NCBI GenBank assembly: GCA_047495785.1 | Contig: JBLDXI010000013.1 | Location: 2,232,001-2,296,000 of the forward strand | Reading direction: 5' to 3' | From: Lepidodermella squamata | Lineage: Eukaryota; Animalia; Gastrotricha | DNA length: 64,000 nucleotides | Translations under genes and position numbers: made by a program | In this document: piece by piece, positions 1 to 64,000 of the stretch | How the letters are laid out: every line of letters begins with the position of its first letter | Position numbering within the stretch: the stretch's first letter is position 1 | Notes under the pieces: generated by a model | Database searches by the model: none | What the model saw: the letters and a program-made list of their open reading frames with translations, nothing else | Told to the model about the DNA's origin: nothing

Positions 1-3000
1 GGTACGATTTCCCGACTCTTAATCCTCCCAACAAGAATTTCTTATTATTGTATAGATGACGGAAGCGACGAAAGACAATGCGGAGGAACTGGAAGAGGGT
101 GAGATTTTTCAGACTAGAGAAATGCGTCTTTGTTGGGAAGAGATCGCTGTCAAGATTTTTCCATGAAATCCGTAATTTTGGATAGCGATTTCCTATACAA
201 AGTTTCATCCTTTATCCTCCATGGCATGTGATGGAATTATAAAGCCTACCGTTGGGTTTAGGGGACGGCTGACGGCAAGCGATCAGGAACCAGCAGTTCC
301 GTATATTATTGAGCTTCAATAAGCGATTCGTTTATTATCGAGGATTTCATTATTTTCTTTGAAGGCCTATGGTTACAAACGCTTGCCTAAGCGGTCAATT
401 CGTATGCAGTAACCAGCGTTGCATCTCTAACTTGTTAGTATGTGACCGGAATAACGATTGCGGAGACAACAGTGTATGTAAAATAATCATTACCAAGCTT
501 TATCTTAGTATGCCCCTATAGGATGAAATCAGTTGTGGTTCTTACTACTCCGCAACTTGTGGCGAAGATGGGTACCAATGCAACAATGGAAAATGTGTCC
601 TTTCCTCTGATCTGTGTGACGGAACGAACGATTGCAGTGAGATTTCTTTTCGAATTTCCAACTTCCAACGGCAAATATGTTTGTATTGCGTAGTTGATAA
701 TAGCGACGAAAGCATCTGCAGCTTTCTGCCGGGTAGCAATCAGGTCATAATAACAACGCAGTCTCCAATCCTAGAGCCACCGAGCAGAGCGTTATGCCTA
801 CCGGGTTATAGGCGCTGTGCTAATAGTCGATGCATTCTTGGTAGGTTTTTCCTTTACTAGGTTATTTTTGACATCGAAATCTCACAAACCAGATTGCTTT
901 TTTAAGATTACCAATTTTGTGATGGTTCGAACGACTGCGGTAGGCAAAAATTACATTGCTTTTCTATGTTTTATCTTATCATCGTGTGTAAGGTGACCAA
1001 TCTGATGAGGATCCTGCTGTTTGCTCTACTTGCCCGGGCGATCGTTTTCATTGTCAAAACAACAAGTGTATAGCCGTAGCGTAAGCTTCCAGGCGATTGA
1101 AAATCCGCTCTGAAAGTTCTCCTGTATCTTAAGATACCTTTGCGACGGAATAAACCAGTGCGGCGATGGCAGTGACGAAGCTGCAGCGCTATGCCAAAAA
1201 TGCAGTTTGGCTGATAATATGTGGAAGTGCAAGAAGTCAAACAAGTGCATCCATGTCACTTTGCTGTGCTCGAACGGAGGTGGCTACTGCGGAATAATGG
1301 ACAACTCCGATGATTCGGCTGAAGCATGCGTGGTCGCAGCTGCATACGCGGCCGGAATTTCAAATGTCTGCCCGGAAGGTAAAATCCGCTGTAAAACGAA
1401 TTCCATTTGCGTCGACGTTAAAGATCTTTGTAATGGCGTATCTGAATGCTGCTCGTCATCATCGTCTTCCATGTACAGTGATTACGATGATTACGGACTT
1501 TTCGGAAGTCGAAATTTGGTAACCCTCGAGAACGATACACATATGGGATTTTGCGAAAAGACTGATGAAATAGGGTGTCTAAAGGACGCCTCATGCAGTG
1601 TGAACAACGGAGGTTGTGCCCGGAAGTGTTACTCCGTCGAACTGCCTCCAGAGCCAACTTTATGCGATGGAATGAAGAAATCTCAATCTGCCATTTACTG
1701 CGGCTGCCCTCAAGGCTATGAACGTCCGGCTGACAATCTGAAGCAATGCGTCGACATCGACGAGTGCAAGCAACCACTCGCTCACAATTGCTCCCATTTG
1801 TGCCAAAATACGGAGGGATCATTCAACTGCCTATGCCAAGAGGGCTATTCAAAGCCGAACAAAACAACCAACATGCAGGTTGACCTAGCAGCCTTAAATA
1901 AGGGGCTCTGCGAGGTCACTGGCGACTCTTCTGTTCCTGATATAGCTTACGTCAACGATGATACCATCCGCCTCTTGCGGAATAAAAAAGCCAGTATCCT
2001 CGTTCAAACCAGCTTGGAAAACCAAATAACCGCAATGGATATTGATGTGAGAGATGGAACTGTAATCTACGCTATTCAAACTGTGAATGAACTCGACGTT
2101 GTTACGTCTGTTCTATATCGAACTTCAATTCCTGTTAATAACCAACAACCACCTTCCTTCCCTTTATCAATGGTTGGTATATCATACGCGAAGATCGTCG
2201 ATATCGCTATCGATTTCTTGGGTAACAATCTATACGTTGCGGATATTGATTTTCGATCTGCTTCTCGAATCGTTGTGTCATTAGTCGATGGTCGGTACCC
2301 TAAGACCTTGATAAGAAGCAGCTCGGAAATAACGAGTATAGCCGTTAATCCTTTCCGTTCTGTGATTTATTACGCAACATTCGGAGTCGCTCCATCCGCT
2401 ACTACAACCTCGACTTACACATCACGTCAAACCTCCTTAATCATGACTTCGATGAATGGCAACCGCTTTTCCAATGTTGAAATATGGAGTGCAGTGGATG
2501 ATCTGGCCATTCAAACAATTACTGTCGATTATATGGGCGATGGCAGGATCTACTTCGCTCGCACTTCCTACCTGACTGTGGCGAACTGGGACGGTTCGGG
2601 AAATACAACGACTATCGGAAGAGTTATGCCTTATGGAGACCGGGCGTTCGATGTATTTTGGAGCTCGCTATTTGGATCCTTTTCAACTCTTTACGCGCCG
2701 AACCCTGGTAGTGGGAAGATATACCAGGTCGAGAAGTTCGGGAGACCTTTCACAGTTAATTTGACCTCCGAAATAGGAGTAATAGGCAGCGTTCGAACTT
2801 ACCATCCAATGAAAGCTGGCAATCCCTCCAAATGGAAGAATCCTTGCCCAGCCCTGAAATGTAGCCATTTATGCTTACTGAGCTCAGTTACGAACAATGG
2901 CTCCTGTGCTTGCCCTGATGGATCCGCAGATCAAGCCAGTTGTACGGCGACAAAACTTAAGGAACCTGACCATCCTGCTTCTTGTTTTCAGCGGTGTTTA

Positions 3001-3348
3001 AATAACGGGACATGTATCTTAGATCAAGTCAGTGGTAATTATGTTTGCGTTTGCAACCGATTGTTTACTGGCCCGAATTGCAATACTTCTCGAGCATTGC
3101 TCGCCTTGCTCGCCAACAACACTCTCGCCGTTATCGCGCCTATTGGTTCGACCACGAGAAGTCCTGAGCAAAGAGATCCGCCTGGTTCAAACCCTGCCCT
3201 GACTGCTGTGATTGTTATTGCAGCTATTCTGCTGGTATTGTTTATTGTTACTTTGGTCGGCGCCATTATTCTTTGGAAACGTCGCCATTCAGCTGCTTTG
3301 GCTTCATTCAACATGCAGGCTCTACAAGAAGCAACTGAGAACCGATGA
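1..3348 (+). CDS. LDL-receptor/LRP-like type I membrane protein, paralog 1 (5' end outside window; multi-exon)
   Basis: Short exons in 57-1200 encode LDLa repeats (e.g. CLSGQFVCSNQRCISNLLVCDRNNDCGDNS|DE). The long last exon (~1131-3348) encodes LDLa, EGF/cbEGF (CVDIDECKQPLAHNCSHLCQNTEGSFNCLC), a degenerate YWTD-type propeller (IAIDFLGNNLYVAD), two EGFs, a TM helix (ALTAVIVIAAILLVLFIVTLVGAIILW) and a ~23-aa tail. AATAAA follows at ~3378. Confidence 0.9.
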
Positions 3349-3790
3349 TTTATAGTTGCGCATTTTGTTTTCCTTGAAATAAATAATTCTATCCTTCACG
3401 AGACTTGTTCGGTTTTTGCAGAAAAAAGCCGAAAGGCAGGATTAAATGTTGCGAACGACAGGCAACATTTTCCCACCTAATCTTGCTTTTGCTTGTTGTT
3501 ATGAGAGATTACGGGCTGTAAGAGGCAGGTTCATTGAAATATGATACACGCATCTACGATACTCGTGAGGACTATGCGCGCCCTTAGAGCTCGAAATGCA
3601 CAAGGTGGATAATTAAAAATTGATTTTTTTTTGTAAAGAAGCGCGTTGAGCACTCGAAATTCACGTCTTGCCAAGTCCTAGAAATAAAGCGTCTTTCTAA
3701 CGTCAAGCCGCTATTAATCTTCATATAAATAGCATCCATCGCCATTTTAGGTTAAATGTCGCTACGAGATCTTTTGAAGCAAAGATAGCA

Positions 3791-6700
3791 ATGCAAAGAA
3801 GCAGATCTAGCCGGAAGAACACGAGGTAAAGAGTACTGAAGCACTTTGAAAGATGCATGTGTAATTAATTCCAACAGGTTTACAACTCAATTCTGTCCGA
3901 AACCTATCAAAAACTATTTCCACCGCGAAGAAGACACTGCATCGTTCTTGGATATTTTGAAGAGAGCATGCGAGACCGATTCAGGTGAACACATTTCATT
4001 CGCATTTATTCACCGGGCTAATACGGTTTTAATAGGATGCATTTTGGTTCAAGGAGAAAGTGGATCCGGAAAGACCACCTTGATTTCAGCCATTCTAGCG
4101 GATCAACAAATCACAGCATGGATTTTGAAAGATTGCGGCATTGAAAAAGCATTTTGGTTCAACTGCTTGTCGGGTGTTGATATTATTGAACAAGGAAAGC
4201 TGCTTTCCGAGAGGAGCAGGCGTGGTTCAAGCCGCCCCAAGAGCTCATCGAGGAATAGTTCACGGTCCTTGAAAACTTCGTCAGTATCTCGGCGATTGCT
4301 GATACTCGATGACATTACAAGCGTTGAGCAGCTCAAATACTATGATACCATATGCAAAGGAGCTGTTTTGTGTGCAATAACCCGAGATGCAAAGCCGTTT
4401 CACGAGAGTGGAGCCGCCTTACCACAGCTAACTCATCGCTTGACTGATCTACCTCATACTGCAATTGTTTGCATATTGTCTGAAACATTCAGCCTGAAAC
4501 CTCATTTATCATGCGAGCAACTGTTTTTCCTCGCGCATCAGTGTCATCAAGCGCCTATTCTTGCTCGATTGATTGCCAAGTTATTCAGCAGTTGCGTAAC
4601 GAAAGATGACTTCGAGCAGAAGTACAACAAACTCGTCTGTGAATTACCGATTGAAGTGAATGGAATCTCGCACTCAACAAATGACCGGATTGTGAGGAAA
4701 GTCTCTGCTTTGCTCGGAATAACTTTGAGCCAGATGCCAGCAGCAGAAAGCGCATATTTTTACGCGTTAATTTTCTACGATCCAGCTGAACAAATTACGA
4801 TTAATGACATCGCCTTATTTTGGGGTCATTCAGTAGAATCCGGGCTGGAATTATGCAACAAGTTCGAAAAATTAGGCCTGATTGATGTAGTCGGAGACTT
4901 AATCTCTATTCATCAAGCTATTCATAATGCTGCGATAGAACATGCGAAAACTGTCTTCAATGAAACGGCAATCGAAGATGGACCGATGTTGGCGTTGATT
5001 CACCGTAAAGTTATCGCTAACAAACCAGATATGGCTGCAGATCGATTAGCTTTGAGGTGCTTGAAGCAATGTTCATGGAATCTGCTGGATCGCATTGAGA
5101 AAGCTTTCCAGCCCAACATTTCCGACTTCATACTCAGGTGTCACAACACCTTACAAGCAACAGATTTCTTAGCGGATGCGAATGGTCGATCGGCGTTGAC
5201 GTGGGCGATAGATCGGGGCGATTTCGACTCTGCTTTGATCCTCGGGCAATCCGCTCCTCACCTAATTAAAACTGTATGCCTCAAGAATGAGACCCCACTG
5301 GTAAAACTAGCTGAATTAAAGAAGTTCGCGTTACTCAAACGACTTCTAGAATTCTGCCCTGAAGCCGCTAATGTTGATGGCGGCGCTTTGATATCTGCCT
5401 TGATTGCGTCTAATCGCGCGGACCTCCTTCGCATCTGCTACCAAGACCCAAAATGCAATGAAGGGCCTATTTCCAAGTGCAGCGGGCAGGTTTTGTGCTA
5501 TGCCGTCCTCTACCGCCATTTCGAGCTTGCTAGAGTAGCCGCTAAGCGCTTCCCTGACTCGATTGTTTTCTACGACAAAGAGAACAAAACCCCCATGTAC
5601 AAAGCTGCCGCGAAAGCTGTGGTGCACCCAACGAAGAACGAAGTTGTCGACAACGGCTGTTTCGAAATTTTCAACGTCTTTGCTATGCTAAAACCAGATG
5701 CTATGGCTTATTTGAGCCACTGTTCTGAGCTTGAACTAGACGATTGTTTAAGAACTCCCATTCACTCGCTGCTGATCGAGGGCAACTTGAATGACAAGTC
5801 GCTGCTATATTTCGCCGGTAAATGCCCATCTGCTTGCAAAGTATCGAATGGGTTCACAAAGTCTCTGCTGATTTCTGCGATCGAGCAAAAACGGAATCAG
5901 CTCGTTGACAAGATTTTGGAACTTAGCCCTGAGGCTGCCATTACGAGATACCATTCAGATAAACTCTTTGAGAACCCTGAACGAGCTGTTGTCGAAAAAT
6001 ATCTTAAACACTATCCGTTCACTTTGGCGATCGATGAAGCTAATATTATGCTAACTATTCTGGATCGAGCATCGGATGACGATCTTGAACTAATCAAGCT
6101 ATGCCTGGAAAGATGCCCGGCCTCTTTGCCGTTATCTTGCGTCGATGTTTACTTAGATGCTGATAATCTGCCGACCAACATCTGGAACATGGCTTTCAAG
6201 TATTGTGAAGAAAAAAAGACACCAGCTGCTGGGCATGTTTTGCTACATTTGGTCGACAAGGCCTTTGAAGAGGGGCAAGCTGATTGGGATTTGGAAACTC
6301 CACTCTTTGCCGCCTTGCGATGTGGGGATTTCGATATCTTCAAAGCTTTAGTTCAAAAATATCCAAAAATGGCGCTTTGTCTCGATTCTAATGGCGACAG
6401 TGTATTGAGCCTGGCAATTAATAAGAAGTTATACGATGTTGTGAAATACATCTCGAGTACCATGACTCCTCTGTTCTTCTATTCAAACAAATTGGGACAA
6501 TCAGCTCTTCACGTTGCTGTGAGAACCAGCTGTTTAAAAATGGCCGAATACACTTTGAATCTAACTCCTCAAGCTGTGAGTCTGGTCGATAATAACGGAT
6601 GGACACCAGCTACCACCGCCTGTTATTACGGTTTCCTCGAAATTATGAAGCTTCTCTACGACAGGGATAGAAAATCTTTCCTGGCGAAAGACAAGACAAA

Positions 6701-9700
6701 TGGATTCTCCGCTTTGACTTTAGCTATAATGCAACAAACGGAAATCGAGGTTCTCGAATTTATAATCGAGAAATTTCCGTTTCTTGTCACATGTAGCGAC
6801 ATTACTGGAAGAACCCCTTTTGATTACGCAGCGATATACGGTGGTCCCGAAGTATTTATCGCTCTTCTCAACTCCAGACGAAAGCCAACCAATGAAATCC
6901 TCGAAAGTGCTCTAGCTACTTATCTACGTTGCCGGCAGTTTGATCGAAACAAACGGGAGGTTATCACTCTTCTGCTTGAAAGTATGAACAACTTCCGAAG
7001 TTTGGCTCTTCTTCGGAATCTTCACAAGCTAGGTAACCATCGTAAGATCTATCTAGGTATTGCGATCGAAAAATGCCCGAACTTTGTTAGTGATGCAATC
7101 GCACAATACCCAGAAGCTTTGGAGCCGCTCTTCAGATACCAGCTTGAATCATCAGGCATACATCAACGAATTAGCCTCTTTAACTGCAACTACATGAGCT
7201 TTTCCGTTCCATTGAGCACTCAGTATCCTGTGACGCATCACGACGATGTGAAGCAAGATTCAACAGAGGAATTAATCATTCAGGAAATGCTGCATAAATC
7301 CACTTTTCAGAAGGTGAAGAAACGGCGACAATCCACTGATCGAATTACAGTCAAGTCGGAGAGTACTCCTGACAGTGATTCAGAGAGCAGTAGCACCGAG
7401 AGCAGCCCTGTGCAGGAAGAGAGGCTAGATGAGCTTTACGAAATCGTGGAGGCTAATAATCAGCCGTCTGTAGAGCAGGGATTGATTTTCTGCGAGACTG
7501 TCTCGCGTATGATCAAAGCAATGTCAACGTTTCCACAGGAACTTCTGAATTTACCCAGAGTGTCTTGTAGATGTTACTCTCGGTCAGAAATTTCGCGGAT
7601 TCTTAAATACTCTGATCACTTTGGGCGAAATCCTTTTGAAAGAGTCTGCTTTAGTAAGCTCTTAGTAGCTATCCGATTGAACCACCTTGACGTTGTGGAG
7701 AAAATTGCGGAAGTTTGCCCTACAGTTATCCCTTTAACCAGCCCTTTCGGAGAAACGGCGTTATCTCTCGCAGTGGAAGGAAGTCGGAATGCAATCGCAA
7801 AATTCCTATCGAGCAAATGGCCTCAAGGCATCGATGTTGTTGAGAAAGTGCCTTCGAAGCTACCTCAAACGCCGTTGATGAAAGCCTGCTTGAAAAGAAA
7901 CAAACGCTTGGTTCAACATTTTCTGGCGCTACGACCCCCAGCCGAAGATGGAATAAGTCTTATTCTGTCAGCTTGCCTTAAGCTCTGCTCCAAAAGTGAC
8001 GAAACTCATTGGTTGGCAACTTTTCAAATTCTAGCTAAACACAGCCCACGTTCAATCGGTGAAGTGGTAAACTCGCGATCGGAGACGCCCCTTTACATGG
8101 CGACGAATAAGGGATTGCATCGAACAGCTCAGATTCTTGCTGATAGTTACCCGCAAGCTATTGGATTTGTCACCGATTCAGGTTCTTCGCCGTTTACCTG
8201 CGTTTTGACTTCGGATCATTCCTCAACAGCTCTGCGAAAAGCATTTTCCGCGCTGGTTTTGCACAATGGCTCAAATGGGTGGACTTTCCCGTGTTATTAT
8301 ACCTCTCTGTTGCTGAAAATGAAAGAAGGTGGAGACTTCGAGAAATTCATCAAATTCATCAACGAAAACGACGCGGAAATCAGACACAGTGATACGACCT
8401 GGCTTAAATCAACGAACAAGAGAGCTGAAGAAGAGTCGAATTCATTGGCTGACATTGCCAGATTTAGCGGCAAAACGCCTCTTTTGTGGTCGGCCCAGTT
8501 TGACAGGGCCGATATTGCGAAATCGTTACTTAAACTTTGGCCGCATTACTTCGACGCATCTGAACAAGACAAGCGTGGAAGGACGCCGCTATGGTGGGCT
8601 TCTTTTCGCGGTAATTATACCGCTGTCAGACTCTTTGCAAACCATTCACCGCAGACAATGGACGTCACTGACATTTACGGAAGGACTCCGATCTCGATAG
8701 CAGCTTCCAGGGGACATTTAGAGGTAACTTCAATGAAAAACTCGGCAGAATGCATTTCCAAATTTTTTAGATTGTTTCATTTTTGGCGAAAAATTGTTTG
8801 GAATCATTATCCATACAGGATAAGCTCAACAAATGGATTCCACTCGCATGGGCTTCAGCAGGCGGGAAGGCCGAGGTTGTTAATTATTTTCTTGACAATG
8901 TCGCAACCAGGTCGTTGATTTTGGACGATGACGTTAATGCTGCTATTCTATCAGCCGCGAAAAATGGACACTTCGAAATTGCGAGGACTTTAATCGAAGC
9001 CCACAGCATTGACGTTGATGTTTTCCCGAAAGATGGCCATCGAACTGCTCTTACTTACGCGGCCGAATATGGAGACTTCGAAGCTGTTAAATTCCTAGCT
9101 GATCGGTTCCCAGCTTGGACCTTGACAATCGACGACGAGGGCCGATCTCCACTTTCCTGGGCAGCAGAAAACGGCCATCTTGACATTGTCAAACTGCTAT
9201 ACGAACGATATCCTGAAGCGTTAACTTTTATCGACCAGCATCGTAAGACCGCTCTGATTTGGGCAACGATGAACGGCCATGTGGAAACAGCATTGTTTTT
9301 GATTGATTTGATTCAATCGGAAAAGTTCTTAGGCTTTTTTGACGACTACGGCCATTCAGCCTTGTCATGGGCATCAGTCTCTGGCCATATCGAGATTGTT
9401 AAAATTCTAGCTCTGAAGCACCCCAATCTGGCGAACTCTATCGATAAAAACGGACTGACTGCAGTCTGTTGGGCAGCTAAATCTGGACAGTTGGCTGTTC
9501 TTGACTGGTATATCGATAATTTCCCAAAGCAGGTGACTTCCTTATTCGCCTCGGATGGGAGGAATTCACTAACGCGTTGCGTGGAAACTGGCGAGATCGA
9601 GGCGGCAAAAATGATCGCTCGGCGCTGTCCTAGTTGTTTGGATGTCAAGGATAGAAAGGGTGAAACGGCGCTTACTATTGCAGTCAAAAACTTCCATTTC

Positions 9701-10885
9701 GATCTCGTTCACTTCATGGCTGATATCAGCCCCGGCGCTCTGGTACAATGCGACAAGATTGGCCGAAATCCTTTGCATCTTCTCATCGAGAATGGCTTCA
9801 TCGAGCATGTTGAAGTCTTGTCGAAGAAATGTCCCCAAGCGCTTCGGAGTCAGGATTCTATTCGTGGAATGACTCCGTTATGTCTTCTCATCGACAAATC
9901 ACCGCGACGTAATTCAAGGGGCAACTCAGTTCGAAAAATGTGGATGGATCTGGCCTTCTCTTTAGCGAAAATTCTCCCATCGGCGTTAAGCATATGTGAT
10001 AATATTGGAAGAAATCCAGCTTTAATCGCAGCAGAACAAGGATACCTCGAATTTGTCGAATTCTCCGCCTCACACCTACCGAAATCTGTTGTGATCATCG
10101 AAAAAACCGGAAACAGCGTTTTGTCGTTCGCTTCCATGACGATTGCAAGCACACCAAAGAGTCAGCTTGATAAAATCCCGGAAAAGCTAGTGGAAATAGC
10201 CAACCTCTGCCCTGAGCTAGTTAAAAACAAAAACGAGGACGGCGAAACACCGCTGACAAAGCTGTTGAAGTTCACACACATTCAGAGACCTCGGAAGTCT
10301 TATTCGGAAGATTTGATGGATAAGTGCATGACTTTAGCAACTAAGTTTGCCGAAGTGTGCCCGGAAGCATTGGAAGTCCCTGATTCAAACGGACTAACCC
10401 CTGCAATGATTGTGGCAACTACCAATCCGTTTTACCAAAGCTACGGGGCATGCTTCAGTGGATTTCCTGAACATTACTTCTATCGCATGAAATTTCAGGA
10501 GGAGAAAATTCGAACCATGCAGCCTTTTATTGGAAATTCAGCTGCCAAGTCGCAGGTCTTACTCTGGTCAGCTGAATTTGGCTTCGATTTGATTATATCA
10601 TTTCTCTGTGAGAAATGTAGCGCAGACGCTAACATTTTCGACGAGTTCGGAAGAAGTCCTATTTGGTTGGCAGCAGCTGGGGGTCATCTTTTCACCGTTC
10701 AATATCTGTTCAAGAGGACGTCTAGTTCAACTCTCAACACGCCGGATTGGATGGGGCGAACTCCCTTCAGGATCGCAGAAAATTGCAGATATCGAGATAT
10801 CGTGGCTTATTTGGCTGGAGACAAACCGCTGAGCTACGACTTGAAATTGAAGCGCTTGTCATTTGTTAAACAGGATGAAAAATAA
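3791..10885 (+). CDS. NB-ARC/STAND P-loop NTPase with very long C-terminal ankyrin-repeat array (~2300 aa; NLR/Apaf-1-like architecture)
   Basis: ATG 3791; introns ~3826-3878, ~3985-4035 (in-frame) and ~8723-8770, the last joining the 1690-aa and 700-aa ORFs as GHLE|IVSFLAKNC. Motifs: FHRE (cf. FVGRE), Walker A GESGSGKT, Walker B LLILDDI, winged-helix-like IALFWG...LGLID...IHQ, then many ankyrin repeats (GRTPLWWASFRGN, GRSPLSWAAENGHLDIVKLL). Confidence 0.85.
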
Positions 10886-11546
10886 AGAAATAATAATAGT
10901 TTTTTTCACGCCAACTTCCAACGTTTTTTTGCCAACTTCCCAAGGACTAAAATGAATCATCGAGATTATCTCATTGATAGTTTCCTCTTGGAACACATCA
11001 TAATGATGTTAAGCTGACTAAGCTGTCATCGCCAACACGAGTTTCGAGTTTTTGTTATACTACGCCAAGCATGATGGCACATGATGATGCGCTTCGACCC
11101 CCGAAGTTTTTATTGCTTTACAATGCGCCCAACGCGGGAATGTAATACTACTTAGCCACACGTGAAACGCATGAAAATTCGCTGCTTGTGCTCTTGAAAG
11201 AGTACTTAAAAGCTGTACACTCGATTTTTTAAGCGCCCGCTGCTGCTGTTGCTGCAGCAATACATGTATAAAGACAAAGCGAAATCGCATTTCTTATCAA
11301 ACACCTTTTGTTTTACTTTTTAAGTGAAAAAAACTTGCCAGTCGCTAATATGCCGCATGGTATTGGCTTTATTGAAGGGTAACAATATTATATAGCAGCT
11401 AACCACTGCAGCGTCGACAGAGGTAATGTCGATGTTTCTTGAACTAAAAAAAGTAGCCATCAGTTGTACCAAACTTTTCAGCTTATTTTTTGTATCATCA
11501 ATGAAAAATGTTGCTTTTAAAATTAAGTAGGCCATCCTACTTAAAA

Positions 11547-14500
11547 ATGAAGCTTCACGGATCCTGCGCACTACTACTTGTAGCCCTGAGTCTTGAATTG
11601 GCAAATGCTCAAATAAGTAAATGATTCCTAATAACACCCGGCGGCATCTGATATTGACAAATTTCATGTTAAGGTACTGTGGCTCCCGCAGTGCCTCCTG
11701 CTGCACCACCAGCTAATCCTAATGGGACAATGACAATCATCGCTGAACCTTCGAATTGGATCAACTACGGCATTAGTACAACCGTTACTTTCTCTTTCAC
11801 CCCTGCTTGTCCTGGAATATCAGTCTACACTGTTAACGCATTTTCGAGAGCAGCTTGTGTGTTAGGACCGGCATGCCCTTATCCTACAGCATTTGCCGGG
11901 ACAACATCTGTCGCTGACCCCATCGGCGCTAATATCAAAGTTTTCAACGTTTCCACCTCAACAAATGGTTTCTACTATGGCCTATGTACTTCTAATAACC
12001 GGACATATACCACATCAACGTCGTGGGGAGTCAATAACTTGGTAATTGGTGTCAATCCTAGAATTGTGAAGATAAGAGCGACCCAAGGATATTACCTGTC
12101 AACTTCTTACAATCTTACTCGGCTGCCTGGTGCTAATGGCACCGATCAATTTATTTACTACGGAAGCATTCCTATGACTAGCTACGAATCAGCTAATCTG
12201 ATGTTTGGCGTTGGACGAGGCTTACATCCTGACGCTCCTATAGCCTCTGCATCATGGTTTTCATCAAGCCTTGCAACTAATCCGAATTTTACTTTCACCG
12301 TACCAGATTTTGATTATCTAGCCGGAGGTTACTCGTTCGTAAGAAAGTCACCGTCACTGACTCAGATCTTTAGGTGGGCAAATGTTAAAAGTGATTCAAC
12401 GAACTATTAAACTATTTCCGTTTCAGTGAAGTTACTCCAGTTGGCGAATGGATTGGTTACACAATCAGTAAAACAGACTTAGCAGCGAGAAAATTGTGTT
12501 CGGTCGAAGGTCGAGCCGTCGCATCTTTAAGAGGAGCGCCTCAAAGTGACAACGTTTCGTTCCGTGTTGAGTTCAGCTACGGTTTGACTATTGGTTCGAT
12601 TACTTCGGATCGAAGTAGCAGCACCGACGGGCAATGCACCTGTCTCTTCACTTGCAACACGAACTCTTGCAATCCTCCCGTCACGGCTGCTCGGTCGGAG
12701 TGGGCAATTTTCGACAATTCCTCCTACACTTACTCATCTGCGGTAACATTATTTATTGCTGCTCAGACAGCTTGCCAAAACTTTTGGAATTTCAGATCTC
12801 TTATAAGCCTGGGAATGTTCCTGGGCGGCCTGATCAGTTTCAATTAAGCGCAACTGAGTGTCAATCTAATTTCCGACTCGCGAGACTGAGCCCTCGCAAC
12901 TATGTGATACGGTGTCGTATCTACAGTAACAATGTGGCATCATCATCGTTTGCGCCAAGCTCGGACTTTCAAACCACAATGTGGGATATATTAAGACCAT
13001 GCGGCCAGGGTGAATTCTTCTGCCGCTCAACGAAAGCGTGCATCCCTGGACAGTTACAATGCAACGGCGTTAAAGATTGCCTGGATGGCACAGATGAAGC
13101 TAACTGCACGATTGGCGCTTGTCGTATCGGTGAATTTCAGTGCCCAAGTTCCAACGAATGCATACCGACTATGAGGCTGTGTGATGGAACAACGGATTGC
13201 CTGGATCGGTCGGACGAAGCTAATTGCACCCAAGCTCTAACGCCGTGTTCCACTGGTTTCTACAGGTGTTCGAACAGGCGCTGCGTCCGCGGCCGCTATG
13301 TTTGCGACGGAGACAATGACTGTGGCGATAGAAGTAAAATAATTCAATATTCTATTGCGAAATCTTTTTTTAAATTACAAAATTTATTAAGGCGGCAGGA
13401 TAAAGATTTTTTGATTAATTCCTTTACTTTATTCAGGTGAGGAACAGCGATGTGGGGGATTCGGTTTCATCTCTAGATGTTCTTCTGGCGAGTTTGTCTG
13501 TAGCAATGGCAACTGCGTCAACCGAATCAACATGTGCGATGCCATAAACCACTGCGGTGACAACTCTGACGAAGCCAACTGCGGTAACTATTACTCCCCA
13601 GCTTGCGGAACCGACTACTGGCAGTGTGCCAATGGTCGATGCGCTATGTCTTACGACTTGTGCGATGGAAGTGACGATTGCGGCGATAACTCGGATGAAG
13701 CTAACTGCATCGGCTCTTCATTAATCTTCGGCGGATCGTCTACTACAACCCTTGCAAGTCCGGGAAATGTCGTTTTTGCCAACAACTGCAGCTTGGGTTA
13801 CTTTCAATGTACCAACGGAAGATGCACATCTGAGTCGAACCTGTGCGATGGCGATAATGATTGCGGAGATTATTCGGATGAGAGCCCAACAACATGCGCT
13901 ACATGTCCTACCGGTCGCTTCCGCTGCAATAACGGCAGATGCGTTAACCAGAATTACGTTTGCGATGGCGATAACGACTGCCGAGATGGGTCTGACGAAG
14001 CGCCTCAAGTTTGCGCGGCTTGCGATTCCATGTTGGGCATGTGGCGGTGTAAAGTCTCTGGCAGGTGCATTTCAGTATCCAGAGTTTGCGATACTGTCGC
14101 CAGCTGCGGAACAGGAGATACTTCAGATGAAACCCCAGATGCTTGCGCCTTCGCACAGAGCCAGGTTTCGAGACGACCGGCCTGCCCGCCAAATACGTAC
14201 AAATGCGCTTCGAACAGCGTTTGCGTGCCTTATACCTCACTCTGTAATGGAGTCAGCGACTGTTGCCCTCGAATAACCAGTCTTTATTCTTACGTCTTCG
14301 TACCTGAAAATGACACGCATTATGGAGATTGCGAGAAGACGGACGAAATAGGATGTATTCGAAACACGACTTGTTCTCAGAATAATGGAGGTTGTGAATC
14401 TACTTGCATCGCCGTTTCCATACCGGCTGAGCCAAGCGTTTGTGGTGGTCTAACTCCGTCTGGAGAAGCGGCTTTCTGTGCTTGCCAACCAGGTTTTCGG

Positions 14501-16242
14501 CGCTTACTCACCAACACTCGTGTTTGCGTAGATGTTGACGAGTGCCAGTCACCCTTCGCCCATAATTGCTCCCAGACTTGCTCGAACACCTCGCCTGGGT
14601 ACAATTGCGGATGTCTACCAGACTTTATAGACTCTGGCGCCCAGATTGGAAGAAACGCGACTGGACTATGTGTTATTGCTGATAATAAGACTAATCCAGC
14701 AGATCCAAGTGTCATTTTCATCTACGGTGACACAATTCGCATGTGGAAGAAACCAAACGCAACCGTTTTAGGCCAGACCACCTTCGACAAAACGTTTACA
14801 GCCCTAGATGTCGACCCACGTGATGGTACTATCGTGTACTCCGAGGGCGGCGATCCACTCTTGAAACGGACCAGCATTCCAGTTAACGGACAGACCATTC
14901 AGCCGCTTTCTCTAACGAGCACACTTCCTTACGATATTGTAGTAGATATATCCATCGATTTTATTGGCGATAATCTTTACGTGGTCGATACTGACTTCAG
15001 AGCGAATTCTCGTATCGTGGTGTCAAAAGCTGATGGGCGGTATCAGAAAACTCTCGTTAGAAGCCCGCAACAAATCACAGCCTTGGCGATTAACCCACTC
15101 CGAGGGAGGATGTATTACGCCGTGTATTCCGGAAGTTCCTCGATCTCGCTGTTCAGCTCCTTATACAGCTCCGCATCTATCATCATGACGTCAATGAATG
15201 GCAGCCAGTTCAACAACGTCGAGATTTTCCGTGGCACGTCAGGCTACCAGATAAAATCTATTGCGGTGGATTATTTGGGAGATGGCAGAATTTATTTCTA
15301 CGATGGTCTGCGTATTGTCCTTGCTAACTATGATGGATCAGCGAATAAGACGTTTTCAACACTGATCTACGCACCAGCGGACCGAGCCTTCGATGTTTTC
15401 GGCAATTTACTGTACGGAATTTTCACAACGATTTCGTACTCGACATCTGAATCGCCGATGATGCTGTACGAAGTTGATAAGTTCAGTCGATTGCTCGCGA
15501 CTAACGTAACTGGTTCTATGATTCAAGCGACAAACGCAAGAGTCTACCATCCGTTGAAGGCTGGTCGTCTCGCTGGTAGACGCAACCCCTGTGACGCCTT
15601 GCGCTGCAGCCATTTGTGTCTACTGAATATGGAGGGTGGAGCAAGCTGTGCTTGCCCTGACAATCGAGATCAACAGAATTGCATTAGCCCAGTGGTAGCA
15701 CCGCCAGATCATCCAGCTAACTGCTTCAAGACATGCGTCCAAGGTCAAGGTATCTGCGTCAAAGATCCCAACCGTGAGGTCTACAATTGCCAGTGCAATC
15801 GGCTCTTCACTGGTCCGAATTGCAGTGACATCATTGTTGGGGGAGGAGGGGTAATTTTTTGCTTCATTCCCTATCTTATTCAATTACCCTCTTATTGTTA
15901 CAGAGAACTGTACAAGCTCCAGTGAATTTCACCGCAGAATCCACTCGTCCTGCGACAGTCAGTACAACTACTACCACTACTACTGTTGTCCCGATATGGC
16001 CGACCAACCCTGTAGCTAATACGATGGCTGTTGCGGCTACGGCCTCCACTGAATCAAGTTCAGCATCTGAATCGAGTCGAGGAATTTTGATCGCTCTCAT
16101 TGTGGTCGCAGTGGTCGTGCTTATCGTACTTATCTTCGTTATAGTCGGCGGTGTCTGGCTGTGGCGAAAACGCCAAAACGCAGCGATGGCCAACTTCAAT
16201 ATGCAACACCTGGATAATACAGACGCAATGTCGACAAACTGA
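11547..16242 (+). CDS. LDL-receptor/LRP-like type I membrane protein, paralog 2
   Basis: Signal-peptide exon 11547-11616 (MKLHGSCALLLVALSLELANAQI) splices in phase to 11674. Then an unassigned N-terminal region, FN3-like segment, ~9 LDLa repeats, EGF/cbEGF, propeller, EGFs, Thr-rich stalk, TM (ILIALIVVAVVVLIVLIFVIVGGVWLW) and tail ending 16242. Confidence 0.9.
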
Positions 16243-16700
16243 CCAGAAATGGCCTGAAAACAATAATACTTCTACCGGTCTATTCCAGCAAGCATTTTTT
16301 TTACAAATTCTTTCGTAGTGACTATGAGTTCAATAATTTATCTCTTTATTCATCCTTAAAGACTGCTGAGATATATATGTTAGTTTTGTTATTGAAGTGC
16401 CGAAAGGTCGACAATAAAGAGTTGCATTTTCGAAAAGAGACCGCCTGTCGCGTTTCACGCGGTGAAAGAGGGTCATTTTTTGAATAGATAAACTCAGTGC
16501 TTCAGAGAACATCTCGGCTATTTATAATTCATTCCATTCAAGCGGTTTTCTATTCATGTATTTCCAATAGATTGAATGAAAAGCCGCTTTGAACTTACCG
16601 CCTGCGTAGCTTTGATGTCTGCTGCACTGGGTGCTACCATTTTTTAATCTCGCGGAGGGTAAATTATACCACATCATCAGTTCTGTTCTTTCAAAAGGCA

Positions 16701-19700
16701 ATGCTTCGTAGCTTTCTAGCTTTAGCGTTCGCCTTGGCCTTCACCTTGATCAGCAAGGTTGAAAGTCAGGCTAACCCTACTACGACACGTGCACCTGTGA
16801 CTGCTACCACTAGGGCAGCCACCACAGCAAGGCTCACAACAGTCGCTCAAACAACGGCGCGGCCAGCATCAACGACAGCTCGAATTGCTGTTACGACTAC
16901 TGCAACTAAAACCCTGGCTGCTGTCGGTTTGTTCCTTTATCCTTTATCGGTTAAGTCAAACTCAATTTTTGGTATAAAGATTCAGCAGTAAACAGTACAT
17001 TATCCGTCAAAGTGGAGCCATCTGGTTGGCTCAACTATTCGTCCATCGCTACAGTCACATTTACCGCATCCCCACCATGCACTGGCTCAATGGCTTTGTA
17101 TTACCTGCAGATGAAGGGTATTTTCGATAGCTTCAACGAGTCCTGCTACTATAGCCCTGTTCGATGCTCCAAATCGATCCCGAATGTGAGAGCTTCTACT
17201 GACACTCGAGGCGCGTGGATCCGTCTCACTGGCAAAATAACAGACCTCAAAATTGGTCGCTACATCCACCGCTGTACGAAAGATACTCCTGAAGAAGATA
17301 AGCCAGACTCTGCATTAGAGGGTCGTATCGCCACCCTCGGATTTAATGGTTTGGTCGTTACTATTTCATTGACATCCATTGAAGTAAAAGTATTTTCTAG
17401 TGAATCCCAAGTTTTCGCATTTGAAAATCAGCATTCCCTCTATTGGAATGGATAAACAAATTGATCTAACCTCAGACAATGTTTGGTCAGCAGTTAGACT
17501 TAACGGATCCGCCGATGCTGCGTTTTTGTACTTCGGAGTTGCGAAGGGATCGTCTCAAAACAATGATACTTCTTTCAGCTCGTTCAGATTCACCTGGCCG
17601 GATGCTGATACTACAAACGGAAAATATGGCTCTGCGCTTATCCCGCTATATGGTCGAGGAGTCATCTCGTAAAAGACCACACTCATTGTTAATTTAAGCT
17701 AAAGCTTACGTGTGATTTGAAAGGGCTTATGAGCCTAGTGGGCAATGGGTTGGCTACAGGATTCAGAAGCAAGCATTGGCAGCTGCTAAGATCTGCTCGA
17801 TCAAAAGCACGGTGGTTTACGCTTCTCTACATGGGGCGCCAGAACGAGATTCTCTCAGCCTAACACTCAACTTTACCTATTCAAAGACGATCTCTTCAAT
17901 TTCCAGTAAGAAATCATGTGTGAATTGCCTGGCTGAGAATCTTATTTTAATTATTAATCCTAGTTGTTCGCACTAATAACTCGCAATGCGAATGCCGATT
18001 TACTTGCAATGTTTTTGACGAATGCTCTGATGAGTCTGACAATCGGACTGCTGAGTTCTATTGGCACTTCGGTTTTCCGAATGATAAAAATGTCAGGACT
18101 GATCCCTTCTAGTTAAATTATGTAGACGTTGGATTTTTTTCAGAGCGATTGGATTAGTACCGGTTCTCGGGCAAGCTATAGTCTGAATGGGACAGACTGT
18201 CAGGCGCGATACAAGTTAGCCGGTCTAACTCCAGAGCCATACCTTGTTGCCTGCAGACTATCAAGGAGGAATAACACAGAGGTAATTAGCAGCATGAAAA
18301 CAGATTTGAAAACTCTCCTCAAATGGTGCGACTCAAGCGAATTTCAATGCAAGTCTGGCGGATGCATACCTATCGGATATAAATGCAACGGGCGCGACGA
18401 TTGCTCTGATGGTTCGGATGAATACTCCGATATTTGCAAGAGCCAGAACAAGACAAGCTGCGGGCCTGGGAAATTCCAGTGCGTTGACGGAAGTAAGACG
18501 GATCCGACATATTTTGCATATCCAACTAAATCGGTAAATTTTTTATAGAGAGATGCATTGAAGGAAAATTCAGATGTGACTCCATCGTTGACTGCGCCGA
18601 TAGATCAGACGAAACTAATTGCATGGTCAAGGGAGCTGTGTGCCCCAAAAATTATTACAAATGTCCTGGCTCAAGCAAATGCATTTCAACCCAGTAAGCT
18701 TGATTTCTGAGCTCGTTGATACCAGACTTTAAATTCGTCCCATGTAGACGAGTTTGTGACGGGAAGATCGATTGCGATGGTACCTATGAGCCAACTTATC
18801 AAAGAGGGTAGCCAAAATTCGAAATCTCATTATATTTCAGGAGCGGAGGATGAATTGAGCTGTTCCGATGGCAAATTCACGTGCACGGCCGACAGACAGA
18901 TTTATACTTATAATTTATGTGACTCCGTAAGTTTCGAGGAAAAAGGTGATGAATGATTTATTTTTCGGGAATGATTATTTCAGTTCAACGACTGCGGCGA
19001 TAATTCGGTAATACTAACTTAGCACCAAGTCTCTTGCGGCAAAAATATATGGTTTTAGGACGAGGCCTCATGCGGAGATTACACGTCGAAGAATTGCACA
19101 GATATGGGCTTATGGGGTAACCAATGGTTTCAATGCATTTCTGATGGGAAGTGCATAAATTCAGACAATATTTGCGACGGAGATCAAGACTGCTGTAAAT
19201 TGATGATATTCATCTACACATTGGCCGATTTTAACTCGAGTATAATTTTAGCTGATGGCAGCGATGAATGGAGCGGCTGTTCGATCAAGCCAAGTAATGG
19301 CACTGATAACAATTCAACTGCGAAGGGCAAACTAGAAAAACCCAGAATCGTCAACATCTGTCATCCTTTGGAATTCAAATGTCTGAATGGGCGATGCATT
19401 AGTAGGCGAGAATTTAGCTGTTAAAAAGAATGAACCAAGTTTTTTGCAGCCCCTGGGCAAGTTTGCAACGGCGAAAACGATTGCGGTGACAAAAGTGACG
19501 AACGGCCCGAAGTTTGTCAGAAATGCGATGAGAGCCGCGGAATGTTTAAGTGCAAAGATTCCGGCAGATGCATTGCAACAGGATCAGTTTGCGACGGCAG
19601 GTTAAGCTGTGAAAAATCCTCGAACGGAAAAGTCGACATATCTGATGAAACCCCGGATGCTTGTGATTGGTTGCAGGCTCAAGTGACGAAAAGCTTACTT

Positions 19701-21662
19701 GTCAAGTGCCCATCTGGTTACACTCGATGCCAGACAAGCGGCACATGCGTTTCAGTTAACGCCCTCTGTGATGGTGTTCAAGACTGTTGTCCCTATGAGT
19801 ATTTCTCGTGGAGCGCTTTAGAATTAACATCCGATTCCGAGGTCTGGTCAGCACCAGGGGCGAAGGTCTCTCGTAAGAGGCGAGAAGCAATAATGGACAT
19901 GATCTCTAGTAACTCGACTCATCTCAACAAATGCGAGCGAACTGACGAAATCGGCTGCGAAAACAGGAGAAACTGCTCGGAGAAAAACGGAGGTTGTGCT
20001 GGGCAGTGTACACCGGTCAATCTCAAAGCCGAGAGAGACGTCTGTGGAACAGATAAACCTGCGCGAGAGGTTGGTTATTGCTCGTGTGGGGAGGGTTACT
20101 ACCGCCCCTGGTCGAATACGTCCTTGTGCGTCGACACGGATGAGTGCGCATCAATTTCAAGCAATAACTGCTCTCAGGTGTGCGCAAACGTACCAGGGTC
20201 TTATCGTTGCACTTGCGGTGATGGCTTCGCTGACGAATCGGTCATTGATAAACGCAAACCGGTTGGCTCTTGCGCACCTATGAATAGAGATCAAGATTTG
20301 GTCTTCGCATACACATACGGTGGTTCAGTTCGGGCTTTACGGAAGTCTCAATTCGTCCCCCAACTCTTAGGCGATATTGCATCTGAAGACGGATATATTG
20401 TATGTTACATATCCTAGGAATTTCTAGGGTTTCTAGGATTCTATGTAATGCTATAAACACAGGCCCTGGATATCGACGTAAGAGATGGAAGTGTGGTTTA
20501 CGCAGATCAGAGATCGCTGATAAAATCCTCAGTCTTCTTGGATCGAAACAATCAAGTGCCGCCCCAAAATCTTTCAGATGGTTCAACATTCGCCTACCAA
20601 AACATCTATGATATAGCCATAGATTTCATCGGCAACAACATCTACGTCGCAGATATCAACGGTGATTCATCTGCGAAGAAGGGTAGTTCGAGAATTGTTG
20701 TCTCCACGGCGGATGGTAGGTATCCAACTGTTCTACTGGAGCTGCCTGCCAACCAATCGATCACAGCAGTCGCTGTCAATCCCATCAATGGCAAACTTTA
20801 TTACTCTTATTCCCTGAATGTTAGCACTGCAGACTCTGAAATGTACAACAATTACCTCGAAGTCATGTCAATGAATGGTAGCACATCTGGCAAGGCTGTC
20901 ATCTTCAAAGCCGATTCGGACAACGATGATTGGACAGTCATAACATCTCTGGTTGTCGACTATCTGGGAAATGGAAGAATCTACTTCAACTCTGGTACCT
21001 CAATCTACATGATGAATCACGACGGGTCCGAACTTACGGCGATTCCAAGAACTCAACAAAACTCACCATATGGACGTAGATTCGACGTATTCGGTAGCAA
21101 ATTGTATGGTTTGCTGGGTACGTCGTATAAATTCGCGGCGGGAAACGCTTTTGAAGAGAAGGCGCAACTTGCGGAGGCTGATAAATTCGGGCGGCAAATT
21201 GGTGTTAAAATACGCGATGCAACTGATGACTACGACAACATTAGGATTTACCATCCGTTGAAGGCTGGCAATCTAGGGAGATTAAGCAACCCATGTTCTC
21301 AGCTACAATGCAGCCATCTTTGCCTACTCAACATGAATGGCGGTGCATCATGCCTCTGCCCGGATGGCTCAAGCTCCAGAAACTGTTCCGCCCCTGTTGT
21401 GCCCGAGCTTGAGAAGCCAAGTGTTTGCTTCGCTAACTGTGCGCCAAATCGTGGCAAATGCACCCCTCGCAAGGTGAATTTTCAAGGCAGGACACTAACT
21501 GAATATCAGTGCGAATGTTTTCATCCTGACTTTGCCGGGAAGTGGTGTAACGAGCTGCCGAAAGCGCTCGGAGCGAAAGCTTGCGACGTCGCTTCTTCAA
21601 CTGAAGCAAACTTTGTAGCGATGGCTCTTATGCTGGTTATAACTATATTTGTTGCTATTTGA
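16701..21662 (+). CDS. LRP-like protein, paralog 3 (no cytoplasmic tail; GPI-anchor-like C-terminus)
   Basis: Signal peptide MLRSFLALAFALAFTLISKVES, Thr/Ala-rich segment, N-terminal region homologous to paralog 2, LDLa repeats on small exons, EGF/cbEGF, propeller, EGFs; ends DVASSTEANFVAMALMLVITIFVAI*. Confidence 0.88.
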
Positions 21663-21723
21663 AGGAAATACTTTCGCATTGTTTCGCATGTTTGAAAGCA
21701 TCTTCATTTCCCATTTTTTCTTT

Positions 21724-22040
21724 CGGAATATCTTTTAGCGGAACCAAATTTATACGGTGAGTGGAACCTAATTTGCTGTAACGGAACCAAATATGCTGTA
21801 TTCGAAATATGCCAAGAGTCATTTTTCAATATTTCTACGAATTTTAGGCTAAGCGTGAATTCTGAATTGAACACTCCGTCTTATAGAGAATATTGCGCTG
21901 CATTCACTGGTGAATTTTCTAGAATTATTGCGGCCAATCTTGAAGTGCTATCAATATCCGAAAAGCGATTTCAGGCCACTAGAAAAGTCTAAAATTTGGT
22001 TCCGCTCACTGTAAATTTGGTTCCGCTAACAGGAGGACCC
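21724..22040. mobile_element. MITE with imperfect TIRs and a 9-bp target-site duplication (Merlin/Mutator-type)
   Basis: Left CGGAATATCTTTTAGCGGAACCAAATTT vs right reverse complement GGGTCCTCCTGTTAGCGGAACCAAATTT; internal GGAACC repeats; TTTTTCTTT on both flanks (21715-21723, 22041-22049). Confidence 0.8.
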
Positions 22041-22934
22041 TTTTTCTTTTGCCTTCTACACCCCTGCGCACTTGATCGCCACTTTTTGCCCCATTACAAA
22101 TTCAGCTCCTGGATTTCACGCTTATCGGATGATTACCTGATAATCTGAGAACATCTCATCAGCTTTATGAGTTCTCTCATATATTAATGCAGTCCATTTG
22201 GAGAGTGGATGATGAAGCGATGAAACCGATATTATTCAAGAACCATTTGACTGTGATGTCCTTATATGCTGACTAAATACCGGTTGTTTGTGTTAAACCA
22301 AATTGTACTAATTTGTTGAAGTTATGCATTGAATTGTTGTATGGACTTCGAACGCGAAGCATCAGGATACCTTTTATTCCCGGCGATCAGCACATCTCCA
22401 AGCTCTAAAAAAGTAAACATCATGAACAATTTCCACATTTTCAAAATTCAAATAAAAATAAATAACAAAAAAATAATGGTAAAAACGAATGAATTCCGTC
22501 CTCATCGCTTCAACAGAACCTTAAGACGAAAGTTCGTTGTTTGCCAATATCCTCGACTCGCCGAATTGCGCCTTCGACTTTTTCGCTCGATCCTGTTGAA
22601 ATTAGCGCAAGTCGAAATCAATGAAGCATGGCCGCCGTCCAATCGAAGTTAGCCTTAGCATTATGCGGTTAGCCTTAGCATTATCATCACCAGTAATGCA
22701 GCGTGTCCCAGGAGTTGCCCAACCATTTTTAATTTGGTAACTTTCTGTAGGAAATTCCACTAAATTTGTTAATCAAATAACCTACCAAGAGAATATTCCA
22801 TCTTTTAGAAAGATACTTTAATCTGCAGCAATTTTTTTTTCTCGCAGTATCACTTTCTTTTCGCAGCAAATCAACGTTTTTTCCGCAGTAAATACTAATT
22901 GAATAACTAATTGAAATAATATAGCCACATAAAC

Positions 22935-24435
22935 TATATTAAGGCTATTCAATATTTGTATGGTATGACATGAGTAAAACGTTTATATCTGTACGGAGCC
23001 GCCCGAGATTTACGAGTCGGAACGAGCCGGAGGCGAGTTGCGATGAGTAAATCGAGTGCGGCGAGTTCAGATATGAACGATTTACGAATGTTATACCGTA
23101 AAATATCGAATTATCAAAGCTACTCGACCTATATTTCTGGGGACAATTCTATATTTGTATGATATAACATGAGTAGGAATCTATATTTGAGTGAAGCACG
23201 AAATATAGATCGAGTAAAACGAATGAAACGAGTGAAATCGAGGCGGAACGAGCCGGCAGGCGAGTGGAGACGAGATTTCACGAGGTGAATGAGTTTTACG
23301 AGATCTATACGAGTGCTTCACGAAAATATAGGTTTCTACGAATGTTGTATCGTAAAATATTACACGGTGTCTATATTTTTCGCAACGCAAAATAATAAAT
23401 AATAAAAAATCCAACTTAAAATTTCATTGAAAAATGGCTTTCTATTCATTCTCGCTCATTTTTCTCATTCGTTCGAATTTCGTCTCGTTTTGAAAGTCGA
23501 TTTTCTGTCCGACCGGAATTCTGCTCGAATTTCACGAACAAATGCTCCCAGAATTCTGCTGCGATTGGCAAAGCTGCCGCAATTGAAGCCGAATGGTTCG
23601 ATAACCCATCAACCCTGAAACCTGGTTACTTCGAAATCAACGTTCGCGAAAACCATGCGCCTTTACAATCCGAAGAAACTGGTTCGATTTGAACGACACG
23701 TTTGGTGGCGATGAAAGAAGGTCGAGCAGTCCGTCGGAATTTCATCTCTGGTTGTTGAAAATGGCCCAGTTTCGGATAAGCGCGTCGCAACGGTGTTTGG
23801 TACGTCGATGTTTTCAACGTGATCGAATCGGAACTGTCGCTGGCAGAGTGCTCCAAGTTCAATCAAGTTTCAAGGTGGTGATTTCTGCGAATTGGGGTCA
23901 AAATGCTGTCCGATTTTCTGGATTTTCGGCTCAGTGTTCCCGGCGCGTTCTATCGACCTAAGGAGACGACTTGCTGACCGTACCTGTTCGATGATCTTCT
24001 GCGCGATCCGACCCACGAATCGCTGCGAATTCATGCACAGCGGGGACGAAATGCTGCCCGATTTTCCGGAGTTTTCTGAGAAATTCTGGTTCCTACGGCC
24101 AATTTTTGCAGCCCGCCTGCCAAGCTGTCCCCGTCTAAATTATTCTCAAAATTGAATTTCTCCATTTTCTTTCATAATAAATTGCGTTGCGAAAACTATA
24201 TCCCTGTGTTTTTTCCGTTAGAATTAGCTGTTTCAAGACCTCGGAAGTATTGGGCTTGGAAATGGGCATCTATATTCAAAATATAGATTTTCCAGGTCAA
24301 AAATATAGATACACCTGAATCTATATTTCAGATATAGATCAGAAATATAGTTCATATTCAAATCTATATTTGAAGTATGAAAAAATATAGATTTGTGTTT
24401 CAAGGTTAAAAATATAGACACAGTGTTATATTTAA
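22935..24435 (+). mobile_element. Non-autonomous element with two G.A-mismatch hairpins and asymmetric inverted repeats (possibly tyrosine-recombinase/Crypton-type)
   Basis: Hairpins 22947-23111 and 23151-23360; inverted repeat 23355-23380 vs ~24408-24433; inverted repeat TTTTCGCAACGCAA (~23377-23390) vs TTGCGTTGCGAAAA (~24182-24195); ATATAG/CTATAT array 24268-24420. No recognisable ORF; class assignment is inference only. Confidence 0.55.
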
Positions 24436-24804
24436 AATCACGCCAGGTGATTGTAGCGAGCACGCACCCAAAATTTGACGCGACTTGAGCGAGTGGAACG
24501 ACGGCTTAAGGTCGTTAACAAATTGTTTTTCACATTTTAAACATCGCAACTTGATTAACGCCAAATTTAATTACTAAAATATACTAGAATATTTATGCCG
24601 TCTCCATCAACAATTGTAAGCTCTTCCAACGGGAGGCAGCGAATGCTCGAGGGTCAAATGTATCTTACTACATGTATCCCGTATGTCTCTGTACATGTAC
24701 ATGTATCCCGTGAAGAAATGCCCCAAAAACCTTTAAGAAATAGCCCCACAATGTTTCTCGTCGGGTAAATCTTAATGCGGTACGAAATTTCATTTAATTC
24801 AATA

Positions 24805-24867
24805 CCTAACCAGTTTAGTCGGTTATTCAACTGGTTAGGGTTAGGGTTAGGGTTAGGTTAGGGTTAG
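24805..24867 (+). repeat. Short interstitial (TTAGGG)n tract preceded by a hairpin; possibly part of a Helentron-like non-autonomous element
   Basis: TTAGGG TTAGGG TTAGGG TTAGG TTAGGG TTAG at 24835-24867; CCTAACCAGTT (24805-24815) can pair with AACTGGTTAGG (24829-24839). Confidence 0.75.
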
Positions 24868-27427
24868 ATGCTTGGTCTTAAAATCGGGGACTTTGAACGG
24901 ATTGGTATATTTTGGTATGAGGATATTTCAAGGCTCTAAGCCGTCCTAATAGATATTCATTTTCGTTTACTATTATTTATATTCCCCGTTCTTTTCCCAT
25001 ATTAGCTAATAAAAAAAAATTGCTGCGGAAAAAACGTTCATTTGCTGCGAAAATAAAGCGATACTGCGAAAAGAAAAAAATTGCTGCGGAAAGAAGTACC
25101 GATCTTTTATCCGCGATAACCGAAGAAATAAAAAATTAACCGGAGAAAACCAGGAAAGCCCCGAAATTAACTGGTTCGGTAATTTTCGGTATTTTACGGT
25201 ATTTCGGTATATATTTGGCCAAATTTCTCCGGACTTTTTTAATCCTATTAACAAGTGACTTGCATTCAGAACATTGAAAGCTTTTACATGGCAATCAACG
25301 GTGTGAGAGCGCCTGCAGCCGTGATAAACTAAGCCGGTTTTTCGTCTGTCCCCCTGGCACTGTATTCCATCGTAAATTGTGACAATCGAGCCTTTCCATT
25401 GGTTTATCGAAATATTTCAAGTTCACCTGGAGCAAAGGACATGCTCTCGCCTACTATCTTCGGGGCGCCGAGTCTCATCGACGCGTTACTTCACATTTTT
25501 TATTTTGTTCATATCAATCCAACAACGAAGTTGGGTGTTGGGCTAATTATGCTCGAGATCAAAGGTGAATCCGCGCTGAACAGCGCAACTGTCAACGGCG
25601 CGATAACACTAGCGTCGCCATTTCTCGATACTAATCGTGGACGTGCATTAGTTGTATAGATTTTTAGGGCTGGCGGCAACCCAAGTGAGTCACCTGGTGA
25701 GGTGGTGAGTCGTTATTAGCGGGCAGCAGTTTTTTAAAGGCGGACGACCGTGCTTCTTCGGCTTATCGTCGTCACCAGTTTGATCGTTGACCTTAAGTGC
25801 GGTCTTCCGCGTTTGCGATTTAATAACTTTTGTTCAAGACTTGATAGATAATTTTTATGATGCGGGGCGCTGTTGTAAAATAGATACCTAACGTTTTTTT
25901 AATTATTGGGTAATTTTACAGCAATTTTACACAAACAGCCTTTATCTAATTGAAAAGGAAATTTGAAAACGCCTTCTTTTTCGCAAGGCCACTCCAAAAA
26001 CAGTATATATCACGCTTCACGGTGACAACCCGTAACGCAGAATTTTCGAAATAAAGTGCGCAAGGCCGGCAGCGTAACAGGGAGGCGGGCACGCGCGCGT
26101 TCGCCTGGCGCCGCATAGTACATTTGTGTTATTAGTGATTCCGCGTGTCGAGTCCATAGTATATTAGTCTCAAGGATGTTGCCCCTTGCGCGCATCCAAT
26201 TATAGCAACACCTCGCGCAATTAGCCACACATAATATTGTTAAACCATTACAGCCTCTATAAGGTTTTGTTGTTGTGGCCGTTCGCCGCGCGCTTGCCGC
26301 GGCGAGGTCCGGTTATTTGAAAATTTAAATTAGGCGCGCGAAGAATAGTTCATCATTCATTTCTTCTTTTACTTGTGCCAAATTTTGTTATTAATTTTTT
26401 GTTACTTTTCTTTCGCGCGGAAATTCAATTGATTAAATTCATGTATTTAATCAATTGAAAATCTTGGCTTTCGGTAGTTAGCACAGTAATTTGCCTGTAA
26501 TTACAAGGCACTGTCATCTATTTATTTTAAATGGCTCTATTCAGTTTTTGCCTTCTATTACGGTCCTTCCTCATATTTCGGTATTTACAGTAATTCTTCT
26601 TCAATTTCACGAGGCTTGCTGTCCTAGCTAAAAGGCACGAGAAAATGCGCTAGTCTTTTCCCGCTTTTTCTAAGTATTTTTCAAAAGCATTTATTCCAAT
26701 TTATCACAACCGATCATTCTCTCAGATGAAACTGAAATTTTGAGTGACGACACTTAATCGAAGAAGATTAGGTATATAATGACTATGAATAATTGATTAT
26801 TAATTCAATTTTTTAAGAGGGATTTGAGGACAAAGATTCTCTGTTATATGACTTGATATTTTCCGACTTCATTCCCATATGCCACCAAAATGATGAAAAT
26901 GATGTAAAAAATAGAGAAGAAGAAGAAGAAAAAACCGATGTAAAATCCATGAACAACTTTGATTTTTAAATGTTTAAAGGTAGCTGGTAGTGGAACAGGT
27001 GCTACGTTTAGGAACGCGCGGTCGTGCGCGGTTGGAATTTAAATTTAATTCTGAACTCTTAGCTTCTAACGATTTGTCCCAATCTCAAAATATGCAATAT
27101 GAAAATTATGAATCGTTCGCTGAAAAGCGAAAAATGTAAACACTAGTGCTATGTTTGTCAAGTAGAAAGTTCACATCTGAACTGCGTCGGCTGAGATTTA
27201 AGTATCGGAAGAGAGGGGTAAATCGGGAGAAGATAGCGGCTATATTTATAATCCATCGCCTCCCAAAGCAATTCGCCCATGTTTTTTTCGGTAGAATATA
27301 AATGAAACGCAGCTTTCATCTTGCCCAACGTCCGCGTGTGTTTTTTAGAGAACTACCATTTTTTTCTTGCGGAGGGTGCAACAAACCGAATAATCATTTC
27401 TGTTATTTTCAAGAGGCAATATAGGCA

Positions 27428-30400
27428 ATGCTTCGTACAGTTCTAGCGTGTACGCTCGCTTTGGCTTTCACCTCTATCAGCAAGGTTGAAAGCCAGGCTA
27501 ACCCTACTACCTCACGTCCGTCTGTGAATGATACCACAGCGAAAATGACAACGGTTGGTCGAAGTAATGCACGGCCAGTACGGCCAGCTCGTGCTGTTAC
27601 AACAACTGAAGCCAAGACTCTGGCTGCTGTCGGTGTGTTTCTTCCTCATTTTTACCGGTGTTAATTCAAAGTAATATTTTTGTTATAAAGATTCAGCAGT
27701 AAACAGTACATTATCCGTCAAAGTGGAGCCATCTGGCTGGCTCAACTATTCGTCCATCGCTACAGTCAAATTTACCGCATCCCCACCATGCACTGGCTCC
27801 ATGTCTTTATATTACCTTCAAAAGAATGACCATACCGATAGTTTCAGCGAGTCTTGCTACTACAGCCCTGTTCGATGTTCAAAATCGATTCCGAATGTGA
27901 CCGTTGCTACTGACGATGCTCGGGGTGCGTGGATTCAATTAACTGGCAAAACAACAGACCTCAAAATCGGTCGCTACATCCACCGCTGTACGAAAGATAG
28001 TCCTGAAGAAGATAAGCCAGACTCTGCATTAGAGGGTCGTATCGCCACCCTCGGTTTCAATGGTTAGTTCATTACTATTTCATTGATAACTGTCGAAGTA
28101 AAAGTATTTTCTAGTGAATCCTAAGTTTTCGCATTTGAAAATCAGCATTCCCTCTATTGGAATGGATAATCTAATTGAGCTAACCTCGAATAATGTCTGG
28201 TCAGCCGTTCGGCTTAACGAATCTGCGGATTCGGCGTTCTTGTACTTCGGAGTCGCGAGGGGATCCTCTCGACATAACGATACTTCTTTCAGCTCGTTCA
28301 GATTCACCTGGCCAGATTCTGATGTTAACAATGGAAAATATGGCTCTGTGATTAGCCCACTATACGGGCGAAGAGTCATCTCGTAGATCCAAAGATATAA
28401 TATTTTAAACTATGCTAATATTCTTACGTGTTTAAAGATCTTATGCGCCTAATGGACAATGGGTTGGGTACGAGATTCAGAAGCAAGCATTGGCTACAGC
28501 TAAGATCTGCTCGATCAAGAGCACTGTCTACGCTTCCCTACACGGTGCGCCAGAACGAGACTCTCTCAGCCTAACACTCAACTTTACCTATTCAAAGATG
28601 ATCTCCTCAATTTCCGGTAAAAATTCACCGCTCAATTGGACATTTGAGTTAATTTATTTATAATCATATATCATAATATAGTCGTTCGCACTAATAACTC
28701 CCAATGTGAATGCCGATTTACTTGCAATGTTTTTGACGAATGTTCTGATGAGTCCGACAATAGCCCTGCTGAGTTCTCTTGGTACTTCGGATTTGTTATG
28801 GGTGATGATGTAAGGACTTATCCCCTTCTGATTATGTTATTAAGTCGCTGTTTTGCTTTCACAGAGCGATTGGATCAGTACCGGCTCCCAGGCTAGCTAT
28901 ATCATGAATGGGACAGACTGCCAAGAGCGATACAGGATAGCTGGCCTATCTCCAGTGCAATACATCGTTGGCTGCAAGCTAGAAAGGAAGAATAACACTG
29001 AGTTAATCAGCAGCATGCAAACAGATTTCAGGAGTCTGCTCAAGTGGTGCAACTCAAGCGAATTTCAATGCATGTCTGGTGGATGTATACCTATCGGGTA
29101 CAAATGCAACGGGCGCGACGATTGTTCTGATGGTTCGGATGAATACTCCGATATTTGCAAGAGCCAGAACAAGACAAGCTGCGGGCCTGGGAAATTCCAG
29201 TGCGTTGATGGAAGTATGATTTATTTATTTCGCCTAACTGACAGTTGAATTTTTTATTTTTTAAAGAGAGTTGTATTCAAGAGAAATTCCGATGTGACTC
29301 CATCGTGGACTGTGCCGATAAATCAGACGAAACCAATTGCATGGTCAAGGGAGCTGTGTGCCCAAGAAGTTATTACAGGTGTCCCGGTTCAAGCCGGTGT
29401 ATCTCAAACTTGTAAATTTATGTTTCCGAGCTACGAAATCTAAATCAAGTCTTTAATTCATTATGTAGACGTGTTTGTGATGGGATTGTCGATTGCATCG
29501 GTATTTTCCAGAAGCTTTTTAAAACGCGGTTACTTATCTTAGTAATCTTTCTACTGATCAGGAGCGGAGGATGAATTGAGCTGCTCTGACGGCAAATTTA
29601 CGTGTACGGCCGACAAACAGGCTTATACCTCTAGCTTATGTAACTCCGTAAGTTTCGAGCGATGCATTAATGATAAAGGGTTACTTTTGCGGGATGCATT
29701 TTCAGGTCAACGACTGCGGCGATAATTCGGTGACACTTTGTAACAAGTCTCTTGCGGCAAATGAATGTTTTTAATAGGACGAGGCCTCGTGCGGAGACTA
29801 CACGTCACAAAAATGCCTCCATATGGGCTCATGGAATAACCAATGGTTTCAATGCGTTTCGGATGGGAAGTGCATAAATCCTGACAACATTTGCGATAGA
29901 GTTCCAGACTGTTGTAAGTGAATTTAACCATTTGATAAACAATTATACCACGAGTATTATTTGTAGCTGATGGCAGCGATGAATATGGCTGTTCGATCAA
30001 GCCTGACAATGTCACCGATACCACTTTTACATCGAAGAGCAACCAAGAAAAACCTAGAATCGTCAGCATTTGTCATCCTTTGGAATTCAAATGCCAGAAT
30101 GGGCGATGCGTCAATCGTGAGCGCGATGGTAGGCGATGAGAATTTGGCTGTTATAGAGATAACACAGGTTTTTCGCAGGGTTAATTTGCAACGGAAATAA
30201 CGATTGTGGGGACAATAGTGACGAAGGTGAAGTTTGTCAGAAATGTGATGAGAACAGTGGCTTGTTCAGGTGCAAAAATACCGGCAGATGTATTGCAAAA
30301 TCATCAGTATGCGACGGCAGGTTAAGCTGCGCTGCACCCTGGTTGGGTGAAAATGACCTATCTGATGAAACCCCCGAAGCTTGTGATTGGTTGCAGGATA

Positions 30401-32389
30401 AAGTGACGAAAAACTTGCTCGCCAAATGCCCATCTGGATACATTCAATGCCAAACCAGCGGCAGATGTGTTTCAGTCAACGCACTTTGTGATGGTGTTCA
30501 AGATTGTTGTCCCAATGATGTATCGTCCGATTCAGAGGTCTTGTCAGCACCAGGGGCGAAGGTTCATAACAACGTGACCCATCTGAACAGATGCGAGCGA
30601 ACTGACGAAATCGGCTGCGAAAACAGGAGAAAATGCTCGAAGGAGAATGGAGGTTGTGCTGGGCAATGTACACCGGCTTTCAAGGCGGAGAAAAATGTCT
30701 GCGAAACAGATACATCAGCGCTGGAGATAGGTTTTTGCTCCTGCGGGGAGGGTTATTATCGCCCCTGGTGGAATGCGTCACTGTGTCTTGACATCGATGA
30801 GTGCGCATCAGTTTCAAGCAATAACTGCTCCCAGGCGTGCGAAAACTTGCCAGGGTCTTATCGCTGCACTTGCGAGAATGGTTTCGTTGACGAATCGGTC
30901 AATGATAAACGCAAACCGATAGGCTCTTGCGTGCCTCCTAATCAAGATCAAGATTTGGTCTTCGTATACACATACGGTGGTTCAGTTCGTGCTTTACGGA
31001 AGTCTCAATTCGTCCCTCAGCTCTTGGGCGATATTTCATCAGAAGTAAGTTCTGCCAGCCAGATTTTTTATCAAAGGACAGCATATGTCATCAGGTATAA
31101 AGTAAGTTATGGCCATTGGGAATTTCAAGTTATCTATTGCTGATATCATACAGGCCCTGGATATCACTCAGACTGTAGATATCGCACAGGCTCTGGATAT
31201 CGATGTAAGAGATGGAAGTGTGGTGTATGCTGATCAAAGATCGCTGATAAAATCCTCAGTTTTCTTGGATCGAAACAATCAAGTTCCACCTCAAAATCTT
31301 TCAGATGGATCTACATTCGCCTACCAAAACATCTATGACATAGCCATCGATTTCATCGGCAACAACATCTACGTTGCTGATATCAACGGTGATTCCTCCG
31401 CGAAGAAGGGCAGTTCGAGAATTGTTGTCTCCACGGCGGATGGAAGGTATCCAACTGTTCTGCTGGAGCTGCCTGCTAATCAATCGATCACTGCAGTCGC
31501 CGTCAATCCTATTAATGGCAAACTGTATTACGCTTATTCCCTGAATGTTAGCACTGCAGACTCATTAGATTACGAATTTTACCTCGAAGTCATGTCAATG
31601 AATGGTAGCAAATCAGGCAAGGCTGTCATCTTCAAAGCCGTTAAGAACTTCTACGTGTTAGACGGAATAACATCGTTGGTTGTCGACTATCTGGGAAATG
31701 GAAGAATCTACTTCAACGCTGGTACCTCGATCTACATGATGAATCACGACGGGTCCGAACTTACGGCGATTCCAAGAACTCAACAAGATTCACCATATGG
31801 ACGTAGATTCGACGTGTTCGGCAGTAAATTGTATGGGTTGCTGGGGAAGTCGTATGAAATTGCAGTGGGTAAACCTTTCAAAGAGAGTGCGCAACTTGCG
31901 GAAGCTGATAAATTCGGGCGGCGAATCGGTGTTAAAATACGCGATGCAACTGATGAATACAACAACATAAGGATTTACCATCCGTTGAAGGCTGGCAATC
32001 TGGGGAGATTACCTAACCCATGCGCCCAGTTACAATGCAGCCATCTTTGCCTACTCAACATGAATGGAGGTGCATCATGCTTCTGCCCGGATGGCTCAAG
32101 CTCCAGAAACTGTTCCGCCCCTGTTGTGCCGGAGCTTGAGAAGCCAAGTGTTTGCTTCGCCAACTGTGCGCCAGATCGTGGCAAATGCACCCCTCGCAAG
32201 GTGACTTTGCAAGGGAGGACACTAACTGAATATCAGTGCGAATGCTTTCATCCTGACTTTGCCGGACGGTGGTGTAACGAGCTGCCGAAAGGACTTGAAG
32301 CGAATACGTGCGATGTCGCTTCTTCAACTGAAGCAAACTTTGTAGCGATGGCTCTTATGTTTGTTTTAACTATATTCCCTGCTCTTTGA
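27428..32389 (+). CDS. LRP-like protein, paralog 4 (recent tandem duplicate of paralog 3; GPI-anchor-like C-terminus)
   Basis: Colinear with 16701-21662 including long identical peptides (EEDKPDSALEGRIATLGFN; YQNIYDIAIDFIGNNIYVADINGDSSAKKGSSRIVVSTADGRYP) and similar introns; ends DVASSTEANFVAMALMFVLTIFPAL*. Confidence 0.88.
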
Positions 32390-33202
32390 AAGGGACATTT
32401 TAACAATAAGATGTTTGCGGGCATCTCCAAAGAATGCCAAAGAATGCCGGTTTGTTGCTCTAAATTCCACTCCTTGCGCATTTTTTCCTACTCAATTCCT
32501 GTATTTCTCTCTTCTTCGACAATTACCTAATGGAAAAATACGCCCTTGTTTTTATCACCTTGTCTATATTGATTATTGATGCAGTATATTTGGAGAATGC
32601 AGAAATGAGGCCAGATGTTCCTATCCGAGAACCTTTAACATAATATTGCGATTTTTGCTACTCATTCTATGCAGATTTAAAACGGGTTTTTGGCCCATGC
32701 CCATACTCTGGTTCAAGTTGTGGATAAGAAGATAATAAAAATAAAAGTACTAGTTGGAACGTGTGATTTTTTTAAATTTTCCAGTCAAGGCCAAGTTGCT
32801 CAGAGTTTTCAATCTTATCAATTTCAATTATCACTTTACAGTTGCTAGGAAGTGATATTCGTTGGTTTGGTGCTGCGATGTGATCCTCTTTTTAACTGAA
32901 GCTAAAGACGGTCTCGGACCTCTTCTGACCTTCGCCCTTTTAGGACCAAAGACATTGTTTGTTAGAATTCAAATGACAAAATGACAATAAACACGCGCGA
33001 AGTGTCTCAAATCGCGTTCTAATAAACAACAGACCTTCGAATTATTGCGCGAACCTGAAACAGAGGGCTAGTTCATAAAGACAATTTTGCAGCGACACGC
33101 GACCGATGCCTAACGCGTCTGTGGAAATTGGCGCGTGGCGTTCGAATAAAAGTAGGAAATAAACAACAAAATATTCATTCCTTATTATTTTTATCCAAAA
33201 AA

Positions 33203-35841
33203 ATGGTTAAAATTATTCTCGCTGCTGTGCTAGCTCTTATTTTTCAAGTCGATGCGTTGACGGTCGAGCAGCAGCAGTGTGTTGGAGCTCGCAACAGCCG
33301 AAACGACCGCGATTTGTACCCGCACCCAAGTGATTGTCACAAATTCATCCACTGCGTCTATCACGAAGACAAGGACCCGGATGCCTTTGTCGTGAAATGC
33401 CCGGCTGGCCAGTTTTGGCGTGATCCTGTCCAGAGTTGCATGCCCGAGGGCTCTACGCAATGCAGCGATCGCTGTTTGGACAACGCCGGTCTCGGCTATT
33501 TCGCGAGTTCAACCAACTGCCGGCAGTACTACTTGTGCTCGAACCGAGCTGCCTACGCCATGTGCTGCCCGAAGGAGACGCGATTCAACGAAACGGCCTT
33601 CACGTGTGAATCGGACGAAAATTGTCTGAGTGACTGCAAGCAGGAGGCTCCGCTGGACCCTACCGCGGCCAAACCGGCAGTTCAAATTGACGCAACCACA
33701 TGCGTAGATGGCTTCGATCGAAAGCTGAGGATCGACACTGTCCGCGCTGATGGCTACTACAACATTGACGATGATGGTACGTTGCCCATCTTGGAGGATA
33801 TTACAGTATGGGGCATAAATATTGAGCCGACTTTATTTATTCACAGCGCAGTCATTTCGGCTCTGATTCTCACATATCTTATACCGTTGGAAAGCCCACG
33901 AAAAATAGATCATTCCCCTAAAATTTCGCTCAAAAGATCCGGACCGAATCCAAGCTATAGTAAGTTTAATATTTCGAGCTGATTGCTCAAAATCACGTAA
34001 CTTTATTTTATAACTAATCGAGTTTTGAGCTCCATTAAGCTCTAAAAAGTCCCTATTTCAACTGGGGTATCTGTAAAATGACCCGAATAGCCATGAATCT
34101 GACGAAAAAAGTCATTTTCCGCCACATTTTGTGGCACAAGAGACTAGCGCAAGCGTGCCATGGATAGCAAGCTTTAGCTTTTTCACTTGCTTGTGAGCTT
34201 GCTACGTGTTTTCGTAGGCTTTATATCATGCCAAAGTTGTCGAATTAATTTTTGAAGTTGACTTTCAACCCTCTGAGTGAGAAATAATCTATCTGCTCTT
34301 CATTACTGGACTGGGGTTTCGCTTTTTTGGCTAATATTGGGGGGTGTGTGCCTATATGGTGTGCCTTCGCTTTATCGCATCATCGTGTCGCAATGGGGCA
34401 CATATCAATGTCCCAAATCATTGCCAGAGATGCCTGGAGCATGCCGGGATGGTGATCTGTCAATTTTTTAGGGTTTGGGAGCGTCCAGAGTTTGCCTTTG
34501 ATATGTATCAAAACTAGAATTTAAATTTTTGAAAGATGGTGATTTTTGTGCGATCAACACGGCTTCTTAAACTTGCTATAGATTGGATTCGGTCCGGATC
34601 TTTTGAGCGAAATTTTAGGGAAATGATCTATTTCTCATGGGCTTTCCAACGGTATAAGATATGTGAGAATCAGAGCCGAAATGACTGCGCTGTGAATAAA
34701 TAAAATCGGCTCAATATTTATGCCCCATACTGTATTTCATCAAATTTAATAAAAATTTGAAAATTTGAAATTTAAATATTAATTTAATTTCGATTATTTC
34801 CATTAAAAATTATAATTCGGAAAGTCGAAAAATGTAAATCAAGTCCAAGAAGAATTGTTAATAAATTTTTTATTCAATTGACTCACCTGATTGATAAAAA
34901 AATTCAAATTCAAAAGCCGAAAATGTCTAGTCTTCTTGATTGTATTTCAATGAAATTCAGAAAATGATGTAAGTACTTCAATTTTTTTTTAATTTGAAAA
35001 TGTGTAGGTAATCTGAGCCCCAGAATGCCTTGCCCTGTCGGTCTCCTGTTCGAAGTAGCCTCTTGCCGCTGCAATACCGCAGCTAATGGCACTCTACCTG
35101 ATTCAGCGACGCGCAAGCCTCACCGCGCTGTATCGCTGTGGGTCAACTTTGATGAAGGTTCTCAACCCAAGGACTTGTCAATCTCCAAATACTACGTCAA
35201 CCTGGCTGGTGACGCTGCCATTGTCAGCTCGCCTGTTGCCTTTGGCTCCGGGTCTCTCCACGTTCCAGGTGGCAATACTTCCTATGCCGCTGTTTTCGGC
35301 TTGAAAAGTGTCGATTTCGGAGCTGCTCTTTCATGGTGCGCTGCTTTCAGGTAAAAACCGTAATTTGTTGCTTAAATTGTTGTTATAAGATTAGTTATTT
35401 AGATGCTCATCCGCATCTTGTTCCAAGGGTGGCATTTTGTCCAACAGCAAGGATGGCCAGTCGACTGAATACACCGTGATCATCGGCATCAACAGCGCCT
35501 CGCAACTGACCGTTCGCTTGAACCTGGCGACTGGCGCCCAGCAGGCTACCTTGACTCTTCCAACTGGTGGCGACTGGAACCACGTTTGCGTTACCTATGG
35601 CGCGAACACTTTTTCAGTCTACCTTAACGGCGCGCTGGCGTTTGATGAAAGCATCGGTGGCTTCACCATCATCAGCCGTTACGCATTCATTATCGGCAAC
35701 GATTTGGGTCTTGGATCATTTTCGGGCAATATCGACCAAGTTCTGGTTGCCCCGTTCCGGTTGACTGCGGCCGAGGTCACAGCTCTTCACAATAATGACC
35801 TGGCAACTCTTACTGCTAACGGCTTCTTCGGCGCGAATTAA
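33203..35841 (+). CDS. Secreted chitin-binding type-2 (peritrophin-A) repeats plus laminin-G/ConA-like domain protein (Pif/BMSP-like architecture)
   Basis: Exons ~33203-33776, ~35009-35350, ~35403-35841. Signal peptide MVKIILAAVLALIFQVDA; ChtBD2 motifs (YPHPSDCHKFIHC..CPAGQFW..C; NCRQYYLC..CCPKETRFN..C; CPVGLLFEVASCRC); LamG motifs (WNHVCVTY..VYLNG, IIG..FSGNIDQV). Confidence 0.85.
33804..34732. mobile_element. Tc1/mariner-type non-autonomous element (~165-bp TIRs, TA target site) in intron 1 of the ChtBD2-LamG gene
   Basis: TA|CAGTATGGGGCATAAATATTGAGCCGA... and ...TCGGCTCAATATTTATGCCCCATACTG|TA; TIRs ~33804-33970 and ~34566-34732 nearly identical; no transposase ORF. Confidence 0.92.
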
Positions 35842-35939
35842 CTTCGAATTTTTAGAATTTGACAAATTATTACTTTTCGCCGCTATTTAATGTGCTGACT
35901 TCATCAAAATTTATGAAATAAAAAAATGATATGAAAATG

Positions 35940-36406
35940 TTAGCAATCGGGTTTGAATTTGCCAAGGCATTTCGCTGAACCCACCGGCTCGCAAATACCA
36001 GGGTGAGACAAATAGTGCCGATCGGTTATTTTCGGCAAACTGCCCTTAGTCCAAGAACAGTCTGGGTCGCCCAGCTCAACGCCATTGCTACGACCATCGC
36101 CGTCACTATCCATCATACACAAATCTCGAGTCCATGTCTAGAATTTTAGTAAAATTAAATATATTTTGAAAAATGATGATGAGCTGATAGTACATGGCCG
36201 GCTTTTGCAAAATCGGAGCCAAAATTATTGCGAGCTCCGCCCCCATTTGAATTAAAGTGACCCACGCCGCGCCAGGTCTTAGAATGGTCACAAGGATCCG
36301 GAACTTGGTGACCATTAGGAATTTCGCCGGCAAATATTGGAAAGCCGTGAACATCTCGAAGAGGGTACAAAATGCAGAAAATACTGAAGATTACTGTCGC
36401 AAACAT
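35940..36406 (-). CDS. Temptin-like secreted protein
   Basis: Exons 36406-36194 and 36137-35940. Signal peptide, then IPNG..VPDPC..WRGVGH..GGGARNNFGSDFAKAGH|TWTRDLCMMDSDGDGRSNGVELGDPDCSW..LSHPGICEP, the temptin signature. Confidence 0.9.
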
Positions 36407-37346
36407 CTTTAAGGCAATTTGTTGTGAAATTGAATCGAATCGAATGAACAGGCGTCTTTAAATAGGTCTGCGACATGTGACCTGCCTTGTTTACATTGGC
36501 TGTGAAATATTTTTTGCCCATCGCCAGACCATACAGCAGAATAACATATTGACCGCAACTTGAATGTTTTCTCGCCATCACATGACTTCTTCTGAAAATA
36601 ATGCCGACTTGATGATAACAAGTATATAACCTGCCGTTGTGTCACCTGAGGCCAAGTGCAGGCTATTAGGTGCTTTTAATTGACGCGCGCAAAGGTTGTT
36701 GAAAAAAATGACGCTGGCTATTGTTGTTAGAGCGCAGAAATTCGCTTATAATATCATAGCAATTTTCAAAAATACCTGGTTAACCACGCAAAGCGAATTG
36801 AATGTCACACGTGTGTTTATTGTTTTCTCGCGCACTTTTTGCGCGAAATTAATGCGCAACGCAAAGATGCGATACTTATATTGCGCTATTGTTTCGAGCT
36901 ATTTTTATGAAGTTGATACATGGGATCAGAGTGGAGATACAAAGTAAATGCTTCTCCTCTCTCAGCACGCAATTAACATCAGATATTTTGAGAACCACTG
37001 TAATAACAGCAGTCAGCGGCATTTTAAAACTTGAAAACGCGCTGATTACAAAAATTTGAGAGATAATCCTGGTAGTAAAGCTGCGATAACAACAATGAGC
37101 GGCTTTTAATGACTAATTGTGCATGCGTTTGGCTATCGTTATTTCGGCGAAATGACAAACGCAAAATTAGCGCGCTCGTGCGTTTGTAAATAACACCTGT
37201 TGATAAGTATATAGCCAGGAGCTAAAACACGCGCAAAAACATTCTAGCGCGCTTCCTGTAATCTCAATAAAAATTTCTATAACCATTAATTTTTGAACCT
37301 TCTTCCATTTAGGGATGACTCAATACTTTAATTTTAAGCAATAAAA

Positions 37347-38183
37347 ATGAAGTTACTGGTTAGCCTGATTTTGTTGCTGAAATTCGCCTCGAATCAAGCT
37401 AACATGGCCTCACAAATCCAATTCGACAATTACCGAGCCAGAAATAGCCCTCGTAACCCGTCGTCGTCACGTAATGGCAATCTAGGCAATCAACAAATGG
37501 CGAGGTGGCTAATGGGCCAGCAAGACGTCGGCTACTACTTTCCGTCATCAGCTTACAACCCGTTGTCGAAGAAGCATTCGCCATGTGGGAAATTCGCGGG
37601 CAATCCTAATTTACGCGGAAAATTGTGTTGCGATAACGGGATGTTGTTCGATGACCCGTACGGCCTGTACACCTGCTGCGGCGATCTGCCTTGTCTAACG
37701 CCTGTCGGAGTCAATGTAATGTCAATATTTCCAGGCTTCGGATCGCAAATGGAACAAGTTCGATCAGAACCAGCTAATGGGGAAAATGTCCCATCTATCG
37801 CTCTGAATGACTTCCAACCCATGACCATGACTCAGGAACAGCAGAATGACGCTATCAACGTAGAAAATGGCTCAATTTCGCCTCGTTCGGCTGATCAAGG
37901 AGGCTATTATGATGATCAAGCCGAACAATATTACGCGCCTCCCGATTCTCACAACGCATATGAATCATATTTTGAACCGGCTTTTTCTTTCCCTCAATCT
38001 CAGCAGCCTCAATTTGTGTCTCAGTCTTACAACTACGGCGCTAGACCGCCAACATCTGTCGACGTTGATAAGGGCTTTCTTCCCTCGCCGCGACGATCTG
38101 ATCTTTATAAATTCGGCAGCAAAAATAACGAAGGGCGACAAAGGGCGCCCCAGTTGATTGTAGTGGATGGCAGAGTGTTCTGA
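37347..38183 (+). CDS. Secreted low-complexity (Q/N/Y/S/P) protein with one galaxin-like double-Cys motif
   Basis: Single ORF with signal peptide MKLLVSLILLLKFASNQA; motif PCG..KLCCDNGMLFDDPYGLYTCCGDLPCLTPVG. Confidence 0.75.
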   Translation: MKLLVSLILLLKFASNQANMASQIQFDNYRARNSPRNPSSSRNGNLGNQQMARWLMGQQDVGYYFPSSAYNPLSKKHSPCGKFAGNPNLRGKLCCDNGMLFDDPYGLYTCCGDLPCLTPVGVNVMSIFPGFGSQMEQVRSEPANGENVPSIALNDFQPMTMTQEQQNDAINVENGSISPRSADQGGYYDDQAEQYYAPPDSHNAYESYFEPAFSFPQSQQPQFVSQSYNYGARPPTSVDVDKGFLPSPRRSDLYKFGSKNNEGRQRAPQLIVVDGRVF

Positions 38184-38897
38184 AAATTGTGGCTCATCGG
38201 ATTTTTTTTATTCAAGTGATAAAATAAAAATGAAAATTTAAAATGACTTTGCTCCCGTAATAAATGCGAATATTTTTTACATTTGTTTATCACGCATAAT
38301 GAAGTGATGGTAATAATCACATTATATCAAAACGTCAAGCGCGGGACCTGCTCAATGGACCACAACTACACATTTTGCGCAACAGGTTTTGTTTGAAAAT
38401 TTTCGCAACTTTTTCATCTCGTCACATTTTTTCCGCTATATGAATGTCTCTCGTCAAAATAATAATACTTCACAAGCCACATGTCTCAATAAGCCCATTC
38501 GCCCATAAAATATTGCTTTAAATTCATAAATTATATGAAATTATAAACAGCTGCATGCTTTCATTATTTATAACAGCTCCCTAAAAGTTGTTTTAAAGAA
38601 GAAATGTTTATCTCGACACGCGCGGGAAGATCTTTGCCGAAACGACTATTACCTCATGTTTTAGTATATAGATCCAATTAATTCTCGGGCCCGCAAAGTA
38701 ATTAACATTCGCATGACAGCCATTTTTCGCCAAATTTAATTGCTTTTTGTCGCAAAATTGTGCGCTTTGTGAGCCGCAAATCTCACGTAGTTTCGACATA
38801 AAATAATAGTGCTCATCAATTAATGTATTGACGCAATCGCATTAATGTAATAGCGCTGTTCCTGAGTTGTCACCAAGCGTTTTCCACTTTAAATGAA

Positions 38898-40078
38898 ATG
38901 ATATTAAGGAGACCTTCAGGTTTAATTATCTTCGCAGTAATTCTAGCAACAGGTATCGAGTGACAAACTCAACTCGTTCTAACAAATTTTCGATATTTTT
39001 ACAGATATCGCCAATTCCGCCCCTGATCCTAAACTTGGCTTAGCTGTCGGCCACTGTAAGGGCCAGCCTTATGTTCAGAAGCTGCAGATTTGCTGCAATG
39101 GCCACATTTGGGAGGATCCGAACGGCCTTTACACATGTTGCGGAAATGGCCCATGCCTTACTGACGTAGGGGTAAGTAATTTTCATCTTCCCATCGCCAA
39201 TATTCAAACGCATCGTAATATAGGAATCTGTTTACAATATGATGGAAGGTAGGCAAAACCAGGGCATGAATGACTACATGGGACCGGTTCGAGGTCATCC
39301 CCAAGCTACCAGTCTCAGGGTGCGACATTTTCGCAACTTCCCTCCTCGCCTTACGGTTGGACCTCGAGCGGTCGAGATAGCCGCGGGGCCACCTATGAGG
39401 AACGCGCCTTACTACATCTACGAAAGCCAGCGTCCAATGCCGTATCAATTGCCACCAAGGCCTACCTACCAACATCCGTATGACTTCAGACCCATTCCGG
39501 GGTACATTGTCCCAGTCGAGCCGGATTATTTGGTGGAGACTGGTATTTCCACGCCGCCTATGACTACCCAAAAAGATGTGGAGAAGAATGAAGAAACCGA
39601 AAAAACAAATGCTGAGCTTCTGCGAATTTTGATCCAAAAACTGGAAGAATTTGCGAATAACACCAAGCGGGAGCAAGTCACCACCACAAAACAGCCTGAA
39701 AAACTGAATTTGACTACTACAACGCAACCGGAAATTCCTCGCAGGCCTTCGAATCAATTTCAAGGCATGTTTGGATTCGATAGGCAGGCTGATTCAAGAT
39801 ACTTCCTGCCCCAGCCTATTCCTGTTTCTCAGGATGGTTCGCCATTCTACTTCCAGGGCCCAGGATCGATGCAGGATCGTGGGTTTGATCAATCATGGAA
39901 CCCCCATATCCCACCGCCAGATGAAGTCGGGTTTGTAAACCAGCCGATACCGCGGGCTTATCACGTCCAGCCGAAAACTTACATGAGAAGATCTCCAACT
40001 GATAATCGATTTAATAATAATAATCAAAGGATGAGAAATTTCAACGGAAATAGACAATTCAATCCATCAAGACAATAA
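38898..40078 (+). CDS. Secreted Pro/Gln/Arg-rich protein, paralog of 37347-38183
   Basis: Exons 38898-38952, 39005-39171, 39224-40078 splice in phase; signal-like MILRRPSGLIIFAVILATDIANS; motif HCKGQPYVQKLQICCNGHIWEDPNGLYTCCGNGPCLTDVG. Confidence 0.78.
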
Positions 40079-40219
40079 CAGCCTGAGAATCGCTCAATAT
40101 TTTATTAAAATTGTTGACGACATAAAAATTATCTCTATCGTTGAAATGTATTTTACTATCCTGCGAAACTAGCCTAAATTTGTTTCATTTCGAATAAAAT
40201 GTTCACTTGAAATTATAAT

Positions 40220-41908
40220 TTATTCGGTACATTCAGCCAGGGATTCCTCAATAACTTCATGAACCTCATCGCCGATCGGAAGGGGTGAAGATTTAGCTTC
40301 GTTAGTCGGTAGATTTTCAACTATTTCATGTACAGCCACTTCCTCAACAAGATCCTCAGCTACCACTTGAGAGTGAAAATATTCTTGAACTTCCTCTGCA
40401 ACTTCTTCAGCTTGCACGTCCAATTCCAGAGCAGGCTCTTTGCTGAACTCGGCTTCATTACTAGGCGGCGCCTCAACCTGCTCCTCGACGTGCGCCTCAC
40501 AGTCCTGAACCTCCTGGTGACAATTACCTAGATCAAGAGCATGCTCACCGTACATACCTTCATCGTCCTCCTGGTCAAACTGAACCCGCTCCTGAATCTC
40601 CTGAGCGAGTTGACTCTCCAACATCTCAAACTCAGCCTGAAGACGCTGTTCGTCATCCGACATGACCTGCTCAACAGTCTCGGCGTAAATCACACGCCGA
40701 TGGTAGTCCTCCTTAGGCGGCGACGGTGGTAGCAGCGCTGTTTCATTCGGCGGCGACGATGAAATTCGGCGAAAAATCGTCGGCGTTTGAATTTTCGGCG
40801 GCGTCGGCGTCGGCGGCTTCGAGCTCTTCACCGACGATGCCGCACTTTTCGGCGGGCTTGGCATGCTCGTAATCATCACCGGAGGTGGCGTAGAATCAGG
40901 CGTATGCTCCACAGTGCTACTTCTCAGCATCAACTGCTGCCGTTCGAGTTGCGCACCGATAATTTTAATCGTCGACAATTGGTGCTCTAAAATGTGCTGT
41001 TGCTGATGAGCCCGAGTTATCTTCTCCGACATAATCACCGTCGTATTTGACCGTTCGTGGGATGACGCGTTGGACAAACGGTGTTTGTGATTGCTTGTAT
41101 CCGACAATTCATCTCGCAATTTAACGAGCTCGCCCAATATTTTCGACGACTGCTCGAGATTTCGACTCAAAACATCGGCGTTTTTGACGAGTTCGCTCAA
41201 ATCCCAACCAGGGCTTATCAGCTCTCGCGGGTCGGTGTAATTAAGAGGATTATACTCCTTGGCATTGCTTGATCGATTACTGCTGTGCCGCGAGCCTTTG
41301 CGCGAGTTGAAAATTCGCCGAACCTTCGCCGCTAATTTGTCGAGATTTCGCGAAATTCTCGCGTGTTGTTGGATAACGTTTTCAAAGGTCGCTTCATAAC
41401 ACTTGGCGTAACGCTGCCGTTTATCTATAAAGCGCCGGCACGACCCGTCTTGGCACATAGTTGAGACTGAAAAGCTGAATGGTAGCGGTTTCGTCGTAGG
41501 TTTCATTCCCAGCGCTGATAGCGTCGTGAATTTTTGCCGTAGATGAGGCGGCGGTGGTAGCTGAGGAGTTGGCTGGATGCCAACGCCGTTGACGATCAAA
41601 TCGCATGACCTCGAGCGCGTGAAAGTCGGCCTCGCGTTGGCTTCGGATGAAAATAAATTACTACTAGGTGTTTTACATTGTAAAAAAGACGTTGAGTTAC
41701 TACTGAGTGCTGCTGAGAAAAAGTTGACTGGCGACGGCGATTGCCGACGGCTTCGCTGTTGCTGCTGCTGATTAAGCGCCAGTGTTGACGAGTGAGCCGA
41801 CGATGTTAGGCCCGTCGATGAGTAGGCCGGCGACGGTGAGCCGAGGCGATTCTTGTAATTATCAGCGAACCGGTGATTGTTGTTGTTGTTTATCGCCGCG
41901 ATGGACAT
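40220..41908 (-). CDS. Intronless 562-aa low-complexity protein (Ser/Pro-rich, central coiled-coil, Glu/Val-rich C-terminus); function unknown
   Basis: Long ATG-initiated ORF; no recognisable family motif. Confidence 0.7.
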   Translation of the reverse strand: MSIAAINNNNNHRFADNYKNRLGSPSPAYSSTGLTSSAHSSTLALNQQQQQRSRRQSPSPVNFFSAALSSNSTSFLQCKTPSSNLFSSEANARPTFTRSRSCDLIVNGVGIQPTPQLPPPPHLRQKFTTLSALGMKPTTKPLPFSFSVSTMCQDGSCRRFIDKRQRYAKCYEATFENVIQQHARISRNLDKLAAKVRRIFNSRKGSRHSSNRSSNAKEYNPLNYTDPRELISPGWDLSELVKNADVLSRNLEQSSKILGELVKLRDELSDTSNHKHRLSNASSHERSNTTVIMSEKITRAHQQQHILEHQLSTIKIIGAQLERQQLMLRSSTVEHTPDSTPPPVMITSMPSPPKSAASSVKSSKPPTPTPPKIQTPTIFRRISSSPPNETALLPPSPPKEDYHRRVIYAETVEQVMSDDEQRLQAEFEMLESQLAQEIQERVQFDQEDDEGMYGEHALDLGNCHQEVQDCEAHVEEQVEAPPSNEAEFSKEPALELDVQAEEVAEEVQEYFHSQVVAEDLVEEVAVHEIVENLPTNEAKSSPLPIGDEVHEVIEESLAECTE

Positions 41909-42546
41909 GATGTGAAGATGAAACTTTTACTGCATTACACAATGATTAACACGTTCTGAGATGCGGCTTGTTTATCATACATACTTACTCTTATGCTGAA
42001 AGATGATCACAAGGGCGAGATCAAGTTGCAATCGATCAAAGGTATCAAATTAAGCTTTCAAACTTATTGCGCGCCCCGCCCGTCTATTGCGGAAGCTTCT
42101 AGAGAAATCAAATAACGCCGCATGTTTTTGAGCTCATCCTTTTCTTAGCCATCGCGCGGACAAAATGCGTGCTTCCGTTAATCTTAAAGTACCCTTGAGA
42201 TCAGCCTTTATCAGCGTGGTTAATACTCGTTCAGATTTTATTATACGAGAATTATGAACTGGAAAACAAACAAAACATCTCGTTAGTACGATCAAATTTT
42301 ACCCATATAAATCGCACTGCCTTATTCATCTTTAATAGTACACTTGGTGCATAAATTCCAGTCCTCTTTTTCCGTAAACAAAATCGAAGCACATTTCCAA
42401 TTAATGGATGATATTATAATATCTCAAGCAAGGAGTAAAATGAGTCTGAGGGAAATACCAACCAAATAAGATTACCAAAGAGCGTGAAAAATGGCTTGTT
42501 ATAGGTTCCAACGCTGTATGGAAGGTGGAAGTAAAAATAAATAAAA

Positions 42547-42814
42547 AAGAATATCTTTTAGCAGAACCAAATTTCAAGAGTTAACTCCAAATGCAGATGA
42601 ATAATAAAAGCGCTATTTTTTTGAATAATTCTTTAGTCGTAATTACGCCGTGTTCTTGACGTGATGGCCAGGCCTTATATTTCAAATCACGGAGGATTTT
42701 ATGTTCATTTATTTCTATTTTTCTGAATTGATCGCGAAATTCCGAAAACAATTGAAAAATTCATGTTTGGGCAAATTAATTACTCGAAATTAGGTTCCGC
42801 TAAAAGTATGACCC
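42547..42814. mobile_element. Second, more degenerate member of the 21724-22040 MITE family
   Basis: Left GAATATCTTTTAGCAGAACCAAATTT; right AAATTAGGTTCCGCTAAAAGTATGACCC; interior not obviously alignable; TSD degenerate. Confidence 0.65.
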
Positions 42815-42954
42815 AATAATAGAATAAGTGAAATATTTTATTCATTTTCCAATTCATGTCAAGGTCAGACCCAGATTGATGAAATGTCGTACAACATATT
42901 GATTAAAATCTTAATGTGAATTTTTTTTTATTTTTTTTTAACCGCCTTAATATG

Positions 42955-45732
42955 TTAGTAATCTTCGGCCATTTTAGCAGGCATGCGCCACACCCGCTTT
43001 ACAGCCTCGTCTTCATGACTAGCCCAACTGCCTTCTCTCGGGTCGAAATTCCACCGTCGACCTGTCCGGTCGTCGATAGCAATAAGCATCTGAACCGCAA
43101 AGCTGCTTTTGCACCCTTCAATCCAAACTTCGACGTGATCCAAGTCCGAGCTCAGTCGTTGATGAGTGACCTCGGCGAACAGTTCGATACTTCTTGGAGC
43201 TTCAGCCCTGCGGAAAGAGCCTAGCGATAGTGGCCGGGTATGCCGACCATCAGTGCCAACTAGAGCGATAAAAGCTTCAGCTTTCGCTTCGTGTGATATC
43301 GAGTTGTATTCGAGCGAGTTCAGAGCTAGAGTTATCCGATGAGTCGCCATAAAGCTTTGCTGCCTCTTGATAATAATCTGCTTAGCAACTTGTTCAATAG
43401 CTATTTTGATAGATTTTCGCATGTCGTCGTGGTCTTGCGGTTGTTCATCGGTTACAATTAGATCGTAACTTTTCTGAAAATGATCCAGAGCCTTCTCGAA
43501 CTGCTCCATCTGCACGTAGCATTGAGCGAGTAAAACATTGATGTTTATCAGCCACTTATTGCCGATTTCCAAATCTCGCTCTTTATGACGTAGCCGTGTT
43601 CGCGGGCTCGAACGGTAGTGCAAGCGACGCATGGCTGAACTCACTTTTCGAGCCAGCTGAAGACCAGCTGTCCCGATGTCGAGAGCTGCCGAAATATTGC
43701 CAATTTCGTAAAAGCAGCGAGCAATTTCATGGCAAAGCCAAATTTGCTCGGATTGTTGGCACTTTTGATTCCTTAGTTTTTCCGTCCATCTTAAAAAAAA
43801 ACCCAGTAATTTACAGCTTAATTTCAAAACTCAAACTTGCATGTCTATAGCTGCGTTGTAGTCCCCCATTTTCGCGTAGGTTCGGCCTATATCGTTGAAT
43901 GATCTCGATTTGGCATCAGACAGGTTCCTATAGTCCAGTATAATTAACATTGAGCTTGAAGCTCGATTTTTTCTCACCTTTCCTCTCCCAACGTTCGCTC
44001 AATCGTGAAGTGGGCTAAAGCGCGATCATAGTCATGCAGGTCCAATAAACAATTTCCGATGTAATGATGGGCAAATGCAACGATTTCTGGCTTATATTTG
44101 AAGCTGATATCATCTTCTTTCAGTATATGATGCTCCATTCTTCTTGCCAAGACAAGGGTTCCATCTAAGTCTCCGCTGTTGTAGGCTGAAAATAAGCTAA
44201 TTCATATTCGATTATGAACTTGATTGAAATTTACCTAGATCAATTTCTACCAGGTTCCTATAGTATTTTTCGCGTAGAAATTCGGAAGTTTTGAGAATGG
44301 AATCTCGCCGAGCTCGAGCTTCCTGGCTGATCGGTTTTTGCTGAAGCCAAAACTCAGCTCTATGATTAAGGTAGGAAAGTCCATCGCGGCATAAATCGAC
44401 GACATTTGACTTTTTGCTTTTAATATGCTTCAACTTTGATGGTCTGGCCTCTGTAAACAAATTGAACTACAACAGAGTGGTAAGATTCCCAAAATGTCGA
44501 ACCTTCCTCTTTCTTTAGGCTATCAAGAAATTTCTTATCAGCGTGGAGCTGGCCTAGAAGCATTTTTGAGACCTTATCTTCAATAACAGGTTTCTGGCTC
44601 CTCGGTTTCGAAGAATTTACTATCGATCTCCTTGAAGTAGGGGCTCCACTTTTAGCGTGTTCACGCGTTCGAACAGTGGTGGTTTCCTTATTGGAAATGG
44701 GTCGCGATCGATGATGACTTGACCGTTGCCGCTCGTTCACTAAAATCATCATAAAATATCATGTTATAAAATTAAAACAAAGGTTCTCACATCCGATGCT
44801 GTTTTTGATCGCCTCCTCAGCTTTTTGAATGCCGATTTTAAATTCGTGCATTTCAGGCCGAATGTGATCGCCCCGATGAAAGAAAACGAGGGCCATTTCG
44901 AATTTTCCCATTTGATAAAACGCCTCAGCCTTCATGAAAAGCCCGCGAGGGAACTCGGCATCAGCGCCGAGCGAACTTTCCGCATCAGCAAGAGCCTCGT
45001 TTGAATTTCCCATATGAATGTAACACTTGGCCCTAGCAACCAAGCAATATTTATCATTAGGCCGAAGCTCCAAGGCCTGTAATTAAAACTAAATTTGTTG
45101 AAAATTTGTTGAATAAAAGTGAATACCTTCGTCAGACTCTGAACTGTTCGCTTGAACTGGCGCTGTGAGTAGAATTTCATAGCTCTAGAATATTCCTCTC
45201 GAAAAACGGCCGCAATTTTTTCAGCACTCATCTTGCTAATCGAGCTGAGAAACGCCGCACCAATCGCATCGTCTGGTTTCAAACTCTTTTTAGGAACTAT
45301 CATCGACTTCCGCTTAACCGCCTGCTGCTTTTTCTGTTCGTCGCCCTCTTCGCCGAATTCGTCGAAAGTCGCGCGCGATTTTGCCCGCGATTCGACTCGC
45401 ATATCAGTTCCTGCTGTTCGATGATCCCACGCGAACACAATCGAAACCTCGCCGTCATCGCTAATCTCGTCGTCGTCATTTTGAGGCGCATTAGTGCCTT
45501 TCAACCGCTGCATAACCATAAGAGTCGCTGATTCAATAGAGGCCGAGGGTGGTAAGGCATCTTTATCGTACTGCCGAGATGGGAAATATGACGATGTTCG
45601 GCGTTCCTCGGCTATTGGACCTGATAACTTGCTGGAACCCTGGCGGCTGAATACGGTACTGCTCGATTCAGGGCGGCTGAGGCCGCTTTTGCTGCCGAAA
45701 CTCTTCGTCCGAGGTAAGGCGTCCAATTCCAT
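42955..45732 (-). CDS. TTC25/ODAD4-like TPR protein, divergent paralog A, with long N-terminal extension and C-terminal PLAT-like domain
   Basis: Multi-exon; ALELRPNDKYCLVARAKCYIHMG..AEAFYQMGKFEMALVFFHRG..RPEMHEFKIGIQKAEEAIKNSIG; LLGQLHADKKFL; GLSYLNHRAEFWLQQKPI; WLCHEIARC. Confidence 0.85.
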
Positions 45733-45818
45733 ATTTATTTCAGGAAATAATGCTGCGAATTGATTCAAATATTGGCTGGCGATTCACGCCTCATTTCGAT
45801 CACGCTATTCTGAAATTT

Positions 45819-45845
45819 ACCGCCTTGGCAACGCATTTATAAACA
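45819..45845. promoter_or_regulatory. RFX X-box half-site plus forkhead-type motif upstream of TTC25 paralog A
   Basis: ACCGCCTTGGCAAC followed by ATAAACA, ~90 nt upstream of the ATG. Confidence 0.5.
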
Positions 45846-46369
45846 CGTTATTGTTTACGCAAAAGCATGAAATCAGGTACAGTTTTACTTCCTTCAACGA
45901 TTAGATAGTTGAACAATGCATCAATTTCCGATTCCGCGTATAATTTAATTGAAAAAATGATAATATCGGCATGTTGTAATATTTTGAAATTGAGTTGCGT
46001 TTTTTTTTGATAAAATTCACGACTTTCACACAAAATATAAATAATATCGCAGGTTTTACACCCGTAATTCGTATTCACATAATAATAATATGATCCTGTT
46101 TGATCACAGGGTAATATCAAGGTAATATTTGATTTTTTTTCAACAATGATCAGCATAATCTAAATTTTAAAAAAGCTAAAACAGGTGTTGAGATTATTGG
46201 CCATTATTTAAATATTCAAAGGATTTCCGATTATCGAGTTTTGGCATCAGAAATTCCGATCGTGAAAATATAATATCATGACAAGAAAACATAATCGGAT
46301 GCATTACGTACAGTGGTATAATTGTCTCTCAGCTGTTTAGTTTTTTTGGTTAAATTTTCGGTTTAGCAC

Positions 46370-49300
46370 TTAGGCCTCATCGAAGGCCGTCATCCGCCAC
46401 ACTTGCTTGCTCGCATCGTCGTCGTGCGAGGCCCACGAGCCGGTGTGGCCGTCGAACGACCAGCGTTTGTTCGACCGCTCGTCGGCCACATCGAGCGTGA
46501 TGACGGTGAAGTTGGAGCAGCCGTCGACCCACAAATCAGCCCGAGCCATCGCACTGATCCGCTGATGAGCCGGTTCAGCGACCAGTTCGGCTGTGCTCGG
46601 CGATACGTCCTTGTCGAAGGAGCCGAGCGCGAGGGAACCCGTTCGCCGGCCGTCTTGCCCGACCAATAACAGAAACGCCTCGCCTCTAGTCGTCGTGTAT
46701 TCGAGCGAGGAGAGGGTCAAGTTAATCTTGTACGTTGTTATCACGTCCTCAAACTGAAAAAAAAACAATTTCAATCAAGTTTTTCACGCTCCATTGTATC
46801 TACTAACCGCGTCTTGTTGCTTCGCCTCGCGAATTCGCTTGGTAAGCTGTTCGATGGCTGCTTTAACAACTCGTCGCAGTTCTTCCTCGCCTTCGGTTAA
46901 ATCGTAGGCGTGGTCGTACTGTTCGAGGGCTCTCTCGAACGCCTCGACTTTGTTCATTTGAATGTAAGACTGGGCGGCTAGGATGTTGCAGTTGAGAATC
47001 CACTTGCGGTTGCTTTCAGCCTTAGCCGAGTCCAACGCCCGGGCCGCGTAATCTAAAGCAGTTGAAAAGTTGCCCAGTTCGTAGTAGCAACGGCCGATTT
47101 CGTGGCACAGCCACGTCTGGGCTAGCAGTGAACACGTCTGACCATTCAACTTCTGACTCCATCTATTAGAAACAATCCCTTCAAATACCGCTGAAATTTA
47201 GAAGAAAAATCGCCTTACATCTCTATCGCTTTGTTGTGATCACCCATTCGGGCATAAGTTCTACCGATATCGTCAAAAGCACGAGATTTAGCGTCAGGCA
47301 AATTGCTGTCCTCGCCATAGGCTCGTTCTTTGTTGAAGTATTCCATAGCCTTAGCATGGTCGCCCTTTTCCAGTAAGCAGTTGCCCATAAAATGGTCAAT
47401 GAATGCGAGGATTTCTGGCTTGTATTGGAAGGTGACATCTGGCTCTTTGGTCACTTGGTTTTCCAAACGGCGGGCGTGGGCGAGGGCGCCATCGTAATCA
47501 CCACGATGGAAAGCTGTTTGGATAATAAAATTGTGGTAATCGTATCCTTAACCTTTAGAAATAAATTACCAGCGTCGATTTCGGCTAATTTTCCGAGATA
47601 CATATCTCGAGTTCCCTGAGTGGTGCGACCTGCCGCTTCTCGGCGTTGGCGGGCTCGCTGGCTGATGGGTTTTTGTTGCCGCCAGAATTCGGTTCGATTG
47701 TCGAGGTAAGAGAGACCGTCCGAACACAGCTCTTTGACTTGAGATTTCTGTGTTTTCGCATGCTTCACAGGCCGATTTTCTATGAATATAAAATTATTCA
47801 GCTGATGTGCCTACTTATTTAATTTTAATAAAATTACCCTCTTCGCGAAGCAAGTTTCCTAGAAATTGCTTGTCTTGGTAGAGTTGACCTAAAAGAAGCT
47901 TGGATGCCTTATCGTCGCCGGCGCTTTTTACTTCGCTTTTAGACGAATTTACGCCGCGGCCTTGACCTGCAGCCGGCTTCCGAGCTCCTCGTTTAGTTTT
48001 CTGAGACAAGACAGAATTCGAATAAGTTCACTGCAAGAAACGAGTCCTTACATCATCTTCAGGGTCAAGCAGATCAACACCTTCGATTCGTCTGAGCTTT
48101 CCACAATTTCCAGCTATTGCAAAGCAAAATAAAAGCAATCGATCAAAAAACATGTTGATGATTTTTAATTTGAAATACATGCGATTTGTTAGTGGTCATA
48201 TCTGGCATTCCCCAGTCGAAGCCTTACCTGCTTGTTCTTGAAAAACAGTACGGCCTAGTGAGTGATCAAATTTTAGCACAGTGAAATTCCCAGAATGACA
48301 TGGACAATTATAAGCAATTTGAAATAAATATCGGCGTTCTGTGATAATCTCATTCTCGTTGAATTATGATTATTCCCATTCCCATTTCCCACCAAGTAAG
48401 CAAACCTTCTTTTGAGGGCGTAAAAACTGGCGCACACATTTCACATTTCTCTATGATAATCGCGCTGATAGATTGAAACTTACGCCCAATGCTGTTGTTG
48501 ATAGCTTCCTCAGCTTTTTGAATGCCAACTTTGAACTCGTGCATTTCGGGGCGGTTGTTGAAGCCGCGATGGTAGTAAACAAGAGCCATCTCAAACTTTC
48601 CCATCTGGTAAAGAGCCTCAGCTTTCATGAAGAGACCTCTTGGGAATTCGGCATCGTCCTTCAGTGACGTTTCTGCATCTTGCAAAGCTTCGGTTGAATT
48701 GCCAAGGTGTAAGTAGCATTTCGCACGAGCGACCAAGCAGTACTTGTCCTCCGCTCGAAGCTCAAGAGCCTGAAATAAAGAAATGTTATGATGGGTCAAA
48801 TCAGATCTGAAAATGAACATTGTTAATTGATCCTAAAGCTCGTTTATATAATCCCCGTGAATAATAACGCATTGATCGTGAAAATTCTAGTCGGAACATG
48901 GCAGCCTGTTCACCAGGAGACATTTCCAAGAGCTGTGCGCTTCTACGAGCTGACAATTTCTCTGATTTTTTCTTTTCTGGAGGCGGCAGAGATTTTCTAT
49001 TATTTAGAGGCTGTGGATCCAAAGATTTTTTGGGCGGCAAACTCTTTTTAGGTGTAATTCGCTTGGTATCTTCCACCGTTTGCGGTTGATATTCACTGGG
49101 GTCCATGCTAAACTCGATAGCAAGACGATGATCAATTGTTGTTTCCTCCATGAACAGGGGCCTCAAAGAGCGATCAAATGTAAAAACAACGGATACATCG
49201 TCATCGCTTGACTCGGCCTCCACGGCTTCCTCGTTTTCCTTCGCTTTCATTTTCTGAAGTTTTCTGAACTGCCGGACTGACACGGATGCATCAGACATTT

Positions 49301-49789
49301 GACTAGTCTGCTTGTCAATAACTCGAGGAGCGATGAAAGTGGAAGTCCTGCGATCCAAAGTATTCTCAGGGGAGTCAAATACATCGTTATCTTCTGAAAA
49401 AATGCTTCCCCTGAGCCGCTTGGACGTACCACGGCGGCTTAGAAGCGCCTCGACTTCCATTTTAACTAATCTTGATAAATAATGTGTGAACTGACGATCA
49501 AATGACCGGTGGAATTGACATCCGTTGTCTATGCATTTTTTACCCGACAACTCACGCATAACTCAAATCACCGAACTATCGTTAGTAGCAACGCAGAGTC
49601 GAGTCTTTACCTGCATTCTCTCGCGCGCGTTAGTGTTAAAATACTCACCGTAGAATAGCTCTCGATCGCTTTTCTGTACTGGCCAATCTTGTACAGCATA
49701 TCGGCCTCAGCTCTGTAGACTTCAAATGAGCTCTTCGGTCCTCCTTCCTCGCTTCCCTCATCTTCGTCGTGTTTCTTGCCTTTGCCCAT
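46370..49789 (-). CDS. TTC25: TTC25/ODAD4 outer dynein arm docking complex TPR protein, paralog B (two alternative first coding exons; C-terminal PLAT-like domain)
   Basis: Canonical exon 49789-49649 (SSFEVYRAEADMLYKIGQYRKAIESYST) joins 48769 (ALELRAEDKYCLVARAKCYLHLG); LLGQLYQDKQFL; GLSYLDNRTEFWRQQKPI; TWLCHEIGRCYYELG. Confidence 0.88.
49581..49592. promoter_or_regulatory. X-box-like element upstream of the alternative long first exon of TTC25 paralog B
   Basis: GTTAGTAGCAAC, ~120 nt upstream of ATG 49460. Confidence 0.5.
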
Positions 49790-49983
49790 TTCTTAATGTT
49801 CTCTTAATAGCTATTTCGCGGGATAAAAGAATAAATGTACCTAGTAGAATAGAAAAGGAATAGAATGCCATGTATTATTCAGGTTCAAATATCGATTCTT
49901 CAAAAATTACTGTCATCAAGATCAGCGAGCACGCAATTCGATGAAAAACGGCTCTAACTTCAAGAAGGCTCATGGCGCATAGC

Positions 49984-50012
49984 GTTACTAAGGTGACCAT
50001 ATTTAATAAACA
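49984..50012. promoter_or_regulatory. RFX X-box plus forkhead-type motif upstream of the canonical TTC25 exon 1
   Basis: GTTACTAAGGTGAC (49984-49997) followed by ATAAACA; fits known RFX/FoxJ1 control of motile-cilia genes. Confidence 0.6.
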
Positions 50013-50504
50013 ATGTCTGAGTATTTTAAAATTTAATTCGAATCTTATCAGAAATTTTTAATTTAATTATATGTGATAAACAAAAAATCCATTTTTTGCG
50101 ATCGAAAAAGGTTTCTTTTTAGCTTTTTGGCAGCGATGATGCGAGATGCGACTTTCGTTTTCGAGCTTCTGAACACGCCTCCGCGTTTATGGGCGTAGAC
50201 ATGGGACATGGGTGGCTCCTCTACCTCTAATGGCCGGAGCATTCCAGTGGCGGCGATACGGAGTTACTAGATTTTTACCCCGGTGAAATCGAAACTTGCA
50301 CGAGAGATAACGTTACCCTTCACCGGTTGTCGTTAGCTTACTTCGAGATCATTATCATTCTTTGATGTTTTGGTCGCGCCCTATTCACTCTGAGCGTCGG
50401 CCCATATTTTCCTTGCCGATTCACTACCCTTCTACCCAAAGGTCCATTGGTTAGATGCTAGATGCTAGATGAAAGAATGTTCGTTCCTTGGGTAGAATTT
50501 TATA

Positions 50505-51296
50505 ATGACTGATGCTCGCAGAATATTGGTAAATCCTCGTCAACGTGGCAACCCTATTTTGGCATGCGCAACGAACGTTCCGTATGAATTTACCGAGATC
50601 GCTGCTGACTACCAAGTTGGAAAGTCAACGAGTGTTTTCTTTTTAAGCCTTCGATATCATGCACTTAAACCTGAATACATTCATGACCGTCTCAAGGAGG
50701 CTGGCAGACTAGCGAACTGCACCATCCTACTTTTACTCGTTGACTCGAAAGATCTCGATAATCTTTTTAACGAAATAAACAAGCTATGCGTTATTGCTGG
50801 CATTTCACTAATCATGGCGTTTAGCAACGAAGAGGCGGGGCAGTACTTGGAACTTCTCAAGCTCAATGAAACGAAACCTCCTGATGCATTGATGGGAAAG
50901 CGCCCCACCGACCAGCTCAGTGCTGCTGTCGATTTTCTCACCTCGATTAAACCGGTTAACAAGAGTGACGCCCTCGCTCTGATAAAAGCATTTAAGACGT
51001 TGAACAACATTCTTCTTGCCGACAAAAAAGCTCTAAGCATAGTTCCTGGCTTGGGACAACGTAAAGTTGATGCCCTAGTCAAAGCTCTTCACAATGATAA
51101 TGCTGACAGCTCAAAGCAAACAGTCATGTCACAGTTTTTCTCAAGTCAGGGCTCCACGAAAGAAACATCGGCAAATGCAGCATCTAGTTCTGGCAGCGAT
51201 CTGCCTGTTATTGATGAATCGACAAACTCATCTTCTGTTGTCGATGCAGATCTTCTCGCTGCGATCGCAGATGACGATTTCGATGAAGATAATTAG
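50505..51296 (+). CDS. ERCC1: DNA excision repair protein ERCC1
   Basis: ILVNPRQRGNPIL..VPYEF..ADYQVG..FLSLRYHALKPEYIHDRL..EEAGQYLELLK..HhH motif PGLGQRK; intronless. Confidence 0.95.
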   Translation: MTDARRILVNPRQRGNPILACATNVPYEFTEIAADYQVGKSTSVFFLSLRYHALKPEYIHDRLKEAGRLANCTILLLLVDSKDLDNLFNEINKLCVIAGISLIMAFSNEEAGQYLELLKLNETKPPDALMGKRPTDQLSAAVDFLTSIKPVNKSDALALIKAFKTLNNILLADKKALSIVPGLGQRKVDALVKALHNDNADSSKQTVMSQFFSSQGSTKETSANAASSSGSDLPVIDESTNSSSVVDADLLAAIADDDFDEDN

Positions 51297-52025
51297 TAAA
51301 TTTTGTAATTTTTGGGCTATTTTAACCCATCTAGGTTTCATTAATTTTATTAATTGCCATGGGGAAACTGAGCACTCAGCAGCGTCTCGACATATGCCGA
51401 AAATATTTTTTCAGTAAGTATATAAATTGAATTGCTATAATGTTTTATACATATTTTTTCAGTCGGATTCCTATTCCTCCCTCTTGTTTGGGTGATTAAC
51501 GTTTGTTGGTTCTTCCGAGACGCGTTTATGTCGCCCCCTTCAACGGAACAGTCCCTAATCAGAAAATGTTTGTTTTTATTTAACATTATCGACAAGAAGA
51601 ATGAACAAATCACCCATTTATATAGATGTATCCGGTTCTTTCATCGGGGCTTTGATTTGGCTAGTCGCGTATTTCACATGGATTGGTGTCTACCAAACAA
51701 ATCGTCTCAACTGGCTGCCTTGGGTCGATTCCATAACGCTCATCTTTCCCGCCGGTCGTCTTTAAGCTTAAAAGTCGTGACTTTTGCACGTTAAATTTTA
51801 ATGTATTCGATTTATATCGCGAGTGATTTTCGGAAAGAAAAAAATAAAAGATCAAGTCATGAATTTGAAAATGGTTTTCATCTATGAGACACGACGTATG
51901 AAAAGGGACCTTATAGTTTTCTGCCGCGTCAGACTTCAGGGGTGACAAGAACAATCGACTTGATCAAATTTTCTTTCTCTGGCTTGGATAAGGGCCCTTT
52001 TCATACGGTGTTTATGGTTCAGTTC

Positions 52026-54436
52026 CTATGGTTCGGCTGGCCGGGCAGGTTTTTCTTCTTCTTTTGTGCAACAGCTGCTACAAGTGAAAAATGGCGCCTT
52101 GCTGACTCGAAACACCAAAACTATGTAGGCAATCAACCTGAACCCAACAAAAAGCGCCGCCAGTGCAACGTAATCTCTGAGATAATTTTCCTGTGAGAAA
52201 AAAGGAAATTGAACAGCTTCAAGAAAGTATTTCCCGAACGCACTCTCTTGAAACTGTAGCTGTTAATGACCTCTTTTCCGTCTTTGAAGCAGCGGCTGGT
52301 TGTTTCCATGCTTCCGCCTTGAGGATCGTAAGGATTAGGGTTGAATCGACGGTATTCACATCTGACAATAATATAATAATAGTGCCATAAAAAATTAAGG
52401 TTTCAGGATGCCTTACTCTATGTAGCCATAATCGTCCCACTGATTGACGTTCAATATCTCAATCCCGTATTTGAACCACGAAAGATACTGCAACCAGATG
52501 AAATAGACAGGTACAGATCTGAAATAAGTTGCAGTGTAACGGGACCGAATTTTTAGAAGTCTTTTAAATCGTACGAATCGTTCAAGAGAAATCCACCGAA
52601 AAGCATTAGAGGCAGAGTGACAGGGCCAGACAACGCTGTTGCTATGGTAACATCTCCGGCGGCGCACGATATCATGTAGGCTATAATGAATATATCGTTA
52701 TATCGAAGCTTAGTTGTGGGACATAGAAACGTCACCGAATGAAATCACAGCGTGCGTTATCAAGATTGCAGTGAAAAGGAAAATAAAGAAGGCCTGGGCG
52801 TCGTTGCGAAGACCGACCATCCAGTATATAATCTGAAATCAGGCACGTAAAAACTTCGAAAATTGAATGAGTTTGGAATACCGTGGAAAAAATTGCAGAG
52901 AAGAGGATGAAGAAAGGAAAGTCGATCATAGTTTTGCACAAAAAATAGACGCCAACGCTATACATGCCATTCAAATGGTCTCGTTTTAAAATCGGTATTT
53001 CCAGAGGAAAGGTCTGCGAAAATCATTCGAAGTAAAAATCCACCGATAAAATAAAACTTTTTTACCGAAATAACTGCGAAAGAGAAACCGAATGTACTGT
53101 AAGCTACTACGACGAAAATGGCTCCATTGATATTTTGGATAGCTTTTTGATTATTTTTCTGTTGCAGGTAAACGAGCCCTGGAAATGCCAAATGTAGTCT
53201 TTCAATCATTGGAATAATATATGAAGATCACCGATGAAAACTCCGATTACAATCACCTGAACCAGTTGAACCCAGAACATCGCTGCGTTTCGCATTTTTG
53301 TTATCCAAGATCTGGTTGATAAGTAAAGTGGAAAAATATCAAAGAAATCGCAATTTGTTACCTCCAAGCAACGTATCGAAGCTGAGTGAAAAATCCAGCT
53401 TTGTATGTATCTTGACTATCGAAATCTTCACTAGCCACTTGAGCAGAACTGTCTCCTAAATCAGCTTTCTGCCTCGAATTCTCGTACGTATTGCAAATCC
53501 GCTATAATTCGAACAACAACTTTTCAAGAAGAACCTCAAATTATCGATTTTGTTTACATTAATAACTTCAATGGATTCTTCCTCCTTGCCAGGTATGACG
53601 GACAGCGTGTAGATAAAGTGATCAGCCGGATTGAAACTTGGCGGACAAACGTGACCGGCCCTTGCGAAAAAATCGGCCGCTTTTCCAGTCGGTCCCATAA
53701 ACGCAACTCTGCCTCGGGCTAACAACAGTAAATTATCGAAAAGCGAAAAGATTTGCGATGACGGCTGATGAATCGTGCATAAGATGGTTCTTCCTTTCCC
53801 AGCCATGATCTTCAGAGTTTGCACTACACTTTCAGCCATGTAAGAATCAAGGCCTGAAGTCGGCTCATCGCAAAACATTATCGACGGATTCGTTAGAACT
53901 TCCGAGGCGAATGAAAGTCGTTTCCTTTCACCACCAGATAGAGATTTTACTTTATCAGGCTCCCCTATAACAGTATCTTGGCATTTCACCAAGTTCAAAT
54001 CCGATAAAACTTCGTCAATCCTTTTGAGGCGTTCGGTCTTATTCAGACTACTATCCATTCGCAGCATTGCCTGAAACCAAAGGTGCTCACGAACTGTCAA
54101 TACACCTATAAATAGATCATCCTGTTGGACGTAGGCCGAAACTTTCGACATCAGTTTGCTTGTTGCGAGCTGACCATTGACTCTGACTTGCCCTGAAACT
54201 TTCAAATTGCCAGTGGTTCGCTGGGTCAATACGTTGAGAAAGGTCGTTTTCCCAGCTCCACTCGAGCCCATGATTGCCAAAACCGACCCGGGTTGGGCGG
54301 ATCCTGATATTTCGTTAATTATCAGCTTCTCGTTGGTTTGATCACTGCTATCTACCTGTGTCGGTGGGCAGCATAGCCGCCGTTTCGAAGGCAAGCTAAC
54401 CTTGAGATTTTCCCAGCTAAGCGTTAAACCAGCCAT
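52026..54436 (-). CDS. ABCG half-transporter of the white/scarlet type
   Basis: Walker A GSSGAGKTT, AYVQQDDLF, LSGGERKRLSFASE, CDEPTSGLD, TIHQPSS, NPAD; TMD exons (QNINGAIF; LPLMLFGGFLLN; WLQYLSWFKYGIEILNVNQW); last exon ends PARPAEP* at 52026. Confidence 0.92.
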
Positions 54437-54793
54437 AATTAATTATGAAAAGAAAAATCGCAGAGTCGCTTAAAAGTAGGTTATTTCGTGATTTTGAGGA
54501 AAGGAAAATCGATAACAGGTTGGCCGTCGTACAAGTTCGTGACTGCGAAGTGCGTCGCCATGGCGGCACTTGGGAATAAAAGAGAATAAAATCAAGTTTG
54601 AACCTGAAAAATTTATTCTGCGCACATGTAAAAAAAAATAAGTAAAATTTCTTCATTCAACAGTTGATGCAAATTCTAAAGGCAAGTGATGATCGTAAAT
54701 TCAGCAATCAGCAGTCATCCTGATTTATTAGTAAATTTTGTCACTATCGTTGAGCCGAGGTTCAGTTTACAGCTGAAATGCGGGAAGCTCTTT

Positions 54794-56840
54794 TCAAGAA
54801 GTGGATAAATGGTATCGTTGTCCGGATTCAGGGTATAACTGTCTACGCTCGCAACCGGCCGACGATTGCTTGGAACGCTTGATTGAGCATTGTCAGCAGT
54901 TGCATTTGTTAATTCCTAAATAGATCCACGAAAAATTCTATAAAATTCTATTCCAAATTTGAATAATTACCGATTCATTATTGCTGTTGAAGGGACTGTC
55001 ATAAGTTTTGCGACACAGTCTGACCGTTGCAAGCAAAATGAACACAAGACCCATCCCCATGACAAAGTACGGGGTAAAACGCGAAAAGGCCATAGCTGGG
55101 TAAATCATGTATGTAATCTGATCGAATATAACTTGCTGAATTCGAGCCTATTTAGAAAATAATAAGTATTCAAATTGAACCTATCTCGAAATAACTTACT
55201 GTTTCATTGACCCAAAATACTGGAAAGACCGTGGTTTTTCCATCACGCATGTTCGGCTTCAGGTTAATGTTACCAGCTTTAGTAAGAAACGATTGCCTGA
55301 CTGGGAAATACATCATTAAACGCTTGTCGACATCTATCACAGCACCTGAACAAAAAATCTCAGATTTATTTTAAGAAAATTAAAAAAATTACCGGTGTAT
55401 GGATCGATGTGCATCTGCGTCTCATGCTCGTGCTCGTTCGGATTGAGACCGGTGAATACAGAGCCTAGCAATGGGTCGGAGTCATAGAAATGCGGTTTCC
55501 CCATGTAAGTAGGCTCCTTGAAACAAGCAGTTTCGTCCATAAGGCCAACAGGTGGGCAGTCAGGTACGCAAAATCCACACTGCTTTTCGTCATCAGGGCA
55601 CGGAATAGAGGCGTTTCTCGGAGGTTTGTACAAAAAAGTAGTCACTCCATCTATAATTTTCAAAAAAATATTTGAAGAATAATTCGGCCATTCAAGGCTG
55701 ACCTATTTCATCTTTGTAGTTGAACTCAAGTTCTGAAGATCGGCACAAGTCACCGGCGTAAATTTTGATGCTTTCGCTCTCTTCGAGAAAAGGATGGAAA
55801 CCGTGGCCAATGGTTCCTTCGATGCGATTCGCCCAGGGCGTGGCCCAGACATTCATTATTGGCTGACCATTGAAATGCGTCACCTCAGAATACCGATTGA
55901 TATCATTCTCACCTGTCTCCATGGTATAAAGCCCGTTAGCAGTCCCGTTTCGGTTCCAAAATAACCCGACTCGCGGTGGGACAGACTGTCCACCCCATTT
56001 CGCGAGTTTCTTAAATTTTTGCAGGAAAGGATCGACGTAGCCGTTGAATAACAAATCATTAACTGTATAAGTCTTGAAAATAGATCGTTGTTGCTTGCTG
56101 AACAGCTCGTCGGCAATGTCGAACAAGCCGAGAGACGGAAGCACGGTAGATACGAGGAAGGAGTTGGCACAATTCGGCGTACTCGAATTCGGCCCGTGGC
56201 AACGCGAAAACTGATCCGACATGCCGGCAACGACTAGATCCAGCGTTGTGACTTTGTCGCTCAATTTTCGCTTGCCTGATCGCTTTTGGTCCCAGAAGTA
56301 GAAAACCGGCTCGTAGAAAGACACAGTACCATTACCGTGATAAGTAACATTCAATTTGCGTCGCAGTTCCCTAAAAAAATTCGAGAGTAAAATTCGAGAA
56401 ATTTTAGGATTTAAAAGCCTAAAGAAATTGCAACCTGGAAAAGGACAGAAGCTTTTTTACTCACCCAAACACATAAGGGCCCTGGTTGACCAGATTCTAA
56501 AATTAAAAATGAATTTCACTAAAAATTGATATAACGTATTTTGACCTACTGGCTTTTCGATTCCAAGCGCTGCCGCTTCAGGATTTGTCACATTCATCAG
56601 GTAGATTTCGAAGAAGACATCAGCTGGCGGATGAGTCCAAAGCTTGAAAGTTGGCGAATCGCGGCGAATTTTCAGGCCTTCAGCGATGAAAGAACGAACG
56701 AAGCTTTGCAGAGTGAAAAAGCTGACGGCGCCAGCTGCCAGTAGGAAAATGCCAATTATTAGTAAAATGTAACTGCAGGCGATTTCCCGCCGCCGGCTGC
56801 CATCAATCGCTACAGCCTTCGACCCACAACATCCACGCAT
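54794..56840 (-). CDS. CD36/scavenger receptor class B (SCARB/LIMP-2-like), paralog A
   Basis: N-terminal TM; WTHPP..IYLMNVTNPE; GPYVF; RIEGT.G..FHPF; DLCRS; GKPHFYDSD; HETQMHIDPYTG; FPVFWVNE; C-terminal TM and tail ending 54794. Confidence 0.9.
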
Positions 56841-59834
56841 GCTGATACGACTCTAGCTCACCATAGTTCGCTGAGTTTAGAATTCATGATAGAATTTCTA
56901 CATTTAAATTCAGGAAATATTCGTGGTATTAAAATTTGCATTTTCAATTGCGAATGCGCTAGCATAATATTATTAAGAAAGACAGGCTTGTTTCTCAGGT
57001 ATGTCAGCATATAAAAAAATATTTTCACGGCAGATTACCTTGACATTTCAGTACCTAGTTTCTACTCATAATTATACCATCTGCTGTGTATGCGATAAGG
57101 CTGGCCCTATTTGTTTCATTCAAATGCCTGATGCTGCTTTCGAAAAGCACGTGAGGAAAGTCACCCTTTGTATTCATTGCCTAAGCCATTTTCCGTCCGG
57201 ACAGAAAGGGCACATTTTCGAGCACCTATTTTCGGTGAATACACCTCCTCGGGGAGTGCAGCCGAAAATTTGCCCGACTTGCAAATTTAATAAGTATATA
57301 TCGCATCTCGCAAAAACAATATCTATTTCGCCGTGATATATCATGTTTCAAAGGTGTGGCGTGTGGGCGGCGCCTGTTCAACGGATGCAAAGCGGGGGAC
57401 GCGATATAGTCCTTAACTCGACTATCATGGTTGACTCTTTACCCACGTCTAACTTATGTCACCAGCGGGGGCACTAAAAATATATGTATGAGAGGACAAC
57501 GCCCCCGAACGGATGTACTACGTCGGTTTCAAGACAAATAAATCTATGATCTATGAATGTCAACCATCACTACAACCAGCAATATAAGAAAATAAGAAAA
57601 AGAGCAGACAGAAGGATTGGTTAAATGAAAAAATACAACATATTTTTAATGATTAACTGACGGGATTTAAAATGAATTTCAGCCATAAATACTGCTATAT
57701 GGGCCAATGAATTGAATGAATAAAATTGCTGAGCTATAGGTATGCGATCCCGCGATTATTCGCCGCCTCCCCGAGATTTACAAGATGTAAACAGCGTAAG
57801 CTGCCAGCACCTGAGAACATTTTAATAACGCGTTGGTGCCATGCATATAATACCCGTCGCTGATGATTATGATGATGGCAAAAAAAACGAGCCATAAGAG
57901 CACGCGAATCACGCCACCTTGTTTGCGCCACTCCGCGCCACTATGAAGACGCGCAGTCGCGCGTTTGTTTGTGTACACCACTTTGCTGCCCAGATTTGCG
58001 AATTACCTGTCTACAAGTGGAGAAGATATTCTTTGTCCGCGGCTACGTTGGTGTGTACTTCAGCCGTACAAATTCATGTCAAAAGTCACGTGTAAATGTC
58101 TATTGACAGACAAATTTCGCAAAGAAAAAATAACGACGCGGACTTGTTCCTGATTTTTCCAGTATAAAGACGCTTTCACGCTGGTATCGAGGGCTCGCGT
58201 CAATAGCGCCAATGTTTATTCTTCGCACCGGGCTGCAATTATGCGAAAAATTGAAAAGTTGCCTGGCTACGTAAATGGGTCGTTTTCTAAGAAAAATTGC
58301 CCGCAAATTAGTGATACTCACTTGAGGACATCAATTCAGTTTGAACCATCTTGAATATTCGGTCAAAAAATATATGAAAATAGATATAATTTTAGAAAAT
58401 TAGCGTATCAAAGGACTTTGATAACGTTCGTAACAGGTATCAGCACAATTCCAACGTGTTTAGAAGTTTCGCACTCGTGTATTGCTAGCACTCAGCGTTT
58501 AAATTGAAGCCTCTCTTGTTTGTTTTATTATGTGAGTCTGATACGGGGACTGTGTAAAAACCGTCACCTAACTAAATATTAGCACTCACAGATCGAACTG
58601 GTGTCATTTTTTTACGAGAACTCACTTGTACTCACTGTCGTTCAGGAAGTATCTAATCCCGAGGTATACAGGTCAAATATAACGAATTTTTTTGCGAAAT
58701 GAATCATGTTTTTTTATTCATTGATTGTTCCATCGTTTCAATTTTATAAACAATAATAGCATCATATTATCATTTCAACAACAAGGTTAATATAGAATAT
58801 AACAGACATTTTAATGAGACGCGACGGATGAAAGAGACCTCTCAAAATTTGAGAAATATGCCCAGTCAATTTAGACCTACTTTCACGCGTCATGTCCCAT
58901 TTTTTAAACAAAAAAACATTAACACGACCTTGGCTGTATGTCGTAATGGACGAGTATCGTGATCAGCTCGAATCGAATTTTTTTTCAATTTTCTTACATA
59001 TATTTATATCGGAAAAATTCAGGACGATCGCGCGGGTAACAGAACAGGTACAATGGAAGATTAAGGTGGGTTTGTTATTCATCTGAAAATTCGTGATTTC
59101 ACCTCACTATTTATAGTATTATCATTCAAACGAGAGTTGACATGCAAGTTAATATCAGAGATTTTTATCAAAGTATAAACAACAACTACCAGTTCAAAGT
59201 CACAGTGTCTGCGAAACTAAGCTCGCTGATAACTGTTGTTATTGTTTTCAAGGCGTATTATCAAGAAGGCACGCACGCCAACGCAGACAAGTTTGCACCA
59301 TTTTAAAGAACCTTTTTTCCTGCATTTCACCTCACAACACATGTTTGTGAAAAAAACAGACAGATTGAAGCGACATCAGTGGTCCCTAACAGTTTTGTTT
59401 CATAGAAAAGTCATGGATGAAAAACCCGGAAAAAAATGATTGGGATATAATAATTGAACCTCGACTGAAAGACAAATCGTCGATTATTTTTGTTGAACGA
59501 AATGACAACATTTGAAAAAAACACGGAAATACTATGGAAGATACAGCACTATTTTGAAATTATTGAAATGAATGGCGAGGATTATTTTCGTCAGCTATTT
59601 CTATAAGGTGGCCTCGTGGAATTTGTGCACATCATCAGCAATATTCGTATTATTGTTCCAGATTTTCGATAAACGCATCTCTAAATTAAATCAGCAGCGA
59701 GATGGGAGTAGCTTGTGACAGTATAAAATTTCGTCCAATTGCACAACATTCAGGAATTCAGCGCATATTTTGCTTCCCGACCATAACATTATTACCAAGT
59801 GTAAAGACTAGAACAGTGAAAAATCGACGTGAAA

Positions 59835-62287
59835 CTAAGCGTTCGAAGCACTGGTCGATTCGGTTGGCGTCGGTTGTTCGGAGGTCGAACTGAGTAGGGC
59901 GTCGCCTGAGCTGGCGTTTTGACTCGAATTTGCGACTCTGGTCTCGACCGGAGTGATTGAAGACACGTTGGACGGGTTGCGCGAGTGGCCCGTCTGAGCA
60001 CCGCGATGCACCTGCGACTTGTGGTAGATGACTTCGCCGTCGGGTGGCCGCAGCACCGGCATCACCGGCTCCGGGGAGCCCATCATCCCAACGGGTGATT
60101 TCATTGAAAGCCCGCCCGATTTCCTCACATCGCTATATTCATATCGCACGCCGTGGCCCTAAAAATTGACAATCAATAGTAGTTACTTTCGCCACTGAAT
60201 TACTGAGACCTACGGTCAAGTACTAAAATCAATATCCTAAATCCTAAATTGAACCTTGACCTTGAAATTGACGGGAAATTTATTTCATTCGAGTATTTTA
60301 AAACCAATAAAATAATTGCATTGAATCGATTTGATCGCTCATCAAATCCTAGCTTATACAATTTTGTCTTTTTCTTCTAGATCAAATATGCCGCACATAG
60401 AAAATACATGGTGCCTATGCTTTGTTTTCTTTATCCCTATAAATAGTCCAAACAGGTGCGCAGCATGCGCTTTTTACCGTAAGGAAAAATACGCTAGAAA
60501 AACCTCATAATGAGTGCAAATTTTCTTTTTTTTCCGCCGTAGGCAACAAAATACAGTGTGGGAATTATAAAGAGGGCGCGACTTTTCAATGTGTAAGCAA
60601 GAAAATTACCTGAGCTTGCCGACAGAAGCCCCACAGTAAGAGGCATGACGATACTACAGTAATAGCGATGCCTGTTGCTACGAGTAAATGAGGCACGATT
60701 CGGGCCGCGGCCATAGCTGGGTAAGCTTGATTCCTAATTTGATTCAAAACTGCATCGTGTACCATGGCCTAGACACATTAATTATAGCATATCACAAGGG
60801 TATTCATGAGCTAAATAACGTACCGTTTCGTTGACCCAAAACATTGGAAAAGCAGTTGTACCGTCAGCCATATTTGGGGCAAGTCGAATATTACCAGCTT
60901 TTGAAAGGAAAGACTCACGAAAAGGAAAAATCATCTAAAAACCAAATTAAATCGATCAACATCAGAGTCGGATATCAATGTTACCATCAGACGTTTTGAA
61001 GCGGATATAACAGAGCCAGTGAGCGGATCGATATAAAGATATGTTTCATGATTGGAACCATCGGGTTTGAGACCTTCGAAAGCTTCGCCGAGCCGTGTAT
61101 CGGCGTGCATGAAATGCGGTTTGCCCATCAAGATAGGCTCACCTATGCACGCAGTTTCATTGAGCAAACCTTCGGGCGGACAATCGGTAGTATCCGGCGT
61201 GCAGAAACCTTCCTGATCAGGGTTTATTGGCCACGGGTAGCTCGACTCCCTTGGTGGTTTGTACCGGTAGGTTTCGACCCCTTCGATCATCACAGTTTCA
61301 TCATATACCAGCTCAGATGAACGGCACAAATCCCCCGCGAAAATCACAAGATTGTCCTGCGGTTTTAAAAACGGCCTAAACGCGTTCCCAATCGTCCCAT
61401 TCATCATGTTGGCATAAGGCGTTGACCAAGCCTCCATTTTTGTCATATCTTTATATGCAATGATGTGCTGATAGGCTGTCATATTGCCCTCGCCTGAAAA
61501 GACGCGGTACCATCCATTCGCTGTCCCATTTTTGCCTTCAAACAGGCCAACGGATGTTCGCTCTTTCTCGCCCATCATCGCGGCGAATTTACTCATTTTC
61601 ATAAGAAATGTGTCGTTATGTCCCCATAACAATTCGCCAACGGTATATTCTTTGAATATGGATCGCTTCTGAACATTAAACAGCTCGTCAACAAAATCCA
61701 GACCAAGACTTGGCAGAATGTTTTGAACAGCGTTGCGCATCATGCAATCGGTTCCGCCATAACACCGTGAAAACTTGTAAGACATACCAGCTATTACCAG
61801 GTCAAGTTGTGTGACTTTGTCAGTAAGAGGACCAATAGACCGTGATCGATCGAACGCATAATATATTGGCTCAGAAAATGTAACGGTTTTGTCGCGATGA
61901 AAAGTGATATTGTTTTTCTTGCGAGTTTCTCTAAATACGTAAGGTCCTTGGTCGACGAGATGTGGTTTGGAAATTCCCAAAGCTGCTTCTTGAGGATTAG
62001 TAACATTCATGAGGTAAATTTCAAAGAAAATGTCAGCAGGTGGATTTGTCCTAAATATCACGTTATATATGACTTATTTAGGTCAAATAACGAAGTACAA
62101 ACCATTGTCTGAAGCTCTCAGAACTTGGCCTCAGCACTAGAGCATCCGCAAGTTTTGTTCTAACAATGTTGTCCAAGAAGAATATGCTTCCCACTCCGAT
62201 TCCAAAAACACAGAGACCGATAAATAACAGTAAATACAAGTACCAAGAAGTGGACAATTGGCTGTTGGGCGAGCCAAAACAGCCCAT
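59835..62287 (-). CDS. CD36/scavenger receptor class B, paralog B, with extended C-terminal tail
   Basis: MGCFGS..TM; TNPPADIFFEIYLMNVTNPQE; DQGPYVFRE; MMNGT.G..FRPF; DLCRS; GKPHFMHAD; IDPLTG; TM exon ~60768-60610 joins in phase 0 to last exon ~60158-59835. Confidence 0.88.
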
Positions 62288-63402
62288 ATCTGCAAAATGA
62301 TAGCGAGAGATAATAAATTTCAATTCGAAATCCTCGAACCAACCTTTCATTTTCGTTTTCATGTCTCAGCTAAAGTAATGTCACCCTCATAATAAAGTTG
62401 AGGCGACCTACTAAAACATAAACGTCCCTATCAGTCAGTAAACAAGACGGGTAAATAACACAATACTACTCCAAGAGCATAATCGAAGATAATTTTAAAA
62501 TCTTAAAGCAACAAGCATGAAGGATGTCGATAGGTAAGTATGAGAAGTTACAAGATTGCAGCATACTTAATTAGTAAAGAAGTGTTGCTCCTCGCGATTC
62601 AAGTAAACGCACTTGGGACTCAGAGAGGGCGGTACGGTATGCGAGCACCGAGTGAAAAGCAGTAACAGGCAATAGAAAACATGTTTGACAATGAAGAGTT
62701 GTGATTCCTGACATTCAGAGTACTCCTTACTACCTAGGCGTTAGGACAACACTACAACCTGACAAAAGATCAACAAAAATCTCGGCTGTTTTTGTTCTCG
62801 ATTTGAAAATGAATTTGTTATGAATTGTTGCCTTAAACAGCTTATATGACTATTAGCTAAATTTAAAAAGGTCTAATTAGGCTTCCTGGGCATAATAATA
62901 AAAAATAGTCTTTTCACGCGACCTTGACGCCAATGATCAAAGTAACGGATTTGTTTTCGGGCCAATTTTTTTCTCTGTTGCAAAAGCCATCCAATTTAGG
63001 CCTGGCTGTGATCATCTGTGATCCGGCATCTGGGCTGTTCAATGTGGAATCTGAGTTTTCAAGTGACAAATATTCTCGCCTTTTCCATTTTTTTGGAGAG
63101 TGATGTTAAAAATAAGCTATCGCTGTTATCTCTGCGATTCCTTTCTCATTTCTCAATCAGCTATTTACCCTTCCACTTTTTCGCCATAAGTCAACTGTGA
63201 AAATCGAGTTACGTCTGCCGTCTGCAGTTATCCACCTTTGTCTATCGTCTACATTAAATCTGCATTGCACGACTAACAGAGCCGCTTTGACTGTATTTAG
63301 TGTGAATGAAATTGTTGATTAGGGATGCTGTCTTTTACGGATGCTTACTCTTTTGCTTCATGTTTGTGTAGGTTGTGATTTTTAGTTGATGAGGGTCGCC
63401 AA

Positions 63403-64000
63403 ATGAAGCCTGCTGCTCTTCCTGACGAGCGCTCTAGAGGTCATCGAGATCTGCTGGTGACTTCGGACGCTGGCTACTTCGGAATAACGATTAGTAACGA
63501 AAGTCCCGCTGTCGTTGACAACGTGAAACCAGGTAATTATCGGTTCTGTGACGGCATTCGTCCACTGTACACTTTTGTCTATTTAGGTGGACCTGCTGAT
63601 AATGCCGGTTTACGAAAAGGAGATAAAATTGTATTGGTGAACAGTATTGACGTGACTGGTCAAAGTCACAAGGCTGTTGTTGAGCTTATTAAATGTAATT
63701 TTGAAAATTCCTCCCCTCTCTATTGGATCTAAATTTTTGTTACTTCAGCACATTCCTCGGTGACTCTGCGGGTGGTCAGCACACTGGCACTAAGCTCAGA
63801 TGGCGTTTTTTCAGAAAAAGCTCCTGAAATTGCATCTATTCAAGTTCCTCCAGTTGCTCAGCCGCATCCCGGTTCGATCAAATCAACAGCTGCTCATTCT
63901 GATCATCCAGAGACAGAAGTAACTGACTCAGCAAGTACCGGTGGTTTGCTAAAGTCAGTCAAACGTTGGGGCACATTTCATGCACCAAGGTATGTATGAA
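63403..64000 (+). CDS. PDZ-domain protein (3' end outside window)
   Basis: GYFGITISNESPAVVDNVKPG|GPADNAGLRKGDKIVLVNSIDVTGQSHKAVVELIK, with introns at ~63532-63586 and ~63694-63748. Confidence 0.8.

What the first reader, a model, noticed from the sequence alone, without database searches (positions are those of the whole stretch)
22947..23360. Two long strand-specific hairpins with periodic tandem G.A mismatches, a shared extrahelical G and covariation: attC-like ssDNA substrates in an animal genome
Seen: hairpin 1 (22947-23111) and hairpin 2 (23151-23360) are imperfect palindromes. Wherever a perfect arm needs CTCG, both arms carry YGAR (mostly CGAG), so the folded + strand has 5 (hp1) and at least 8 (hp2) tandem G.A/A.G internal loops between short Watson-Crick stems (e.g. 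TGAAAT/ATTTCA, TGAAGCA/TGCTTCA). Hp1 ends in GCC-GGA-GGC. Both share an outer stem with one unpaired G (22958, 23157), differ by a compensatory pair (G-C vs A-T in TGGTA/TACCG vs TGATA/TATCG), and several other mismatches are G.T wobbles on the + strand. Established: sheared tandem GA pairs and C(GNA)G triloops are very stable in ssDNA, and integron attC sites are strand-specific hairpins with extrahelical bases read by a tyrosine recombinase. Inference: selected single-stranded structures serving as recombination or replication sites for an enzyme supplied in trans; the minus strand would give destabilising T.C and C.A mismatches.
Basis: partly seen in the sequence, partly recalled or inferred. 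Interest (0 to 1): 0.85.

Follow-up and report, generated by a model that had tools for sequence, protein, structure and literature searches.

The report
Hairpin-ended non-autonomous Crypton-type jumping elements
The two hairpins are the left ends of two small mobile DNA elements sitting back to back; each element's two ends would close into one longer, strand-specific hairpin if joined, a design that also flanks tyrosine-recombinase (Crypton) genes in oysters, sea urchins and other marine animals and suggests a testable single-strand route for a transposon group whose mechanism has never been shown.

Summary
Both hairpins, the tandem G.A steps (5 and at least 8, none T.C), the bulged G and the compensatory pair are real. 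The - strand also folds, 7-11 kcal/mol more weakly.

The hairpins are not free-standing. Public contigs show an empty site holding one ATATTT and different flanks beyond 22952 and 23156. They are the left ends of two tandem elements, E1 (22952-23156, high copy) and E2 (23151-24433), bounded by a 6-bp ATATTT direct repeat. Joining each element's right end to its own left end extends the stem by 8 bp (E1, majority allele) and 18 bp (E2).

The same design occurs in three coral-type non-coding families and beside 7 of 9 DUF3504 tyrosine-recombinase genes chosen by protein alone. Best reading: non-autonomous Cryptons (about 0.8), probably moving through a folded single strand, like attC or CTX-phage attP (about 0.5, inferred).

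I found no recombinase carrying these exact ends. I found no paper describing such Crypton ends; Repbase and Dfam could not be searched. The scan noted this design before on other DNA of this genome (s1-430018, s1-430057).

The parts
22952..23156 (+). E1: 205-bp high-copy non-autonomous element, bounded by ATATTT at both ends
   Evidence: Empty-site joint and foreign flanks before 22952 and behind 23156 in three runs; summed depth 29,000-62,000 against about 1,600 in the left flank
23151..24433 (+). E2: 1,283-bp non-autonomous element of the same group, sharing the ATATTT at 23151-23156 with E1; no recombinase remnant
   Evidence: Joint 22951 to 24428 and loose end behind 24433; HMM and Pfam scans negative
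22952..22957 (+). Left ATATTT core of E1 (direct repeat, presumed crossover region)
   Evidence: 6 letters fit either side of the empty-site joint
22958..22958 (+). Unpaired G directly inside the core of E1
22952..23106 (+). hp1: five tandem GA/GA steps, C(GGA)G apex at 23028-23032; its 3' arm ends in AAATAT (23101-23106), which pairs with the core
23108..23115 (+). E1 internal segment complementary to E1's own right end (8 of 8 with the majority allele G at 23113, 7 of 8 in this copy)
23142..23156 (+). E1 right end: 8-nt arm, one T (T.C mismatch at the junction), then ATATTT
23157..23157 (+). Unpaired G directly inside the core of E2
23151..23360 (+). hp2: at least eight tandem GA/GA steps, C(GGCA)G apex at 23254-23259
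23362..23380 (+). E2 internal segment complementary to E2's right end (4 bp, one A.G, 14 bp)
   Evidence: (I5)
24408..24433 (+). E2 right end with the final ATATTT core (24428-24433) and a T.T mismatch next to it at the junction
24268..24417 (.). Seven CTATATTT motifs in alternating orientation near E2's right end; the motif also lies in hp2 and E1's right end (13 of 16 window matches fall in 23129-24417)
   Evidence: 16 found, 2.6 expected
22808..25104 (.). Host element: 2.3-kb non-coding element with about 80-bp terminal inverted repeats and a TTTTA duplication, into which E1+E2 inserted; not part of the hairpin system
   Evidence: empty-site joints 22807 to 25117

Best explanation
E1 and E2 are non-autonomous members of a Crypton-type (DUF3504 tyrosine recombinase) transposon group, inserted in tandem at a regenerated ATATTT target. 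Shown: boundaries, the 6-bp direct repeat, the empty site, high copy number, and that each right end is complementary to the stretch just behind the element's own hairpin. Shown in other animals: this end design flanks intact recombinase genes. Inferred: when the + strand is single-stranded (for example at a replication fork), the stretch behind the hairpin acts as a splint that aligns the two ATATTT cores. A recombinase supplied in trans cuts and joins them, giving a circle whose junction lies inside one long hairpin. That folded duplex presents the core between a pyrimidine mismatch and a bulged G, and recombines with a genomic ATATTT by one strand exchange finished by replication, as integron attC sites and CTX-phage attP do. 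The sheared GA steps and GNA/GNNA loop would make only one strand fold tightly and resist unwinding or nucleases. Odds: Crypton-mobilised about 0.8; folded single strand as the substrate about 0.5 overall.
For: Empty site with a single ATATTT and variable flanks. Junction pairing is element-specific: the E1-right/E2-left join present in the genome does not pair beyond the core. Three of the four listed alleles in hp1 and its tail that I could place repair a mismatch or wobble (22992, 23075, 23113). All 37 isolated tandem steps across 12 hairpins are 5'-GA/5'-GA, 34 are YGAR on both arms, and none is tandem T.C on the folding strand. Every apex is C(GNA)G or C(GNNA)G. Ordinary palindromes in the same loci show balanced G.T and C.A. 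Of 9 recombinase loci picked by protein only, 7 have such a hairpin 200-710 nt from the gene. Six score 74-95 and one short one 32, against a background maximum of 26. In all 7 a complement of the post-hairpin stretch lies on the far side of the gene. The double-stranded junction has no inverted symmetry around the core (3/13 and 1/13), unlike a loxP-type site. Tyrosine recombinases are known to use folded single strands (PMC2727003, PMC4246890).
Against: No recombinase gene with ATATTT/bulged-G ends was found, and none lies in the window. The recombinase-coding and coral examples use a TAA-like core with, where resolved, a 2-nt pyrimidine bulge on the 3' arm, so membership rests on design rather than shared ends. 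The - strand also folds stably. No circle was shown: the contig running from an E2 right end into a left end may be a tandem insertion. Two listed hp1 alleles (23041, 23058) break a pair unless a partner change, not listed, accompanies them. The far-end complements of 9-15 exact nt were best matches within 1.5 kb and were not tested against shuffles. G.A and G.U bias would also suit RNA.
Confidence: 0.55

Rival explanations
1. They are non-autonomous Cryptons, but they move by the textbook double-stranded circle. The strand-biased hairpin serves something else, such as cruciform extrusion, a priming or protection signal during replication of the circle, or an array of binding motifs.
For: This is the standing model (PMC3212892, PMC13565253), and short direct repeats fit it. 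Similar GA-step apices occur in phage or plasmid-like contigs with no link to a Crypton. GNA-loop hairpins serve priming and protection at Streptomyces telomeres (PMC5449611). The CTATATTT arrays look like protein-binding sites.
Against: The far end pairs with the post-hairpin stretch exactly across the crossover core, with a fixed bulge and mismatch flanking it. The double-stranded junction lacks inverted arms.
Confidence: 0.25
2. They are moved by an HUH single-strand transposase (Replitron-, Helentron- or IS200/IS605-like).
For: Replitrons have short terminal direct repeats, including a 6-bp case, and a terminal hairpin. HUH enzymes read strand-specific hairpins (PMC10288648). No partner enzyme was identified here.
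Against: The same design flanks tyrosine recombinase genes with no other ORF called inside the element. Replitrons are reported from plants, algae and protists and leave fuzzy right ends, whereas ends here are sharp.
Confidence: 0.1
3. The functional molecule is a structured RNA transcribed from the element or its junction.
For: With RNA parameters the + strand is favoured even more (-78.6 vs -51.7 and -94.8 vs -62.2 kcal/mol).
Against: C(GNA)G triloops are a DNA-specific stable motif (PMC3201870 abstract). In 6 of 7 coding elements the fold is antisense to the gene. No Rfam match. No RNA run on record holds the stretch, which is weak evidence.
Confidence: 0.07
4. They are decayed perfect palindromes (MITE or fold-back artefact of genome amplification) with no selection on mismatches.
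For: The likely source genome was made with multiple displacement amplification (PMC11660948; host identity inferred).
Against: Mismatch classes are one-sided (31:1) and periodic. The sequence is present in several independent runs, one contig identical over 22952-23105. The design recurs across phyla.
Confidence: 0.02

Closest known systems
Crypton DNA transposons (CryptonA/CryptonV, DUF3504 tyrosine recombinase) and their non-autonomous derivatives
   Same: No terminal inverted repeats, short (4-6 bp) terminal direct repeat matching the target, abundant non-autonomous copies; recombinase-coding relatives share the end design.
   Different: Kojima and Jurka 2011 found no terminal repeats in animal Cryptons and describe no hairpins. 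The published model is a double-stranded circle. Here there is a 6-bp repeat, a terminal GA-step hairpin and a junction-completing far end. CryptonV reports and Repbase/Dfam sequences could not be read.
Integron attC sites
   Same: Imperfect palindrome, one strand favoured, unpaired base near the crossover at the base of the stem, and stacking of units in tandem at a regenerated site.
   Different: No R/L boxes or unpaired central spacer; much longer stem with periodic GA steps; the full stem needs both ends joined; no IntI.
CTX-phage attP(+) used by XerC/XerD
   Same: A roughly 150-nt single strand folds to build a duplex recombination site with a 6-bp central region (PMC4246890).
   Different: No dif-like arms; the enzyme is presumably element-encoded; the host is an animal.
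Replitrons and IS200/IS605 (HUH)
   Same: Short direct repeats and/or strand-specific end hairpins, target-specific insertion.
   Different: Their hairpins are small; coding relatives of this design carry a tyrosine recombinase, not an HUH domain.
DIRS internal complementary region
   Same: An internal segment complementary to both ends could template the circle junction in a tyrosine-recombinase element (function from my own knowledge; ICR named in PMC13465315).
   Different: DIRS are retrotransposons with long terminal repeats; here there is no reverse transcriptase.

Membership tests
Crypton (non-autonomous) | Short 4-6 bp direct repeat at both termini, present once at the empty site | tested here: met
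   ATATTT at 22952, 23151 and 24428; empty site holds one copy
Crypton (non-autonomous) | No terminal inverted repeats | tested here: met
   The termini are not inverted copies; the inverted partner of the right end is internal
Crypton (non-autonomous) | Ends shared with an element encoding a DUF3504 tyrosine recombinase | tested here: inconclusive
   Design shared with 7 of 9 recombinase loci, but core and bulge differ; no partner with identical ends found
Crypton (non-autonomous) | Circular excision intermediate | not testable with these tools
   One contig joins a right end to a left end but could be a tandem insertion
Crypton (non-autonomous) | Match to a Repbase/Dfam Crypton consensus | not testable with these tools
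   Those libraries are not available here
Integron attC | R''/L'' and L'/R' boxes with an unpaired central spacer | tested here: not met
   The stem base reads ATATTT paired with AAATAT; no such boxes in the folds (definition in PMC2727003)
Integron attC | Extrahelical base distinguishing the strands near the crossover | tested here: met
   G at 22958 and 23157 adjoins the core; function untested
Integron attC | Recombination by an integron integrase | not testable with these tools
   No integrase in the window; needs an assay
Replitron/Helitron (HUH) | HUH Rep gene in an autonomous partner | tested here: inconclusive
   No partner found; elements of the same design elsewhere encode a tyrosine recombinase instead
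DDE-type MITE | Terminal inverted repeats with a variable or short fixed target duplication | tested here: not met
   No terminal inverted repeats

The most novel reading that the evidence does not exclude
A widespread clade of animal Cryptons, found from cnidarians to molluscs, echinoderms and this small invertebrate, transposes through a folded single-stranded circle. Its recombination site is built by intrastrand pairing of the two ends and marked by an extrahelical base. This would be the first eukaryotic counterpart of integron attC or CTX-phage single-strand recombination, with tandem stacking at a regenerated 6-bp site.
Probability: 0.45. Interest if true: 0.85.

Novelty: new variant of a known kind. 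Interest (0 to 1): 0.66.

Why it matters
The transposition mechanism of Cryptons has not been shown experimentally, and the assumed route is a double-stranded circle (PMC13565253, 2026). These ends give a concrete, falsifiable alternative and a minimal 205-bp substrate with a defined core, bulge and strand. If true, structure-specific single-strand recombination by tyrosine recombinases is not confined to bacteria. The design also gives a rule for finding the ends of animal Cryptons, which the 2011 survey could not define. The elements themselves are non-coding repeats of a known superfamily, probably already sitting in repeat libraries without this reading.

Tried and rejected
Rfam: no match.

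Pfam on E2's short ORFs, tblastn and a profile HMM from 120 recombinases: no recombinase remnant in the window.

Exact outer-stem pattern in metagenomes: 0 hits.

Apex pattern in viral contigs: only short hairpins. The longer pattern gave 0 hits there.

Bacterial genome scan: chance hits plus one assembly carrying the coral-type repeats, probably host contamination.

No recombinase ORF was found next to the 120 metagenome hairpins by motif search or tblastn; these are 290-370 bp non-coding elements.

Two protein searches gave no hit recognisable as from this genome.

I first read 23363-24425 as a separate CAC-ended element with a TTA duplication. I rejected this because the empty site removes everything between the ATATTT copies and a contig continues from 24433 into a hairpin left end.

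Literature searches found no description of Crypton hairpin ends; subscription papers and Repbase Reports are not covered.

Full report
Context. The window is from a compact animal genome. The finding lies between two duplicated LDL-receptor-like genes, in a nest of repeats. That identification is inference only.

Observation. Both palindromes exist as described. A strand-neutral alignment of the arms gives 5 tandem G.A steps in hp1 and 8 clean ones (plus one irregular) in hp2, four G.T wobbles in each, an unpaired G at 22958 and 23157, and the G-C/A-T compensatory pair. Within the elements G.A outnumbers C.T 31 to 1 and G.T outnumbers C.A 8 to 1. Eleven independent tandem steps all fall on one strand (p about 0.001). 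The + strand folds at -39 and -43 kcal/mol and the - strand at -32.4 and -32.2, so the bias is real but relative. The program probably underrates sheared pairs (my knowledge). They are the two best-scoring hairpins in 64 kb.

What they are part of. Laying public contigs on 22700-25200 showed four things. First, a joint from 22951 to 24428 with six letters fitting either side, and a second contig with over 100 letters on both sides of the same gap: other copies of the host element hold one ATATTT and lack everything between. Second, foreign sequence before 22952 and behind 23156 in three runs. Third, summed depth of 29,000-62,000 over 22952-23203 against about 1,600 to the left and 2,000-6,700 over E2's body; this is no copy number but points to a very abundant E1. 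Fourth, a contig that runs from 24433 into another hairpin-type left end. So there are two tandem elements, E1 (22952-23156) and E2 (23151-24433), sharing one ATATTT. Which inserted first is not resolved. Both sit inside a 2.3-kb inverted-repeat element (22808-25104) that has its own empty site.

End design. Each hairpin's 3' arm ends in AAATAT, which pairs with the core. The stretch right behind it is complementary to the element's own far end. Closing the element extends the stem by 8 bp in E1 (using the allele at 23113 carried by 98% of depth) and by 4+14 bp in E2, where the single interruption is again A.G. In both, the core is flanked by a pyrimidine-pyrimidine mismatch outside and the bulged G inside. 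The E1-right/E2-left join that exists in the genome does not pair beyond the core, so the complementarity is element-specific. As double-stranded DNA the junction has no inverted arms around the core (3/13 and 1/13). Alleles at 22992, 23075 and 23113 improve pairing; those at 23041 and 23058 would break a pair unless matched by changes not listed. A CTATATTT motif is concentrated in the two elements (13 of 16 window hits, 2.6 expected) and may be a binding site (inference).

The design elsewhere. Most hits look like coral host DNA (inferred from flanking genes). They fall into three main families of about 290-370 bp with unrelated stems that still pair, the hairpin at the left end, a short TAA-type repeat, and a right end complementary to the post-hairpin stretch with a 2-nt pyrimidine bulge. 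The pattern forces two GA steps, but not the pairing or the far-end complement. A recombinase fragment in one locus seeded a search that returned DUF3504/phage-integrase proteins with the catalytic R, H-x-x-R, H and Y motifs. For nine such genes chosen by protein alone I fetched the DNA. These include two oyster loci and one sea-urchin locus. Seven have a GA-step hairpin with a C(GNA)G or C(GNNA)G apex 200-710 nt away. Six lie downstream and fold on the antisense strand; one lies upstream and folds on the sense strand. In all seven a complement of the post-hairpin stretch lies beyond the other end of the gene, delimiting elements of about 1.8-1.9 kb in L173 and L175. Across all 12 hairpins, 37 of 37 isolated tandem steps are 5'-GA/5'-GA and 34 are YGAR on both arms, the context known to favour sheared pairs in DNA (my knowledge).

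Mechanism. Shown: boundaries, direct repeat, empty site, abundance, end complementarity, strand bias, and association of the design with tyrosine recombinases in other animals. Inferred: mobilisation in trans by a Crypton recombinase (about 0.8); excision of one strand guided by the internal splint, giving a circle whose junction sits in a completed hairpin, then integration at ATATTT by one strand exchange resolved by replication (about 0.5). The precedents are attC (PMC2727003) and CTX-phage attP(+) (PMC4246890). Rivals are a double-stranded circle with the hairpin used for priming, protection or binding (0.25), an HUH enzyme (0.1) and an RNA (0.07). Regeneration of ATATTT at each junction explains the tandem stacking under either recombinase model.

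Comparison with what is known. Cryptons lack terminal inverted repeats and have 4-6 bp direct repeats, but none were found in animal Cryptons in 2011 (PMC3212892). A 2026 paper repeats the direct-repeat description with no hairpins (PMC13465315). A 2026 review states that the mechanism is not demonstrated and assumes a double-stranded circle (PMC13565253). I found no paper on hairpin ends, but could not read Repbase Reports or Dfam. The elements work like Cryptons and pass the two structural tests. The defining link, identical ends on a recombinase-coding copy, stayed inconclusive because the coding examples use a different core and bulge. They are not attC sites.

Earlier scan notes. The scan reported hairpin-ended Cryptons on other DNA of this genome (s1-430018, s1-430057, s1-384523). 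The idea of joined ends forming one hairpin came from s1-430018. I tested it on E1, E2, the coral families and seven coding loci, but not on that element. What this locus adds is a minimal non-autonomous pair, an empty site fixing a 6-bp core next to the bulge, and tandem stacking.

Verdict. A real feature and a new variant of a known kind, interest 0.66. The single-strand mechanism is a well-motivated hypothesis, not a result.

Noticed in passing
window 22808-25104: 2.3-kb non-coding element with about 80-bp subrepeated inverted ends (GA...TC) and a TTTTA duplication, itself inserted in another high-copy repeat that resumes near 25110; empty sites seen.
   Followed up: partly
window 24716-24870: Higher-copy segment with many loose ends near 24763 and a short TTAGGG-like run; probably a further nested insertion.
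   Followed up: no
window 33802-34734: 933-bp element with 191-nt inverted repeats (93%), MITE-like.
   Followed up: no
window 21732-22032: 300-bp element with about 40-nt inverted ends; a similar end occurs at 42549-42574.
   Followed up: no
window 16634-21662 and 27353-32390: Tandemly duplicated LDL-receptor-like genes about 10.7 kb apart, 82-92% identical in exons, with related genes at 1-3.3 kb and 11.7-16.2 kb.
   Followed up: no
L006, L013, L015, L020 (viral contigs): Short hairpins with three to six consecutive tandem GA steps and the same GCC-GNA-GGC apex in phage or plasmid-like contigs; possibly single-strand origin or priming signals.
   Followed up: partly
L149:55-235: A GA-step hairpin with the same apex on a short contig of a Candidatus Albibeggiatoa assembly; origin unclear.
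   Followed up: no
L143-L145, L147, L150-L153 and others (record CBDDTI01): A bacterial genome bin holds at least 15 contigs with coral-type repeats, so it is probably contaminated with host DNA.
   Followed up: partly
L175:5630-7850: The recombinase element P0124 abuts a long 20-bp and 16-bp satellite array at its hairpin end, recalling target-specific CryptonV (PMC8869645).
   Followed up: no
L179:7450-7650: A second, unrelated GA-step hairpin element 2 kb from the recombinase gene.
   Followed up: no
runs X2 and X3, loose ends behind 23087, 23090 and 24433: A third subfamily with a different outer stem; if the pieces belong together they show further compensatory changes relative to E2.
   Followed up: partly
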